Of a DNA stretch of 64,000 nt, positions 1 through 64,000 are shown one piece after another. The stretch covers positions 136,132-200,131 of the forward strand of contig JAXGMP010000005.1 of the NCBI GenBank assembly GCA_040768605.1, written 5' to 3'. Under the pieces are notes generated by a model. It saw only the letters and a list, made by a program, of their open reading frames with translations, searched no databases and was not told the DNA's origin. This DNA is from Anaerolineae bacterium (GTDB lineage: Bacteria; Chloroflexota; Anaerolineae; UBA1429). The stretch's first letter is position 1. Each line of letters begins with the position of its first letter. The translations under genes were made by a program, and so were the position numbers.

Positions 1-846
1 CACACTCCCCTGGCCACAGTGGTGCCGGCCCGCCGGCGCGGCACGCCGCTCAGCCCGGATCACGACGCGATCCTCGGCCCGCTCCTGGCCGCCGACGTGG
101 TCTTCTTGGGCCCTGGCAGCCCGACCTATGCCATCCGTCAACTACAGGGCAGTCTTGCCTGGCAGGTAGTCAGCGGGTTGCTGCGGACGGGGCGGGACCT
201 GGTGCTGGCCAGCGCGGCCACTGTTGCGGCCAGTTCCTGGGCGCTGCCGGTGTACGAGATCTACAAGGCCGGCGAGGACCCCCATTGGGTGCGCGGCCTG
301 GACTTGTGGGGTATGATTGGGCTGTCGGTGGTCTTTGTGCCGCACTGGAACAACCACGAGGGCGGCGCCAAGCACGACACCAGTCGCTGCTTCATGGGGC
401 GGTCTCGCTTCCGCGAGTTGCTGGCCCTCCTGCCGCCGGGCGAGGTGGTAGTGGGCATCGACGAGCACACCGCCCTCTCCGTCGAGGCAGCCGCTGGCCG
501 CTGTGTTGTGATGGGCGTCGGCGCGGTTACCCTGCTTCTCGAGGGGGCCGAGCGGAGCTTCCCGAGCGGCACAACGTTCCCGCTGTCCCTTCTTGGCGAG
601 GTCTGCCAGGCGGTTCCGCAGGAGGGCATCCCCGCGCGGGTACAGGCGTTGATCGAGGTGGCCCAGCAAGACCGGCGCGCTGAGCGTGCGCCGAGCGAGG
701 CGGTGCTGGCGCTCCTTGCGGACCGCCAGGCGGCCCGCGACCGCCAGGACTGGGCGGCGGCGGACCGGCTGCGCATGCGCCTGGCCGCAGAAGGCTGGTC
801 CATACAAGATACGCGAGAGGGCCCGCGCCTGACTCCTTTGGGCTGA
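1..846 (+). CDS. 5'-truncated peptidase S51/cyanophycinase-like (class I GATase fold) protein with C-terminal CysRS anticodon-binding-like domain
   Basis: Open from base 1. Motifs VFLGPGSP, LASAAT (nucleophile-elbow Ser), VPHWNN and VGIDEHTAL match S51. The tail LLADRQAARDRQDWAAADRLRMRLAAEGWSIQDTREG resembles the CysS C-terminus. Confidence 0.75.
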   Translation, partial: HTPLATVVPARRRGTPLSPDHDAILGPLLAADVVFLGPGSPTYAIRQLQGSLAWQVVSGLLRTGRDLVLASAATVAASSWALPVYEIYKAGEDPHWVRGLDLWGMIGLSVVFVPHWNNHEGGAKHDTSRCFMGRSRFRELLALLPPGEVVVGIDEHTALSVEAAAGRCVVMGVGAVTLLLEGAERSFPSGTTFPLSLLGEVCQAVPQEGIPARVQALIEVAQQDRRAERAPSEAVLALLADRQAARDRQDWAAADRLRMRLAAEGWSIQDTREGPRLTPLG

Positions 847-867
847 GCGCGCCGCGCTGCGGCGTTC

Positions 868-898
868 GGAACCCAGCGCGCCGCCTGCGCGTAGTCTA
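868..898 (+). promoter_or_regulatory. Possible ECF-sigma promoter for the radical SAM gene
   Basis: GGAACC (868-873), 16 nt spacer, CGTAGTCTA; resembles ECF -35/-10 consensus. Confidence 0.35.
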
Positions 899-1111
899 GT
901 TGGGCAGCATTCCTGGGCCGTACGGTCGATCCTGAATATTACATCTGCGGTGTCGGTGCTCCGCAGCCAGCGTGAGGCGCCTCCCGTCTGGCTGTGAAAG
1001 ACCCCAGAGTCTCAGGCCATCTTCCCAACAGCCTCCATCCACGCCCTGGCCTCACCGCTCACCGGCGACGCGGCGTCTCGCCTCATCAGGTGACTGAAGG
1101 AGGTTACGGCG

Positions 1112-2353
1112 GTGTTGGACAAAAGGGATCTCTACAGGCTCCCCTGGTCGCTGAACGACAACCCGATCGCCTGGCTGGAAGTGACCGACATCTGCAACCT
1201 ACGTTGCGAGGGCTGCTATCGCCAGCGCCTGACGGGGCACAAGCCACTCGAAGACGTCCAGGAGGAGATCCTCTTCCTCAAGCGCTGGCGCAACCCCGAC
1301 AACGTCTCGATCGCCGGCGGCGAACCACTCCTCCACCCCGACATCGTCGCCATTGTGCGGTTCATCGCGGAGCAGGGCATCAAGCCGGTCCTGCTGTCCA
1401 ACGGGCTCGGCCTTGACCCGCAGTTGCTGCGGGAACTCAAGCGCGCCGGACTTTCGGGGTTTACGCTGCACGTGGACAGCCACCAGGGCCGCCCCGAGTG
1501 GCGAGGCAAGTCGGAGGCGGAACACAACGCCCTGCGGCAACACTATGCCGAGATGATCGCCGACGTCGGCGGGCTGATCACCATTTTCAACGCGACCGTG
1601 TATCCCTCAACCTTCCCGGAGATCCCGGCGGTAGTGCGTTGGGCCAAGGACAACATCCGGTCGGTCCAAGGGGTGGTCTTTATCACCTACCGCATTGCCG
1701 CCACCGACAGCCAGATGGCGCTCGACGCCAGCGCCCAGCAGGTGGACCTGAGCAGACTGAGCTACTCGGTCGAGCGGTTTGACGAGGAGTTCGTCACCGG
1801 GCCAGAGGTATGCCAGGCGATCCACGAGTGTCTGCCGGAATACGAGCCCTCTGGCTACCTCGGCGGAACGCTGCGGCACGACTCTTTCAAGTGGATCATC
1901 GGTGCCGTGGTCGGCTCTCAGGGCGGGGTGTATGGCTCGGTGGGCAAGCGCACCATGGAGGTCGCCCAGGCCGGGCATCACCTGTGGCGAGGCACCTACC
2001 TGGCCTACCTGAACCAGCCCAGGATCGGCGCCAAGGTCTTCCTGATGAGCCCCTGGGACAGGAGCGTACGGCGGGCGGCCCGGAACTGGCTGGCGGCGGT
2101 GGTCAGGGATCCGGGGCGCCTCTTTGACTCACCTCGTCTGCAGAGCTACGCCATCATTCAGGCGCCCGACATCCAGCCGGACGGACGCGCCGACATGTGC
2201 GACTCCTGCCCAGACATGACCTTCTACAACGGCACGCTGATCAACTCCTGCCGCATGGATGAGTACCGCCTCTTCGGCGGGCCCCTCTCGTTGGTGGACC
2301 GTGCCAGGGTCGCCGCCACTCCCGAGAGTCACAGCCACCCGGCTGACGTCTGA
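1112..2353 (+). CDS. Radical SAM protein with extra C-terminal cysteines
   Basis: CNLRCEGC (CxxxCxxC), GGEPLLHP, SNG; C-terminal CDSC...SC; GGAGG RBS upstream of GTG. Confidence 0.9.
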   Translation: MLDKRDLYRLPWSLNDNPIAWLEVTDICNLRCEGCYRQRLTGHKPLEDVQEEILFLKRWRNPDNVSIAGGEPLLHPDIVAIVRFIAEQGIKPVLLSNGLGLDPQLLRELKRAGLSGFTLHVDSHQGRPEWRGKSEAEHNALRQHYAEMIADVGGLITIFNATVYPSTFPEIPAVVRWAKDNIRSVQGVVFITYRIAATDSQMALDASAQQVDLSRLSYSVERFDEEFVTGPEVCQAIHECLPEYEPSGYLGGTLRHDSFKWIIGAVVGSQGGVYGSVGKRTMEVAQAGHHLWRGTYLAYLNQPRIGAKVFLMSPWDRSVRRAARNWLAAVVRDPGRLFDSPRLQSYAIIQAPDIQPDGRADMCDSCPDMTFYNGTLINSCRMDEYRLFGGPLSLVDRARVAATPESHSHPADV

Positions 2354-2371
2354 GCGCGCGGCGCATCGTAC

Positions 2372-2403
2372 GGGGGCCCTGTGGAGCGCTCCACAGGGCC
2401 CCC
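2372..2403. terminator. Perfect inverted repeat between convergent genes
   Basis: gggggccctgtggagc/gctccacagggccccc. Confidence 0.6.
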
Positions 2404-2410
2404 TGCTGTG

Positions 2411-3424
2411 CTAAAAGTCGGCGCGCGCCGGCACGACGGCCCTGCCAGTGAGGGCCGACTCGTCGGCCGCGATGGCGGCCGCCAGAGACTCGTAGGCGTC
2501 CCGGCCTGTGATGGTCATGGGCTTGTCGTATACGAGCGAGTCCACGAAGGCGTCCAAGCAGCCCAATACCCCCGTGACTAAGGGTTGTTCCGCCTCGGGG
2601 ATCTCCTGCCAGCCATCCTGGCCGTCGATAGCGGCGCGATCGCCCATGATCACGCCCTTGGTGCCGATCAGACGGAAGGCATGTCCGTCAACGCCCTGCT
2701 TGGGCGGCCAGTGCGCCTCGTAGGAAACGGTGACCTGCCCGATAGCGCCGCTGGCAAAGTGGAAGAGCGCCGCCGTGGTCTTGTCCCTGGGGAATTCCAG
2801 GGTGCCCAGGCGGTTCGCGTAGGCCATCACCGCTTCCACCGGCTGCCCCACCAGGTAGCGCACCAGGTCGACCTGATGGATCCCCGACCCGACGATGGCC
2901 GAACGGCCCGCCTCGGGCGCCGCGTACCAGGGAGCGCGGAGGAACTGCTGGCGCTTGTCTTGGATCGAGTCGATGGTCAGGTGGATCACGTCGCCAAAGG
3001 CGCCGGCGTTCAGCAGCCTCTTGATGGCCACGGTCGAGACGCGGTAACGCCGCTCGTGGGCGAGCATCAGCCGCGCCGCGCCGGCCTCCTCGGTCTCGAT
3101 GATGGCGCGGGCGTCCTCGAGGGTCGTGGCGATCGGCTTGGCCAGCAGGACGTGGCAGCCGGCCTGCAGGCAGGCCACCGCATGAGGGCGGTGGAGGTGA
3201 TCGGGCGTGGTCACGGAGATCGCGTCGAGCCGTTCGGCGGCGAGCATCTCATCCAGGCTGGCGTAGGCCGCCACCACGCGCGGGTAGGCCTCGCGGACGG
3301 CCCGGACGCGTTCCTCGTCAGGATCGCAGACCACCAAACGGCCGACGTGTTCGCAGTCGGCATACCAGCCGACGTGGTAGCGCCCCAGGCCCAGGCCCAG
3401 CACTCCAACAGACAGCTTGGTCAT
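2411..3424 (-). CDS. Gfo/Idh/MocA family oxidoreductase
   Basis: VGVLGLGLG Rossmann start, TTPDHLH, AKP (EKP variant), GIHQVD; AAGGA RBS before ATG 3424. Confidence 0.9.
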   Translation of the reverse strand: MTKLSVGVLGLGLGRYHVGWYADCEHVGRLVVCDPDEERVRAVREAYPRVVAAYASLDEMLAAERLDAISVTTPDHLHRPHAVACLQAGCHVLLAKPIATTLEDARAIIETEEAGAARLMLAHERRYRVSTVAIKRLLNAGAFGDVIHLTIDSIQDKRQQFLRAPWYAAPEAGRSAIVGSGIHQVDLVRYLVGQPVEAVMAYANRLGTLEFPRDKTTAALFHFASGAIGQVTVSYEAHWPPKQGVDGHAFRLIGTKGVIMGDRAAIDGQDGWQEIPEAEQPLVTGVLGCLDAFVDSLVYDKPMTITGRDAYESLAAAIAADESALTGRAVVPARADF

Positions 3425-3488
3425 CGTACCGTCCTTTCGCTGCGGGCCCTCCCGGGGCCTTACGGCGGATTCCGGGAGGGCCCAGGCC

Positions 3489-3517
3489 TTGACAACGTTT
3501 TCCACGGGCCCTATACT
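3489..3517 (+). promoter_or_regulatory. Sigma70-type promoter of the catabolic operon
   Basis: TTGACA (3489-3494), 17 nt, TATACT (3512-3517). Confidence 0.8.
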
Positions 3518-3535
3518 GCGAGTGACCGTAGATAG

Positions 3536-3557
3536 TCGATAGAGTATACGATATCGA
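3536..3557. promoter_or_regulatory. Palindromic operator, probably for the GntR at 10725
   Basis: TCGATA-GA-GTATAC-GA-TATCGA, an AT-rich imperfect palindrome just downstream of the -10. Confidence 0.6.
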
Positions 3558-3775
3558 TTTCTGGTGCCAGCGCGCCCGCCAGGTTCTGAGCTGTGTTCGG
3601 ATCGACCGACGGCGAGACCAGGCGGCTCGCGCCCTTTGTTTGAGTCCCGTGCCGTCCGGGGGCAGAGTAGCGCGGCAACTCACTCCCCCCTGTGCATGGG
3701 ATAGATGCGTGACCCGCGCCCTTGACGCGTTCGGTTCGGTAGGCCCGATTCCGCATCCAGCCACAGAGGAGCACT

Positions 3776-4873
3776 ATGGCACTCAGTCTCTACGATCGTA
3801 TCTACGCCGTCAACGCCGCAGTGACCATCTCGAACTCCATCGGCGACGTCACCGAGGGCAAGAGCTACCAACAGATCGAGGAGCAGTTCGGCTTTGTGGA
3901 TCGCCTGCTGGCCCAGGACAAGGCGCGCAGCGAACAGCGCCGCGACTGGGGGCCCGATCAGGTGCGCCAGGCCCATCACCGTCCCGCCGGCATGACCGAG
4001 GACGGCATCGAACGGCACCGGCTGATGTGCACCGCGATCATTGAGAAGGGCGGCCGCGTCGACGTCTGGGACCTCGCCCGGATCTGGGTGCGTGACATCA
4101 ACCGCGACCACTTTGGCATCCTCCTCGGCAACCAGGACCGCATCTTTTATGACCTGCTGAAGGCCGGCATGCCCCCCACAGAAACGGGACGCTACGCCGA
4201 CTGGCCCGGCTTTATCGGCACCTGCAAGATGATGCTCCCCGTCGGGATCGTGAACGCCTGCGACCCTCGCCAGGCAGCCCTCGATGCGCTGGACACCGGC
4301 CGTCTCAAGGATAGCCCCCATCGTGCCTTCAACTACGCCCTGGAAGTCTGCGCGGCGGTCGCCGCCGCCTGTGCCGAGGCGCTGCGGCCCGGGGCCACGG
4401 TGGAAGCGATCATCTCGGAGGCCCTCCGCCACCTCTCCTCGGTGCCACGGGCTGAGGTCGAGGCCGCGCTGGCCTGGACCGGGGAGGTCGAGGACGTGTG
4501 GGCCTTGCGGCCACGCTTCGCGGCCAAGTACCAGGGGCGCCCCATCTCGAACGCGGTGGAGGTACTCAGCGCGGGGCTGGCCATCTTCCGCATGGTCCAG
4601 GGGGATACGCACCAGGCCATTCTCACCTCGGTAAACTTTGGGCGCGACTGCGACTGCATCTCGTACGTAGCCGTGGGCCTGTCTGCCGCCCTGAACGGCC
4701 TGGGAGACGTGCCCCGGGGTTGGCTCGCCATCGTGGAGGAGGAGCTGAAAACCGATCCCTATACTGTTTCGCGGCGATCTCTGGAAGATACCGCCAAGGG
4801 CCTTTACCAGGCCGTTCTGAACGAGCTGGACGGAGCAAGGCGGCGGATCTCCGAACTGGAGACCGCGCTGTAA
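3776..4873 (+). CDS. ADP-ribosylglycohydrolase (DraG/ARH-like) family protein
   Basis: IGD, MTEDG and GRDCDCI metal-binding motifs; GAGGAG RBS. Confidence 0.8.
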   Translation: MALSLYDRIYAVNAAVTISNSIGDVTEGKSYQQIEEQFGFVDRLLAQDKARSEQRRDWGPDQVRQAHHRPAGMTEDGIERHRLMCTAIIEKGGRVDVWDLARIWVRDINRDHFGILLGNQDRIFYDLLKAGMPPTETGRYADWPGFIGTCKMMLPVGIVNACDPRQAALDALDTGRLKDSPHRAFNYALEVCAAVAAACAEALRPGATVEAIISEALRHLSSVPRAEVEAALAWTGEVEDVWALRPRFAAKYQGRPISNAVEVLSAGLAIFRMVQGDTHQAILTSVNFGRDCDCISYVAVGLSAALNGLGDVPRGWLAIVEEELKTDPYTVSRRSLEDTAKGLYQAVLNELDGARRRISELETAL

Positions 4874-4931
4874 CCTGTGCCCGAACGACGCGACGCCTGT
4901 TCGGCCGCATTCCATCGTGAGAAGGAGACAG

Positions 4932-5966
4932 ATGAGCCCGAAAAGCCCTTCCAAGGACCTCACCCAGGCAATCAAAGAGTTGGCGCTCCAGAGCGGTGCC
5001 GCGCTGGTGGGCATCGCCTCGATCGACCGCTTTGACCCGCAGCCCCCTTACTACGACAAGGCGCCTCGCGGCCACGACCCGCGCGACTATGTGCCCAACG
5101 CCAAGTCGGTGATCTCGTTCGCGCAGCCGGTCCTCAATGCGGTGATGGACGCCCCCGCCGCGCTGGCCGACGTCGACATGGAGATGATCCCGCCCGACAT
5201 CAAGCACCCCTACCTGGAGATGCTCTACCAGCTCGTAGGGCACCGCGTGCAGGACTATATGCTCGAGCAGATCGGCCAGGTCGTCGGGCAGATGATCCAG
5301 CTCGAGGGGTTCGAGACGATGATCTTCCCCACCACGGGGTTGCATCCCAACATGCCGCCGACCGGCATCGGGGTGAGCGAGACGCGCCTGACCGACCAGC
5401 AGATCTGGCAGGGCCCCTCCAAAAAGTGGGCCGACAAGTACTCGCCTTTCCGCTACACCTTTGGCCCCGTCTCGCACCGCCACGCAGCCACCCGCGCGGG
5501 CCTGGGCGAGTTCGGCTACAACAACATCGTCCTGACCCGGGAGTTCGGGCCGCGCCAGCGCTTCAACACGATCATCACCGAGGCGGAGCTGGTGCCCGAC
5601 CCGCTGATCAGCGAGCCGATCTGCCTGCGTGACAACTGCCGCCTGTGCCTGAAGGCCTGCATCATGGAGGCCATCACCCTGCGCGATGACCCGTCCTTCT
5701 CCGACTATCGCCTGGTAGACAAGGTGAACAAGGACGTCATCTTTGTCGACACGCCGGCCAAGACCGACCCGGTGACGTGCAACTCCCGGCGGACGCGCAT
5801 TCCTGACTCGCCGATCCGCGGCGATTGCGCCAGGGTCTGCCCGCTGCCGGTGACGCGCACGCATCTGCCGGTGCGGCTGAAGGCTATGGTGGAGGAGTGG
5901 GTGGCCGAGCGGGGCGTGAGCCTCGGCGCTGCGGGGGGCGTGGCCGAGGGGACGTTCAAGGGATAA
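4932..5966 (+). CDS. Epoxyqueuosine reductase (QueG)/reductive dehalogenase-like 4Fe-4S protein
   Basis: GAALVGIA, SHRHAATRAGLGEFGYNN...FGPRQRF; Cys clusters C-x4-CxxCxxxC and C...CARVCP; AAGGAG RBS. Confidence 0.75.
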   Translation: MSPKSPSKDLTQAIKELALQSGAALVGIASIDRFDPQPPYYDKAPRGHDPRDYVPNAKSVISFAQPVLNAVMDAPAALADVDMEMIPPDIKHPYLEMLYQLVGHRVQDYMLEQIGQVVGQMIQLEGFETMIFPTTGLHPNMPPTGIGVSETRLTDQQIWQGPSKKWADKYSPFRYTFGPVSHRHAATRAGLGEFGYNNIVLTREFGPRQRFNTIITEAELVPDPLISEPICLRDNCRLCLKACIMEAITLRDDPSFSDYRLVDKVNKDVIFVDTPAKTDPVTCNSRRTRIPDSPIRGDCARVCPLPVTRTHLPVRLKAMVEEWVAERGVSLGAAGGVAEGTFKG

Positions 5967-6128
5967 GCAAAGCACGAAGTGGTCTGGCGGCTTGGTGATA
6001 GTGCCGCGCGGGGCCCCGAGAGCAGGCTGCCTCTCCCCCGCGCGGCGGGGCGACGTCTGATTGGATATGTACCGCGGGTTACGTTCTTGAGCACGCCGTG
6101 TCCCGTAGCCATCAGAAGGAGCATCAGC

Positions 6129-8183
6129 ATGTCCACGAGAACTGTCAGCCGTCGAGACTTCTTGCGTGTGTCGGCGATCGTGGCGGCCGGCAGCGTGGCG
6201 GCAGCTTGCGGAGCTCCGCAGCCTGCCGCCCCGGAACCTGCCGCCCCGGCCGGCGCCGCCACTCCAGCACCTGCAGCACAGCCAACCAGCGCCCAGACCC
6301 AGCCCACGGCTGCCCCGGTGGCGGCCGTGACGCGTTTCCAGGAAGCCCCGATGCTGGCGGAACTGGTCAAGGACGGCAAGCTGCCCCCCGTGGAGGAGCG
6401 CCTCCCGGAGAGCCCCCTGATCATCGAGCCGACCAAGGAGATAGGCACCTACGGCGGCACCCTGTACGGTTCGTCGTCGGCACCCGAAGCCACCGATGAC
6501 CTACAGGCCACTATGGTCACCGGCCCGTTCTCCTTCAACAATGACCTGTCGGTCATGACCCCCAACGCGTGCGAGTCTTTCGAGTTCAACGAGGACGCCA
6601 CGCGCTGCGTGCTCCATCTGCGCAAGGGGGTCAAGTGGTCGGACGGAGCGCCCTTCTCTGCCGACGACATGATCTTTTACTACGAGGACTGGCAGTTCAA
6701 CACCGACCTGGCCCCCAACCTTTCCCGCAACTGGAGGCCGGGGGGCAAGCCGATGACCTTCACCAAGGTGGATGACTACACGGTCCAGTTCGACTTTGCC
6801 GTGCCCAACTGGGCCTTCTATGCGATCATGCGTTCCTCTCCTCCCCAGACGCCCTGGCGCCCCAAGCACTATGCCCAGCAGTTTCACCCCAAGTACAACG
6901 CCAAGGCGGAGGAGCAGGCCAAGGCGGCCGGCTTTGACAACTGGCAGGCCTGGTTCGGCAAGATGGTCAGCGTGGAGGACATCAACTACGGGGCACAGAA
7001 CCCGGACCTGCCCGTCCTGGAGCCCTGGCGCCCGGTCAAGTCCGACAGCGAAGGCCAGTACTATGAGCGCAACCCCTTCTACTTCAAGGTGGATCCGGAG
7101 GGCAACCAGCTGCCGTACATCGACAGCGTCGACGTGCGCTACGCCTCCAGCATGGAAGTCATCAACATGCGCGCCATCTCCGGTGAGCTGAGCGCGGCAA
7201 CCCGCGACCTCCTCCTCGTCAACTATCCTGTGCTGCGGGACAACCGGGAGAAGGGGGAGTACCAGCTGCTGATCGGGGCGAGCGAGCGCGGTGCGGACCT
7301 GGCGCTGGCCTTCAACCAAAACCATCCCGACCCGGTGCTGAAGGAGATCTTCTGCGACCTGCGCTTCCGCCAGGCCATGTCAGTTGCCATTGACCGGAAT
7401 GAGATCAACGAGCTCCTCTATCTGGGGCAGGGTACTCCGCGTCAGGCCACTATCCCTGACAGCGCCAGCTTCTTCAAGCAGGAATGGGCTGACGCGTATG
7501 CGCAGTATGATCCTGACCTGGCCAACAGCCTGCTGGACGAGATGGGCCTGGACAAGCGGGGGGCCGATGGCACCCGCCTCCGGCCGGACGGTGAACCGCT
7601 GGCGTTCCTGCTAGAGTTCACCGGCACGCAGGGGCCGTTCAACGAGACCTGCCAACTGGTGGTCAAGACCTGGGCCAAGGTAGGCATCAAGTGTGAGGTG
7701 AAAGAGGGTCAGAAGGCCTATGTCTCCCAGCGCCTGTCCGCTGGTGAGCACGATGCCACCATGTGGGTGGTGGACCGCACCCTCGAGCGCGCGGCCTGGT
7801 CGATGGGCTGGAACGGTGCCAAGCTGGCCCCCGGCGGCGGCTCGATCATCAACTACTGCAAGGCCTGGCAGGATTGGAAGAACTCCGGCGGCCAGAAGGG
7901 CGTCGAGCCTCCCCAGGAGGCGAACGACCTGTGGGATGCCTTCGATGCCTGGATGGGCTCGGAATACGGCAGCCCCGCCTACATGGAGGCTGCGACCCGC
8001 GTCCATGACCTCATCGCCCAGGTTCTGTGGGTGATCGGCATCATTGGGCAGGCGCCCGTGCCGATCCTGGTAAAGAACGACCTGCAGAACGTCTTCGGGG
8101 GCGACGAGGAAAAGATCTGGATCGGCGCCGCCAACTGGTACCTGCTTCCGCAGCATTCTGAGCAGTGGTTCTGGAAGTCCTAG
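6129..8183 (+). CDS. Family 5 ABC substrate-binding protein, Tat-signal lipoprotein
   Basis: SRRDFLR Tat motif, AAC lipobox, Pro/Ala linker, [24 protein letters not shown]. Confidence 0.9.
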
Positions 8184-8472
8184 CGTCCTGTGTGATATGG
8201 CCGCGAGACGGCTAGACAAGCCGTCTCGCGGCACCTGGACTCGGCGATCGGGACACTGCGTGAGCCGGGAGCGGCCCAGAGCGGCGTACCCTGGCCCACA
8301 CGTCTCACTGCGCTGACCCTCAGTGGCGACGTCCCCTCTGCCCATGTGAAGGCCTGGCCCAGGCCTCTGGACGCACTGCACGGAGCAGGCATCTGGGGCA
8401 GGTGGCCACGTAACGGCATGGGCTGCAACAGGCCTCAGGCCAACTGTATAGTCTGCATGAGGAAAGCCTGGC

Positions 8473-9456
8473 ATGCTTCACTTTGTGCTCCGCAGACTGC
8501 TGCTGCTAGTACCGACGGTCATCGTCATCTCGATGATCTCGTTCCTCGTGATCCAGCTGCCGCCCGGTGACTACCTGACCTCGTATGTCATCAGCCTGGA
8601 AGCCCAGGGGCAGTTCGTGGACCAGGAGCTCATCGACGCTCTCAGGGTTCAGTATGGTCTGGGGCAGCCCCTCTATGTCCAGTATGGTAAATGGGTATGG
8701 GGGATGCTGCATGGCCACTTTGGCCAGTCGCTGCAGTGGAAGGCCCCGGTCGCCGACCTTATCTGGGAGCGCCTCGGCCTCACCGTGGTGCTATCTCTGG
8801 GATCGCTTCTCTTTGTATGGCTGGTGGCTTTTCCAGTCGGGATCTATTCCGCGGTTCGCCAGTATTCCGTGGTAGATTATGTATTCACCGCCCTGTCTTT
8901 CTTCGGATTAGGAATACCGGACTTTTTATTGGCTCTTATCGTCATGTGGCTGGCTTTCTCGCAGTTGGGCATCTCTGTAGGAGGGCTGTTCTCCAACGAG
9001 TTCGTGCGCGCCCCTTGGTCATGGGCCAAGGTGGTTGATATGCTGAAACACGCCTGGATGCCCATGGTGGTGTTGGGCATTGGCGGCACGGCCGGGCTGA
9101 TCCGCATCATGCGCGCCAACCTCCTCGACGAGCTAAACAAGCCCTATGTGGAGACGGCACGCGCCAAGGGGCTACGGGAACGGCGGCTGATCCTCAAGTA
9201 CCCCGTGCGCGTAGCCCTCAACCCGTTCGTCAGCACCTTGGGGTGGACGCTGCCGAGCCTGGTATCTGGCTCTGTGATCGTATCGGTGGTGCTGAGCCTC
9301 CCGACGACCGGCCCTCTGCTCCTCACCGCGCTTCAGGCACAGGATATGTACCTAGCCGGTACCTTCTTGTTGATGCTGAGCATTCTGACGGTGCTCGGGA
9401 CTCTAGTATCCGATGTGCTGCTGGCCTTGCTCGACCCGCGCATCCGCGTGGAGTAG
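8473..9456 (+). CDS. ABC permease, DppB/OppB type
   Basis: IQLPPGD, YVETARAKGL (EAA loop), LDPRIR. Confidence 0.9.
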   Translation: MLHFVLRRLLLLVPTVIVISMISFLVIQLPPGDYLTSYVISLEAQGQFVDQELIDALRVQYGLGQPLYVQYGKWVWGMLHGHFGQSLQWKAPVADLIWERLGLTVVLSLGSLLFVWLVAFPVGIYSAVRQYSVVDYVFTALSFFGLGIPDFLLALIVMWLAFSQLGISVGGLFSNEFVRAPWSWAKVVDMLKHAWMPMVVLGIGGTAGLIRIMRANLLDELNKPYVETARAKGLRERRLILKYPVRVALNPFVSTLGWTLPSLVSGSVIVSVVLSLPTTGPLLLTALQAQDMYLAGTFLLMLSILTVLGTLVSDVLLALLDPRIRVE

Positions 9457-9487
9457 GAGCCGCATGGCATGTTGATGATCTGGAAGG

Positions 9488-10654
9488 ATGACCATGAGCC
9501 TGGCCGATGACGTAAGCCAACACGCGGCGCACGACGCACCCATCGAGCCGGAACAGGTACGAGATGAGCACATCCTGGTCGCATCCCAGTGGCAGCTCAT
9601 GTGGTGGAAGTTCCGCAAACACAAGCTGGCTCTGGTGGCCACCGTGGTGATTGTCCTCCTGTACCTGGTGGCGACGTTCGTCGAGTTCGTAGCACCCTAT
9701 GATCCGGAGGAGCAAGAGGCCCGCATGGCCTACAGGCCCCCTACCAGGATCCACTTTGTGGATGGGCGGGGAGAATCTCATCTGCGCCCCTTCGTTTACG
9801 GCACGCAGTCCACGCGAGACCTCGAGTCGTTTAGCCTTGTCTTCTCCGAAGACCGCACGCGGGTCTATCCGGTATACTTTTTCACCCCTGGCACCCCATA
9901 CCGTCTGTGGGGGCGCTTTGATGCCGACATGCACCTGTTTGGCCTCGCTAGCAGTGAGGACAGATTCTTCCTGATCGGGGCAGACAAACAGGGCCGCGAT
10001 CTCTTTTCGCGTATCGTCTATGGCTCCCGACTCTCCCTATCGATCGGTCTCGTCGGTGTTGCGATCAGCTTCATACTGGGTGTTCTGATTGGTGGCATCT
10101 CCGGGTTCTACGGCGGCGTGGTCGACACGATCCTGCAACGCGTGATCGAGTTCATCCGCTCCATCCCGACGATCCCGCTGTGGATGGCGCTCTCAGCGGC
10201 ACTACCGCCCAACTGGCCGCCGGTTCGCGTGTACTTGGGCATCACGGTGATCCTCTCGCTGATCGGATGGACCGGCCTGGCCCGCGTGGTCCGCGGCCGT
10301 TTCCTGGCGCTACGCGAGGAGGACTTTGTGATGGCCGCCAAGCTCTGCGGCTCCAGTGAACTGCGCGTCATTCTGCGCCACATGGTGCCGGCTTTTGCCA
10401 GCCACATCATCGCGTCCTTGACCCTGGCAATACCGCGGATGATCCTCAGTGAGACGTCCCTCTCGTTCCTGGGGCTGGGGCTCCGCTTCCCGGCCATCTC
10501 GTGGGGGGTGCTCCTGCAGGAGGCGCAAAACGTTCGCTCGGTGGCCCAGGCCCCCTGGCTGCTGACGCCGGGCCTGGCCGTGGTCCTCTCGGTGCTGTCG
10601 CTGAACTTCCTGGGGGACGGGCTGCGCGATGCGGCCGATCCCTATGCCCGATGA
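9488..10654 (+). CDS. ABC permease, DppC/OppC type
   Basis: KFRKHKLA, GADKQGRDLFSR, FVMAAKLCG, GDGLRDAADP. Confidence 0.9.
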   Translation: MTMSLADDVSQHAAHDAPIEPEQVRDEHILVASQWQLMWWKFRKHKLALVATVVIVLLYLVATFVEFVAPYDPEEQEARMAYRPPTRIHFVDGRGESHLRPFVYGTQSTRDLESFSLVFSEDRTRVYPVYFFTPGTPYRLWGRFDADMHLFGLASSEDRFFLIGADKQGRDLFSRIVYGSRLSLSIGLVGVAISFILGVLIGGISGFYGGVVDTILQRVIEFIRSIPTIPLWMALSAALPPNWPPVRVYLGITVILSLIGWTGLARVVRGRFLALREEDFVMAAKLCGSSELRVILRHMVPAFASHIIASLTLAIPRMILSETSLSFLGLGLRFPAISWGVLLQEAQNVRSVAQAPWLLTPGLAVVLSVLSLNFLGDGLRDAADPYAR

Positions 10655-10724
10655 GTATGCCCGCCGAAAGCCGCAGGGCGGCCTGGGCCGACCCGGGCCA
10701 CGGCGGAGGGGAGACGGAGAACGC

Positions 10725-11429
10725 ATGACCGCCAGACGGGCTGGCGCAAGGCTGGCCAAGGTCACCGCCCGCTCGATCACTGACCGCGCCTATGAGGCCA
10801 TCCGCGATGCCATCGTCGAGGGCCAGTTCCGCCCTGGGGAACGCCTCTCTGAGGAAACCCTCGCCGAGCAGCTGGGCGTCAGCAAGACCCCCGTGCACGA
10901 CGCCCTCGGGCGCCTGGTGGCCGAGGGTCTGGTTCAAATGACGCCTTATGTGGGCGCATCGGTGATCCGTCTGTCTCCCGAGGATGTCGACGAGATCTAT
11001 GACCTCCGTGAGACCCTCGAACGGCTGGCCATTCGGCAGGCCATTGGGCACGTCGACGATGCACTCCTGCTGGAGCTGGACCACGAGCTGGCCTCGTTCG
11101 CCCGCCCCCTTCCCCAGAAGGAGTTCCAGCACTACTTTGACGTCGACAACCGCCTGCACGACGCCGTGGCGCAGATGAGCGGCAACGGGCGCCTGGTGCG
11201 CATCCTCGACATGCTGCGCAACCAGTCGCACGCCGCCCGCTTCCTCTCCTCGCGGCTGCCGGGCCGCACCGACCTCTCCATCGAGGAGCACCGGGCCATC
11301 ATCGCCGCGCTGCTGGCCCGCGACGCGCCGCTGGCCCAGGAAACCATGCAAAAGCACCTCAGCGGATCGCGCCGGGCGGCTGCACACATCGTAGAAGAGT
11401 TGACCACCGATAGGCTTGAGGAGGACTGA
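10725..11429 (+). CDS. GntR family regulator with FCD domain
   Basis: AYEAIRDAI..G.FRPGERL.E..LA..LGVSKTPV HTH; FCD-type C-terminus with EEH; GGAGA RBS. Confidence 0.9.
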   Translation: MTARRAGARLAKVTARSITDRAYEAIRDAIVEGQFRPGERLSEETLAEQLGVSKTPVHDALGRLVAEGLVQMTPYVGASVIRLSPEDVDEIYDLRETLERLAIRQAIGHVDDALLLELDHELASFARPLPQKEFQHYFDVDNRLHDAVAQMSGNGRLVRILDMLRNQSHAARFLSSRLPGRTDLSIEEHRAIIAALLARDAPLAQETMQKHLSGSRRAAAHIVEELTTDRLEED

Positions 11430-11435
11430 GAGCGC

Positions 11436-12200
11436 ATGCGCACGAATCGCGTAAAGGCCATGCTGGCCAATGGAGAGAACGTCCTGGGCACCTTTGTGCG
11501 CACCACGCACCCCGCCGTCGTCGAGGTCCTGGGCCTGGTCGGCTTTGACTTTGTGATCATCGACAACGAGCACAGCCCCGTGGGGATCGAGTCCACCGCG
11601 AACCTCATCCGTGCGGCTGACGGCGTCGGCATCACGCCCTTTGTGCGGGTGATGACCAACGATGCCGTGGCCATCATGCAGGCGCTGGACGCGGGCGCCC
11701 TGGGCGTGCAGGTCCCGCAGATCTCGGCCCGGCAGGACGCCGAGTACGCCGCGCGCGCCCTCAAGTACCCGCCTATCGGCACCCGCGGCCTGGCCACCAG
11801 CCACCGTGCCGCGAACCATGGCCTGATGGACCCGCTGGAATACGTCCGTATGGCCGACCAGGAGACGATGTTCCTCGCCTACGTGGAGAACCGCGAGGCG
11901 GTGGCCAACATCGAAGAGATCGTGACGGTGCCGAACATCGACCTCCTGTTCCTCGGTCCCGCCGATCTCTCGGCCTCCTACGGCTATCCCGCGCAGACGG
12001 CCCACCCCGAGGTGCAGCAGGCCATCGCACGGGTGTTGGAGGTAGCCGCCGCGGCTGGGATCCCCGTGGGTACCGTCGCCGCGGATGCTGCCTCGGCCCG
12101 TGCGCTCCTCGATCGCGGCGTGCGGTTCCTGGCCATCAGCTCGGACCTGCAGATGATCGGCCGCTGGGGCAGCGAGACGCTCAGGGCGTTGCGCGCCTAG
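11436..12200 (+). CDS. HpcH/HpaI (2-keto-3-deoxy sugar acid) aldolase family protein
   Basis: GFDFVIIDNEH, LDAGALG, YPPIGTRG, FLGPADLS. Confidence 0.9.
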   Translation: MRTNRVKAMLANGENVLGTFVRTTHPAVVEVLGLVGFDFVIIDNEHSPVGIESTANLIRAADGVGITPFVRVMTNDAVAIMQALDAGALGVQVPQISARQDAEYAARALKYPPIGTRGLATSHRAANHGLMDPLEYVRMADQETMFLAYVENREAVANIEEIVTVPNIDLLFLGPADLSASYGYPAQTAHPEVQQAIARVLEVAAAAGIPVGTVAADAASARALLDRGVRFLAISSDLQMIGRWGSETLRALRA

Positions 12201-12213
12201 CACTGTTGGGGGA

Positions 12214-13287
12214 ATGTGGATGAACTCGTATGAGCGCGTGATGTGTTGCCTCAACCATGAGCCCGCCGACCGCCTGCCGGTGGACGGCAGCTTCCACCCG
12301 GAAGTCTGGCGCATGCTCGAGGAGCACCTGGGCACTGCGGATCACAACGCGATCCAGGAGGCGCTGGGGATCGACTTTCGCCAGGCGGGCATGGGCGTTG
12401 CCGACGCCTTCAAGGCCCGGGCCACCCGGACGCGCCACGGCTGGCGCATCGCACACCCCGACGGCACCGTCGAGGACGAGTGGGGCGTGCGCGTGCGGTT
12501 CGACCGGCAGGAGCGCTACTACCGTTTTGTCTACCAGCCGCTGGCCGTGGTCCCGCTCGAGGAGTATGCATTCCCTGACCTGGACGCGCCCGGGCGCTTC
12601 GTGCCGCCCGCCGCGGGACAGCGCAGCCCCTACGCGCGCATCTGCGGCATCAGCAACCTGTTCAAGGGCTGCTGGCACCTCCGCGGGCTGGACCAGTGGA
12701 TGATGGACCTGCTGGCCGACGTCGACTATGCCGAAGCCCTCCTGGACCGCATGCTGGCCTGGAACCTGGTGCTGGTCCGCCGTCTGGCGGCCCAGGGGCT
12801 GGACATCCTGGGCCTGGTGGGCGATATCTCCATGCAAGAGGGCATGATGATCTCCCCGGCCACCTGGCGCCGCCTCTTCAAGCCGCGAGAGGCCCTGGTC
12901 GTGGCCGAGGCCCAGCGGCTGGGGATTCGCCACGTCTACTTTCACTCCGACGGCAACCCGTCCGCCATCCTCGACGACCTCGTCGAGATCGGGATCACCA
13001 TGCTGGACCCCGTCCAACCCGAGTCGGTCGATCCGGCGGAGCTACGGCGCCGCTACGGGCGCCGCCTGACCCTGCACGGCACCATCTCGGCGCAGCACAC
13101 CCTCCCCTTCGGCACGCCCGAGGAGGTCCGCGCCGAGGTATTGGAGCGGATCCGCACCTGCGGGTATGATGGCGGCCTGGTCATCGCGCCGAACAACGTT
13201 GTCCAGCCGGACGTCCCGCTGGAGAACCTCCTGACCATGTATGCCACCGTGCGCGAGGTCGGCGCACGGGCCTATGCACGCGCCTGA
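12214..13287 (+). CDS. Uroporphyrinogen decarboxylase-like (URO-D/MtaA-CmuA superfamily) protein
   Basis: ERV...HEPADRLP, DEWG, FHSDG, PVQPE, GTPEEV. Confidence 0.8.
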   Translation: MWMNSYERVMCCLNHEPADRLPVDGSFHPEVWRMLEEHLGTADHNAIQEALGIDFRQAGMGVADAFKARATRTRHGWRIAHPDGTVEDEWGVRVRFDRQERYYRFVYQPLAVVPLEEYAFPDLDAPGRFVPPAAGQRSPYARICGISNLFKGCWHLRGLDQWMMDLLADVDYAEALLDRMLAWNLVLVRRLAAQGLDILGLVGDISMQEGMMISPATWRRLFKPREALVVAEAQRLGIRHVYFHSDGNPSAILDDLVEIGITMLDPVQPESVDPAELRRRYGRRLTLHGTISAQHTLPFGTPEEVRAEVLERIRTCGYDGGLVIAPNNVVQPDVPLENLLTMYATVREVGARAYARA

Positions 13288-13313
13288 ACACGCTATCGAA
13301 AGGAATCTCTCGC

Positions 13314-14408
13314 ATGACCCCGACATCATCCGCAACCCCCACCACCTACCGCGTCAGCGCCGCGGAACTCGCGCGCGTGACGGCCGCCTGCCTGGCGGGC
13401 GCTGGGCTCTCCGCCCAGCACGCCGCCCTGGTGACCGAGGGCCTGGTGGAGGCCGAACTCCGCGGCCAGGGCAGCCACGGCGTCTCGCGGCTCCTGGATA
13501 TCTACATCCAGCGCCTCAGCGCCCGCGCCACCAACCCCCAGCCCGATATCCGGATCGTCGCGCGCCGCGCCGGCACCGCCGTGGTCGACGGTGACAACGG
13601 CCCCGGCCAGGTGGTGGGGCGCTTCGCCATGGACCTGGCCATTGATCTCGCTCGCGAGCACGGCCTCGGCGCCGTGGCCGCGCGGCACTCCAATCACTAC
13701 GGGGCGGCGGCCTACTACCTGAACGCCGCGGTGGAAAAGGGCCTCATCGGCATCAGCACCACCAACGCGCCGCCCAACATGCCCCCCTGGGGCGGGCGGA
13801 AGCCCTACCTGGGCACCAACCCCCTGGCCATCGCCGTGCCCGCCGGCAAGTACGGCGCCATCCTGCTCGACATGGCCACCAGCGTGGTGGCCAAAGGCAA
13901 GATTCAGCTGATGGCCAAGGAGGGGCAGACGACCATGCCCGCCGGCTGGGCGCTCGACGCCGAGGGGCGCGACACGCAGAGCATCGACGCGGCCCTCCAG
14001 GGCGGCATGATGCTGCCCGTGGGCGGGCCGAAGGGCTACGGCCTGGCCGTCATGGTCGAGATCCTGAGCGCCATGCTCTCGGGGGCGGACTTTGGCCCGC
14101 ACCTGGGCAACATGTACACCCAGTTTGACCGGCCACAGAACATAGGGCACTTTTTCGGCGCGATCGACGTCTCCGGCTTTCTGCCGATGGAGGCCTTTAC
14201 GGCGCGCATCGAGGGGTTCATCGAGGAGCTCCGCGCCGTCCCGCGGCGTGAGGGAGTGGCCGAGATTCTCATGCCCGGTGAGATCGAGGCGCGCTGTGCG
14301 GAGCGCTACCGCCGCGAGGGCATTCCCATCGAGGCGCCCGTCCTGGCTGAGATCTCTCGCCTCGCCGAGCGCTTTGGGGTGCATCCCCCGCAGCCGCTGG
14401 CAGAGTAG
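13314..14408 (+). CDS. Ldh_2 family (malate/L-sulfolactate/ureidoglycolate-type) dehydrogenase
   Basis: GSHG, DGDNGPG, SNHYG, GTNP, DMATS, GGPKGYGL. Confidence 0.9.
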   Translation: MTPTSSATPTTYRVSAAELARVTAACLAGAGLSAQHAALVTEGLVEAELRGQGSHGVSRLLDIYIQRLSARATNPQPDIRIVARRAGTAVVDGDNGPGQVVGRFAMDLAIDLAREHGLGAVAARHSNHYGAAAYYLNAAVEKGLIGISTTNAPPNMPPWGGRKPYLGTNPLAIAVPAGKYGAILLDMATSVVAKGKIQLMAKEGQTTMPAGWALDAEGRDTQSIDAALQGGMMLPVGGPKGYGLAVMVEILSAMLSGADFGPHLGNMYTQFDRPQNIGHFFGAIDVSGFLPMEAFTARIEGFIEELRAVPRREGVAEILMPGEIEARCAERYRREGIPIEAPVLAEISRLAERFGVHPPQPLAE

Positions 14409-14432
14409 CCTCCTGAACGTCTGCCCCTCACT

Positions 14433-14465
14433 CACGGAGGCCGCCCCCTTGGGGCGGCCTCCGTG
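14433..14465 (+). terminator. Stem-loop after the Ldh_2 gene
   Basis: cacggaggccgcccc-ctt-ggggcggcctccgtg, 15 bp stem with weak U tail. Confidence 0.5.
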
Positions 14466-14561
14466 GTTCACCGCCGCAGTGGCGGTTGGCGCGCCGCCAC
14501 CTCGGCGCTAGAATGCCCCCGCACGTTAGCGTCCGCCCCTACACTCGGGAGAGGAGCCCTC

Positions 14562-16010
14562 ATGACCCCCATCCGCGTCACGATCGGCCTGTTGCCATCC
14601 CGCAGGGCGGCCCACACCGCCTGGACGGAGCGCATGCGCGTCGACAGTCTCGCGCTGCTCGGGCGGCTGCCCAGCGTCACGGCCGTGGCGCCTGCCGTAT
14701 CGCCGAGCGGCGCCATAGACAGGCTCTCCGGCGCAACCCCCCACGGCACGGTGAACACCCTCGATGAGGCCGAGGCTGTGGCGGCCTACTTTCGCCAAGA
14801 AGGGGTCGATGCCCTGGTGATCTGCCCGCTCGACTTTGGCGATGAGCGCTCCGCCGTCAAGGTGGCCGAACTGCTTCGCGTGCCGGTGCTCCTGTTCGCC
14901 ACCAAGGAACCCCCCGCCCTCCAGGATGCCAGCATGGCCCGCGTCTCCGATTCCTATTGCGGAACGCTGTCCATCTCCGCCGGCCTGACGCGCCGCCGCC
15001 TGCCCTTCCGCTTCGCCGGCGTCTACCTCCCCAGCGACCCGGAGATGCTCGCCGAGGCGGAGACGTTTGTGCGCGCCGTCGGCGTGGTGCGCGCCCTGCG
15101 CGGCGCGCGCATCGGGCAGGTGGGCGTCCGCCCGGTAACGTTCGAGACGGTGGCCTACGACGAGGTCGCCATGGCCACAGCCTTTGGCATGAACGTGATC
15201 CCCTACAACCTGGCCGACGTCGTCGACGCCGCCGAGGCGATCGCCGACGACGATCCGGCCGTCCGCGACCTGGTGGCCGGCGTCCGCGCCTCAGTGGCCG
15301 AGGTGACCGTGCCGGGCTCGCACCTCGTGCGGGCCGCCAAGTTCGAGCTGGCCCTGGTCGCCTTCTGGGAACGCCATGGCCTCTCGGCCCTGGCCGCGCA
15401 GTGCTGGCCCTCCATCCAGCGGATGATGGGCATTTCCCTCTGCGCGGTCTATGGGCGCATGACGGCGCGCCACATGCTCACCGCCTGCGAGGTGGACGTG
15501 CTCGGCGCCGTGGCCATGTTGGCCAACTATGGCGCCGCCCTGGGCGAGGGGTTGCCCCATTTCGTCGACTGGACCATCCAGCACCGTGAGAACCCCAACT
15601 GGCTGCTGGCCTGGCACTGTGGCAACGCCCCCACCTGCCTGGCCGCCGACTCGGCGCGCACCGCGCTGCGCTCCCGGCGCGATATGGCCGGCGCCCTGCC
15701 TATCCCCGCGGAAGACACCATGGCCGGGCTGTACCAGTTCCAGCTCAAGCCCGGCACCGTGACCTTCTGCCGCCTGGCGGAGTACAACGGCGAGTGGAAG
15801 ATGCTCATCGCCCCGGGGCGCATCGTGCCCTCGGAAGAGACCCTGGCCGGCACCTGGGCCTGGGTCGAGGTCCGCGACCATGCCCGCCTCTACCGTACCC
15901 TCGTCGAGGAGGGCTTTATCCATCACGCCAGCATGATCCACGGGGACCAGACGCGTGCCCTTGAGGAGGCCTGCCGCTTCCTCGGCATCCGTGCCGTGGT
16001 CGTGGAGTAG
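14562..16010 (+). CDS. L-fucose/L-arabinose isomerase-like protein
   Basis: DFGDE, DSYCG, AQCWP, CEVD, WHCG, FIHH; GAGGAG RBS. Confidence 0.8.
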   Translation: MTPIRVTIGLLPSRRAAHTAWTERMRVDSLALLGRLPSVTAVAPAVSPSGAIDRLSGATPHGTVNTLDEAEAVAAYFRQEGVDALVICPLDFGDERSAVKVAELLRVPVLLFATKEPPALQDASMARVSDSYCGTLSISAGLTRRRLPFRFAGVYLPSDPEMLAEAETFVRAVGVVRALRGARIGQVGVRPVTFETVAYDEVAMATAFGMNVIPYNLADVVDAAEAIADDDPAVRDLVAGVRASVAEVTVPGSHLVRAAKFELALVAFWERHGLSALAAQCWPSIQRMMGISLCAVYGRMTARHMLTACEVDVLGAVAMLANYGAALGEGLPHFVDWTIQHRENPNWLLAWHCGNAPTCLAADSARTALRSRRDMAGALPIPAEDTMAGLYQFQLKPGTVTFCRLAEYNGEWKMLIAPGRIVPSEETLAGTWAWVEVRDHARLYRTLVEEGFIHHASMIHGDQTRALEEACRFLGIRAVVVE

Positions 16011-16015
16011 CGATC

Positions 16016-16963
16016 TTGAGCGACGGAAAGATTGACATCGTGGGCGTGGGCCTGGCCACGCTGGACGTGCTCGTGCGCGTCAGGGAACTCCCCACCTGGG
16101 AGGGGATGGGCTCCATGAGTGGCTTTGCCCTCGACGGTGGCGGGCCGGTGGGCACCGGCCTCGTCGCCGCCGCACGGCTGGGAGCCCGGGCCGGCTACGT
16201 CGGCACGGCCGGCACCGACCGCACCGCCGAGCTCAAGATGGAGTTCCTGACGCGTGAGGGCCTCGATGTGTCGCACGTGGTCCGCCGCCCGGGCCCGGAG
16301 GGCAACGTCATCCTCGTCTGCGTCGACGAAGAGACGGGCGAACGCACCTTCACTGGCCTTCGTGACCGGCACCGCACCCCCCTGGCGCCCGAGGAGCTGG
16401 ATCGCGACTACCTCACCCAGGCCGAGTTCCTCCACCTCGACGGCCACCATCCCGACGCCGCCCTGCAGGCAGCCCGCTGGATGCACGCGGCCGGCAAGCA
16501 GGTGATGCTCGACGGCGCCCGCATGACCGGCACCCTGGGCCGCACCGCCGAGTACTACCGGAGCCTGGTGGCCGAGACCGACATCCTTATCTGCGGGTCG
16601 GGCTTTGTGCCGGCGCTCACCGGCCGCGCCGACATTTGGGAGGCGGGGCGTGCCGCGCTGGACCTGGGGCCGCGCATCGTCGTCCAGACGGAGGGCGCCG
16701 AGGGGGCCTACACCGTCAGCCGCGAGGGGATCCTGCACACGCCCGCCTTTGCGGTCGACGTGGTCGACACCACCGGCGCCGGGGACGTCTTCCACGGGGC
16801 CTACCTGGTGGGGCTGCTGCACGGCTGGGAACTGGCCGAGGTGGCGCTCTTTGCCAGCGCCGTCTCGGCGCTCAAATGCATGCACCTGGGCGGGCGGGCC
16901 GGCATCCCCACCTATGCGGAGACGCTGGCATTCCTCGCCGAGCGAGGCATTCCGCTCGGCTGA
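16016..16963 (+). CDS. PfkB family carbohydrate kinase
   Basis: GGGPVG..AAARLG and VDTTGAGDVFHG signatures; TTG start. Confidence 0.9.
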   Translation: MSDGKIDIVGVGLATLDVLVRVRELPTWEGMGSMSGFALDGGGPVGTGLVAAARLGARAGYVGTAGTDRTAELKMEFLTREGLDVSHVVRRPGPEGNVILVCVDEETGERTFTGLRDRHRTPLAPEELDRDYLTQAEFLHLDGHHPDAALQAARWMHAAGKQVMLDGARMTGTLGRTAEYYRSLVAETDILICGSGFVPALTGRADIWEAGRAALDLGPRIVVQTEGAEGAYTVSREGILHTPAFAVDVVDTTGAGDVFHGAYLVGLLHGWELAEVALFASAVSALKCMHLGGRAGIPTYAETLAFLAERGIPLG

Positions 16964-16978
16964 TCGGAGGGCACTCCC

Positions 16979-17857
16979 ATGGCACTCGTATCGATTGTTC
17001 CGCTCCTGCAAGAGGCTCAGGCCGGCCGCTACGCGCTGCCCCTCTTTCTGACGCCGGAGATGCTGGCCGCCGAGGGGACCGTGGCCGCCCTCGAGGACCT
17101 GCGCGCCCCGGCGGCGGTGGGCGTCTACGCCGGCTGGATCGAGCGCCCCGACGCCCGGGCCTTCAGCGCCTTCCTCAGGGCCCTGGCCGAGGAGGCCAGC
17201 GTGCCCATCGCGCTGATGCTCGACCACGGCGCCAACCTGGAGCAGTGCATCCGCGCCATCCGCTACGGCTTTACCGACGTGATGTACGACGGCTCGGCCC
17301 TGCCGCTTGCCGAGAACATCGCCACGACGCGGACCATCGTCCAGGCGGCCCACGCTGTGGGCGTCGGCGTCGAGGCGGAGCTCGGGCACGTCGGCTCGGG
17401 CAGCGACTATGCGGCCTATGGCGCCCGGCGCGCCGGCTTTACTGAGCCTGGCACCGTGGCCGCCTTTGTCGAGGCCACCGGCGTCGACGTCCTGGCCGTG
17501 GCCTTTGGCTCGGCCCACGGCGTCTATCAGGGCGAACCCCAGCTGGACCTGGCCCTCCTCGGCGAGCTGCGCGCCGCGACCGACATCCCCCTGGCCATGC
17601 ACGGCGGGTCGGGCCTTTCACGCGAGCAGTTCCAGGGGGCTATCGCCGCGGGGATCAGCAAGATCAACGTGTTCACCGAGCTGGGGCTCACCACTGGCCA
17701 GCGCCTGTGCGCCCACGCGGCGGGCGGCCAGGCCTCCTACTTTTCCTTCCAGGAGGTCGTGCGAGGCACCTTCCGCGAACGGTGTGCCGACTATCTGGCG
17801 ATGTTCGGCGCCGCGGGGAAGGCGGCTGCCACGGCCGCGGCGGGGGGATCGTCGTGA
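16979..17857 (+). CDS. Class II fructose/tagatose-bisphosphate aldolase family protein
   Basis: LDHG, VMYDGS, VEAELG, GSAHG, MHGGSG, KIN. Confidence 0.9.
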   Translation: MALVSIVPLLQEAQAGRYALPLFLTPEMLAAEGTVAALEDLRAPAAVGVYAGWIERPDARAFSAFLRALAEEASVPIALMLDHGANLEQCIRAIRYGFTDVMYDGSALPLAENIATTRTIVQAAHAVGVGVEAELGHVGSGSDYAAYGARRAGFTEPGTVAAFVEATGVDVLAVAFGSAHGVYQGEPQLDLALLGELRAATDIPLAMHGGSGLSREQFQGAIAAGISKINVFTELGLTTGQRLCAHAAGGQASYFSFQEVVRGTFRERCADYLAMFGAAGKAAATAAAGGSS

Positions 17858-19104
17858 GCATCGCCACGGCCCCCTTCCTGAGCGGCCTGCCCGAGCCGGC
17901 GGAGCGCAACATGGCCGTGCGGGTGATGCCGGCCGGTGAGCGCGCCCTGCGCCAGGGGCACCCCTGGCTCTTTGAGCGCGCCATCCGCAGCCAGGCGTAC
18001 CAGGGCAGGCCGGGGGACCTGGCGGTCGCGTTTGATGCCAAGGGCCGCTTTCTCGCCGTGGGGCTGTACGATCCGCGTTCGCCCATCCGCGTCAAGGTGC
18101 TGCAGCACGGCACGCCGGCCCGCATCGACGAGGAGTGGTTCCTCGGCAGGTTCGCGGCCGCCGCGGCGCTCCGCGCACCCCTGGCCCACACCGACACCAC
18201 CGGCTACCGCCTGGTACACGGGGAGAACGACGGCCTCCCCGGCCTGGTGGCCGATCGCTACGACCGCACCCTGGTGCTCAAGCTCTACACGCCGGCCTGG
18301 ATCCCCCATCTGCGCCATCTGCTGCCCGCCCTGGAGGCCGTTCAGCCCTTCGAGCGCCTCGTGCTGCGCCTGGGCCGCTTGCTCGAGGCCTACCCTGAGG
18401 ACCTGTACGGCCTGGCCGACGGCCAGGTGCTGTGGGGGCCGGAGCCCGACGGGCCGGTGGCCTTTACCGAGAACGGCCTCCACCTGGAGGCCAACGTCCT
18501 CCTGGGGCAAAAGACCGGCTTTTTCTTCGACCAGCGCGAGAACCGCGCCCGGGTGGAGGGGTTGGCCGAGGGGCAGAGCACGCTGAACGTCTTTGCCTAC
18601 ACCGGCGGGTTCTCGCTCTATGCAGCGCGGGGCGGCGCGCCGACGGTGCTCAGCACCGACCTCAGCATCCCGGCGCTGGAGGCGGCCGAGCGCCACTTTC
18701 GCCTAAACCTCGGCCACCCGCGGATCGCCGCCGCCCAGCACACCACGCTGGCCGGCGACGCCTTTGCCGTCCTGGATCAGCTCTCCTCCGCCGGGCGCCG
18801 GTTTGGGCTGGTGATCATCGACCCGCCCTCCTTCGCCCAGAGCCAGCCGCAGATCCCCGGGGCGCTGGCGGCCTACGCGCGGCTGGCGACGCTGGGGCTG
18901 GGGGTGCTGGCGCCGGAAGGGACGCTGGTGATGTCTTCCTGCTCCAGCCGGGTCAGCGCGGAGGCCTTTTTTGCCTGCGTGCTGGGTGCCGCCGCCGAGG
19001 CGGGGCGCCCGCTGCGCGAGATCGCGCGCACCGGGCACCCCCTCGATCACCCCATCGGTTTCCCCGAGGGCGCCTACCTCAAGTGCCTGTACGCCACGGG
19101 CTAG
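17854..19104 (+). CDS. RlmI-like SAM-dependent rRNA m5C methyltransferase
   Basis: GHPWLF PUA domain, GENDGLPGL, GQKTGFFFDQR, FAYTGGF, DPPSF, YLK; GTG overlaps upstream stop. Confidence 0.85.
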   Translation: MSIATAPFLSGLPEPAERNMAVRVMPAGERALRQGHPWLFERAIRSQAYQGRPGDLAVAFDAKGRFLAVGLYDPRSPIRVKVLQHGTPARIDEEWFLGRFAAAAALRAPLAHTDTTGYRLVHGENDGLPGLVADRYDRTLVLKLYTPAWIPHLRHLLPALEAVQPFERLVLRLGRLLEAYPEDLYGLADGQVLWGPEPDGPVAFTENGLHLEANVLLGQKTGFFFDQRENRARVEGLAEGQSTLNVFAYTGGFSLYAARGGAPTVLSTDLSIPALEAAERHFRLNLGHPRIAAAQHTTLAGDAFAVLDQLSSAGRRFGLVIIDPPSFAQSQPQIPGALAAYARLATLGLGVLAPEGTLVMSSCSSRVSAEAFFACVLGAAAEAGRPLREIARTGHPLDHPIGFPEGAYLKCLYATG

Positions 19105-19132
19105 GCCGGCGGCGCCGGCCGGCCCGCAGCGC

Positions 19133-22120
19133 CTAGGGGCGCAATCCAAAGGCCACGAAGGTGTAGGCGTCCGTCCACGGGCGCCAGCCCCACACGTTCT
19201 CTTCCTTGTAGAAGGTGGACGGGTAGGTCGTCCAGCTCTCTCCCTCGAGCAGGTGGTGCGGGCCCAGCAGGTTGCGCAGGCTGCCGGTGATCTCCAGGGT
19301 CAGGGTGTTCTCCCCGGCGCGCAGCAACCCCTCCAGATCGGCCCAGTAGGGCCGCCAGAACCACTGGCCAGCCCGCTGGCCGTTCACCGTCAGCGCCACC
19401 GAGTTGGCCATCTTGTCCGACAGGGTCAGGCAACGTCCAGCCACCTCTTTTGCATCCAGCGTCAGGGTGTGGCTCAGGCGCACGCTGCCCGCATAGAAGG
19501 GCAGGCCCTGGGGCGTCAGGTCGCCGAGTGTCACCGCCTCCGGCAGGGGGCCGATGACGAACGGCCCCTCATAGCGCGACGCGCCGCGGGGTAGTGGTTC
19601 CCAGGCGCCCGGGGTGTGCACGGCAAAGGGGCCGATCAGATAGATGGCCTCGATCTCGGCATCGAAGGTCAGCTTGTTCTTCTCCGCCTCGAACACGCGC
19701 GCGCGCCGCAGCGCCTCGTACACCTCGGGGGGCTGGCGGAAGGTCGTCGTGAGGGTCAGGAGGTTGCTGCCGGGCCGCAGCAGGCCATCGATCGGCACCT
19801 TGCGGAAAGACGTGTCGCGGTAGTAGCCCGCCTCCGCAAGGGGAACGGGCTGCCCGTTGACCTCCAGCCGGAAGCGTTCCGGCCGCTCCAGCACCAGGCA
19901 GGTGCCCTGGCCGGGCGCAAAGCCGGGGGCTACCTCCACGCGGTATTCCATGCGGATCTCCACCGGCCGTTCGAGCTCCAGCGCGCGCGGCTGGATGACG
20001 CTCACGTGCTCACGTTCGGCCTGCAGGGCGCCGTCGAACCAGAAGGCGCAATGGTCTAGCGTCAGCGCGTTGGGGTCGAGGAGTTCGAGCTGCCAGTCCC
20101 CGCCCAGGTCCTCCACCGTCAGCGGCACGCGCTCGGCCGTCTCCGCGCTCGCCGACAGGTCGGCAAAGGCCTCCGCGCTGTCGCTGACCAGGAGCGCCAG
20201 CGATCCGCGCTCGGGGAACTCGTGCGTGAAGGTGATCTTGTCCCCGTCCCGCCGAGCGGGCAGCCGCCCGAGAGCGCCGTCCTCGATGGACAGCCGGGCC
20301 GCCGCGGCCCCGGGCAGGCGCACTGAGGCCTGATAGCCGGCCTCGACCGACCTGTTGGCCAGGAAGTAGAAGCGCAGGTCGCTGCCGGCCAGGCTGGCGG
20401 GCAGCGTGCGCCAGGTCGCGGCGATGTCGGCGATCTCGCGGCCGTCGGCATCCGCCACCGAGATGGGGCGCACGCCCGGCGGCAGGGCGGCGGGCAGCGC
20501 GGCGGCGTCTGCGACGCGGCGCCCCCGGCCAAGCAGGCGCGCCAGTTCGCCCGAGGGCTCCCCCTCCAGCAGGGAGGGCTGCCGGCCGACCCACAGGAGG
20601 GTACCCCCGCCCGCGACGAATGCATCCAGAAGCGCCACCGTGCTGGAGGCCAACGTGTCGCAGGGCGGCACCACCACGACGCTGTAGGCTTGCTCACCGA
20701 CGCGCAGACGGGCGCCTTCCGCCCGCCCGTAGCGCCGCAGGATGCGCTCGTCCCCATAGTGCAGGGGCACGTGGGCGCCCTCCAGGGCGGCCGTCACGGC
20801 GAGGAAATCGTCGTTCAGGGCGTCCATCCCCTCGCTGGCGTCGGCGTCGTAGCAAAGCCAGGCCGACGACTGCGGGTGCAGCATCAGGACGTCAAAAGCC
20901 ACGCGCCCCGCGGCGAGGAGCATCCCCACCCTAGAGACGGCGTCGTTCAGGGCGCGATAGTCGTGCCACCAGGGCTGCTGGATGAACAGCGAGGGGGGCC
21001 AATCGCGCTTGCGGATGCCGCGCAGCGAGTAGCCCTGCAGGTGTTGGCACAGCGTGGTGACGCCGCGGACCATCTGCCACTCGAGCATCCACTTGAGCTC
21101 TTCAAAGGTCACGTTCCAGCCGCAGCCGGCGAACGACTCGCTCAGAATGCGCGGCTTGCCCAGCTGATGCGCCACCGAGGCCACCTGTAGCGGCGTGTTG
21201 GCCGGCTCGATGTGGCGGGTGAGCCAGTCCATGCCCGGCATGTGCAAGAACTCGTAATGGGGCATGACGGCGCCGCTGGCGCTCGCCTGCGTGGCGAGGC
21301 GCTCCTCAAAGACCATGTGCCCGGTGAGCAGGGCCCCGTGCGCCTCACACCAGTCGTACAGCTGCTTCATGTACCCGGTCACGAAAAGCTCCTGCGCCAG
21401 GTGCCAGAAGCGGTAGCGGGCGCGCTGGTAACCCGGCAGCGGCTCAAAAAGGAGCGGCAGCACTTCGAGCAGGTCCTCCCCGTAGGCCTGGCGATAGCGC
21501 CCGGGCAGCACCAGCGACCAGGGGATGCCGCTGCGCGCCATCTGCGGCTCATCGGTGAAAAAGCCGGGCAGCGGCCCGCCGAGCGCCTCGGAGTAGCGGT
21601 CGGCATAGGGCGCATAGATCTCCTCGAGGAACAGACGGGTCACCTCGGGGTCCATCACGTCGACATAATAGGGGTTCACATCATAGTAGTAGCGCCACAG
21701 ACGTCCGTCGGGGGAGCGGTGATGGGCCAGGGTACGCCCGTCCGCGCCCTCCGGCGCGGCCTCCGCACGAACGACCTCGCGGCGCAGGTGCTTCTGCTGG
21801 TAGCGCTCCCCGCGCCCGTTGACCCGCCCGTCCGCAAAGCCGCTCGGCCAGCCGTTCTCGTCGTAGGCCCAGGCGTCCATGCCCCTCTGGCCGGCCTCTT
21901 CGATGCCGGCGGAGATGTTGGCGAACCACTCCTCGCCCATGTAGGGCGTCTGCAGGCCGCCGCGGGCGTGCATGAAGTAGCCGCCCAGCCCCGCCGCGTC
22001 CATCTCGGCGATCTGCCGGCGGGTCTCGGAGACGTCCAGACGCTCGTTCCACGACCAGAACGGGATGGGACGGTAGTGCTTGGGCGGATCCTGAAGCATC
22101 CGCAGAAAGTCCTCTCTCAT
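19133..22120 (-). CDS. GH106/alpha-L-rhamnosidase-like large glycoside hydrolase
   Basis: RPIPFWSWN, GGYFMHARGGL, YDENGWPSG, FFTDEP, SESFAGCGW; AAGGAGG RBS. Confidence 0.7.
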   Translation of the reverse strand: MREDFLRMLQDPPKHYRPIPFWSWNERLDVSETRRQIAEMDAAGLGGYFMHARGGLQTPYMGEEWFANISAGIEEAGQRGMDAWAYDENGWPSGFADGRVNGRGERYQQKHLRREVVRAEAAPEGADGRTLAHHRSPDGRLWRYYYDVNPYYVDVMDPEVTRLFLEEIYAPYADRYSEALGGPLPGFFTDEPQMARSGIPWSLVLPGRYRQAYGEDLLEVLPLLFEPLPGYQRARYRFWHLAQELFVTGYMKQLYDWCEAHGALLTGHMVFEERLATQASASGAVMPHYEFLHMPGMDWLTRHIEPANTPLQVASVAHQLGKPRILSESFAGCGWNVTFEELKWMLEWQMVRGVTTLCQHLQGYSLRGIRKRDWPPSLFIQQPWWHDYRALNDAVSRVGMLLAAGRVAFDVLMLHPQSSAWLCYDADASEGMDALNDDFLAVTAALEGAHVPLHYGDERILRRYGRAEGARLRVGEQAYSVVVVPPCDTLASSTVALLDAFVAGGGTLLWVGRQPSLLEGEPSGELARLLGRGRRVADAAALPAALPPGVRPISVADADGREIADIAATWRTLPASLAGSDLRFYFLANRSVEAGYQASVRLPGAAAARLSIEDGALGRLPARRDGDKITFTHEFPERGSLALLVSDSAEAFADLSASAETAERVPLTVEDLGGDWQLELLDPNALTLDHCAFWFDGALQAEREHVSVIQPRALELERPVEIRMEYRVEVAPGFAPGQGTCLVLERPERFRLEVNGQPVPLAEAGYYRDTSFRKVPIDGLLRPGSNLLTLTTTFRQPPEVYEALRRARVFEAEKNKLTFDAEIEAIYLIGPFAVHTPGAWEPLPRGASRYEGPFVIGPLPEAVTLGDLTPQGLPFYAGSVRLSHTLTLDAKEVAGRCLTLSDKMANSVALTVNGQRAGQWFWRPYWADLEGLLRAGENTLTLEITGSLRNLLGPHHLLEGESWTTYPSTFYKEENVWGWRPWTDAYTFVAFGLRP

Positions 22121-22343
22121 GGCTCTCCTCCTTGGCCCTGGCGCGGGGCTGTTCGTCGCGCCGCGCCGCTATCATGATCCCCGCCGGTCGGGCCGCTGTC
22201 AAGAAGGGGCCGGGATGCGGCCGGCGCTGTCGTCGCTTGTCGCCGCGGCGGAACATGGTATGATCGAGTTGGCTCGGCCATATCCTTGTGCATTCTTCCC
22301 TGGCGGCCAAGTGGTCCGCCCCGGCTCCGAACAAGGAGGCGCC

Positions 22344-23777
22344 ATGCGCAGGCTCGCCACGCACGCCGCCGGCATCCTCGGGCGCGCCCTCCTGGCCACC
22401 GTTCTGGCGGCCGGGCTGGCCAGCTGTGCCCCGCTCCTCGCCGAACTCGCCAGCGAGTCGCTCACGGCCCCCGCAGGGTCCACCCCGCCGCCCACCCGGG
22501 TGCCGGCGACGCCGCGTCCTCGCGTGGACGGGTCCCTTTCGGCCGCCGAGGTGTATGCGCGCGTGGCGCCGGGCATCGCCTTCATCGACACGCCCACCGG
22601 CACCGGCAGCGGCATCCTGCTCGAGAGCGGCCACGTGCTCACCAACGCCCACGTGGTGTGGCCGTACGACGAGGCGCGTATCGTCCTGCCCGACGGCAGC
22701 GCCTGGGACGCGGCGCCTGTCGCAGCCTGGGACCTGTTCGTCGACCTGGCCCTTCTCGGCCCTCTGGAGGCCGCCGCCCCCGCCCTGGCCCTCAGCCCCG
22801 GCGAGGACCTCGGCGTGGCCAGCACCGTCTACCTGGTGGGGTACCCCGGCGAGGTGGAGGCGTTTCCGCAGCCGGCCATCTCAGGGGGGCTCATCTCCAG
22901 GTACCGGCAATGGCAGGGGATGGGCATCACCTACCTGCAGGTCGACGCCACCATCACCGGCGGCCAGAGCGGCGGAGCGCTGGTCTCGGAAAACGGCGAC
23001 ATCATCGGCGTATCCGGCTTTTTGTTTGCCAACACCTACGGGCTGATCGCCTCGTCGGAGGACCTGGCGCCGCACATCGCCAGGCTCGTCGATGAGAGCC
23101 GGGCGAACCAGGGGCGCACGGGGTGGTTTCCGCGGGGCGCGGGTTCCAGGCGCCACAATCTCACGCTCGACAACCTGTGGGACACGCGCATGTTCCTGAT
23201 CCAGGAGCCACCGGGCACCACGATCCGGTTTGAGGTGGAGAGCGACAGCGACGTCTACGTCGAGGTGCTGGACGCCTACGGCGACTCGCTGGCACTCGTC
23301 GATGACACGTACTCGGGCTATGAGGAGGGAGAGCTAACCCTGGAGACGCCGGGGCCTCACTTCCTGGTGGTCGCCCAGTCGGATGAGGCCAGGGGGCGCT
23401 TCCGCCTGCAGACCAACCATCCCGTGCTGCCCTATCAGGATGCAGAGGACGGCCGCGTTTTGGCCGTCGGAGAGACCCTCTCCGGCACTATCGATTACCC
23501 CATGGACTTTGACTACTACCTCCTAGACCTACAAGAGGGGCAGACGGTGGAGATCGTCGTGGATTCGGTTATGATCGACCCCTACCTGCGCGTGGACTTT
23601 TGGGGCGCCAGCGGCGAGGAGTACGCCTCCGACGACGACTCTGGGGGCGGCCTGTTCGGCGAGAACTCCCGGCTGATCTACACGGCCCCGCGCGATGACA
23701 CGTATTTCGTGCTGGTTGAAGACGCTCTGCAAGAGTACGGCGGGTACCTTCTCACTGTGGCAGAGCCAACGCCCTGA
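22344..23777 (+). CDS. Trypsin-like (S1C) serine protease lipoprotein with C-terminal PPC-like domains
   Basis: LASC lipobox; TNAHVV, DLALL, GQSGG triad; D.DYY and DDDSGGG PPC-like repeats; AAGGAGG RBS. Confidence 0.8.
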   Translation: MRRLATHAAGILGRALLATVLAAGLASCAPLLAELASESLTAPAGSTPPPTRVPATPRPRVDGSLSAAEVYARVAPGIAFIDTPTGTGSGILLESGHVLTNAHVVWPYDEARIVLPDGSAWDAAPVAAWDLFVDLALLGPLEAAAPALALSPGEDLGVASTVYLVGYPGEVEAFPQPAISGGLISRYRQWQGMGITYLQVDATITGGQSGGALVSENGDIIGVSGFLFANTYGLIASSEDLAPHIARLVDESRANQGRTGWFPRGAGSRRHNLTLDNLWDTRMFLIQEPPGTTIRFEVESDSDVYVEVLDAYGDSLALVDDTYSGYEEGELTLETPGPHFLVVAQSDEARGRFRLQTNHPVLPYQDAEDGRVLAVGETLSGTIDYPMDFDYYLLDLQEGQTVEIVVDSVMIDPYLRVDFWGASGEEYASDDDSGGGLFGENSRLIYTAPRDDTYFVLVEDALQEYGGYLLTVAEPTP

Positions 23778-23796
23778 TGGCGACTACAAAGGGAGC

Positions 23797-24708
23797 ATGA
23801 GCATGACGCAGCACGACCTGAAGAACGAGTCTATCCGCATCGGCACCCTGGTGCAGGGGCGGGACGGCCGCGGAGTGGCCGACTATATCCGGCAGATCCT
23901 CCCCTACGGCTTTGAGAGCCTCAGCCTGTTCTTCTGGCAGACGGCGGCCGGCGTCGATTGGCCGCGCCTCGCCGCGGAGGTGCGCGACGCCCTGGGAGAC
24001 AGCGGGGTGGTCATCTCCTCGCTGGGCCTCTTCGGCAACCCCCTGATCCGTGACGATGCGGTGCGCTACCTCGAAGAGTGCATCGACCACGCCCCCGCCT
24101 TTGGCTGCGACCTCGTCGCGGGGTTTACCGGGCGCCTGCCTGACGTGCCCCTTGACCAGAGCCTGCCCCGCTTCCGCGAGGTCTGGGGCCCGCTGGCGCA
24201 GCGCGCCGCCGATCGCGGCGTGCGCATCGCCTTTGAGAACTGCCCCATGGGCGGCAGCTGGGAGCGCGGTGACCACAACATCGCCCATTCGCCAGACGCC
24301 TGGGAGCGGATGTTCAACGCGCTGCCGATGGACAACCTCGGCCTGCAGTGGGAGCCCTGCCACCAGATGACGCAGCTCATCGACCCGCTGCCGCAGCTGA
24401 AAAAGTGGGTGCACAAGATCCTCAACGTGCACGGCAAGGATGCCTCCATCCACTGGGACGTCATCCGCGAGCACGGCATCAACGGGCCGGTGCCCTGGGT
24501 CTTTCACCGCACGCCCGGCTTTGGCGACAGCAACTGGACCGACATCATCAGCGTCCTGCGCGCCAACAACTACACCGGCAGTATCGACATCGAGGGCTGG
24601 CACGACCCCGTCTACCGCGGCGACCTGGAGATGACCGGGCAGGTGTACGGCCTGAACTACCTGAAGCGCTGCCGTGGCGGCAACTTTGTGCCGAACCCGA
24701 TAGTGTAG
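23797..24708 (+). CDS. Sugar phosphate isomerase/epimerase (AP endonuclease 2 TIM barrel)
   Basis: FENCPM, EPCH, VHGKD, PGFGD, IDIEG. Confidence 0.85.
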   Translation: MSMTQHDLKNESIRIGTLVQGRDGRGVADYIRQILPYGFESLSLFFWQTAAGVDWPRLAAEVRDALGDSGVVISSLGLFGNPLIRDDAVRYLEECIDHAPAFGCDLVAGFTGRLPDVPLDQSLPRFREVWGPLAQRAADRGVRIAFENCPMGGSWERGDHNIAHSPDAWERMFNALPMDNLGLQWEPCHQMTQLIDPLPQLKKWVHKILNVHGKDASIHWDVIREHGINGPVPWVFHRTPGFGDSNWTDIISVLRANNYTGSIDIEGWHDPVYRGDLEMTGQVYGLNYLKRCRGGNFVPNPIV

Positions 24709-24726
24709 CGCGGCGAAACGGGTCAG

Positions 24727-24774
24727 AAGGGCGGTTCCCGCCTCCCCAGCCGGGGAGGCGGGAACCGCCCTTTT
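24727..24774 (+). terminator. Intrinsic terminator, probably bidirectional
   Basis: 21 bp perfect stem aagggcggttcccgcctcccc / ggggaggcgggaaccgccctt plus TTTT, between convergent genes. Confidence 0.8.
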
Positions 24775-24796
24775 GCGCCACGGGGTCCGTGCCGGC

Positions 24797-26251
24797 TTAG
24801 GCGCGGTCGTCCGCAACCACCAGGATCTTAATAAAGTTGGTGGGTCCCCCCTGGACGATCGGGTGCCCACCGGTGACCACCACCGTGTCCCCCACGTTGG
24901 CATACCCGCGATCGATCAGGATGTACTGCACCTGTCGGTAATAGTCCTCTTCGCTGTTCACAAAGGCCGTGCGGATCGGCTGCACCCCCCACAGGAGGCT
25001 CAGGCGCTGGTACGTCTCCGCCGCGGGCGTGAAGGCCAGGATCGGCGCCGCGGGCCGATAGTGAGACACCAACCGCGCGCTGCTGCCGGTACGGGTGACC
25101 ACGCAGAGGGCGCGGACGGGGAGCGCCCGCCCGATAGCGGCGACGGCCGCCCCGACGGCCTGCGGGATGGAGCGCGCCTGGGCAAACTCCTCGTCGGTGG
25201 GCGGCCGCAGCTCCCGATCGCGGGCCGCGCAGGCCTCGATGTCGGCCGCGATGCGGGCCATGAACTCGACGGCGCGCAGCGGATAGCGGCCGATGGCCGT
25301 CTCACCGCTAAGCATGACCGCGTCGCTGCCATCCAGGATGGCGTTGGCCACGTCGCTCACCTCGGCTCGGGTGGGCTGCGGGGAGGTGATCATCGACTCG
25401 AGCATCTGCGTGGCGGTGATCACCGGGATGGCCGCGCGGTTGGCGGCGCGGATGATCGACTTTTGGGCGGCGGGCACCCGCTCCGGCGGCATCTCCACGC
25501 CCAGGTCCCCGCGGGCCACCATGACGCCGTCGGAGACGGCCAGGATGCCATCCAGATGGTCGAGCGCCTCCGGCTTTTCCAGCTTGCTGATCACCGGGGT
25601 GTTGGCCCCCAGGCTGGCGATCAGATCCTTGAGGCTGACCACGTCGGAGGGCTGGCGCACGAACGACAGGGCGACATAATCCACGCCCTGACACAGGCCA
25701 AAGCGCAGGTCCTCGGCGTCCTTGGGGGTGAGCGACGAGGCGGACACCTGCACGCCGGGCAGGTTGATCCCCTGATGGGCGCGCAGGGTGCCGCCGTAGA
25801 CCACCTCGCAGGCGACCTCCGCGCCAGATGCCTCCAGCACCCGCAGCTCGATCAACCCGTCGGAGACGAGTACCCGGTCACCGGGCTGTACGTCGTGCGG
25901 CAGGGCCTCGTACGTGGTGCTCACCCGCTCGGCGGTGCCCTCGACGGGGGCGGTGGTGATGGTGATCCGCTGGCCGGCGCGCAGCTCGACGGGCTGGTCG
26001 CCAACGAGGGAGCCGGTGCGGATCTTGGGGCCCTGCAGGTCCATGAGGATGCCCACCGAGCGGCCCGCCTGGGCCGCCTCGGCGCGCACCATGGCCACAC
26101 GGCGGGCGTGCTCGGCGTGGGTGCCGTGCGAGAGGTTGAGGCGGGCCACGTCCATACCCGCCCCGATCAGGGCGCGCAGCGCCTCGGGCGTGTCGGTGGC
26201 GGGCCCCAGGGTGGCCACGATCTTGGTACGGCGCGAAGGGTATGTGTTCAT
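24797..26251 (-). CDS. pyk: Pyruvate kinase
   Basis: RRTKIVATLGPA, DLQGPKIR, MVARGDLG, ATQMLESM, MLSGETA. Confidence 0.97.
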   Translation of the reverse strand: MNTYPSRRTKIVATLGPATDTPEALRALIGAGMDVARLNLSHGTHAEHARRVAMVRAEAAQAGRSVGILMDLQGPKIRTGSLVGDQPVELRAGQRITITTAPVEGTAERVSTTYEALPHDVQPGDRVLVSDGLIELRVLEASGAEVACEVVYGGTLRAHQGINLPGVQVSASSLTPKDAEDLRFGLCQGVDYVALSFVRQPSDVVSLKDLIASLGANTPVISKLEKPEALDHLDGILAVSDGVMVARGDLGVEMPPERVPAAQKSIIRAANRAAIPVITATQMLESMITSPQPTRAEVSDVANAILDGSDAVMLSGETAIGRYPLRAVEFMARIAADIEACAARDRELRPPTDEEFAQARSIPQAVGAAVAAIGRALPVRALCVVTRTGSSARLVSHYRPAAPILAFTPAAETYQRLSLLWGVQPIRTAFVNSEEDYYRQVQYILIDRGYANVGDTVVVTGGHPIVQGGPTNFIKILVVADDRA

Positions 26252-26391
26252 CTTCCCCCATCCTGCGGCGCCCTGCGCCCTGAGATTGTGCGCAGGGCCG
26301 GGTATGGCCTACTATGTGAGGGGTCGCCGGCCCCAGGTGCCCGCGCCGCTCTGGCCCCTGATCTCATCCCTTTCGGAGGACGCGCAGGCTC

Positions 26392-27129
26392 ATGCCCCAC
26401 CTGCCCCGCTACACTGTTCGCACCAGCCCTAGGGCCAGGCGCGTGTCACTGCGCGTGTCCCCCTCCGGCCAGGTCGAGGTCGTCGCCCCGCCGGGCGTGG
26501 ATGCCGGCTGGATCGACTCAGTAGTCCGCGAACACGGCGCCTGGATCGAGAAGCAGAGGGCCCGCCTGGCCAAGCAGCGCGCGCTGGACGAAGCCGAGCC
26601 CCTCCTGCCCCGCGAGATCGCCTTACGGGCCATCGGCGAGACCTGGCGCGTCGAGTACCATCGTGCCGCCAGCGACAGGGTAACCCTATCGGCGCTCCCA
26701 AACCACTGTCTCAGGATCGAGGGCGCCAGCGATAACGTGGCCCTCTGCCAACGGGCGCTGCGGCGCTGGCTGGCGGAGGTGGCACGAGAGCGCCTGGTGC
26801 CCGGGCTGGAGCGCCTCTCCCGCCGCACCGGGCTACGCTACGCGCGCGTGACCATCCGCGGGCAAAAGACGCGCTGGGGCAGCTGCTCCTCGCGCGGGAC
26901 CATCAGCCTGAACTACAAGCTGCTATTCCTGCCGCCCGCCCTGGTGCGTCACGTCCTGCTGCACGAGCTCTGCCACACCCGCGAGATGAGCCATTCGCCC
27001 GTCTTCTGGGCCGGCCTGTACTCCCTGAGCCCCGACGCCGCCCGCTGCCGGGCCGATCTGCGCTCGGCCTGGCGCTACCTGCCCCGCTGGGTGCAGGAGG
27101 AACCGGGCGGGCCCGGCGCGGACGCCTGA
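26392..27129 (+). CDS. YgjP/DUF45 (SprT-like) zinc metalloprotease-like protein
   Basis: QKTRWGSCS, HELCH...HS..FW. Confidence 0.85.
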   Translation: MPHLPRYTVRTSPRARRVSLRVSPSGQVEVVAPPGVDAGWIDSVVREHGAWIEKQRARLAKQRALDEAEPLLPREIALRAIGETWRVEYHRAASDRVTLSALPNHCLRIEGASDNVALCQRALRRWLAEVARERLVPGLERLSRRTGLRYARVTIRGQKTRWGSCSSRGTISLNYKLLFLPPALVRHVLLHELCHTREMSHSPVFWAGLYSLSPDAARCRADLRSAWRYLPRWVQEEPGGPGADA

Positions 27130-27298
27130 CCACTGGGCCATTATGGTCCATCGCCTCTCCACGCTCAAGGCCGCCGCGGCCCCGGCCGGCAGCGTGCGAG
27201 TGCGGCCGCGCCGTCGTTCTGGTAGAATAGAACTCAGGTGTACTGCCCCCTGGGCGCCTTGGCGCCCCGCCGGTGGGCTATCGGGCAAGGAGCAACAC

Positions 27299-27811
27299 AT
27301 GGACACCCTGAACACGATCCTCGAACGCCGCAGCATCCGCAAGTATCTTCCGCAGCCCATTCCGGCGGAAGACATGAAAAAGATCCTGGAGGCGTGCCGG
27401 CAGGCCCCTTCGGCGGCCAACCGGCAACCGTGGCACTTTGTGATCGTCGGAGACCCGGAGCGCAAGAAGCGCCTGGCCCAGGCCTGCCGCGGGCAGACCT
27501 GGATGGCCGACGCCGCCTATGTCATCGTGGCCGTTGGCCTCCCCGAGGTCAGCGAAAAGTGGTACCGCGTGGACGTGTCGATCGCCATGGAGCATCTGGT
27601 GCTCGCCGCGCACTCCCTCGGCTATGGCACCTGCTGGATCGGCGCCTTCACGCCCGAGGAGGTCAAGGCCGTCTGCGCCCTGCCCGCCACGGCCGAGGTC
27701 GTGGCCTGCGCCCCCTTGGGTGTACCCGATGCCTCTCCCGCGGCACGCCCGCGCAAGGAGTGGGACGAGGTGTTCTCTGGCGAGGTCTTTGGCGAGGGCC
27801 TGAAGCTCTAG
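27299..27811 (+). CDS. Nitroreductase family protein
   Basis: RRSIRKY, APSAANRQPW, GYGTCWIG; AAGGAG RBS. Confidence 0.9.
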   Translation: MDTLNTILERRSIRKYLPQPIPAEDMKKILEACRQAPSAANRQPWHFVIVGDPERKKRLAQACRGQTWMADAAYVIVAVGLPEVSEKWYRVDVSIAMEHLVLAAHSLGYGTCWIGAFTPEEVKAVCALPATAEVVACAPLGVPDASPAARPRKEWDEVFSGEVFGEGLKL

Positions 27812-27884
27812 ATCGTGAGCCGGGCCGCCCCGCGGAACCCTGGCGCGGCCCGGCCGCAGCGTTACCCCCAGATAGGAGCAAAAC

Positions 27885-29222
27885 ATGCCCGCGATCACCC
27901 GGATCGTCAAGAGAACCGGCGCCGTCGTTCCCTTCAGCCGAGAGCGGATCACCAACGCCATCTACCGGGCCGCTGTGGCCGTCGGCGGGCGTGACCGTTC
28001 CATCGCCGAAGGACTGACCGACCAGGTGATCGCCCTCCTGGAGGCCACCACCCCCGCGGGGCATGTCCCCACCGTCGAGGAGATCCAGGACATCGTCGAA
28101 AAGGTCCTGATCGAGAACGGCCACGCGCGGACGGCCAAGGCCTATATCCTTTACCGTGAGGAGCGGGCCAGGCGCCGCCGCGAGCAGGCCGAACGGCTGG
28201 CCCGCTCCGCCGAGATCCCCTGGCACAAGGTCTGGGAGTCGCTGGACTGGGCTGTGAGCCACGGGCTGCACACGGTGCAGGGGCTCAACGAGCGCCTCGC
28301 GCGCGACGAGTTCGCCGAGATCGTCAGGGAGAGCGATCACCGCTACTCGGACGATATCACCAGCGCCTCCGAGTTCATTGCCCAGCGGCAGAGCGAGCTG
28401 CGCGTCGTGATCATTGCCGGGCCGTCCTCGTCGGGCAAGACGACCACGACCATCAAGCTGCGCCACCTCCTGACCAGGCTGGGCCTGCGTCTGGTGCCGC
28501 TCACGGTCGACAACTACTTCTACGACCTACACCTGCACCCCAAGGACGAGTTTGGCGACTATGACTATGAGACGCCCCAGGCCATCGACCTGGCCCTGGT
28601 CAACCAGCACCTGGCCCGCCTGACGAACGGCGAGGAGGTACGCATCCCGTTCTACGACTTTCGCACCGGGCGCCGGCATGAGGAACACACGCCCATGCGG
28701 CTCCGGCCCGGCGAGGTGGTGCTCATCGACAGCCTGCACGGCCTGTACCCGCCCATGACCCAGGATATTGCCGACGAGAACAAGTTCCGGCTCTACATCG
28801 AGCCGCTCCTGCAGATGCGCGACGCGCAGGGCGAATACATCCGCTGGACGGACCTGCGCCTCATGCGGCGCATGGTGCGCGACGCCTCGCAGCGGGCCTA
28901 CAGCCCGCGGCAGACCCTGGAGCACTGGCACTATGTGCGGTCCAGCGAGCTGCGCAACATCATCCCCTACGTGGGCACCGTCGATTACGTGGTGAACAGC
29001 AGCCTCCCGTACGAGCTCCCCATCATGCGGGCGCGCCTCTTGGGGGCCTTTCGCCAGTGGCGCGAGGAGTATCGCGACGACGTTCTGCGCCAGGACGCCG
29101 CTGAGCGCGCCGAACGCGTCTGCCGCGTGCTGGAGGGGGTCGCCGCGGTAGAGGACGAGAGCGCCATCCCGGCCGACTCGCTCCTGCGCGAGTTCATCGG
29201 GGGGAGCTGCTACACGTACTAG
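27885..29222 (+). CDS. ATP-cone domain fused to uridine kinase-like P-loop domain
   Basis: IVKRTG..VPF..ERI and VEEIQDIVEKVL..AKAYILYR (ATP cone); AGPSSSGKTT, DNYF, RLMRRMVRD, LREFIGGS. Confidence 0.85.
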   Translation: MPAITRIVKRTGAVVPFSRERITNAIYRAAVAVGGRDRSIAEGLTDQVIALLEATTPAGHVPTVEEIQDIVEKVLIENGHARTAKAYILYREERARRRREQAERLARSAEIPWHKVWESLDWAVSHGLHTVQGLNERLARDEFAEIVRESDHRYSDDITSASEFIAQRQSELRVVIIAGPSSSGKTTTTIKLRHLLTRLGLRLVPLTVDNYFYDLHLHPKDEFGDYDYETPQAIDLALVNQHLARLTNGEEVRIPFYDFRTGRRHEEHTPMRLRPGEVVLIDSLHGLYPPMTQDIADENKFRLYIEPLLQMRDAQGEYIRWTDLRLMRRMVRDASQRAYSPRQTLEHWHYVRSSELRNIIPYVGTVDYVVNSSLPYELPIMRARLLGAFRQWREEYRDDVLRQDAAERAERVCRVLEGVAAVEDESAIPADSLLREFIGGSCYTY

Positions 29223-29308
29223 GCCTGTGCGGGGCCCCCGGCGGCCGACGGAAATAGGTTCGGATACTGTGGCGCCGTTTCGCTGAGGCACCAATGGAGG
29301 AGTACCCC

Positions 29309-31006
29309 ATGGTTGACCTGAAGGCCAGACCGTTCTACCTGAGCAATGAGGACATCGCCTGGGTAGAGGACACCATCTCGGGAATGACCGTCGAGGAAAA
29401 GATCGGCCAGCTCCTGGTGAACATGAACCGGTCGACCGATCCCGCCTACATGCAGGAGGCGCTCGACAAGTACCACATCGGGGGGATCCGTTACCCCAAC
29501 CGCAGCGCCGCCGAGCTGTACGAGCAGAACCGCTACCTCCAGGAGCACAGCAAGATCCCGCTCCTCATCGCCGCCAACTGCGAGTCGGGCGGGAACGGCG
29601 GAATGAGGGACGGCACTCTGGTCGCCACCAGCGCCATGAGCGGGGCGGCGCGCACCGATGAGGTCGCCTATCAGGCCGGTTATGTCGGCGGGCGCGAGGC
29701 CGAGGCGATCGGCTGCAACTGGAACTTTGCGCCGGTCTCCGATATCTACCTGAACTGGCGCAACACTATTGTGAACACCCGCGCGTTCTCGAGCGACCCC
29801 GCCAAAGTGCTCGAGCGGTCGCTGGCCTTCATGCGCGGCGTGCGCCAGAGCCGTGTGTTGGCCTGCAGCAAGCACTTTCCCGGGGACGGCCCCGAGGAGC
29901 GCGACCAGCACCTGCTCATGGGGGTAAACCACCTCTCGGTGGCCGAGTGGGACGCTTCCTTTGGCCAGGTGTATCGCGGGCTCATCGAAGCGGGCATCCA
30001 TAGTTTCATGATCGGCCACATCGCCCTGCCGGCCTACACGCGCCGACTGCGCCCCGGCATCCGCGACGAGGAGATCATGCCCGCGACGATCTCGCCGGAA
30101 CTGCTTCAGGACCTACTGCGTGGCCAGCTCGGCTTCAACGGACTGATCATCACCGACGCCTCGCACATGGTGGGCCTGACCTCGATGAAGCCGCGGCGCG
30201 AGCACGTGCCGCTGGCCATCGCCGCCGGCTGCGACATGTTCCTCTACTTCTCGGACGAGGACGTGGGCTTTATGATGGACGGCTACCGGAATGGCATCAT
30301 CAGCGAGGCACGCCTGACCGATGCCCTGCGGCGCATCCTGGGCGCCAAGGCATCCCTCGGGTTGCACAAGAAGGCCAAGACCGAGATCATGCCGCCCAAG
30401 GAGAACCTCTCCGTGGTCGGCTGCGCGGAGCACCGCCGCATGGCGGAAGGGGCGGCCCGCGAGTGCATCACCTTGGTCAAGAACACTCGCCAGCAGCTGC
30501 CCATCCGTCCGGAGACGCACAGACGCGTCCGGCTGTACTACCTCTCCTCGGGGTCGATGTTCGTCGCCGCTCGCTTTGCGCAGAAGGACATGTCCGTGCG
30601 CGACGTCATCATCGAGGAGCTGGAGGCGGCCGGCTTTGAGGTCCACCTGTTTGACACGGAAAAGCCTACCGAACAAGCCGAGAGCCACACCGAGTACGTG
30701 CAGCGGTACGACGCGGCGCTGGTGTTCTCCAACGTGGCGGGCTATGCGAGCGAGAACGTGTATCGTATCGCCTGGGACATGCCCGGGCAGGTGCCCTGGT
30801 ACGCCTCTGAGGTGCCCACCGTGTTCATCTCACTGAACTACACGACGCATCTCTACGACGTGCCGATGGTGCGCACCTTCATCAACGCCTATGCGCCGAC
30901 GCGGGCGGTGGTGCGGGCAGCCATCCAGAAGATGATGGGCAACGAGCCCTTTACGGGTGTGTACGAGGAAACGGTCTTCTGTGACCGCTGGGACACGCGT
31001 CTATAG
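29309..31006 (+). CDS. GH3 beta-N-acetylhexosaminidase/beta-glucosidase (Nag3-like)
   Basis: KHFPGDGPEERDQH, GFNGLIITDA, N-terminal DLKARPFYL; GGAGG RBS. Confidence 0.85.
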   Translation: MVDLKARPFYLSNEDIAWVEDTISGMTVEEKIGQLLVNMNRSTDPAYMQEALDKYHIGGIRYPNRSAAELYEQNRYLQEHSKIPLLIAANCESGGNGGMRDGTLVATSAMSGAARTDEVAYQAGYVGGREAEAIGCNWNFAPVSDIYLNWRNTIVNTRAFSSDPAKVLERSLAFMRGVRQSRVLACSKHFPGDGPEERDQHLLMGVNHLSVAEWDASFGQVYRGLIEAGIHSFMIGHIALPAYTRRLRPGIRDEEIMPATISPELLQDLLRGQLGFNGLIITDASHMVGLTSMKPRREHVPLAIAAGCDMFLYFSDEDVGFMMDGYRNGIISEARLTDALRRILGAKASLGLHKKAKTEIMPPKENLSVVGCAEHRRMAEGAARECITLVKNTRQQLPIRPETHRRVRLYYLSSGSMFVAARFAQKDMSVRDVIIEELEAAGFEVHLFDTEKPTEQAESHTEYVQRYDAALVFSNVAGYASENVYRIAWDMPGQVPWYASEVPTVFISLNYTTHLYDVPMVRTFINAYAPTRAVVRAAIQKMMGNEPFTGVYEETVFCDRWDTRL

Positions 31007-31075
31007 GCATTTGAGCGGGGCACACCCGCATAGCCATGAGGGGGCGGCGCCGGGCGCCGCGCAATAGGAGGTGTC

Positions 31076-31936
31076 TTGGTTACGGAAACGATGCTCCGCC
31101 CACTGGAACTGGGGGACCTGCAAGCAGCGATGTCCCTTTCGCAAGAGGCCGGCTGGAACCAGGTACCGGAGGACTGGAAGATCTTCCTGGACCTGGGCGA
31201 GGGCTACGGCCTGTTCGACAGCGCGGAGGGGCTGGTGGCCACCATCTGCCTGCTCCCGTATCCACCCCAGATCGCCTGGCTCAGCATGCTGGTCGTGCGC
31301 GACAGCTGGCGGCGCCGCGGGCTGGGGACCCGCCTGTTCAAGCACAGCCTGCAGCTCCTCGAGGAGCGGGGCATCATCCCCCTGCTCGACGCGACGCCCT
31401 TGGGCCGGCCCCTCTACCTGCCGCTGGGCTTTCGCGATCTGTGGGGCTTCCAGCGCTACATGGCAGCGCAACCGCTGGCCGCGACCGAGGAGGTCGCGCC
31501 CGAGGTGACCGTGCGGCCGCTGGAGCCGCGTGACCTGGACGAGGTGATCGCCCTCGATGCGGTCGCCTTTGGCGCCCGGCGCGAGGCGCTGCTCAGGCAT
31601 TTGCTGGGCCGCTACCCCGACGTCGCCCTGGTAGCCGTGGGGCCCGGCGGCCTGCGCGGCTCCCTCTTGGGGCGTAACGGCCGGATGGCCAATCACCTGG
31701 GCCCCCTGACGGCCGCCGACCCCGCCACAGCGATGGCCCTGCTGCACGCCGCGCTGGAACGCGCCTCGGGCCCCCTCCAGGTGGACGTGCCCGACGCGCA
31801 GACCCCGCTGCGCGACTACCTGCTGCGCCGCGGGTTTGAGCCGCGGCGTTCCTTCACCCGTATGATCCGCGGAGACGCCGCCCCGCCGGGGGATGCCCGG
31901 CTCCTCTACGCCGTAGCCGGGGGAGAACTGGGGTAG
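31076..31936 (+). CDS. Tandem-domain GNAT acetyltransferase (YitH-like)
   Basis: GWNQ..DW, RRRGLG, LDAT..G..LY..LGF; AGGAGG RBS and TTG start. Confidence 0.8.
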   Translation: MVTETMLRPLELGDLQAAMSLSQEAGWNQVPEDWKIFLDLGEGYGLFDSAEGLVATICLLPYPPQIAWLSMLVVRDSWRRRGLGTRLFKHSLQLLEERGIIPLLDATPLGRPLYLPLGFRDLWGFQRYMAAQPLAATEEVAPEVTVRPLEPRDLDEVIALDAVAFGARREALLRHLLGRYPDVALVAVGPGGLRGSLLGRNGRMANHLGPLTAADPATAMALLHAALERASGPLQVDVPDAQTPLRDYLLRRGFEPRRSFTRMIRGDAAPPGDARLLYAVAGGELG

Positions 31937-31966
31937 GGTACTGCCGGCGTCGCCGGCGAGAAGCGA

Positions 31967-32009
31967 ACACCCGGCTCTGGAGGGCCTACGGCCTTCCAGA
32001 ACCGGGTGT
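31967..32009. terminator. Hairpin between convergent genes
   Basis: acacccggctctggagggc / gccttccagaaccgggtgt, near-perfect stem. Confidence 0.5.
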
Positions 32010-32032
32010 CGTTCTGCCGGAGAGAGTGGGGC

Positions 32033-32869
32033 TCAGCCCCTGCGGCGCGCCGGGGTCGCCTCGGTCTTGACGGCCAGCTGCCCACCGGGCACCAGCTGTG
32101 CCACGGTCTGTGCGTCCGGCCCGGCCACCAGCTCGGCGTCGATCGTTGCGTCGCCGTATTCCTGGTAGCTCTTGCCCTCGGTGGAGAACTTGCCCGTGAG
32201 AGCGTCGTACTCCATCATCGCCTCCCGCTCCTTGGAGGCCCAGCGATACTGGAACGTATAGATCGGGCGGAAGTAGAGATCCAGGCTCTGCACCTCGAGT
32301 ACTTCCTCGGTGATCTCGTCCGCCACGACGCGCTTTACCAGGCCGCCCACCGCATCGCGCACGATGCCGGTGGAGGCCAGCTGCGGCGGCACCACGATGA
32401 CGCCCTCACTGCGCAGGGCAGCCAGGTCCTGCAGGCTGACGACCCGCCCCGGGTAGTTGACGTACTCGGCCAGGGAGGCCTCCTTGCTGCCGCTGAGCGC
32501 GTCCACATAGTACTCGACCGAAGCGGTCTCGCTGCAGTGCTCCAGGCCGCTGAACGTCACGCCGTTCCCCGCCACATCGTAATCGGTGCCCTGGATGGTC
32601 ACTGACTTGACCTCGGGCCCGCGCATGGTCACCTGGTACTCGCCCTGCCGCTCATAGCCATAGAACGCCGAGCAGACGACGTGCCAGAACGGCTGGTAGC
32701 GGCGCTCCTTGTAGATCAGCTCAAAGTCCTCATCCTTGGGACGCGAGAAGAGCTTGGCGATCGCCCCGAAGGCGTCGACCTTGCGCGCCCAAGCCAAGCC
32801 CTCGGCCCGGTCCATGGAATGCTGTTCCTCGAGAGCGAGGATTCGCAGTTCGGCTACTGTGACCTTCAT
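32033..32869 (-). CDS. Hypothetical protein (278 aa)
   Basis: GGAGGAG RBS before MKVTVAEL; host-like codon usage; no motif recognised. Confidence 0.7.
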   Translation of the reverse strand: MKVTVAELRILALEEQHSMDRAEGLAWARKVDAFGAIAKLFSRPKDEDFELIYKERRYQPFWHVVCSAFYGYERQGEYQVTMRGPEVKSVTIQGTDYDVAGNGVTFSGLEHCSETASVEYYVDALSGSKEASLAEYVNYPGRVVSLQDLAALRSEGVIVVPPQLASTGIVRDAVGGLVKRVVADEITEEVLEVQSLDLYFRPIYTFQYRWASKEREAMMEYDALTGKFSTEGKSYQEYGDATIDAELVAGPDAQTVAQLVPGGQLAVKTEATPARRRG

Positions 32870-33038
32870 CGTGCGCTCTCCTCCATCGCTGAACCATGCC
32901 CCGCGACGCCGGGCTTTGCCATTCACCCACAGGTGCCACTTCTGAGCCATTCTACAAAGCGGCCGGAGGGCCGTCAAGGGTTGGGACGCCGCTCCCGGCC
33001 GGCCACACGCGGGCCCGACCTGGCCGGCCCGGCTACCT

Positions 33039-34025
33039 TCAGTCTTCGGAGAGCAGCGCGCGCGCGTCGGCAAAGAGCCCCGCCTGCCCGCCCGTGTGCC
33101 AGAACAGCACCGTCTCGCCGGCGCGGAACTCACCCTGGGCGACCAGGTCGATGAGGCCGGCCATGGCCTTGGCCGTGTAGACGGGGTCCAGCAGGAGCCC
33201 CTCCTGCTCGGCCAGCAGGCGGATCGCCTCCCGTTCGGCGGCGGCAACCACCCCGTATCCCCCGCCGCGATAGCCCTCCTGGATCACCACATCCTGCGGG
33301 CCAAGGCGCGAGTCTCGCCCGAGGAGCGCCGCCGTCAGGTGGGCGACCGAGAGCACGCTCGGGCCCAGTTCATCGGCGGCCGGGCCCACACTGATGCCCA
33401 CGATCCGCCCGCGGAACCCGACCGCTTCCGCCCCTACCAGCAGGCCCGCCTGGGTGCCGCCCGACCCGGTAGCGAACACCACATGGTCCACCCCGAGGTC
33501 CCGGGCACGAAGCTGGGCGGCCAGCTCCTCCATGGCGCCGACATAGCCCACCGCTCCGATCGGGTTGGAACCGCCCGTGGGGATCAGGTAGGGGTGCCGG
33601 CCCACGCTGCGCTCTTCCTCAGCCACCTCCTGCATGAGGTCGTAGGGGTCGCGATCCCCGGCCCAGCGTACCTGGGCGCCCAGAAGGCGGTCCAGCAGCA
33701 GGTTGCCGGCGGCCAGCCCCACTGGGGCCCTGGGCGCTAGCACCAGGGTACAGCGCAAGCCACAGCGCGCGGCGGCCGCCGCCGTCTGGCGCGCGTGGTT
33801 GGACTGGGCCGCCCCGCAAGTGATGACCGTATCGGCCCCCTGCTGCAGCGCATCGGCGAGGAGGTACTCGAGCTTGCGCGCCTTGTTCCCGCCGGTGGCC
33901 AGGCCGGTGGCGTCGTCACGTTTGACCAGGATGCGCGGGCCGCCGAGGCGCGCGGAGAGGCGCGGTAGTTCCTCCAGCGGGGTGGGCAGGTGTGCCAGGC
34001 ACACGCGGGGCAACTGGTGAGACAT
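33039..34025 (-). CDS. D-cysteine desulfhydrase/ACC deaminase family PLP enzyme
   Basis: KRDD.TG...GGNKARKL, QSNH, GSGGT, LDPVYT, HTGG. Confidence 0.9.
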   Translation of the reverse strand: MSHQLPRVCLAHLPTPLEELPRLSARLGGPRILVKRDDATGLATGGNKARKLEYLLADALQQGADTVITCGAAQSNHARQTAAAAARCGLRCTLVLAPRAPVGLAAGNLLLDRLLGAQVRWAGDRDPYDLMQEVAEEERSVGRHPYLIPTGGSNPIGAVGYVGAMEELAAQLRARDLGVDHVVFATGSGGTQAGLLVGAEAVGFRGRIVGISVGPAADELGPSVLSVAHLTAALLGRDSRLGPQDVVIQEGYRGGGYGVVAAAEREAIRLLAEQEGLLLDPVYTAKAMAGLIDLVAQGEFRAGETVLFWHTGGQAGLFADARALLSED

Positions 34026-34134
34026 GGGCGCTCCCCTTCTGCAGGCGTGCTGCTCAGCCGTGGTACCCAGTATACCATGTGCTCCACGGGCGTGACAGGT
34101 CAGGCCCCGTGGAGCAGTCCAGGCCCGCATACTA

Positions 34135-34177
34135 TTGACGCGACAGTATTTGTGACGTATAATGAAACAAATGTTCT
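34135..34177 (+). promoter_or_regulatory. recA promoter with adjacent LexA (GAAC-N4-GTTC type) SOS box
   Basis: TTGACG (34135-40), 17 nt, TATAAT (34158-63), then AAAC-AAAT-GTTC (34165-76) over the predicted start site. Confidence 0.8.
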
Positions 34178-34289
34178 ATGACGCTGTTCCGCGGCAGCGC
34201 GTCGGCTGCAGGGAACCTTGCCCGGATTACTTGCCTTTCGGCGCCGGGTATTGTAAACTCACAGCGTGAGGATCTGAGGAGGACTCCCG

Positions 34290-35345
34290 ATGGCCACAGC
34301 CACTGACGGCCGCGCGAAAGCACTGGAGACAGCCGTTACCCAGATCAAGAAGCGCTTTGGTGATGGCGCTATCATGAAACTGGGTGACTCGACCGGCATG
34401 AACATCGAGGCCATCCCGACCGGTTGCCTGGCGCTGGACATGGCTCTGGGCATCGGCGGCATTCCCCGCGGCAGGATCACCGAGATCTATGGCCCGGAAT
34501 CATCGGGCAAGACGACGCTGTGCCAACACATCATCGCCGAGTGCCAGCGCATGGGCGGCGTGGCCGCCTTTGTGGACGTCGAGCATGCGCTCGATCCCTC
34601 GTACGCGGCCCGGTGCGGCGTCAACGTCGAAGACCTCTACATCTCCCAGCCTGACACGGGAGAGCAGGGGCTGGAGATCACCGAGGCGCTGATACGCAGC
34701 GGCGCCGTTGACGTCATCGTGGTGGACTCGGTGGCCGCCCTGGTCCCCCAGGCCGAGATCGAGGGGGACATGGGCGATGCCCATATGGGCTTGCAGGCCC
34801 GCCTGATGTCGCAGGCCCTGCGCAAGCTCACCGGCGCCGTCAAGCGCAGCAATACGGCTCTCATTTTCACCAACCAGCTCCGCATGAAGATCGGGGTGCT
34901 GTTCGGCAACCCCGAAACGACCAGCGGCGGCAACGCGCTCAAGTTCTACGCGGCCGTCCGGCTGGACATGCGGCCCATGGAGAGCCTGAAGCAGCGCGGG
35001 GAAGTCATCGGCAAGCGCGTCCGCGTGCGCGTCAAGAAGAACAAGGTCGCTCCTCCGTTCCGAGTCGCTGAGTTTGACATCATGTTCGACCGAGGCATTT
35101 CGAAAGAGGGCAGCCTCGTAGACGTAGGGGTCGATTCGGGCATCATTGACAAGCGTGGCTCGTTCTACTCATATGGTGACACGCGGCTCGGGCAGGGACG
35201 TGAGAACTCGAAGCAGTTCCTGGCAGAGAACCCCGAGATCGCGGCACAGATAGAAGCGGACGTTCGCGCGGTGCTAAAGCTCACTCCCATGGCCTCGGTG
35301 GATGACGAGGAAGGGAGCGATGCCGAGATGTCCGACGAATCATAA
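34290..35345 (+). CDS. recA: Recombinase RecA
   Basis: [41 protein letters not shown]; acidic tail. Confidence 0.99.
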
Positions 35346-35647
35346 TCCCTACGGCCTGCGGGGAGAGATGCCTCGTCATGCGAGGCCTCAGCCAGCACCG
35401 AAGGCCGTACAGCGTGACAACAGGCAAGGGTTAGCCTCCGTTTTCGAGATTGTCTGAGGACACCCAGGAGCAGTCCTAACTCCAAGGTAGCGAGCCTGGC
35501 CGGAGCAGAGACTCTCGGGAACAGACCGCTTCTAGGTTATAGTACTCTCCATCCTCCTGCGATCCGCGCTGAGACCGACCTTCGGGTGCGCGAGCGGTTG
35601 CCGCTTGCGCACGTACTGGGCTGTGGCACGTGCCACGGCTTTTTTTT
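35346..35647 (+). ncRNA. Unidentified structured RNA / 3' UTR ending in an intrinsic terminator
   Basis: Several nested helices (see findings), no credible ORF, terminator stem 35619-35640 followed by T8. Confidence 0.45.
35619..35647 (+). terminator. Intrinsic terminator upstream of recX
   Basis: ggctgtggc-acgt-gccacggct followed by a T run. Confidence 0.8.
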
Positions 35648-35679
35648 GCTTACGGCATTCTGAGAAAGTGCAGGGACAG

Positions 35680-36318
35680 ATGGCCACCATCACGGCACTC
35701 ACCGCGCAGAAGCAGAGGCGGGGCCGGGTGAACGTCTTTCTCGATGGCGAGTTCGCCTTCGGCCTCGACGGGCTGCTGGCGTCCGAGCTGCGCGTGGGCC
35801 AGGTGCTGTCGCAAGAGGAGATCGACCTTCTGCAGCACCAGGAAGCCGTTGCCGATGCCTACAATCGGTCGCTGCACTATCTCTCCTTCCGCCCGCGCAG
35901 CGAGCAGGAGATGACCCACTACCTCGGCGGCCGGGACGTGCCTCCGGAAGCGATCGATGAGGTGCTGGGCCGGCTGCGTAGCGCGGGGTTGGTGGACGAC
36001 CGGCAGTTCGCCCGGCTCTGGGTGGAGAATCGCGAGTCTTTCCGCCCGCGGGGCCGCTTCGCCCTCAAGCAAGAGTTACGCGCCAAGGGCATCGCGACGG
36101 ATGTGGCCGCATCCGTCCTCGATGACGTGAACGAGGATGCGGGCGCCATGCGCGTGGGCCGCAAGGCCCTGCCGCAGCTCGCCCGTCTAGAGCGCGACGT
36201 ATTCTACCGGCGCCTGCTCGGCCGACTGCGGCGGCGCGGGTTCGGGTACCCGGTCGCCCGCCGGGTGGTGGACGCGTTGTGGTCCGAGCTACACCCGCAA
36301 CGTTCTGACCTCGAATAG
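35680..36318 (+). CDS. recX: RecX regulatory protein
   Basis: RVNVFLDG.FAF, LSFRPRS..E, LVDD..FA..W, L.RRGF; downstream of recA. Confidence 0.9.
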   Translation: MATITALTAQKQRRGRVNVFLDGEFAFGLDGLLASELRVGQVLSQEEIDLLQHQEAVADAYNRSLHYLSFRPRSEQEMTHYLGGRDVPPEAIDEVLGRLRSAGLVDDRQFARLWVENRESFRPRGRFALKQELRAKGIATDVAASVLDDVNEDAGAMRVGRKALPQLARLERDVFYRRLLGRLRRRGFGYPVARRVVDALWSELHPQRSDLE

Positions 36319-36364
36319 CGGGTGCCGTCCGATCGTGAATCGATGAAGAAAGGACGCCTAAGGC

Positions 36365-37894
36365 ATGGATACGTACTATTGGATAGCCATCGTGGTTGTC
36401 GCCGCGGTCGTGAGCTTTGTGGTCGGCCATTTCCTGCGTACGCGCCTGGTAGGCCGACGCGTCTCGGCGCTGGAGCTGGAGGCGGATAGGCGCCTTACTG
36501 AGGCGCGCGCTTCGGCCATGCAGCTGGAACTGGAGGCGCGCGACAAGGCCCTGCTGCTCCTGCAGGAGGCCGAGACCGACATCAAACAGCGCACACAGGA
36601 GCTGAGCCGCCAGGAGAACCGGCTACAGCAGCGCCGCGAAAACCTCGACCACCGCTTTGATGCCATGGAGGCGCGCGAGCGCAAGATCGAGGAACGCCGG
36701 CGCGCCCAAGAGAAGCGCCAGGAGGAGCTGGACGAGGCGTGGCAAGTGCACCTCGCGGAGCTCGAGCGCATCTCCGGCCTTACCCGCGAGGAGGCCAAAG
36801 AGGTCCTGCTCGACCGCGTGCGCGATGAGACCCGGGCCGACGCGGCGCGCATCATCCGCGATATCGAGGCCCAGGCCAGGGAAGAGGGCGAGCGCAAGGC
36901 GCGCGAGATCGTCACCGTGGCCATCCAGCGCGTCGCCACCGACCAGGTGGCCGAGACGACCGTCTCTACCGTGGAGCTCCCCAACGACGACATGAAGGGG
37001 CGCATCATCGGCCGGGGCGGCCGCAACATCCGCGCCATCGAGAACGTCACCGGGGTGGACCTGGTCATCGACGACACGCCCGAGGCCGTCATCCTCTCCA
37101 GCTTTGACCCCGTGCGCCGCGAAGTGGCGCGCATCACCCTCGAGCGCCTGATCATGGACGGCCGCATTCACCCAGCCCGCATCGAGAGCATGGTGGAGAA
37201 GGCCCGTTCGGAGGTGGACCAGACCATCCGCGAGTCTGGCGAGCAGGCTGCGCTGGACCTGGGTATCCACGGCCTGCCGGCGGACCTCATCAAGCTGTTG
37301 GGGCGCCTGCGCTACCGCACCTCCTACGGCCAGAACGTCCTGCAGCACTCGGTCGAGAGTGCCCAGATATGCGCCATCATGGCCAGCGAGCTGGGGGCCG
37401 ACGTCGAACTGGCCAAGCTGGCCGGCCTGCTACACGATATCGGCAAGGCCGTGGACCACGAGGTGGACGGGCCTCATGCCCTGATCGGCGAAGAGATCGC
37501 CAAGCGCCAGGGAATGCCCGAGTCGGTCTGCAACGCCATTGCCAGCCACCACGCCGAAGCAGAACAGCAGACCCTCGAGGCGGTACTCGTCCAGGTGGCG
37601 GACGCTATTTCGGCGTCGCGGCCGGGGGCGCGCCGCGAAAGCATCGAGACCTACATCAAGCGTATCAAGTCGCTGGAGCAGGTGGCCAGTTCCTTCCCCG
37701 GCGTCGAAACGACCTATGCCATCCAGGCGGGCCGCGAGGTACGGATCATCGTCAAGCCGGATGAGATCGACGATCTCGCCGCCATGACCCTGTCCCGCGA
37801 TATCGCCAAGAAGGTGGAGGAGAACCTCCAGTATCCGGGGCAGATCCGCATTACGGTTATCCGCGAGACTCGCGCGACCGAGTACGCCAAGTAG
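36365..37894 (+). CDS. rny: Ribonuclease Y
   Basis: N-terminal TM, coiled coil, KH ([14 protein letters not shown]), HD (LLHDIGKA), YPGQI. Confidence 0.97.
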
Positions 37895-38099
37895 CAGCGC
37901 GTCGCGTGCCGTGCATCCAGCGATCACAGCAATGAGACCATCGCCATGGACCTGCACGGATGCACCGGCCACCTGTTTGGCGCGCCCCGCCACGCTGGGG
38001 GGCACCGAGATGCAAGCGGAGAGCTGTCCCGCGAGGCTTTTGGCACAGAAGAGACGGCCGGCGAGCCGCATGTTGCGTGAGGTTAGCTAAGCGAATCTC

Positions 38100-38933
38100 G
38101 TGTTGACTATTGATCTGCACATCCACACCGTGGCCTCTGATGGCGCGCACACCCCCGAGGAGATCGTCGCGATGGCTCTCCGCGCTGGGCTGCGCGTCAT
38201 CGCCATCACAGACCATGACGCCCTGGACGCCCTGCCGGCGGCGCTCGAGGCGGCCGCAGGCACCGACCTGGACGTAATCCCCGGCGTCGAGATCTCCTGC
38301 AACGGGCAGAGCAGCGACGTACACCTGCTCGGCTACTATGTGGATTGGCACAACCAGTCGCTGCGCCAGGCGGTGGGGCGTTCACAGCACGCGCGCGTCG
38401 GGCGTGCCCAGGCCATGCTCGAACGGCTGCGGAGCCTGGGGATCGAACTCTCTTGGGAGCGCGTGCGCGAGCTGGCCGGCGACGGCGCCATCGGGCGCCC
38501 GCACATCGCCGCGGCGCTAGCGGAATCGAACCATGTCGGCTCGGTGCGCGAGGCCTTTGACCTCTACCTGGGTCGCGACCGGCCCGCCTACGTCTCACGC
38601 CTCAAGCTAGAGCCGGAAGAGGCCATTCGCCTGGTACGCGACGCCGGCGGGGTGCCCGTCCTCGCCCATCCCTGGGGACAGGAGGCCTCCGTGCCCCGCC
38701 TGGCGCAGGCCGGCCTTGCCGGCCTCGAGGCGTACTATGCCGGCTACCCCGACGAGGTCGTTTCCGAGTTGGTGGCGCTGGCCAAGCGCCACGACCTGAT
38801 CACTACCGGTGGCAGCGATTTCCACGGCCTTTCCGTGATGCCGGATCGCAACATCGGCTCGGCGCGGGTGCCGCGGCACTGCCTGCGCGCCCTGGAAGAT
38901 CGTCGCCGGCGCATCCTGGCCGAAGAAGGCTGA
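38100..38933 (+). CDS. PHP domain phosphoesterase (TrpH/YciV, RNase AM-like)
   Basis: DLHIHT.ASDG, ITDHD, GVEIS, GRPHIA, LAHP, GGSDFHG. Confidence 0.9.
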   Translation: MLTIDLHIHTVASDGAHTPEEIVAMALRAGLRVIAITDHDALDALPAALEAAAGTDLDVIPGVEISCNGQSSDVHLLGYYVDWHNQSLRQAVGRSQHARVGRAQAMLERLRSLGIELSWERVRELAGDGAIGRPHIAAALAESNHVGSVREAFDLYLGRDRPAYVSRLKLEPEEAIRLVRDAGGVPVLAHPWGQEASVPRLAQAGLAGLEAYYAGYPDEVVSELVALAKRHDLITTGGSDFHGLSVMPDRNIGSARVPRHCLRALEDRRRRILAEEG

Positions 38934-38955
38934 GCATACCCTCCCGGCACCACAG

Positions 38956-38987
38956 ACAGCCCGGCCGCCAATAGGCGGCCGGGCTGT
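38956..38987. terminator. Hairpin between convergent genes
   Basis: acagcccggccgcc-aata-ggcggccgggctgt, 14 bp perfect stem. Confidence 0.65.
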
Positions 38988-39016
38988 GCCATTCTCTCCC
39001 CAGGACGGGCGGTACC

Positions 39017-40315
39017 CTATTCGCTATCGGGCGAGGCGTCGGCCTGCTGGCTGCGGCGGCGGCGCGGGCGCGAACGCCGCCGGCGTGCCGGGGCCTCCTC
39101 GCCCTGGGCCGGGCGCCCCTCATCGCGCTGTGCACCGCGCTCCGCAGGGGCCCGCCCCTCCGCAGAGGCTGCCGCCTGGGAGCCGCTCGCGTCAGCCCCG
39201 TTCTCATCGCGCCGCTCACGGCGTCGCGGGCGCGGGCGACGCCGGGAGCGGCGCGCCTTTTCCTGCCCGTCGCTCGGCTCACCCTCCTCGGAGGGCGCCT
39301 GCTTCTCAGGCATAGCGGGCACCGGGCCAGCGGCCCTGCGCCCCCTGCCCCTCGCTCGCGACGGCCGCGCGGACGCCCCCTGGCGGGCTCCTTCTTCCTC
39401 GTCACCGCCGTCGCGCCCGCGCCGAGGCTCGGGCCGCCGTGTTCCGATGGCTGCGTCGAGGGTGCTCTCTTGGGCTGCCGTCAGCCCTTGGCGGGCACGG
39501 GGCTGCTCCAGCGGGGCCGCCCCGGATAGTTGGTCCGCGGTCATGTCCACCGTGGAGCCATCCTCCAGGAGAACGGTGACCATCTCGCGCAGCACACAGA
39601 TCTTTACGACCTTCCCCTGGCCAAGCGGCGTGTCCACCTGCTTACCAACCTTGGGGAACTTGCCCTTTACGTCTCGGTAGTACTCGTTCTCGTACCCGAG
39701 GCAACAGAGCAGCCGCCCGCACTGGCCAGAGATCTCCATCGGGCTCAGGGGCAGGTCCTGCTGCTTGGCCATGCGGATCGACACCGGCGAGAACTCGTTC
39801 AGCCATGTCTTGCAGCAGAGGACCCGGCCGCACTTGCCCAGCCCGCCGACGATGCGGGCCTCGTCGCGCACGCCGATCTGGCGGAGCTCGATGCGGGTGC
39901 GAAAGTCGCGCGCCAGCTCCCGCACCAGCTCCCTAAAGTCCACCCGCTGCTCGGCAGTAAAGAAAAAGGTCAGGCGTGAGCCGTCAAAGGAATACTCAGC
40001 GCTGACCACCTTCATGTCGAGCCGCAGCCGCACGGCCTGGGCCCGGCAGGTCTCGGTAGCCTGTTCTTCCTTGCCACGGAAGCGTTCCGCGTTCTGCAGA
40101 TCCCCGTTCGTGGCGCGGCGCACCACTGACTTGAGCTCGCCGACGACCTCTTTCTCCGGGATCTCCCGGACGGCCATGGCCACCTGGGCCAGCTCGGCAC
40201 CCCGCGCTGTCTCTACGACGACCTGATCGTCGACCTCCAGGTCCTCCAGATCACCCGGGGCAAAGTGATAGACCTTGCCAGCACCTCGGAAGCGGACCCC
40301 ACAAACAAGCGGCAT
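39017..40315 (-). CDS. ricT: PSP1/RicT (YaaT) family Fe-S protein with long Arg-rich tail
   Basis: GVRF..AGKVYHF, RVDFRELV, RIELRQIGVRDEA, CGR.LCC twice; follows holB. Confidence 0.9.
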   Translation of the reverse strand: MPLVCGVRFRGAGKVYHFAPGDLEDLEVDDQVVVETARGAELAQVAMAVREIPEKEVVGELKSVVRRATNGDLQNAERFRGKEEQATETCRAQAVRLRLDMKVVSAEYSFDGSRLTFFFTAEQRVDFRELVRELARDFRTRIELRQIGVRDEARIVGGLGKCGRVLCCKTWLNEFSPVSIRMAKQQDLPLSPMEISGQCGRLLCCLGYENEYYRDVKGKFPKVGKQVDTPLGQGKVVKICVLREMVTVLLEDGSTVDMTADQLSGAAPLEQPRARQGLTAAQESTLDAAIGTRRPEPRRGRDGGDEEEGARQGASARPSRARGRGRRAAGPVPAMPEKQAPSEEGEPSDGQEKARRSRRRPRPRRRERRDENGADASGSQAAASAEGRAPAERGAQRDEGRPAQGEEAPARRRRSRPRRRRSQQADASPDSE

Positions 40316-40332
40316 ATGCTGCCGTCCTCTCT

Positions 40333-41361
40333 CTAGACGTGGATGGCCCGCAGGGTGGGCCACCCAAGAAGCATCACCTCAAGCACCAGCCGTGGCTGCG
40401 CATTTTGGTCGAGCTGCTGGAGCGCTACATCGATGCTGCGCACCGCGGAGGTAGCACGCTCCAGCCCGCAGGCCTCCGCCTGCTCTTCCAGCGCGCTCCG
40501 ATGGTCTGCGTTGGATACGAGCGCCTCGGAACCGCCGGCGATCAGCATGACGTCACGCCACCAGGTCTGCCACAGGCGCAGCAGATCGGGCAGCCGTTCG
40601 GCATTCTGGGCCAGCCCCTCCGCGGCCATGATCTTCTCGGCACGCCCCTGGCCAAGGAGCGCCTGCAGATGGGCCAGGCGGTCCTGTCGTTCCGCCAGCA
40701 GGCCCGGATCGTGCGCGGCGCTGATCGCCCAGCCAATGCGGCCGGCCGACAACCTGGCCAATAGCTCGGCCCGGGCAGCGTCAAGCTCCCAGCGCTCTTG
40801 CAGATAGTGCGCGATCTCCTCGCGCGCCACGGCGCGCATGGGCACCGTCTGGCAGCGGGAGACGACGGTGGGCAGCAGGAGGCTGGCGTCGGTAGCCGTC
40901 AGGATAATGATCGCGCGGGAGGGTGGTTCCTCGAGGGTCTTGAGCAGGGCGTTGGCGGCCTCGGTAGTGGCCAGGTCAAAGTCCAGCAGGATGGCGACGC
41001 GCCAGCGCCCCTCATAGGGAGACAAAGACAGCTCGTGCTGGACGGCGCGCACCTGTGCGATCTTGGTGCGCCCCTCCTCCGGGGCGATCAGGCTGACATC
41101 CGGGTGCGCGTCCTGGGCAATGCGCCTACAGGCCGAGCAGAGGCCGCAGGGCGCCGCCGCGGGCGCCTCGCAGTTCAGCATGGCGGCCAGCCGCCTGGCG
41201 AGGTGGCGTTTGCCGATGCCGTCCGGCCCCGTCAGGAGGTAGGCATGCGCCACCCGCTCACCCGCGACCGCGCGGCTGAGCAGCGACACTGCCCAATCAT
41301 GCCCAATAGTCTGCCACAGCTGCGCTTGCGACAGTTTATTGCCCGTCGATGACACTCCCAT
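40333..41361 (-). CDS. holB: DNA polymerase III delta' subunit
   Basis: HAYLLTGP.GIGK, Zn motif C..PCG.C..C, HPD, ANALLKTLEEPP, TVVSRC; start uncertain. Confidence 0.93.
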   Translation of the reverse strand: MGVSSTGNKLSQAQLWQTIGHDWAVSLLSRAVAGERVAHAYLLTGPDGIGKRHLARRLAAMLNCEAPAAAPCGLCSACRRIAQDAHPDVSLIAPEEGRTKIAQVRAVQHELSLSPYEGRWRVAILLDFDLATTEAANALLKTLEEPPSRAIIILTATDASLLLPTVVSRCQTVPMRAVAREEIAHYLQERWELDAARAELLARLSAGRIGWAISAAHDPGLLAERQDRLAHLQALLGQGRAEKIMAAEGLAQNAERLPDLLRLWQTWWRDVMLIAGGSEALVSNADHRSALEEQAEACGLERATSAVRSIDVALQQLDQNAQPRLVLEVMLLGWPTLRAIHV

Positions 41362-41371
41362 GTTACCAGTT

Positions 41372-41400
41372 ATTCTACCATGACAGACAGAGGCGCACAA
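41372..41400 (-). promoter_or_regulatory. Promoter for holB-ricT, implying a near-leaderless transcript
   Basis: Minus strand TTGTGC, 17 nt, extended -10 TGG-TAGAAT, 10 nt before the ATG at 41361. Confidence 0.5.
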
Positions 41401-41555
41401 ACGCCTCGACAGGTCCCCGCGGCGCGGACTTGGCCAGTGCGGCGCCACCTCGATGGCCGTTCGTTGGGTGGCGCCCCGCTCCGGGGTATAATGAGGCCCG
41501 GTTGGCCGGCGAGCGGCGCGCCTCGCCCTACCGATACAGGAGTGGATTCCACGTG

Positions 41556-42071
41556 ATGCATGCTGATCTCGACCGGCTGGCGCAGGACCTCGGCAGGATG
41601 CTCATGGCCCGTGGCTGGCATATCGGGCTGGCCGAATCGTGCACCGGGGGGCTGGTGGGGCACGCCATCACCAACGTGGCGGGGAGCTCGTCGTTCTTTC
41701 TCGGCGGGATCATCGCCTATGCGAACGAGGTCAAGCGAGACGTCCTCGGCGTAGAGGAGAACCTGCTCCGCGACCATGGTGCCGTAAGCGAGCCCGTCGC
41801 CCTGGCGATGGCACGGCGCGCCAGGGCCGTGCTGAGCACCGAGGTGGGCCTCTCCGTCACCGGCATCGCCGGCCCCTCGGGCGGCACCCCGACCAAGCCG
41901 GTGGGCACGGTGTTCGTCGCCCTGTCGTGCCCGCTCGGCGAGCTCGTGCGCCACTTTCTATGGCACGGCGACCGCAGCACGAACAAGATGCTGTCTGCCA
42001 GGGCAGCGCTGGCCCTGGCCTGTGAAGCGCTGGCGCAGGGCCCTTCGGAGGCCGCCGCCCCCAGGACCTAG
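41556..42071 (+). CDS. pncC: CinA C-terminal domain / NMN deamidase PncC
   Basis: AESCTGG, GSS.FF.GG..AY.N..K, GAVS, TGIAGP.GG...KPVG.V. Confidence 0.9.
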   Translation: MHADLDRLAQDLGRMLMARGWHIGLAESCTGGLVGHAITNVAGSSSFFLGGIIAYANEVKRDVLGVEENLLRDHGAVSEPVALAMARRARAVLSTEVGLSVTGIAGPSGGTPTKPVGTVFVALSCPLGELVRHFLWHGDRSTNKMLSARAALALACEALAQGPSEAAAPRT

Positions 42072-43219
42072 CCCCCCGTCCGGCGCAGCAGGTAGATACG
42101 CGGCCGCAGGTAGCCCCGTTCCCAGGGCACCTGCACCTCCACGACCCGGTCCGTCCGCCAACTCCCGCGCTCGCGGCCCAGGGTGTCCTCAAACGCCGCA
42201 TGGCTGGCGGTGATGGCCACCAAGGCCGCCCCCGGGGCGGCTACGCGCGTCGCCTCCCTGAGCAAGGCGGGGTAGAGGCGCTCGTTCTCCCTACGCGAAC
42301 CGACCAAGAACCCCCAAGGCAGATCCGTCATGATGGTGTGGACGCTGGCCGCGGCCAGGGGCAGTTCTGTGGCGTCGCCAAGCACGAGCTGCGCATCCGC
42401 CAGGTGCCCGGCGGCCTGCAGGTTGGCTCGGGCACAGGCCAGGGCCTGCGGATCGATATCTACGCCAAGGGCGCATGCGGCAGGGCCGAGGCCCAGCCGC
42501 TCGGCGAGCAACGTGCCGGAGCCGCAGGCCAGGTTGAGGAAGCGCTCCGCAGGCCGTGGGCGGGCCAGGCCGGCCATCACGACGGCGATGGAGGCGTCCA
42601 GCGCGCCGGGCATGTTGCGGACGCGCCACTGGCGCGCCGACAAGGGGCGCGGCGTCCGGCGGGCCAGCACCTGCCACCCCGTGCCCCTGGGGGTCGGGCG
42701 CAGCGCCAGAAGCAGGTCCGCACCCGGCTCTTGCGGCGCCAGGCCGGTGTGCCGGGCGATCTCGCCCTTGAGCCGTTGTAGCACGGCCGAATCGGACCCG
42801 GCCGCGCTGAGGCGGAACGTACGGAAGGCGCCGGGGGCCTGCCGGGCCAGGATGTTGTGAATCATGACCACCAGGCGCATGAGGTGCTCGTGGCCCAGCA
42901 GCGCCTTGGGCCGGGGCACGTCAAAGGTCTCCACACGATGGACGGCCACCACCGAACGGAGCGTGTCCAGCAGGCGCTCGGCCCCCACGTAGGCAAAGGC
43001 CACCCGGCCGGGGGCGGTACGGCCCAACAGCCGCACGCTCTGCCCCAGGCGCTCGCGCAGTTCATCCTCGGCGAACTCTTCCAGGCCAAAGATAACCTCG
43101 GCCTCCCACAAGGGGGGCGGGGCTGCCGGCCCTTTGTGCGCCGTGCCCCTGGGCGCCCCGCTCTTTGGCGGCCCGCCCTCGCGGGGCCCGCGCCGGTGCG
43201 TCACGCTCTTTTGCGTCAC
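42068..43219 (-). CDS. UPF0020/THUMP-type RNA methyltransferase
   Basis: PLSARQWR, NLACGSGTL, GVDID, TDLPWG; start GTG after AAGGA is tentative. Confidence 0.75.
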   Translation of the reverse strand: MTQKSVTHRRGPREGGPPKSGAPRGTAHKGPAAPPPLWEAEVIFGLEEFAEDELRERLGQSVRLLGRTAPGRVAFAYVGAERLLDTLRSVVAVHRVETFDVPRPKALLGHEHLMRLVVMIHNILARQAPGAFRTFRLSAAGSDSAVLQRLKGEIARHTGLAPQEPGADLLLALRPTPRGTGWQVLARRTPRPLSARQWRVRNMPGALDASIAVVMAGLARPRPAERFLNLACGSGTLLAERLGLGPAACALGVDIDPQALACARANLQAAGHLADAQLVLGDATELPLAAASVHTIMTDLPWGFLVGSRRENERLYPALLREATRVAAPGAALVAITASHAAFEDTLGRERGSWRTDRVVEVQVPWERGYLRPRIYLLRRTGG

Positions 43220-43256
43220 AGTGTGTGGTTCCTTTCGGCGCGGTGCGCTCTGCGGC

Positions 43257-44057
43257 CTAGGCCTCGTGCCGCTGGCGATAGGCCTCAAAGAGGAACACCG
43301 CCGTGGCGATGGCGGCGTTCAGCGACTCGGCATCCTCGTCCATGGGCAGCCGTACGCGGACGTCGGCCAGGGCCTGCGCCTCCGGGCCGGCGCCGTGCGC
43401 CTCGCTGCCGACGATGAGCACCGTGGGAACGGTCCAGTCCAGCCGCCAGGGGCTCTCTTCGCCGCGCACATCGGTGAGGACGCAGCGTTTGCCCGCTACC
43501 AGCTCTTCGATCTCTGGCCAGGCCAGGTTCGGCAGAATGCGCAGAGCAAAGTGCGCCCCCATGCCGGCGCGCACCACCTTGGGCGCATAGGCGTCCACGC
43601 ACCCGGTGGAGAGGAGCACGCTGTCGACGCCGGTGGCCACGCAAGTGCGCAGGATGGTGCCGAGGTTGCCCGGGTCGCGTAGGCTGTCGAGCAGGACGGC
43701 CAGGCTCGCCCCGCGGGCGGCGGCCCGGTCGGGGGGCGGTATCGGCGCCACGGCCAGGATGCCCTGGGGCGTCTCGGTATCGGCCATGTGGGCCAGTACC
43801 TGCGGGGTGACCTGCCACATCGGCGTGGCGCCCCTGGCCAGCTCCGCTACCAGGCGCTCCCCGGGCGGCTCGGCCGCATAGTCCGCGGTAAAAAAGACGG
43901 AGGCGAATCCGCCCTGCAGCTGGAGCGCCTGAGCCACCAATCGGTGGCCCTCGAGGATATAGCGCTCCTCGCGATAGCGGACCCGCCTCGTGTGTAAGGA
44001 TCGGGTGTACTTGGCTTGCGGGTTGCTGGTACTGGAGATCGCGCCCAGAACCGCCAA
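43257..44057 (-). CDS. TrmH/SpoU family RNA methyltransferase
   Basis: ISS.SNP, DPGNLGTILR, GSEAHG, ESLNAAIA; start approximate. Confidence 0.9.
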   Translation of the reverse strand: MAVLGAISSTSNPQAKYTRSLHTRRVRYREERYILEGHRLVAQALQLQGGFASVFFTADYAAEPPGERLVAELARGATPMWQVTPQVLAHMADTETPQGILAVAPIPPPDRAAARGASLAVLLDSLRDPGNLGTILRTCVATGVDSVLLSTGCVDAYAPKVVRAGMGAHFALRILPNLAWPEIEELVAGKRCVLTDVRGEESPWRLDWTVPTVLIVGSEAHGAGPEAQALADVRVRLPMDEDAESLNAAIATAVFLFEAYRQRHEA

Positions 44058-44064
44058 GGCCGTG

Positions 44065-44421
44065 CTACGCCCGGGCCTCGCCAGCCATGCGTGCCAGGCT
44101 GGCAAACGCCTGGGGATCGCTCACGGCCACTTCGGCCAGCATCTTGCGGTTGATATCCACGCCCGACAGGCGCAGCCCGTTGATGAGACGGCTGTAGCTG
44201 AGGCCGTTCTCGCGCGCCGCGGCATTGATGCGCACAATCCACAGCCGGCGCATGTCGCGCTTGCGCACTCGCCGGTCACGGGTGGAGTAGAACATCGACT
44301 TGAGCATCGCCTCATTGGCGCGGCGGAACAGCCGATGCTTCGTATCGTACTGGCCCTTCGTTATCTTGAGGACCTTCTTGTGTCTCTGACGGTGGGCGAC
44401 GCTTGCCTTAATCCTGGTCAC
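44065..44421 (-). CDS. rplT: 50S ribosomal protein L20
   Basis: RLWIVRINAAAR, YSRLI.GL, INRKMLA. Confidence 0.97.
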   Translation of the reverse strand: MTRIKASVAHRQRHKKVLKITKGQYDTKHRLFRRANEAMLKSMFYSTRDRRVRKRDMRRLWIVRINAAARENGLSYSRLINGLRLSGVDINRKMLAEVAVSDPQAFASLARMAGEARA

Positions 44422-44476
44422 GTTGTGTTACCCCTTTTCGTGTGATCCGGCCGTTCGACGGCCGGCGACTCTTTCC

Positions 44477-44686
44477 CTAGTGCTTGCCGAGGTAAGGAGC
44501 GAGACGCGTGACGCGCTTGATCTCGCCAGGCGTATCGACTTCGACCATGCGGGTAAAGAGGCGCTTCACACGCGCGGAGCGCTTGCGTCGCAGGTGTCCT
44601 TTCGGACCACGAGTACGGACCAGCTTGCCCGAACCGGTTAGCTTGAAGCGCTTAGCGGTGGCCTTGTGGGTCTTGATCTTAGGCAC
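44477..44686 (-). CDS. rpmI: 50S ribosomal protein L35
   Basis: MPKIKTHKATAKRFKLTGSGK; lies between infC and rplT. Confidence 0.97.
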   Translation of the reverse strand: MPKIKTHKATAKRFKLTGSGKLVRTRGPKGHLRRKRSARVKRLFTRMVEVDTPGEIKRVTRLAPYLGKH

Positions 44687-44716
44687 TTGTAGGAACCTCC
44701 AACACGAACAAAAATG

Positions 44717-45238
44717 CTACTCGGTCTTGACGGCCGGCGCCAAGACCATCAGCATGGCATAGCCTTCCATCTTGGGGAACTGCTCGACCACAGCCACATC
44801 GCTCATCGTCTCAGCGATGCGCCGCAGCATCTCACGCGCGTTGTCCGAGTAGGTGATCTCGCGCCCGCGGAAGCGAACGCGCACCCGCACCTTGGCCCCG
44901 TCGGCCAAGAACGCGCGCGCCCGGTTCGTCTTCACCTGGATGTCATGCTCGGCCATCTTGGGGTGAAGCCGCACCTCTTTGACATCGACCTGTTTCTGGG
45001 CTTTACGCGCCTCCCGTTCACGGCGGGCGCGCTCGTACATGAACTTCCCATAGTCCAGCATGCGGCAGACCGGGGGACGAGCGGTCGGTGCGATCTCCAC
45101 CAGGTCAAGCCCACGCTCTTGGGCCATCATGAAGGCTTCCCTGGTAGGGTAAATCCCTAGCTGCTTACCCGTTTCATCGATCAGCCGGACCTCTGGTACC
45201 CTGATCTCCCTGTTCAGGCGATGCTCTCTGTTACTGAT
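44717..45238 (-). CDS. infC: Translation initiation factor IF-3, ATC start
   Basis: N.EIR.PEVRLI, LDLVEI, PPVCRMLDYGKF, FRGRE; AAGGA RBS 7 nt before in-frame ATC. Confidence 0.95.
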   Translation of the reverse strand: MSNREHRLNREIRVPEVRLIDETGKQLGIYPTREAFMMAQERGLDLVEIAPTARPPVCRMLDYGKFMYERARREREARKAQKQVDVKEVRLHPKMAEHDIQVKTNRARAFLADGAKVRVRVRFRGREITYSDNAREMLRRIAETMSDVAVVEQFPKMEGYAMLMVLAPAVKTE

Positions 45239-45327
45239 TGTTGAGTCCTTTCCCATATGTGATGGAACACAGAAGCGGATTCGAGGCAACCCGAATCTGC
45301 CGGCCAGCCATACGCTGACGGACGTGT

Positions 45328-45356
45328 AGTCTACCATGCGAGCCATTGAGTGTCAA
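45328..45356 (-). promoter_or_regulatory. Promoter of infC-rpmI-rplT
   Basis: Minus strand TTGACA, 17 nt, TGG-TAGACT. Confidence 0.75.
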
Positions 45357-45423
45357 GTTGAACGCGGCTCGCCGGCCATCGACCTCGGGCAGGGCCGCCG
45401 TGGCCCTGCCCGAGACCTCCGTT

Positions 45424-47169
45424 CTACAGATCGGAGGGGCTGCGCGATTCGACCAGCCCCTGCGCGCGGGCGATGTACTCGTCGACCGACATGCTCCCCA
45501 GGTTCTCGTTCGTGCGCAGCCGCACCGAGACGGCGCCGGTCTCCGCCTCGCGGTCGCCCACCACGAGCATGTAGGGGATCTTGAGCAGTTGGGCAGCGCG
45601 GATCTTGGCGTTCATGCGGTCGGAGGAGTCGTCCACCGCGACGCGCAGGCCGGCCTCCCGCAGCCGCCCGGCCACCTCGTGCGCATAGTCATTGTGCCGG
45701 TCAGCAATGGGGATCACCCGCGCCTGCACCGGGGCCAGCCACAGCGGGAAGGCTCCCCCGTAGTGCTCGATGAGCACCCCGAAGAAGCGCTCCAGCGAGC
45801 CGAGCAGAGCTCGGTGGACCATGTAGGGGCGGTGTTCCTTGCCGTCGGCGCCCACGTAGACCATGCCGAACCGGTCGGGCATGTTAAAGTCGAACTGGAT
45901 GGTCGTCATCTGCCACTCGCGGCCCAGGGCGTCTTTGATCTTCAGGTCGATCTTGGGGCCGTAGAACGCCCCGCCGCCCTCATCGATCTCGTAGGGCAGC
46001 CCCTCGACCTCCAGCGCCCGCCGCAGAGACTCCGTGGCCTGCTCCCAGCGCTCCTCCTCACCCACGGCCTTGCCGGCTGCGGGCCTGGTGGCCAGGTAGG
46101 GGCGGATGTCGGTGAAGCCCAGGTCGCGCCACAGCCTCATCGAGAAGCGCAGCACCCCCAGGATCTCATCCTGAATCTGCTCCGGCGTGCAGATGATGTG
46201 CGCATCATCCTGGGTAAAGCCGCGAACGCGCAACAGGCCGTGCAGCACGCCGCTGCGCTCATAGCGGTACACGGTGCCCAGCTCGGCCCAGCGCAACGGC
46301 AGGTCGCGGTACGAGCGCGTCTGCGTCTGGTAGACCAGGATGTGGAAGGGGCAGTTCATGGGCTTCAGGTAGTAGTCCTGCCCGTCGATGTCCATCGGCG
46401 AGTACATCCCCTCGCGGTAAAAGTCGAGGTGCCCGGATGTCTCCCACAGCCAGGAGCGGCCGATGTGCGGCGTGTACAGAATGTCATAGCCGCCCTCATA
46501 GTGCCGCTTGCGCCAGAAATCCTCGATGATGGCCCGCAGGCGCGCCCCGTTGGGGTGCCAGTAGACGAGCCCGGCGCCGGCCTGCTCGTGCAGGCTGAAC
46601 AGGTCCAGCTCGCGGCCCAGGCGGCGATGGTCACGCTTCTCGATCTCGGCCAGCCAGTCCAGGTGCTGCTTGAGATCCTCCTTGCTGGGGAAGATGGTGC
46701 CATAGATGCGCTGCAGCATGGGGCGGCTCTCGTCACCGCGCCAGTAGGCCGCCGCCGTGCTCAGGAGCGCAAAAGCGTTCCAGCGCAGGACGCCGGTGTG
46801 CTCGACGTGAGGCCCGCGGCACAGGTCAGAGAAGCCGTCATGCGTGTAGATCGAGATCGGCTCCCCTTCCGGGAGCTCCTCGAGCAGCTCCAGCTTGTAG
46901 GGCTGATCGGCGAACGCCCGGCGAGCCTCCTCCTTGGTCACCTCACGGCGCACAAAGGGCTGCCGCGCCTTGATGCTCTCCGTCATGCGCTCGGAGATGG
47001 CGGCCAGGTCCTCCTGCGTCAGGGGGCGCGGCAGGTCAAAATCATAGTAGAAGCCATTGTCGATGGCGGGGCCGATGCCCAGCTTGGCCCCCGGGAAAAG
47101 CTGCAACACGGCCTCGGCCATCACGTGCGCGGCAGAGTGCCGCAGTGTTTCCAGCTCACGCGCTTCCAT
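45424..47169 (-). CDS. thrS: Threonine--tRNA ligase lacking the TGS/N1 domain
   Basis: RHSAAH, DLCRGPH, RDHRRLG, KPMNCP, RVRGFTQDDAH, FYGPKID; AGGAG RBS before MEAREL. Confidence 0.97.
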   Translation of the reverse strand: MEARELETLRHSAAHVMAEAVLQLFPGAKLGIGPAIDNGFYYDFDLPRPLTQEDLAAISERMTESIKARQPFVRREVTKEEARRAFADQPYKLELLEELPEGEPISIYTHDGFSDLCRGPHVEHTGVLRWNAFALLSTAAAYWRGDESRPMLQRIYGTIFPSKEDLKQHLDWLAEIEKRDHRRLGRELDLFSLHEQAGAGLVYWHPNGARLRAIIEDFWRKRHYEGGYDILYTPHIGRSWLWETSGHLDFYREGMYSPMDIDGQDYYLKPMNCPFHILVYQTQTRSYRDLPLRWAELGTVYRYERSGVLHGLLRVRGFTQDDAHIICTPEQIQDEILGVLRFSMRLWRDLGFTDIRPYLATRPAAGKAVGEEERWEQATESLRRALEVEGLPYEIDEGGGAFYGPKIDLKIKDALGREWQMTTIQFDFNMPDRFGMVYVGADGKEHRPYMVHRALLGSLERFFGVLIEHYGGAFPLWLAPVQARVIPIADRHNDYAHEVAGRLREAGLRVAVDDSSDRMNAKIRAAQLLKIPYMLVVGDREAETGAVSVRLRTNENLGSMSVDEYIARAQGLVESRSPSDL

Positions 47170-47332
47170 GGTGTGCTCTCCTATTGCTGCATATGGCGGC
47201 CGCCTGCCCGGCGGCAAGCGTGCTCGCCCGATGGTCCGCTCAACGCGACGTCGCGGCATGCCCGGCTCCTGCCGGGCGCGTAGTCAGGGTGTACATACGG
47301 CCTCACCTCCGCGGCACCGGCCAGCGGCGCCG

Positions 47333-47600
47333 AAAAGAAAAACGACCCCTGCCCCTGGGGCGAGAGGTCGTCACTCACGCGGTTCCACCCATGTTCCGCC
47401 GCCCGCCGTGGGCGGGTGGCGCTCAGGTCGCCGATAACGGGGCGATCCGGGGCTTCCTACTGGGCCGGGCCGTTGCGAAGCCAGCTCACAGGGGGTTTTC
47501 TCCGCCGCTCGGTCGAGGGGGCTTGCAGCCGGGGCCCCCACTCTCTGGCGCCTGCCTGGCGGGTACTCGTCCTGATCCGTGCCTTTGCCGATCTGCTGAT
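47333..47600 (-). ncRNA. T-box riboswitch (Thr) upstream of thrS
   Basis: Minus strand: AGAGAG and GGCTGCAAG stem I boxes, specifier GAAA-ACC (ACC at 47496-47494), T-box GGGTGGAACCGCG (47390-47378), terminator gacgacctctcgcccc..ggggcaggggtcgt-TTTTCTTTT. Confidence 0.9.
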
Positions 47601-47614
47601 GTACTGACAAGGAC

Positions 47615-47643
47615 AGTATACCACGGGAGGGCCCGCCTCGCAA
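47615..47643 (-). promoter_or_regulatory. Promoter of the T-box-thrS transcript
   Basis: Minus strand TTGCGA, 17 nt, TGG-TATACT directly upstream of the T-box. Confidence 0.7.
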
Positions 47644-47905
47644 GACTTCCTCGCCGGGCGCCCCTCCGGTTGACATCGTCCGCTTGCTGGCGCATGATCC
47701 CGCCAGGAGCGGGCAGTCCCGGCATACGAAAGTAGTATCCATGCCAAACCAGCGCAAAACTCCTTAGCCCTGCCGCGCTCCCGGCCCGCTTACCCCGGGC
47801 CTGGGGCCCTCACCCCGCACGGACGGCCACACTCCTCGCCCCATGTACCGTGCGGCGCACGGACGGCCTCGCGACCGCCACGCAACAGACAACAGGGGAG
47901 GTACT

Positions 47906-48883
47906 ATGCGCGTATCGTTCATCGGCACGGGAGGAATCGCCCGAAGGCACGCCGAAGGCCTGGTCAAGATGAGTGACATCACTGTGGCAGGAGCCTGCGA
48001 CGTGGTGCCCGAGCGCGCCGAGGCCTTCTGCGGGCAGTTCGGCGGCCAGCCCTACACCGACCTGGCCCAGCTGCTCGACGAAAGCAGGCCTGACGCCCTG
48101 TGGATCTGCCTGCCCCCCTACGCCCACGGTGACGCCGAGATGGCCGCCCTCGAGCGTCGCATCCCCTTCCTGGTCGAAAAGCCGATCGCCAACTCCATGG
48201 TCACCGCCCGCGCCATTCGGGAGCGGGTCGAGGCCAGCGGCGTTCTGGCCGTGGCCGGCTACATGAACCGCTACCGGCGGGGCGTCGCCCGGGCCCGCTC
48301 CCTGCTGGCTGACGACCCGGCCATCCTGGTCCACGGCGGCTGGGTGGGCGGCACGCCGGGGGTGCCCTGGTGGCGCATCAAGGCCCAGTCGGGCGGGCAG
48401 ATCGTCGAGCAGACGACGCATATCTTTGACCTGGCGCGCTATCTCGTCGGCGAGCCGGAAGTCGTCTGTGCCCAGGGGACCCGCGGGTTCGTGCAGGATA
48501 TGCCCGGCTATGACGTCGAGGACGCCAGCGTGGTGGCCGTCCACTTTTGCGGCGGCGCCGTCGGCAGCCTGGTGAGCTCCTGCGCGGGGCGCACGGGCGG
48601 CGGGGGCGTACACCTGTCGCTGACGGCCGCGCACCACCAGATCGACTTTACCGGCTGGGAGAGCGCCGCGGTGATCCAAAAGTCGCCGCTGGAAAAGGAA
48701 CAGATCGCCGGCGAAGCGAACATCTTTGAGATCGAGGATGCGGCCTTCCTGCAGGCGGTGGCCTCCGGAGATCGGTCCGGCATCCTCTCGCCCTATGCCG
48801 ACGCCGTCGGTACGCTGGCCTTCACCCTGGCGGCCAACCTGTCGCTGGAGACGGGCCGGCCGGTGCGGGTCAGCGAGATGTAG
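47906..48883 (+). CDS. Gfo/Idh/MocA family oxidoreductase
   Basis: FIGTGGIA, PP..H, VEKP, SGGQIVEQ..H..D; GGAGG RBS. Confidence 0.9.
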   Translation: MRVSFIGTGGIARRHAEGLVKMSDITVAGACDVVPERAEAFCGQFGGQPYTDLAQLLDESRPDALWICLPPYAHGDAEMAALERRIPFLVEKPIANSMVTARAIRERVEASGVLAVAGYMNRYRRGVARARSLLADDPAILVHGGWVGGTPGVPWWRIKAQSGGQIVEQTTHIFDLARYLVGEPEVVCAQGTRGFVQDMPGYDVEDASVVAVHFCGGAVGSLVSSCAGRTGGGGVHLSLTAAHHQIDFTGWESAAVIQKSPLEKEQIAGEANIFEIEDAAFLQAVASGDRSGILSPYADAVGTLAFTLAANLSLETGRPVRVSEM

Positions 48884-48911
48884 CCACCGCGGCGGACGGC
48901 CGCGACGCTGC

Positions 48912-48977
48912 GAGGCCCGGGACGCGCCAGGCGCGTCCCGGGCCTCATCGCGCCTGCGCCTCATCGCGCCTGCGCCT
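48912..48977. repeat. 17 bp inverted repeat overlapping a 2x16 bp direct repeat
   Basis: gaggcccgggacgcgcc-a-ggcgcgtcccgggcctc, then cctcatcgcgcctgcg twice (48943-48974). Confidence 0.7.
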
Positions 48978-49212
48978 GGCCACTTGGCGAGTGGACGGAC
49001 TGCCCCGCTACAGGGTACGGGGACACGTCACCTGCCCGATGTACGCCAGCGCGCCTGGAGGTATTGTCAGGCCGCACAGAGAGAACGCCGTTGCGTCTCT
49101 AGCAAGTGCCCGGAAACTCGCGGCGAAACATGACGGGAAATGACATAAACCCGTGCTAGAGTGGCAGGTAAGCGTTCCAGAGAAATGCTGTGCGGGAACG
49201 GAGGCAGGCAAC

Positions 49213-49389
49213 ATGTACGCGTTCTGGTTCAGCCAAGTTCGGCGTCAGGATCGTGACGAACGGCACAGCGGGCAGTGGAGCCAGCGAGGGCGGCGTGCGC
49301 CCGAGCAGTGGTATTGGGAGTTCGGGAAGCGGGTGCTCGCCCAGGGGGTGCTCTTCCTGGTCCTGGTGTCACTGGCTGGGGTAGTCTAG
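49213..49389 (+). CDS. Putative small membrane protein (58 aa)
   Basis: GGAGG RBS, ATG, C-terminal hydrophobic stretch VLAQGVLFLVLVSLAGVV. Confidence 0.45.
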   Translation: MYAFWFSQVRRQDRDERHSGQWSQRGRRAPEQWYWEFGKRVLAQGVLFLVLVSLAGVV

Positions 49390-49596
49390 CCACACAGGCG
49401 CACGGCCACCAGACAGAGTCGTCTTCTGGGAGGGCGTCAGGCGGTCACACCGCCCGGCGCCCTCCTTGTGTTTACGCCTCCCAGCGATGGTCGCCCCTGG
49501 CCGCAGGCGCGACCCCGTGCTAGAATCGCCGGCATCCGCTTCCGGCGCCCCTGCCCGCGCAGGCTGCCTCCCATCGGTTGGATCGGAGTCATCGCC

Positions 49597-50484
49597 ATGG
49601 ACCTTGTGAACCTCGCCTGGCTCCTGCTGCTGAGCGCCATCTGGGGCGCTTCGTACATGCTCATCAAGATCGGCGTCGCCGAGATGCCGCCTCTCACCTT
49701 TGCCATGACGCGCGTCTTCTTTGGCACGCTGGTCCTGGCGGTCATGGTGCGCGCGCAGCGGCTGGCGATCCCGCGTACCCGAGGGGACTGGCAACGCTAC
49801 CTCTTTATGGGCATGTTCAACACCTTTCTCCCCTTCGCGGCCATCTCCTGGGGCACGCAGCACATCCCCAGCGGCATCGCCTCGATCCTGAACGCCACGA
49901 TGCCGCTCTTTGTCTTTACCCTGGCCATCGTTCTCCATCTGGAAAGGCCCAGTCTCTGGCGGCTGCTGGGTCTGCTCTTCGGCTTTGCTGGCATTGTGGT
50001 GCTGACCCTGCCACGACTGGAGGGCGGCCTGAACGTCGGGTTGCTCGGCTCATTGGCCATTGTGGCCTCGGCGCTTTGCTACGCGGTGGCTACCGTGTTC
50101 GCGCGGCGGCACATGTCCGGCTACGCGCCGCTGGTTTCCTCGCTCGGCCAGGTCGGCACGGGCTGGGTCTTTCTCCTGGTGGCCTCGCTCGCCATGGAGG
50201 GGCCGTTGGCAGGCCCGGTATCGTTTCGGTCGCTGGGCGTGGCGGCCTTCCTCGGCGCGGTGAGCACCGCCCTGGCCTACCTGATCTACTACCGCCTGGT
50301 ACGGAACATCGGGGCGACGCGCACCTCGATGAACAGCTTTGTCATTCCCCTCTTTGGCGTGTTCTGGGGCTGGCTCATTCTGGACGAACGGCTCGGCTGG
50401 CACGCCTTTCTGGCCCTGGGCCTGATCGTGGTCGGCCTGGCCCTGGTGAACGACCTTCTGGGCCTCGAGCGCCGCCGCGCCTGA
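49597..50484 (+). CDS. EamA/DMT family transporter
   Basis: IWGASY, about 10 TM segments, SGIASILNATMP, P.FGV.WG..IL.E. Confidence 0.9.
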   Translation: MDLVNLAWLLLLSAIWGASYMLIKIGVAEMPPLTFAMTRVFFGTLVLAVMVRAQRLAIPRTRGDWQRYLFMGMFNTFLPFAAISWGTQHIPSGIASILNATMPLFVFTLAIVLHLERPSLWRLLGLLFGFAGIVVLTLPRLEGGLNVGLLGSLAIVASALCYAVATVFARRHMSGYAPLVSSLGQVGTGWVFLLVASLAMEGPLAGPVSFRSLGVAAFLGAVSTALAYLIYYRLVRNIGATRTSMNSFVIPLFGVFWGWLILDERLGWHAFLALGLIVVGLALVNDLLGLERRRA

Positions 50485-50553
50485 CCACGGCCTGCCGCCG
50501 CGCCTGATCACCCTCTCCTGTCCGGCTCACCCCCAACAGCATCCCAATCTCCG

Positions 50554-50586
50554 CTTCACGATTCCTCAACACTCCTGCGCTAGACT
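50554..50586 (+). promoter_or_regulatory. Candidate OmpR-family box and -10
   Basis: CTTCACGATTC (50554-64) matches CTTCACAATTC at 51681-91 in 10 of 11 positions; TAGACT at 50581. Confidence 0.4.
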
Positions 50587-50804
50587 GCAGCCAGAGACGC
50601 CCGCGAGACGCCGCCGGACCGGCCGGAGCAATGGCAGCACCTCTGCCGGCCACTCCGGGCGGAGCGGCCCTTGCGGGGCCGCCGGGCTGATCGGGCCGCT
50701 TCGCCCCACAGGGGGCCTGGCGCCCCGCAATAGGGGGTGAAAACCGGACCGATATCGTTCCATGTGAGCTACCGCTTGTGACATGGTGATAACCGGGAGG
50801 AACT

Positions 50805-51566
50805 ATGAAGAGGAGATTCCGTTGGTTGGGGGCGACCGTCGCCGTCGTGCTGGCGCTGTCGCTGGCGGCGGCGGGCGCTGTGTACGCCCAGGGGCCTGGC
50901 GTCCTGCGCGGCCGGCTCGGATCGACGGCGCTCGAGGCCATCGCCAAAGCGCTGGGGATGACGGCCGACGAGCTTTCCTCCCAGCTGTGGGGTGGGCGCT
51001 CCATCGCCGACCTTGCCGACAAGGTGGGCGTTGATGTGCAGACCCTCTACGATACGGCAGAGAGCGCCCGTGACGAGTCTCGCCTGGCGGCTATAGATGC
51101 CGCAGTCAAGGAGGGCACTCTCAGCGCCGAGCAGGCCACCTGGATGAAGGAAGGCATTTCGAACGGCTATGGCGACGGCCAACTGCGCATGGGTTTGCCA
51201 GGTGGGCGCGGCTACAGCGACGCCGAGCAGGAAGCAATCGCCAAGGCGTTGGGCCTCACGGTGAGCGAGCTGCAGGCCAACCTGTGGGGCGGCCGCACGC
51301 TGGCCGACCTGGCCGATCGGGCCGGCGTCAAGATCGAAGACGTACAGGCCGCCGCGCAGGCCGCGCGCGAGCAGGCCCTTCGCGACCAGATCGCCTCGGC
51401 CGTGGCGAACGGCGAGATCGCGCAGGCCCAGGCCGACTGGATGGTCGAGGGGCTGGAGAACGGCTATCTCGGCCAGGGCGGCCCGATGATGGGTCCGGGG
51501 TGGGGCGGCGGGCACCCGTTCGGCGGCCCGTGGGGGTTCGAAGGCCGCGGCGGCGGGCGCCGCTAG
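50805..51566 (+). CDS. Secreted helical protein with two internal ~95 aa repeats
   Basis: Signal peptide ending AVYA-Q; duplicated EAIAKALG.T..EL...LWGGR..ADLAD..GV...G.....QA.WM.EG..NGY; Gly/Met-rich tail. Confidence 0.85.
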   Translation: MKRRFRWLGATVAVVLALSLAAAGAVYAQGPGVLRGRLGSTALEAIAKALGMTADELSSQLWGGRSIADLADKVGVDVQTLYDTAESARDESRLAAIDAAVKEGTLSAEQATWMKEGISNGYGDGQLRMGLPGGRGYSDAEQEAIAKALGLTVSELQANLWGGRTLADLADRAGVKIEDVQAAAQAAREQALRDQIASAVANGEIAQAQADWMVEGLENGYLGQGGPMMGPGWGGGHPFGGPWGFEGRGGGRR

Positions 51567-51591
51567 GCCCCCTTTCCGACCTCTCTCCCAA

Positions 51592-51630
51592 GCGCCACCC
51601 CTGGCCAATGGCCAGGGGTGGCGCCCTTTT
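51592..51630 (+). terminator. Intrinsic terminator
   Basis: gcgccacccctggcca / tggccaggggtggcgc followed by ccTTTT. Confidence 0.7.
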
Positions 51631-51667
51631 GGGGGCGCCAGTAGAACGCCCATCATGGCGGAGCATG

Positions 51668-51712
51668 TCCTGAACAATATCTTCACAATTCTGGCGCATG
51701 ATCTCGGACAGA
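51668..51712 (+). promoter_or_regulatory. Candidate OmpR-family tandem binding site
   Basis: ACAAT repeated at 11 bp spacing (51674, 51685) in an AT-rich patch upstream of the ABC operon. Confidence 0.45.
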
Positions 51713-51782
51713 TGCGCACGATGGCAGCGCAGCCGCGACAGCGGGAGCAGGCGCCCGGCGATGCGGCCCCCAGAGGAGAAAC

Positions 51783-52535
51783 ATGATCGACATCCGCCAG
51801 GTCACCAAGGTCTACCAGCTCGGCGACGTGCAGGTGCACGCGCTGCGGGGCGTATCGCTCGAGGTGGCGGGCGGCGAGATGGTCGCCGTCATGGGGCCGT
51901 CGGGATCGGGCAAGTCTACGCTGATGAACATCATCGGCTGTCTCGACCGGCCCACTTCCGGAGAGTACTACCTCGACGGCGCCGACGTGGGACGCCTGGA
52001 CGATGACGGCCTGGCCCAGATCCGCAACCACAAGATCGGCTTTGTCTTTCAGAACTACAACCTCCTGCGCCGCACGAGCGCGCTCAGCAACGTGGAGCTG
52101 CCCCTCCTCTACGGGGGGGAGTCCGACCACAACGGAGGCTCATCCAGCCGCCGCCAGCGAGCCATGCAGGCCCTCGAGGCCGTGGGCCTTGCGGACCGCG
52201 CCCAACACAAGTCGAACGAGCTGTCTGGCGGGCAACAACAGCGCGTGGCCATCGCGCGCGCCCTAGTGAAGGATCCGGCCATCATCGTCGCCGACGAGCC
52301 GACGGGCAACCTGGACTCCAAGTCCGGGGACGAGATCCTGAGCATCTTCCAGGCCCTCAACCGGGAACGCGGGCTGACCGTGCTGCTGGTGACGCACGAC
52401 GCGACAGTGGGCGCCAGGGCCGGCCGCATCGTCCGCGTGTTGGACGGGCAGATCGCCAGTGAGGAGAGCGCCTCGACAGGGCTGCCCGGCGCTGCTGGGC
52501 AGGCCGCGCAGCGCAGAGGAGAGATGGGAACATGA
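51783..52535 (+). CDS. MacB/LolD-type ABC ATP-binding protein
   Basis: [37 protein letters not shown]. Confidence 0.95.
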
Positions 52536-53005
52536 AGCGGATCTGGCAGGTCGTGATCGCTGTGGTGGCCGTACTCGCCGTGGGTGGCGGAGCGTTCTTT
52601 GGCGGCACCCGGTACGAGCGGAGCCGCATCCTCGCCGATCCGTCGGTGCTTTTCCGTCAGGGGATGGGCCGCCAGTTCACCGGCGGGCAGTTCCCGGGCG
52701 GGCAGTTCGGGCCGAGCGCTGGCGGCACGCCGCCGGCCCCCGGCGAGGGCCGAAGCGGCACCGTCGGCACGATCGCCTCGATCGAGGGCAACGCGCTGAC
52801 CGTAACCAAACAGGATGGCAGCACCGTGCAGGTGGTGACGACGGATAGCACGCTGATCGAAAAGTCCATGTCCGTCACCGTGGCCGACCTTACCGTCGGC
52901 GAGCGCGTGATCGTGTCGGGCGCCGCGAACGCGGATGGCTCGATCACGGCGCGGTCCATCCAGTCTCAGCGGGCCATGGCTGCCCCCACGCCGGCGACCC
53001 CGTAA
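52532..53005 (+). CDS. Membrane-anchored DUF5666-like OB-fold protein
   Basis: N-terminal TM with GGGAFFGG, Gly-rich linker, G.I.SI.G..LTV...DG..V.V...T.I. Confidence 0.7.
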
Positions 53006-53020
53006 CGAGAGAGGTGGCGT

Positions 53021-54652
53021 ATGCGAGTGATCAAGCGTTTCTGGTGGGTATTGGCGCTCGTTCTCTTGGTCGGCGCGGGCGGCTGGTACCTGTGGCTGCG
53101 TGGCGGTACCCCGCAGGCCGCTGAGACGGCCGAGACCGTCGCCGTGACCCGCGGGAGCCTGACGGCCTCCATCTCCCCCACCGGGGAGGTGCAGGCCGTA
53201 CACCGCGCCTCGCTCGGCTTTGATGTGGACCGCGTGGCCCTTGTCGAGCTCAACGTCGCCGCCGGGCAGCGGGTAGCAGAGGGGGACGTTTTGGCTCGCG
53301 TTGACGAGGCGCCCCTCCAGCGCGCCGTCGAGCAGGCCCAGGCCAACGTCCTCACCCTGCAGGAGGCGCTGGAGAAGGCCCAAACCCCCTACACCGACGC
53401 GGACCAAGAGCAGGCCACTCTGGCGGTCGCCCAGGCCGAGACGGCCCTGCAGGAGGCCCAGGAAGCCCTGGCTGACATCCAGGCCCCCGAGCTGGAGGCG
53501 GCCCGCACCGCCGTCAGCGACGCCTCGCTCCGCCTGCAGCAGGCGCAGAACCGCCTGGCCAGCCTGCAGGCCAACACTGCCACCCAAGACCAGATCGCCA
53601 CCTTGCAGTGGCGCTATAACGAGGCCGAGGTCTACCATGGCGGGCTCCTCCAGCAGACCAACGTCACCGAAGAGGGGGCCGACAAAGAGTTGGCCGCCTA
53701 CAACAAGATGATGGACGCCCAAGACGACCTGGAAACGGCCAAGACGCGGGCCCAGCTGGACCTCCTTACGGCGCAGTACAACGTCGCCGCGGCCGAGACG
53801 TCCCTGGCAGAGGCGCGTGGCAACCTCGCCACCCTCCAGGCCGGCCCCACCGCCCTGGCCCTCTCCCAGGCCCAGAACAGGGCCGCCCAGGCCAGGCTCA
53901 CCCTCGCCCAGGCCCAGGACCACCTCGCTACCGCCTCCGCCGGCCCCGCCGAGAAGGATGTCCTCCTCGCCCAGGCCCGCTACGACGCCGCACTCGCCAC
54001 CCTCACCGCCGCCCAGCAGACCCTCGACGACGCCACCCTCCGCGCTCCCTTCGATGGCACCGTCGTCTCCGTACCCGCCCAGGTCGGTGACCTCCTCACC
54101 TCCTCCACCACCGTCCTCACCCTCGCCGACCTCTCTGACCTCCGCGTCATCGCCACCATCGACGAGACCGATATCGCCCAGGTCGCCATCGGCCTGCAGG
54201 CCACCATCACCTTCGACTCCCTCCCCGGCCAACGCTTCTCCGGCCAGGTCCTCGAGGTCCCCCTCGAGGGTACCCTCGCCCAGAACGTCGTCACCTATCC
54301 GGTCCCCGTCAGCCTCACCGGCGCCGAGAACGCCGCCCTCCTCCCCGGCATGACCGCCAACGTCACCATCATCACCGGCCAGCGCCAGGACGCCCTCCTC
54401 CTCCCCATCCTCGCCATCCTCCAGGACGACGCCGGCAACTATGTCCTCCTCCAGGAGGCCGACGGCTCTACCTCCACCGCCCGCGTCGAGATCGGCCTCG
54501 ACGACGGCCAGTACGTCGAGGTCCTCCGTGGGCTCGTCGAGGGCGACCGCGTCCTCGTCCAGATGGCCTCTACCACCACGTCCGAGAATGCGTTCCGCGG
54601 CCGTGCCGAGGAGGGCGGTTTCATGATGCCGATCGGCGGGATAGGGAGATGA
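53021..54652 (+). CDS. Efflux periplasmic adaptor (MacA/HlyD-like) with long coiled coil
   Basis: N-terminal TM, V..GQ.V..GD.LA, LRAPFDG.V, IDE.DI..V..G, LPGMTA, GL.EGD.V. Confidence 0.9.
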
Positions 54653-54656
54653 TCCG

Positions 54657-55883
54657 GTGAACATGTTGGAGAGCATCCGGGTAGCGCTACAGTCGATCGC
54701 CGCCAACAAGCTGCGCGCCGCGCTCACCATGCTGGGCATGATCATCGGCGTGGCCGCCGTGATCGCCCTGGTGGCGGCTGGCGCCGGCACCCAGGCCGAG
54801 GTCGCCGAGCGCTTTGCCAGCCTGGGGTCCAACCTGCTGACGATCTCGGCGCGCCCCACCTTTTTCCGTGGCGTGGCGCAGGGTTCCGCAAGCACACAGG
54901 CCCTCAGTGAGACGGACGTCCAGGCGATTCGCCGGCTGAGCACCTCGATCGCCGTCATCGCCCCGCAGTACGCGACAAACGGCCAGGTGGTGTATGGGAG
55001 CAACAACACGCGGGCCTCGGTGTTGGGCGTCACCCCAGAGTACCGCACGGTGCGCGACTGGACGGTCGAGCAGGGCCGCTTCGTCGAGAGCCTCGATGAT
55101 TCGACCCATGCCAAGGTCGTGGTGTTGGGGTCTGCTGTGGCTGAGGATCTCTTTGGCACGCTGGCGGGCAGCCCCGTGGGCAAGACGGTCAAGATCAACC
55201 GACAGAACTACCTTGTCATCGGCGTCATGACCACCAAGGGCACCGGCGTGCAGGACCTGGATAGCAGCGTCCTGATCCCCCTGAGTACGGCGCAGATACG
55301 TTTCGGCGGGGCGGGCAACCGGTCGCTCTCGGCCATCCTGGTGCAGGCCGTCTCTGCCGACAAGATGGACTATGCCGTGAGCGAGCTAACGACCATCCTG
55401 CGAGCCAGCCACGGCCTGGCCTCCACACAGACCGCCGATTTCATCATCCAAAACCAGACGCAGATGGTGGAGATGGTCCAGGAGACGGCCCAGACCTTCT
55501 CGGTGCTCTTGGGCAGCATCGCCTCGATCTCGCTGGTCGTTGGAGGAATCGGGATCATGAATATCATGTTGGTATCGGTGACGGAGCGCACCCGAGAGAT
55601 CGGCATCCGCAAGGCCGTCGGGGCCCGCCGGCGCGATATCCTGACCCAGTTCCTGGTCGAGGCGGTCGTCCTCAGTGTGGTGGGGGGTGCCGTAGGTGTG
55701 GCGCTCGGTTACGGCGGCGCCGGCGTCGTGACGCCGCTCCTGGGCGGCTCGAGGGCCATTGTGACGGGGCAAAGCGTGGTCATGGCGCTCGGGGTATCGG
55801 TGGGCGTGGGGCTCTTTTTCGGGATCTACCCGGCCAGCCGGGCTGCCGGGCTGAACCCCATCGACGCCCTGCGCTACGAGTGA
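54657..55883 (+). CDS. MacB/FtsX-like ABC permease
   Basis: [48 protein letters not shown]. Confidence 0.95.
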
Positions 55884-55911
55884 TCAGCGCGGTGTATCGG
55901 GAGCAGTTGAG

Positions 55912-56598
55912 ATGACCAAGGCGATCCTGGTAGTGGATGACGAGGAGCGCGTGCGCTCCCTGCTGCGCCAGTATCTGGCGCGGGAGGGGTTTGCGGTCAT
56001 CACCGCCTCCAACGGGCGTGAGGCGCTGCATCTGGCGCGGCAAAAGCCCGACCTCATCATCCTCGACGTGATGATGCCGGTGATGGACGGCTACGAGTTC
56101 ATGCGGCACTATCGTGCCGTGGAGCACGGCACCGCCCCGGTCATCATGCTCACCGCCCGGGTGGAGGACGCCGACGCCGTCCTAGGCCTCGAACTGGGCG
56201 CCGACGAGTACGTGACCAAGCCGTTCAGCCCGCGGGTGCTGGTGGCCCGGGTGCGGGCCATGTTGCGCCGAAGCGGCCTCCAGCCCCCCGAGGCCGAGGT
56301 CCTGCGCGCCGCCGACGTCGTGCTGGACCGCGGCACGCGCCAGGTTCTGGTCGGTGGGCGCTCGGTGGACCTGACCCCTTCGGAGTTCGACCTCCTCTCG
56401 GCGCTGATGGCCGCGCCGGGGCGGGTCTACTCGCGGCCAGAGCTCCTCGCCGAGGTACAGGGGGTCATCTACGAGGGCTATGAGCGCACCATCGATGTGC
56501 ACGTCCGCAACCTGCGCGCCAAGATTGAGCCGGATCCGCGCCGCCCGCGTTACGTGGAGACGGTATACGGTGTGGGCTATCGCTTCGCCCCGGAGTGA
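55912..56598 (+). CDS. OmpR family response regulator
   Basis: LVVDD, LD.MMP.MDG, GAD.Y.TKPF, RTIDVH..NLR.K, TVYGVGY. Confidence 0.95.
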   Translation: MTKAILVVDDEERVRSLLRQYLAREGFAVITASNGREALHLARQKPDLIILDVMMPVMDGYEFMRHYRAVEHGTAPVIMLTARVEDADAVLGLELGADEYVTKPFSPRVLVARVRAMLRRSGLQPPEAEVLRAADVVLDRGTRQVLVGGRSVDLTPSEFDLLSALMAAPGRVYSRPELLAEVQGVIYEGYERTIDVHVRNLRAKIEPDPRRPRYVETVYGVGYRFAPE

Positions 56599-56601
56599 GC
56601 C

Positions 56602-57996
56602 ATGCGGTCTCTGTACACCCGTCTGATCGTCGCCTTCCTTATCGTCAGCCTGCTCGGCATCGTGTTGGCCGGCCTGTACATCTGGCGGGTGACCACGTCC
56701 GAGTTTGGCATCTTTGTGGTCGCTCAGAGCCGCTCGACCATCGCCACCAGGCTGGCCGAGACCTACGTGGAGAACGGCGGCTGGGCCGGGCTGACGGAGC
56801 AGATGGTCCTCGGCGGCCCGGAGGTGCCGCCGAGCGGGCCGAGCGGGCCGAGCGGCCCCCGCGAGGGGCTGCCCTTCATCCCTCGCGACCACCTGCTGGT
56901 GGCCAGCGTTGACCGCTCCATCGTGATGGCCGGGCGCGGCTACCGCCTCGGAGCGAAGGTGTCGCCGCAAGAGTACGCCCAGGGCACGCCCGTTCTGGTC
57001 AATGGCCGAGAGGTGGGGCGGCTGTTGTTGGGCTATGAGCCATCGGTTATGAACCGGCCCTTTGACCGCTTCATGGGGCGCTTCTACCTGGCCTTGGGGC
57101 TGGGCGGGTTAGGGGGCACGGGGATCGCCCTGCTCCTCGGCGTGCTTCTGGCGCGCTCGATGACCTCGCCCCTGCGCGAACTCACCCGTGCCACCCAGGC
57201 CATGTCGCGCGGAGACCTGGCGCAGCGCATCGAGGTGCGCCGCGACGACGAGCTCGGCACCCTGGCCCGCTCCTTCAACCAGCTGAGCAGCGACCTGGTC
57301 CAGGCGCAGGCGCAGCGCCGGCAGATGACCGCCGACATCTCTCACGAGCTGCGCACGCCGCTCAGCCTGATCTTGGGGCACGCCGAGGCCTTGGCCGACG
57401 GCGTCCTGGAGCCGACCCAGGAGTCGCTGGACATCATCTACGACGAGGCCCGCCGCCTGACCCGGCTGGTGGATGACCTGCACACGCTGTCCCTCTCGGA
57501 TGCGGGGGAGCTATCGCTCGAGCGACGGCCCACCGAGCCGGCCCTGTTGCTCCAGGCGGCCGCCGCCGCGCACTCTGCCGACGCCGAGGCACAAGGCCTG
57601 CGTCTGGTGCTGGACGTCGCCCCTGACCTGCCGATGGTGGACGTGGACAGGGATCGCATCATTCAGGTGCTGCACAATCTGCTCAGCAACGCCCGCCGGT
57701 ACACACCCGATGGCGGGAGGATCGCCCTGTCGGCCCACCTGGCCGACGGCGCCGTGCAGTTCCGCGTGCAGGATAGTGGCCCCGGCATCCCGGTCGAGCA
57801 ACTCAACAGCGTCTTCGATCGCTTCTACCGCAGCGACAAGGCCCGCCCCCGCAGCGGTGGGGGTTCGGGCTTGGGGCTGGCCATTGCCCGCTCCATCGTC
57901 GAGCGCCACGGCGGGCGCCTGTGGGCGGAGAGCGCCCCGCAGCAGGGGGCCACGCTGATCTTCGAACTGCCCGCCGCGGGCCCAGCAGCGTCCTGA
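56602..57996 (+). CDS. BaeS-like HAMP sensor histidine kinase
   Basis: Two TMs, HAMP, SHELRTPL, NLLSNA, DSGPGI, GSGLGL. Confidence 0.95.
   Translation: MRSLYTRLIVAFLIVSLLGIVLAGLYIWRVTTSEFGIFVVAQSRSTIATRLAETYVENGGWAGLTEQMVLGGPEVPPSGPSGPSGPREGLPFIPRDHLLVASVDRSIVMAGRGYRLGAKVSPQEYAQGTPVLVNGREVGRLLLGYEPSVMNRPFDRFMGRFYLALGLGGLGGTGIALLLGVLLARSMTSPLRELTRATQAMSRGDLAQRIEVRRDDELGTLARSFNQLSSDLVQAQAQRRQMTADISHELRTPLSLILGHAEALADGVLEPTQESLDIIYDEARRLTRLVDDLHTLSLSDAGELSLERRPTEPALLLQAAAAAHSADAEAQGLRLVLDVAPDLPMVDVDRDRIIQVLHNLLSNARRYTPDGGRIALSAHLADGAVQFRVQDSGPGIPVEQLNSVFDRFYRSDKARPRSGGGSGLGLAIARSIVERHGGRLWAESAPQQGATLIFELPAAGPAAS
56830..56856 (+). repeat. In-frame 9 bp tandem repeat x3 (PSG)
   Basis: ccgagcggg ccgagcggg ccgagcggc in the sensor loop. 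Confidence 0.7.
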
Positions 57997-58090
57997 GGGA
58001 GCGTCAGGCTTTTACTCCTCTCCGTCCGCCCCTTCTTTTCTCGCCTGTAGGGCGTTCTTCTGGCCGACCGGTGCCGGCACCGGTCGGCCT

Positions 58091-58119
58091 TTGTGCGGGC
58101 CCGTTGGGTCGCCTATAAT
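58091..58119 (+). promoter_or_regulatory. Promoter of rhaB-nagA-cupin
   Basis: TTGTGC, 17 nt, TATAAT. Confidence 0.65.
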
Positions 58120-58151
58120 GGCCCGGTAGACGAGCCAAAGGAGTCTGACCT

Positions 58152-59636
58152 ATGCCCCAGACGAGCAACTACCTCGCCTTTGACCTCGGCGCCGAGAGCG
58201 GCCGCGCGATTCTGGGCCGCCTTGATGGCACCACCCTGCAGATCTCCACGCTGTGTCGCTTCGCCAACGGCCCCGTGCGCGTTTTGGATGCGTACTATTG
58301 GGACGCCCTGCGCCTCTTCCAGGAGATCAAGGACGGCCTGAGCCTCTACCGGCGCGAGCACGGCGCCCAGCTGGACGGCATCGGGCTGGACACCTGGGGG
58401 GTCGATTTCGCCCTCCTCGGGCGAGACGATCGGCTGCTCGGCAATCCCCGCCACTACCGCGACCCGCGCACCGAGGGGATGCTCGCGGCGGCCTTTGAGG
58501 CCGTGCCCCGCGAGGAGATCTTTGGCCAGACGGGCATCCAGTTCATGGAGATCAACTCTCTCTACCAGCTGCTGGCCATGCGGCGGCAGGGTGACGCCGC
58601 TCTTGACGCCGCCCACACCTTCCTGATGATGCCCGATCTGCTCAACTTTTGGCTGACGGGCATCAAGGCCTGCGAGTTCTCTGACGCGACGACGACGCAG
58701 TGCTTCAACCCGCGCACGGGAGACTGGGCCTGGGACCTGCTGAAGCGGCTGGACCTGCCCACGCGCATCTTCCAGCCGGTGGTACAGCCCGGCACGGTGA
58801 TCGGCCCACTGCACGCCGGCCTGGCCGAGGAAGTGGGCTTGGGTGCCACACCGGTGATGGTGCCCGCCTGCCACGACACCGGCTCGGCCGTGGCGGCGGT
58901 GCCGGCCGAGGGGCAGGATTTCGCCTACATCAGCTCGGGCACCTGGTCGCTGATGGGCGTCGAGGTGGCCGAGCCGGTGATCACGGCCGACAGCCTGGCC
59001 TTCAACTTTACCAACGAGGGCGGCGTGTGCGGCACGTACCGCCTGCTCAAGAACATCATGGGGCTGTGGCTGGTGCAGGAGTGCCGGCGCATCTGGGCCG
59101 CCGAGGGCCAGGAGTACTCCTACGACGAGCTGACGCAGATGGCCGCGGAGGCGCCCGCCTTTGGCCCGCTGGTTGACCCCGACGCCCACGAGTTCCTGCG
59201 CCCGGGCGACATGCCGGCCCGCATCAGCGAGTTCTGCCGCGCCAGCGGCCAGCGTGTCCCCGCCTCGCGCGGAGAGGTGGTGCGTACTGCGCTGGAGAGC
59301 CTGGCGCTCAAGTACCGCTGGGTGCTCGAGCGGCTCGAGGTGATGCTGGGCCGCCGGCTGAACACCATCCACATCGTCGGCGGGGGCTCGCAGAACCGCC
59401 TCCTGTGCCAGCTGGCCGCCGACGCCACCAACCGGCCGGTGGTGGCCGGGCCGGTGGAGGCCACCGCGGCCGGGAACGTCCTGATGCAGGCGTTGGGGCG
59501 CGGTCGCCTCGGCTCGCTGGCCGACGCGCGCGCGGTAGTGCGCCGCTCCTTCGACGTCGTGCGCTACGAGCCGCGCTCGAGCGACCGCTGGGATGAGGCC
59601 TATGCGCGCTTCCTGGCCGTCGGGCGCGAGGGCTAG
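58152..59636 (+). CDS. rhaB: Rhamnulokinase family (FGGY) kinase
   Basis: DLGAESGR, DTWGVD, YRD.RT, HDT.SA, SSGTWSL, TNEGG, KNIMGLWL. Confidence 0.85.
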   Translation: MPQTSNYLAFDLGAESGRAILGRLDGTTLQISTLCRFANGPVRVLDAYYWDALRLFQEIKDGLSLYRREHGAQLDGIGLDTWGVDFALLGRDDRLLGNPRHYRDPRTEGMLAAAFEAVPREEIFGQTGIQFMEINSLYQLLAMRRQGDAALDAAHTFLMMPDLLNFWLTGIKACEFSDATTTQCFNPRTGDWAWDLLKRLDLPTRIFQPVVQPGTVIGPLHAGLAEEVGLGATPVMVPACHDTGSAVAAVPAEGQDFAYISSGTWSLMGVEVAEPVITADSLAFNFTNEGGVCGTYRLLKNIMGLWLVQECRRIWAAEGQEYSYDELTQMAAEAPAFGPLVDPDAHEFLRPGDMPARISEFCRASGQRVPASRGEVVRTALESLALKYRWVLERLEVMLGRRLNTIHIVGGGSQNRLLCQLAADATNRPVVAGPVEATAAGNVLMQALGRGRLGSLADARAVVRRSFDVVRYEPRSSDRWDEAYARFLAVGREG

Positions 59637-59651
59637 CGACGGGCCCCGCCG

Positions 59652-60833
59652 ATGACGCCGATCTTGTTCCACGGGGGGGCCGTCTGTACGCGCGGGGGCT
59701 ACCTGCCCCGCGGATGGCTGCTGGCTGACGGGGGGCGCATCACTGCCCTCGGCGAGGGGGATCCCCCGGTCGGCCTGGCCGGGCAGCGGGTGAACCTGGC
59801 GGGGCGCACGTTGGCCCCGGGGTTCATCGACCTGCACGCCCATGGCGCCGTCGGCGCCGATACGATGGACGCCACCCCCGCGGCACTCCGCGCCATGGCA
59901 CGCTTTTACGCCCGGCACGGCGTCACCGGGTTCCTGGCCACCACCGTCACCGCGTCGCTCGCGGGGGTGCTGGCCGCCCTGCAGAACGTCTCCACGACGA
60001 TGGCCGAGGGGACGGGCGGGGCGGCCCTGCTCGGGGCGCACGTCGAGGGGCCCTTCCTGGATCCCGACCGGCTCGGTGCCCAGGACGCCGCCCATGTGCG
60101 GGCTCCTGCCCTCGATGAGATCCTCCCCCTCCTGGATACCGGCGTGGTCCGCGTGCTGACCCTGGCCCCGGAGCTCCCCGGCGCCGGCGCGCTGCTGGAG
60201 GCCGCCACCGCCCGCGGGACCGTCGTATCGGCGGGGCACACGCGGGCCACCTATGAAGAGATGGCTGCCGCCGTGCCGCGGGGCCTCCGCCACGTGACCC
60301 ACCTGTTCAACGGCATGGAACCCCTACATCACCGTCAGCCCGGAGTCGTCGGCGCGGCCCTGGCCATGCCCGGCCTGACCTGCGAACTGATCGCCGACAA
60401 CATCCACGTCCACCCGGGTGCGCTCCTCCTGGCCTGGCGGGCCAAGGGGACGGACGCCATCGCCCTGGTGACCGACGCCATGCGCGGCGCGGGGATGCCG
60501 GACGGCCAGTATACGTTGGGCGGCCTGGGGGTGACCGTGCAGGGCGGGGTGGCCCGCCTCGCCAGCGGGAACCTGGCAGGCTCCACCCTGACCCTGGAGC
60601 GTGCTTTGGCCAACATGATGGCCGCCACGGGCTTGCCGTTGCCCGAGGCGCTGCCGATGGCCACCGCCGTCCCGGCCCGCGAGCTGGGGTTGCTGGGGCG
60701 CAAGGGGTTCCTCGCGGTGGGGCTCGACGCCGACCTGATCGTGCTCAACGCCGACCTGCAGGTCGACCTGACCGTGGTGGGCGGAGCGATCGTCTACGCG
60801 TCTGGCGCGCTGGCCATCGCCGACCTCGCCTGA
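59652..60833 (+). CDS. nagA: N-acetylglucosamine-6-phosphate deacetylase
   Basis: PGFIDLH.HG, HVEGPF, TLAPE, GHT, THLFNGM, TDAM, LAGS. Confidence 0.9.
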   Translation: MTPILFHGGAVCTRGGYLPRGWLLADGGRITALGEGDPPVGLAGQRVNLAGRTLAPGFIDLHAHGAVGADTMDATPAALRAMARFYARHGVTGFLATTVTASLAGVLAALQNVSTTMAEGTGGAALLGAHVEGPFLDPDRLGAQDAAHVRAPALDEILPLLDTGVVRVLTLAPELPGAGALLEAATARGTVVSAGHTRATYEEMAAAVPRGLRHVTHLFNGMEPLHHRQPGVVGAALAMPGLTCELIADNIHVHPGALLLAWRAKGTDAIALVTDAMRGAGMPDGQYTLGGLGVTVQGGVARLASGNLAGSTLTLERALANMMAATGLPLPEALPMATAVPARELGLLGRKGFLAVGLDADLIVLNADLQVDLTVVGGAIVYASGALAIADLA

Positions 60834-60855
60834 CCGCCCCGACCAAGGAGAGCCC

Positions 60856-61554
60856 TTGCCGATGCCCCCGGAAAAGGTCGACATCGACGCCCTGGCAGAA
60901 GCGCTGACAGAGCCCTTTGTCATGCAGCGCGTCGCCGAGGTGGACCACTTTGCCGTCTACCTGTACCTCTGCACCGGCGTGGTGGCCCGGCACCGTCACA
61001 GCATGCAAGATGAGCTGTTCTACGTGCACAGCGGCGCACTGACCCTGGACACGGACTGGGGCGAGGCCACCCTGCGCCGCCACGAGTTCGCCGTGGTGCC
61101 CCAGGGGGTGGCGCACTCGTCCGGCTCGTTGGTGCGCACCATCGTGCTCCTATTCCAGGCCCAAGGAGACCCGGAGCGCCGGAACGGGCGCGGGCGCTTC
61201 GGGGCCGAGGGGGAACCGGGACGTCTGCAACACTGGTCCGCCTTGGCCGGCGGGAACGGGGAGGATCGGCCCCGCGAGCCCCTGGCGCTGGCCAGCGCCG
61301 ACGGGATGTCGCTGCGCATCGTGCGCCCCCGAGAGGACACGCCCTGGCACAGCCACGCCGGCCACGACGAGTTGGTCTACCTGATCGAGGGGGAACTGGG
61401 CATCGGCAGCGAGCAAGGGCCCCTGGCCCTGCGCGCCGGCGAGATGACGGTGATCCCCCGCGACCGGATTCACCGCCTGACGGCCTCCGGGCCCAGTGTG
61501 GCCGTATCGTTCATCCATCGGAAGGTGCGGCCCGAGGAGCAGTTGGGCCAGTAA
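60856..61554 (+). CDS. Two-domain cupin (bicupin) protein
   Basis: HRH...DE.F......H and WHSH..HDE.......IH cupin motifs; AAGGAG RBS. Confidence 0.8.
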   Translation: MPMPPEKVDIDALAEALTEPFVMQRVAEVDHFAVYLYLCTGVVARHRHSMQDELFYVHSGALTLDTDWGEATLRRHEFAVVPQGVAHSSGSLVRTIVLLFQAQGDPERRNGRGRFGAEGEPGRLQHWSALAGGNGEDRPREPLALASADGMSLRIVRPREDTPWHSHAGHDELVYLIEGELGIGSEQGPLALRAGEMTVIPRDRIHRLTASGPSVAVSFIHRKVRPEEQLGQ

Positions 61555-61632
61555 CCAGGGGAATAGAGCAAACGCCGCGACGCGCGCCTACAAGGCGTAC
61601 GTCGCGGCGTCTTTGTCGATCCGGAGATCGGC

Positions 61633-63333
61633 CTACAGGAAAAAGTCCTGCAGGATCGAGCCGCCGATAAACTCGCGCAGGATCGAGTTGTCGGGCACAA
61701 ACTCGGCGGTGCAGGGGCGCACCCAGCGCAGAAAGGCGAGCAGCCGCCGGGCCTCGATGTACTCCATCGTGCCGCGGGGCACCCGTAGAAGGAGCGGCTC
61801 GGCAAAGGGCTTGAGCACGGCCAGCTCATACACCAGCGCCGAGTTGAACATCACGTCGGCGTTCTCCTGGTACGGAAAGATAAAGCGCTCCTCGCCGCGG
61901 CGCACGCTTTCCCATCGCTGGATCGTATCGCGCGCCGAGTAGCCCCGATACTGCGCATCGCGCACCATACGCCGCAGCAGGCGGGTGTCGGTCGTGGGGA
62001 CGCGGTTGTGGTGGTCGATGTTCAGCTGGGTCAGCGCGGAGACGTAGATGCGGTAGGTCCTCTCGCTGCCCAGCCGCTCGACCACCGCCGGGTTCATGCC
62101 GTGGATCCCCTCGATGAGGAACATGGTGTCTTCCGGCAGCTGCACCGGCTCGCCCCGTTCGCTCTTGCCCGTCTGAAAGTTGTAGCGGGCCGGGCGGACG
62201 ACCTTACCGTCGGCCAGATCCAGCAGCTGCTGGCTAAAGAGATCGAGGTCGACCGCCTCGAGCGACTCAAAGTCATAGTCGCCGTTGGGATCGCGGGGCG
62301 TCAGGTCCCGGTCGACGAAATAGTCGTCCAGCCCGATGGCGTAGGGGCGCAGACCGTTCACCATGAGCTGAATGGCCAGCCGGCGGGCGAAGGTCGTCTT
62401 GCCGGAGGACGACGGTCCGGCGATGAACACCAGGCGCACGTGTTCGCGTTTGCGGACGATGTCGTCGGCGATGTCGGCAATGTTCTTCTCGTGGAGCGCC
62501 TCGGCCACCAGGATGGCCTGGCGCAGGCCATCTCCCCCCACGACCGCGTTCAGCGCGCCCACGTCGCCGATCCCGAGGATGTCCAGCCAGTGGCCGTACT
62601 CGTGGAACACCTTGGTCAGCTTGGGATAGTCGCGGTGCGCGGTGAGCCGCGTGGGGTGCTGCCGACGCGGCAGGCGCAGCACGAACCCAGGAGGCACCAA
62701 CTGCAGGGCGAAACAGGTCATCTGGCCGGTGCTGGGCATCATATAGCCGTAAAAATAGTCCCGCACGCCGCGCAGCTGATAGACGGTGACGTGATCCGAC
62801 TCGCTGTACTGCAGCAGCCGCACCTTGGAGTCATCCCCCTGGGCGGCGAACATCTCGATGGCCCGCTGTATGGACATGTCCTCACGGACGATGGGCTCGT
62901 CGGCGGCCACGATCTCGCGCATGCGCTGTTCGACGGCCCGTAGCTCCGCCTCGTTCAGGGGTTCGCGTCCCTCCACCGCGCAAAAGAACCCGCCGAGGGT
63001 GACGGAAAAGTCCACCGTCACGCGCGCCTCCGGGTAGACTTCATGCATGGCCACCACCAGCAGGAAGGTCAGCGAGCGGTGAAAGATGCGCATGCCGTCG
63101 GAGGTGGTCATGTCGATGGGCACCACCTCGCAGTCGCGACGGACCTTGGCCGTCAGCTCACGAAGGCTGCCGTTGACCAGAGCGGCCACGATCGGCGCAG
63201 GCTGATCGGGATAGGCCGCCTTGAGGAACTCCTGCAGGCTGGTGCCGGCGGGTCCCTCGAGGGTGCGCCCATCGGGCAGCGTGATCTGCGACGTGTTGCG
63301 GGGTTCGGATAGATGCACGTAATCGGTAGGCAT
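61633..63333 (-). CDS. Nucleoside (uridine) kinase-like protein with N-terminal TGS and ThrRS editing-like domains
   Basis: ITLPDG TGS-like start, GGFFC / M.EIV..D.PI ThrRS-N2-like segment, AGPSSSGKTT, IEGIHG, RLLRRMVRD, LREFIGGS. Confidence 0.85.
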   Translation of the reverse strand: MPTDYVHLSEPRNTSQITLPDGRTLEGPAGTSLQEFLKAAYPDQPAPIVAALVNGSLRELTAKVRRDCEVVPIDMTTSDGMRIFHRSLTFLLVVAMHEVYPEARVTVDFSVTLGGFFCAVEGREPLNEAELRAVEQRMREIVAADEPIVREDMSIQRAIEMFAAQGDDSKVRLLQYSESDHVTVYQLRGVRDYFYGYMMPSTGQMTCFALQLVPPGFVLRLPRRQHPTRLTAHRDYPKLTKVFHEYGHWLDILGIGDVGALNAVVGGDGLRQAILVAEALHEKNIADIADDIVRKREHVRLVFIAGPSSSGKTTFARRLAIQLMVNGLRPYAIGLDDYFVDRDLTPRDPNGDYDFESLEAVDLDLFSQQLLDLADGKVVRPARYNFQTGKSERGEPVQLPEDTMFLIEGIHGMNPAVVERLGSERTYRIYVSALTQLNIDHHNRVPTTDTRLLRRMVRDAQYRGYSARDTIQRWESVRRGEERFIFPYQENADVMFNSALVYELAVLKPFAEPLLLRVPRGTMEYIEARRLLAFLRWVRPCTAEFVPDNSILREFIGGSILQDFFL

Positions 63334-63366
63334 ACAAGTTCCAGCCTTGGTCTGGTAGGGCGGGGC

Positions 63367-63999
63367 CTAGCGCTGCCCGTACTGCTCGACGTAGCGCCGG
63401 TGCGCGCGGGCCACCTCGTCGGCGGGGATCTCCTCGGGCTGCCCCATCTGCAGGGCGAAAAAGACGGTGCGGGCCACGTCCTCGGTCATCACGGCGGCCT
63501 TGACGGCGGCCATGGCGTTGGGGCCGATGGTGAACACGCCGTGGTTCTTCATCAGGATGGCGGGGCTGTCGCCGATGGAGCGCACGATCTCCAGCCCGAT
63601 CTCTTCGCCCCCGATCTGGGCATAGTCACCCACCGGAATGCCGCAGCCGAACTCGTCGGCGATGGCCGTCAGATACACCGGGATCGGCTTGCCCAGAGCG
63701 GCGAAGGCCGTGGCGTACGGCGAATGGGTGTGCACCACGCCGCCGACGTCGGGGCGCTGCCGGTAGACGACTAGATGCGTCGGCGCGTCGACCGAGGGCA
63801 CCAGGGGCCCCTCGACGATGTTCCCCTCCAGGTCAATGACGACCATGTCGGCGGGGGTCATCTTCTCATAGCGCACGCCGCTGGGCTTGATGACCACCAG
63901 GCCGGTCTCGGGATCGCGCCCGCTGACGTTGCCGCTGGTCCAGGTGACCAGGCCGCTCTTGGGGAGCATCAGGTTGGCCTCACAGACCTGGCGGCGCAG
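63367..63999 (-). CDS. araD: L-ribulose-5-phosphate 4-epimerase (class II aldolase/adducin), 5'-truncated by window edge
   Basis: TSGNVS, IKPSG, PSVD..TH, HTHS.YAT, NHG, YGQ. Confidence 0.85.
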   Translation of the reverse strand: MRRQVCEANLMLPKSGLVTWTSGNVSGRDPETGLVVIKPSGVRYEKMTPADMVVIDLEGNIVEGPLVPSVDAPTHLVVYRQRPDVGGVVHTHSPYATAFAALGKPIPVYLTAIADEFGCGIPVGDYAQIGGEEIGLEIVRSIGDSPAILMKNHGVFTIGPNAMAAVKAAVMTEDVARTVFFALQMGQPEEIPADEVARAHRRYVEQYGQR

Positions 64000-64000
64000 C

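Follow-up and report, generated by a model that had tools for sequence, protein, structure and literature searches.

The window analysed here is a 64,000-nucleotide stretch of DNA from an Anaerolineae bacterium. A preliminary description had placed in it a co-oriented set of genes for an ADP-ribosylglycohydrolase (ARH)-family hydrolase, a QueG-like protein (QGL), an importer, a GntR regulator, an HpcH aldolase, a URO-D-like protein and an Ldh_2 dehydrogenase, together with a divergent Gfo/Idh/MocA gene, and a Pfam and open reading frame (ORF) check found all of them at the same coordinates and on the same strands. The content of the cluster was correct, but its end at 14408 was not: co-directional, tightly spaced genes run on to 17857. 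These encode a Fucose_iso_C-like aldose-ketose isomerase (14463-16010), a PfkB-family sugar kinase (16016-16963) and a class II ketose-bisphosphate aldolase (16979-17857), all on the plus strand, and show the strongest synteny with ARH-QGL in the nearest relatives. Intergenic gaps range from -26 to 54 nt (43 nt between ARH and QGL), except for 162 nt from QGL to the probable start of the solute-binding protein (SBP) and 289 nt ahead of the permeases.

A single strong promoter-like site precedes the genes (3489-3517, plus strand; TTGACA, a 17-nt spacer and TATACT, matching 11 of 12 consensus positions), with a 22-bp palindrome on its 3' side (3536-3557, plus strand; inverted repeat TCGATAGAGTA/TACGATATCGA) that is a candidate operator. 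An Rfam scan of positions 1-20000 gave no family at E≤1, and thus no cobalamin riboswitch. The locus had been called an island, but its flanks consist of the housekeeping genes recA, rny, thrS, infC and rplT, which makes it a chromosomal operon and not a mobile-element type of island. In RNA libraries from two studies, short contigs cover most of the genes (28, 26, 12 and 9 of 30 bins for X17, X18, X15 and X16, respectively), a weak sign of expression; such libraries can contain DNA. The window DNA is present in sequencing runs of anaerobic digesters, sludge and wastewater, and no COX1 was found in the 98%-complete genome. Both observations agree with the anaerobic setting assumed earlier, and the host Chloroflexota bacterium looks like an anaerobe of digesters and sludge.

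Importer, regulator and enzymes

The SBP is a family-5 (cluster C, large-cleft) solute-binding lipoprotein (PF00496, 193.6 bits) encoded on the plus strand. Its ORF spans 5979-8183, but the Tat/lipoprotein-type leader begins at residue 51, so that the real start should lie near 6129 (6129-8183); the 28-letter leader scores 16.3 with the NCBIfam Tat-signal model (cut-off 16.7). In the PDB, the SBP most resembles 5IPW (358 bits), annotated there as a putative oligopeptide binder, followed by the pectin-binding SPH1118 (283 bits). SPH1118 binds unsaturated trigalacturonate and shows hardly any binding of peptide mixtures (PMC9314435). A perfect 13-bp stem-loop with no T-run lies 17 nt past the SBP stop codon (8200-8232, plus strand; GCCGCGAGACGGC, loop TAGACAA, GCCGTCTCGCGGC). 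It was not called in a terminator scan and may be an RNA-stabilising or attenuating hairpin that lifts SBP expression above that of the permeases. The two Opp/Dpp-type ABC permeases (8473-9456 and 9488-10654, plus strand; PF00528/PF19300/PF12911 as a set for the pair) match Opp4B (250.7 bits) and Opp4C (279.9 bits) of NCBIfam, both under cut-off. The importer claimed previously is present in its SBP and two permeases but not in its ATPase, since no ABC ATPase gene was detected by Pfam in the cluster or elsewhere in the window; the genome has 22 Opp-type permease pairs but only 29 oligo_HPY ATPase matches, none on the contig of the window. In the GntR/FCD transcription regulator (10629-11429, plus strand; PF00392 and PF07729), the HTH begins at residue 51, and thus the true start may be downstream of 10629.

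None of the substrate-specific NCBIfam models reaches its cut-off for any of the enzymes. The Gfo/Idh/MocA NAD(P) oxidoreductase (2411-3505, minus strand; PF01408 with 84.9 bits, PF22725 and PF02894) best matches UDP-GlcNAc 3-dehydrogenase (113.6 bits) and IolG (111 bits), both under cut-off, and its closest PDB entry is 3q2k. The GarL-like HpcH/HpaI class II aldolase for 4-hydroxy-2-oxo acids (11436-12200, plus strand; PF03328, 138 bits) scores 184 bits with GarL (cut-off 393), 178 with HpaI and 138 with RhmA, and is closest in the PDB to 1dxe, a 2-dehydro-3-deoxy-galactarate aldolase. The Ldh_2-family 2-hydroxyacid/2-oxoacid dehydrogenase (13314-14408, plus strand; PF02615, 407 bits) scores 270 with sulfolactate dehydrogenase (cut-off 500) and 242 with AllD, the closest PDB entries being 1vbi, 1v9n and 2x06. 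The isomerase (PF02952, 50.3 bits) scores 129 bits with SftI (cut-off 700) and found no match in a PDB sequence search. The best NCBIfam matches of the kinase (PF00294, 144 bits), all under cut-off, are ribose-1-phosphate kinase (114.5), IolC (105.5) and ribokinase (104.7), and the class II aldolase (PF01116, 252 bits) scores 228 bits with the class II FBA model (cut-off 423).

The URO-D-superfamily protein (12214-13287, plus strand; PF01208, 57.3 bits, C-terminal half only) is not of the MtaA type. It scores 56.6 bits with the MtaA/CmuA model (cut-off 235), and its sole PDB match is MtaA (4ay7, 34 bits). The zinc site His-x-Cys...Cys of MtaA is replaced by His-Ser-Asp...Asn. Its invariant residues are H244-S-D246-G-N248, E270, N328, Q331 and D333; none is a Cys. 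In L057, L133, L136, L148 and L152, an orthologue (36-43% identity) is the gene immediately upstream of ARH, and in the latter two neither QGL nor a B12-binding protein occurs in the annotated stretch of approximately 5 kb to either side of ARH. The genome encodes B12-binding proteins (seven matches), and none of its 37 URO-D matches lies within 10 kb of these. Without the MtaA zinc ligands and with orthologues occurring apart from QGL and corrinoid proteins, the corrinoid-linked demethylation previously proposed for this protein is therefore unsupported.

The QueG/RdhA-superfamily protein and the ARH hydrolase

QGL (4917-5966, plus strand) carries Fe-S motifs and was assigned to the QueG/RdhA superfamily by NCBIfam, PDB and hhalign matches; a Pfam search gave no match. 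Translation probably starts at the ATG at 4932, homologues beginning at ORF residue 6. NCBIfam scores are 35.1 bits for RDH (cut-off 160) and 28.8 bits for QueG (cut-off 200), the QueG scores spanning 26-29 bits overall. PceA (E 3e-9) and QueG (E 6e-5) were matched in the PDB, in alignments that include the N-terminal motif LT..VK..GA.LVG.A, and hhalign against six canonical QueG sequences aligned residues 14-260 over 187 columns (probability 98.7%, E 1.7e-16). By these alignments, QGL is a true though distant homologue of the QueG/RdhA catalytic core. Whereas QueG has eight conserved Cys, QGL has seven, all invariant (C236, C241, C244, C248, C288, C304 and C308; motif SHRHAATRAGLGEFGYNN), and it lacks the C-terminal domain and the GxDYH and DTG motifs of QueG; it has no Tat signal. 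The genome has Tgt as well as a QueH gene 108 bp ahead of QueA, and thus queuosine synthesis does not depend on QGL, in line with the earlier view that it is not the queuosine enzyme of the host. An identity with QueG itself was ruled out by the low model scores, the missing domain, the Cys count and QueH beside QueA. QGL is probably an Fe-S reductase of the QueG/RdhA type with cobalamin as its cofactor, although the loss of one QueG Cys and of both motifs speaks against cobalamin.

The ARH protein (3776-4873, plus strand; PF03747, 101.9 bits, cut-off 26.2) is a metal hydrolase of the ADP-ribosylglycohydrolase fold. The Glu and Asp motifs of the family are retained: N20, S21, G23, D24, E27, T74-E75-D76, R290, D293 and C294 are invariant in 18 aligned sequences, and D291 is conserved in 90% or more of them. 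With the DraG equivalog model, ARH reaches only 17.7 bits (NCBIfam cut-off 337). The substrate of ARH would be a small molecule. Homologues number 581 at E≤1e-10, the best 120 of the 581 being 54-100% identical, and a second ARH paralogue in the same genome adjoins a Gfo paralogue (54% identical to that of the window). At least 900 QGL homologues were found, those with 52-88% identity belonging to Chloroflexota, Planctomycetota, Armatimonadota, Bacillota, Spirochaetota, Kiritimatiellae, Latescibacterota and Verrucomicrobiota. Each protein belongs to a large family with 52-88% identity across phyla; both families are widespread and well conserved, and to our knowledge no member has been characterised.

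Recurrence of sub-modules across loci

Neighbourhoods were compared at 130 loci (50 QGL loci and 80 ARH metagenome loci). The full set proposed earlier is found in none of the 50 and none of the 80, but sub-modules of it recur. In the nearest genera, Gfo is divergent from ARH-QGL-isomerase-kinase-aldolase; elsewhere, URO-D-like, ARH and HpcH genes are combined with a tartronate-semialdehyde-reductase-like gene or Ldh_2. QGL is the gene immediately downstream of ARH in all four informative loci among five with ARH of at least 72% identity, and ARH-QGL pairs are also found in three Spirochaetota loci and the nearest genus. G017 has Gfo-ARH-QGL (Gfo-ARH on contig C42) with FucI directly after QGL (contig C859, L006); the latter arrangement recurs in L080 (ARH-QGL-FucI), the isomerase being 73% identical, and L078 has ARH-QGL-HpcH-RraA. 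FucI-PfkB-FBA2 synteny is preserved in G010 (contig C209), and the class II aldolase is matched in G017 (contig C98) at 79% DNA identity. HpcH is directly 3' of ARH in L132, L138, L146 and L148.

Genes of the window type found in the 80 ARH loci are HpcH (9), GntR (6), Ldh_2 (4), the URO-D orthologue (4) and SBP5 (2). Tartronate-semialdehyde-reductase-like genes are neighbours in 8 of the 80, and other neighbours include sugar ABC and TTT transporters, GH28, apiosidase-like proteins, glucuronyl esterase and sulfatases. Among loci whose ARH is 51-60% identical, most lack every other gene of the window in the vicinity. The recurring modules have ARH as their hub, and members of its family sit in transporter and catabolic loci, as the suggested catabolic setting implied. 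QGL neighbours are mixed in the 50 loci, with sugar genes recurrent: an aldo-keto reductase is directly upstream in five, FucI_C-like genes are near in four (three of these also with DUF4432), and Gfo, GH95, GH123, GH4, GH130, sulfatases and xylose-isomerase-like TIM barrels also occur. By a manual tally on crude ORF calls, about 20 of the 50 have no sugar gene within two genes. In the nearest genus, an 8.3-kb block from SBP to Ldh_2 is missing between QGL and the isomerase, and thus the two branches of the cluster may be independent modules merely joined in this genome; the small gaps and the one promoter-like site with its palindrome upstream favour a single operon instead.

A proposed catabolic role

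We give about even odds to the single-operon reading, in which the 13 genes at 3776-17857 form one operon under GntR control and, together with the divergent Gfo/Idh/MocA gene, serve an anaerobe in two-branch carbohydrate catabolism by import and full degradation of one compound. The first description, of a catabolic cluster that includes an importer and a regulator of its own, is supported; a nucleoside, also suggested, is less likely as the substrate than a sugar, sugar acid or glycoside. For the carbohydrate reading, the likeness of the SBP to SPH1118 and the second ARH-Gfo pair were counted in favour, and 5IPW as the best PDB match and the missing ATPase gene against.

The order of steps that we infer is as follows. 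The large-cleft SBP and the two permeases would import an oligomer or conjugate with ATPases borrowed from elsewhere in the genome, and the Gfo oxidoreductase and the ARH-fold metal hydrolase would open or split it. QGL, with Fe-S and probably cobalamin, would then remove or reduce a modification on the sugar-derived product. An aldose product would be converted to DHAP and a small aldehyde by the isomerase, the PfkB kinase and the class II aldolase in turn. The other product would be an acidic 4-hydroxy-2-oxo acid prepared by the URO-D-like enzyme, which the HpcH aldolase would cleave to pyruvate and an aldehyde or acid, with Ldh_2 as the final redox step. As a best guess, the compound degraded by this anaerobe is perhaps an acidic plant or algal oligosaccharide.

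Organization of the operon and its importer

An ORF listing combined with Pfam and NCBIfam scans placed all the genes named in the preliminary description where it had put them. The gene for a Gfo/Idh/MocA oxidoreductase (Gfo; 2411-3505, minus strand; recognized by Pfam and NCBIfam) diverges from a plus-strand run that opens with an ADP-ribosylglycohydrolase-family protein (ARH; 3776-4873; PF03747) and a 349-residue QueG/RdhA-like protein (QGL; 4917-5966), in which Pfam finds no domain. The following ORF (5979-8183, plus strand) encodes a family-5 solute-binding protein (SBP), whose Tat/lipoprotein leader places the real start near 6129. Between SBP and 14408, on the same strand, stand genes for two Opp-type permeases, a GntR/FCD regulator, an HpcH/HpaI aldolase, a URO-D-like protein and an Ldh_2 dehydrogenase. 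The co-directional run extends past 14408, adding a Fucose_iso_C-like isomerase (14463-16010, after a gap of 54 nt), a PfkB kinase (16016-16963, after 5 nt) and a class II aldolase (16979-17857, after 15 nt), all on the plus strand. A promoter-like site, TTGACA-17 nt-TATACT at 3489-3517, agrees with the consensus at 11 of 12 positions, and a 22-bp palindrome (3536-3557) lies downstream of it. The terminator scan called no terminator-like site in any intergenic gap of the operon; the gap after the SBP gene is 289 nt long and contains a hairpin. Rfam returned no family for positions 1-20000 of the window at E≤1, and thus no cobalamin riboswitch or other upstream RNA.

The remainder of the window is housekeeping in character (recA, RNase Y, thrS, infC, rplT), with a few other genes of note. 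Just upstream of the Gfo gene is a radical SAM protein of 413 residues (1112-2353, plus strand), whose top hit in NCBIfam is to the N-terminal region of Tes, a tetraether lipid synthase (59 bits, with a cut-off of 450). Two long minus-strand ORFs, 19133-22120 and 52109-55198 (995 and 1029 residues), have no Pfam match at E≤1e-6. Another small sugar-type cluster is present at the end of the window (58152-63969); its plus strand encodes an FGGY kinase, an amidohydrolase and a cupin, its minus strand a kinase of the PRK family together with a class II (FucA-type) aldolase.

Near-identical DNA was found in sequencing runs of anaerobic digesters, sludge and wastewater from several studies beyond the possible source, and no haem-copper oxidase subunit I was found in the host genome. 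In two studies, the RNA libraries yielded short contigs that lie on most of the cluster genes, a weak sign of expression; an apparent RNA joint (4388>15647, with a 20-letter side; X17, X18) and the uncovered bins were given no weight.

The importer may be of the Opp/Dpp type, of whose parts the window has SBP and both permeases but not the two ATPases with an oligo_HPY domain; the Pfam scan detected no ABC ATPase gene in the cluster or anywhere in the window. Since the genome holds 29 oligo_HPY ATPase-domain hits against 22 Opp-type permease pairs and 47 family-5 SBP paralogues, it is plausible that this importer shares ATPases encoded elsewhere. Several paralogue families are very large for a genome of 4 Mb, with at least 37 URO-D hits, and with 36 Gfo/Idh/MocA paralogues, besides the SBPs, permeases and ATPases just counted. 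SBP is similar over its full length to Thermotoga maritima 5IPW (358 bits), its closest match, and then to the pectin-binding protein SPH1118 (283 bits), and shares with them the large-cleft class of cluster C binding proteins. 5IPW was deposited as a putative oligopeptide binder, and SPH1118 binds unsaturated trigalacturonate and hardly any yeast extract or tryptone (PMC9314435).

QGL in relation to QueG and RdhA

The QueG/RdhA superfamily has two well-understood jobs, the reduction of epoxyqueuosine in tRNA and the reduction of organohalides. QGL matches the models of both functions weakly and below their cut-offs, with 35.1 bits against 160.35 for RdhA (TIGR02486) and 28.8 bits, or 26.3 in the genome scan, against 200 for QueG (TIGR00276). 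A sequence search of the PDB aligned residues 183-260 with PceA (E 3e-9) and QueG (E 6e-5), and a QGL profile also found PceA as its best match (E 3.6e-11). When a profile of 18 QGL-family members was compared by hhalign with one of six canonical QueG proteins from the same phylum, QGL 14-260 aligned with QueG 4-210 at a probability of 98.7% (E 1.7e-16). By this alignment, QGL has a domain homologous to the N-terminal cobalamin-binding core of QueG, the homology running through the complete catalytic core and on into the first Fe-S motif.

QGL has in common with QueG (PDB 5D08, 5D6S) the AxRAGLGxxGxN motif and two ferredoxin-type Cys motifs, although the details differ. The eight Cys of QueG, in two motifs of the CxxCxxCxxxCP type (C179, C182, C185, C189; C205, C232, C235, C239), compare with seven invariant ones in QGL (C236, C241, C244, C248, C288, C304, C308), which are spaced as C-x4-C-x2-C-x3-C and C-x15-C-x3-CP. 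The QueG motifs GxDYH and DTG are replaced, and QGL carries an extra insertion of about 45 residues (140-183). Nothing aligns past column 210 of 380 in QueG, whose last 130 or so residues, including the tRNA-binding (HEAT-like) C-terminal domain, are without a counterpart; the six reference QueG proteins have 368-415 residues, and QGL proteins 344-349. With respect to RdhA (PceA 4UQU/8Q4H, NpRdhA 4RAS), which provides the best PDB sequence matches, QGL shares the N-terminal LT..VK..GA.LVG.A motif and the AGLGE core motif. On the other hand, no Tat leader can be read in the N-terminus of QGL, no RdhB-type anchor gene stands beside it, where the neighbours are ARH and SBP, and PceA chains are longer by about 120-160 residues.

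At least 900 homologues of QGL were retrieved at E≤0.001, and the best 120 listed are 61-98% identical to it. Many of these 120 bear the database name "epoxyqueuosine reductase QueG", and the clusters obtained with QGL from the ESM Atlas are either unnamed or labelled "QueG". The host genome argues against this name. There, in an assembly of 4.03 Mb that is 98% complete, the QGL locus is the sole match to the QueG model, at 26.3 bits, whereas canonical QueG proteins scoring 230-363 bits occur above the cut-off in 31 of 61 genomes of the phylum; the whole range for QGL is 26-29 bits. On one contig (C2), a QueH gene (189 bits) precedes QueA (370 bits) at a distance of 108 bp, and Tgt is encoded on another (C3). 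QueH is not known to require cobalamin. As QueA, QueH and Tgt are all present, the genome does not need QGL for queuosine, which bears out the earlier view that QGL is not its epoxyqueuosine reductase. The stretch G000:C2:515417-518817 holds, ahead of QueH and QueA, an ORF of 236 residues with a B12-binding domain (109 bits), about 1.4 kb upstream of QueH.

QGL might still act on free queuosine compounds, in a salvage route where ARH would cut the N-ribosyl bond of the nucleoside and QGL would reduce the free epoxy-base. QueG is among the nearest characterized relatives of QGL, and in one of 50 QGL loci (L047) a nucleoside:H+ symporter-type MFS protein and an IU-nucleoside hydrolase are encoded two genes upstream. 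However, the other 49 loci have no nucleoside genes, motifs of the QueG catalytic region are lost, a genome with QueA, QueH and Tgt makes its own queuosine, and a nucleoside present in traces would hardly warrant 14 kb of operon with two aldolase branches. Such salvage is therefore highly improbable. The tRNA-modification context of QueG is not seen for QGL, which is instead found among carbohydrate genes.

Some relatives contain the QGL-like domain in multiple copies. In 47 longer proteins (P0245-P0291; 735-813 residues), two or three such domains, about 30% identical to QGL, are arranged in tandem; these repeats of the same domain gave no informative fusion partner. A Victivallaceae locus (L060, 10001-13042) has three successive QGL-like genes. 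Genes of the nitroreductase/TM1586 type, with a fold related to the common core of RdhA and QueG, turn up repeatedly in the vicinity of ARH or of sugar loci, at 27143-27811 in the window, at 1022-1855 in L138 and at 46-903 in L156.

Conservation of the ARH-QGL pair

ARH is clearly a member of its Pfam family (101.9 bits against a gathering score of 26.2) and has 581 homologues at E≤1e-10, the best 120 of which are 54-100% identical. The Glu (E27), T-E-D (74-76) and D-x-D (291-293) motifs of DraG, ARH3 and MJ1187 are kept. In 18 sequences, with the motifs of MJ1187 and DraG as the reference for alignment, E27, T74-E75-D76 and D293 are invariant and D291 occurs in at least 90%; we take these Glu and Asp motifs to be metal-binding. 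The cut-offs of the DraG (17.7 bits against 337) and Tri1 equivalogs are not reached. In contrast to DraG, ARH3 and MJ1187, the clade of the window ARH has an invariant Asn (N20) for the Asp of the canonical GDALG, reads D-C-D-C for D-T-D-T, and sits in transporter/aldolase operons. In several members from Planctomycetota the N-terminus is prolonged by a hydrophobic stretch that, as read from the alignment, resembles an export signal, which points to a role of the fold other than on ADP-ribose.

In locus L078, a second ARH copy (9224-10202), 52% identical and directly 3' of the ARH orthologue, is probably a decaying duplicate, because it is interrupted by three stop codons. The host genome has another paralogue, 30% identical to ARH, in a region (L156, G000:C1:764001-784000; genes at about 8444-16237) where a LacI gene on the minus strand precedes the ARH paralogue, Gfo, a xylose-isomerase-like TIM barrel, a second Gfo, RpiB/LacAB and the N-terminal part of a transketolase; the first of these Gfo proteins is 54% identical to that of the window. 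L148 has a comparable series of Gfo, ARH and TIM-barrel genes, and L028 a looser one.

QGL was found in 61 loci of one-genome-per-species contigs, where its main group is 52-88% identical. These loci belong to Chloroflexota, Planctomycetota, Armatimonadota, Bacillota, Spirochaetota, Kiritimatiellae, Latescibacterota, Verrucomicrobiota and further lineages. With only 3 of 24 other genomes of the host family carrying it, the gene is accessory. In four of the five loci whose ARH is at least 72% identical (L076, L078, L079, L080), QGL is directly downstream of ARH, and in the fifth the contig ends 57 nt past ARH. In Spirochaetota, three loci (L039, L041, L057) likewise have QGL and an ARH orthologue of 51-55% identity as neighbours. 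A DNA search of the three QGL-bearing related genomes showed that Gfo-ARH-QGL is syntenic in the nearest genus (G017, the same as L006), the isomerase gene is directly 3' of QGL there (as also in locus L080), and another relative (G010) keeps the order isomerase-kinase-aldolase. From this synteny, the core among close relatives is Gfo divergent from ARH-QGL-isomerase-kinase-aldolase. The 8.3-kb block from SBP to Ldh_2, which separates QGL from the isomerase, is peculiar to the window among the close relatives compared. The expectation that the full gene set would be conserved together was not borne out, as it is kept in none of 50 QGL loci (at least 50% identity) and none of 80 metagenome ARH loci.

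The operon might be a mosaic, in which ARH-QGL-isomerase-kinase-aldolase would form one pathway and the inserted transporter-GntR-HpcH-URO-D-Ldh_2 block would serve another substrate, their adjacency being due to chance. The direct QGL-isomerase junction in G017 and L080 favours this explanation, as do the lack of the full set elsewhere, the 289-nt gap with its hairpin, and the 47 family-5 SBP paralogues and 22 permease pairs, which make such cassettes plentiful and mobile within the genome. However, genes of both halves of the operon associate with ARH elsewhere. In unrelated lineages, HpcH is found in 9 of the 80 ARH loci (directly 3' of ARH in L132, L138, L146 and L148), a URO-D orthologue (36-43% identical) is directly upstream of ARH in four of them (L133, L136, L148, L152) and in L057, Ldh_2 occurs in 4 and GntR in 6 of the 80, and family-5 SBP and permease genes occur in L149 and L155. 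L078 even carries ARH, QGL and HpcH together, in the order permease, SBP, ARH, broken ARH copy, QGL, HpcH and an RraA-like gene. The single gene direction, the one strong promoter-like site and the intergenic gaps without a called terminator also speak against a mosaic, which we regard as a serious rival of rather low probability.

Sugar-related genes recur among the other neighbours of both genes. Around ARH there are tartronate-semialdehyde-reductase-like genes in eight loci, Gfo, sugar ABC and TTT transporters, sulfatases, GH28, apiosidase-like genes and a glucuronyl esterase. QGL is immediately preceded by a YdjG-like aldo-keto reductase in 5 of the 50 loci and accompanied by FucI_C-like genes in four, three of which also have DUF4432; its further neighbours include Gfo, GH95, GH123, GH4, GH130, sulfatases and TIM barrels, a mixed set overall, and manual reading found no sugar-related gene within two genes of QGL in about 20 of the 50. 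ORFs in these loci were called by a crude longest-ORF/GC3 heuristic, which probably overlooked some genes and may have produced spurious neighbour ORFs among those lacking a Pfam hit.

Candidate pathways and their significance

We consider a general scheme of import followed by breakdown in two branches to have about an even chance of being right. A conjugate or oligomer would be imported and then opened by Gfo and ARH, and QGL would reduce a product derived from the sugar. In one branch, an aldose would pass through the isomerase, the kinase and the class II aldolase to yield DHAP; in the other, an acidic 4-hydroxy-2-oxo acid would be split to pyruvate by the GarL-like HpcH, with the URO-D-like protein and Ldh_2 as helpers. 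Any single substrate deserves much less confidence than the scheme itself. Our first guess is an acidic plant or algal oligosaccharide, with a cyclitol-type compound, a 6-substituted deoxy-sugar and a nucleoside as rivals.

The branch to DHAP follows the same three-step logic of isomerase, kinase and class II aldolase as FucI-FucK-FucA and the sulfo-EMP-type pathway. FucI-FucK-FucA is the route for L-fucose and D-arabinose. The window differs from it in that the kinase is PfkB, the aldolase is of the FBA-II type and the isomerase matches only the C-terminal domain of FucI. For the acidic branch, the likeness is to the GarL-GarR end of the glucarate/galactarate pathway in E. coli. HpcH (PF03328, 138 bits) is closest to GarL (1dxe), at 184 bits against 393, followed by HpaI (178 against 369) and RhmA (138 against 441). 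GarR-type reductases are common in ARH loci, and the copy in L152 is a true GarR above the cut-off (510 bits), although Ldh_2 stands in the window where E. coli has GarR, and a GarD/GudD-type dehydratase was seen in no module.

The version of the preliminary description is a corrinoid-linked pathway, in which the URO-D-like protein would be a corrinoid-dependent (de)methyltransferase with QGL as its corrinoid/Fe-S partner, and a modified glycoside or nucleoside would be demethylated or reduced. The best named matches of the URO-D-like protein are indeed MtaA/CmuA (56.6 bits), and MtaA (4AY7), a methylcobalamin:CoM methyltransferase, is its sole solved relative (34 bits, over the C-terminal half). 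Distant URO-D-like genes (25-27% identical) occur near QGL in L011, L024, L027, L029 (two copies) and L053, the genome encodes B12-binding proteins (seven PF02310 hits), and an anaerobic host would presumably have no use for oxygenase-type demethylases. However, the score is far under the MtaA/CmuA cut-off of 235.4, and the His-x-Cys...Cys zinc ligands of MtaA read His-Ser-Asp...Asn (H244-S-D246, N328). In the orthologue group H244, D246, E270, N328, Q331 and D333 are invariant and no Cys is. The corrinoid partner gene of MtaA is absent near the URO-D-like gene; the window cluster has no PF02310 gene, and the operon has neither a corrinoid protein nor a methyl-acceptor (THF) methyltransferase. 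The true orthologues beside ARH in L148 and L152 have no QGL or PF02310 gene in the annotated flanks of ARH, which extend about 5 kb to either side. In the whole genome, none of 37 URO-D hits, a lower bound from which the window's own gene is missing, lies within 10 kb of the seven B12-binding hits. The replaced ligands, the lack of an invariant Cys and the loci free of QGL and B12 proteins leave the corrinoid-methyltransferase assignment unsupported, and we judge the pathway built on it improbable.

A variant cyclitol pathway of the inositol type is equally improbable in our estimate. Here Gfo would act like IolG, ARH, QGL and the URO-D-like protein would replace the ring-opening steps, PfkB and the class II aldolase would act like IolC and IolJ, and HpcH and Ldh_2 would finish the acids. 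Gfo matches IolG (111 bits against 355) and PfkB matches IolC (105.5 against 300), IolO-like TIM barrels occur in L148 and L028, among related loci only (249 and 242 bits against 300), and an alcohol dehydrogenase in L152 resembles IolM and L-idonate dehydrogenase (213-217 bits). The natural substrate of QueG is itself a carbocyclic epoxy-diol. Yet every iol score is below its cut-off, for the Bacillus-type and the Thermotoga-type inositol pathway alike, NCBIfam and Pfam gave no hit to IolD, IolE, IolB, IolM or IolO in the window, the large-cleft SBP would fit an oligomer better than a monomeric cyclitol, and the NCBIfam matches of ARH paralogues are confined to DraG and Tri1. IolN, the inositol hydrolase of Thermotoga, might resemble ARH, a lead that was set aside.

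Reductive removal of a C6 substituent is least likely, together with queuosine salvage; for example, QGL would desulfonate sulfoquinovose to 6-deoxyglucose, which the isomerase, kinase and aldolase would convert to DHAP and lactaldehyde. RdhA chemistry does expel an anionic leaving group, the sole NCBIfam match of the isomerase is the sulfoquinovose isomerase SftI (129 bits against 700, and 165 bits for the isomerase of L010), and sulfolactate dehydrogenase tops the NCBIfam matches of Ldh_2 (270 bits against 500). Nevertheless, all of these scores, those of SftI and sulfolactate dehydrogenase as marks of sulfoglycolysis (sulfo-EMP/TAL) included, are far under the cut-offs, and a sulfite exporter, a sulfite reductase and a sulfoquinovosidase were seen neither in the window nor in the scanned neighbours; the window has no GH31 gene, and the PDB matches of Gfo include no sulfoquinovosidase.

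A tentative reading, for which the odds are less than even, makes QGL a third functional class of cobalamin/[4Fe-4S] QueG-RdhA reductases, cytoplasmic enzymes acting on small molecules in anaerobic glycan degraders and paired with an ARH fold repurposed for carbohydrate catabolism. The substrate would be a modified sugar or cyclitol, from which QGL might reductively remove an epoxide, an anhydro bridge, or a methyl, sulfo or hydroxy substituent. Literature searches found nothing in print on ARH with a URO-D cluster, with HpcH/aldolase or with MocA/sugar genes, and a search for uncharacterized members of the QueG/RdhA superfamily gave off-topic results only.

A catabolic operon of unknown substrate is by itself ordinary; the unusual feature is that two large, tightly conserved and uncharacterized clades, belonging to the QueG/RdhA superfamily and to the ARH fold respectively, are paired in sugar catabolism. 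The QGL clade, a third clade of its superfamily, comprises at least 900 sequences, whose identity across distant phyla is 52-88%. Databases routinely mislabel it as epoxyqueuosine reductase QueG, and it often adjoins sugar-processing genes, here in a genome without need of it for queuosine. The ARH-fold clade, equally conserved, is the hub of recurring aldolase/reductase/transporter modules. Even with an ordinary substrate, the binding protein and regulator of the operon offer a clean, testable way in for ligand screening. If the activity of either clade were solved, a gap in the degradation of modified glycans by anaerobes of digesters and sediments would be filled, a widespread annotation error would be corrected, and B12 enzymology would gain a new reaction class. 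If QGL does represent a third class, it would be the first known B12-dependent reductive step in sugar breakdown, distributed over at least eight phyla.
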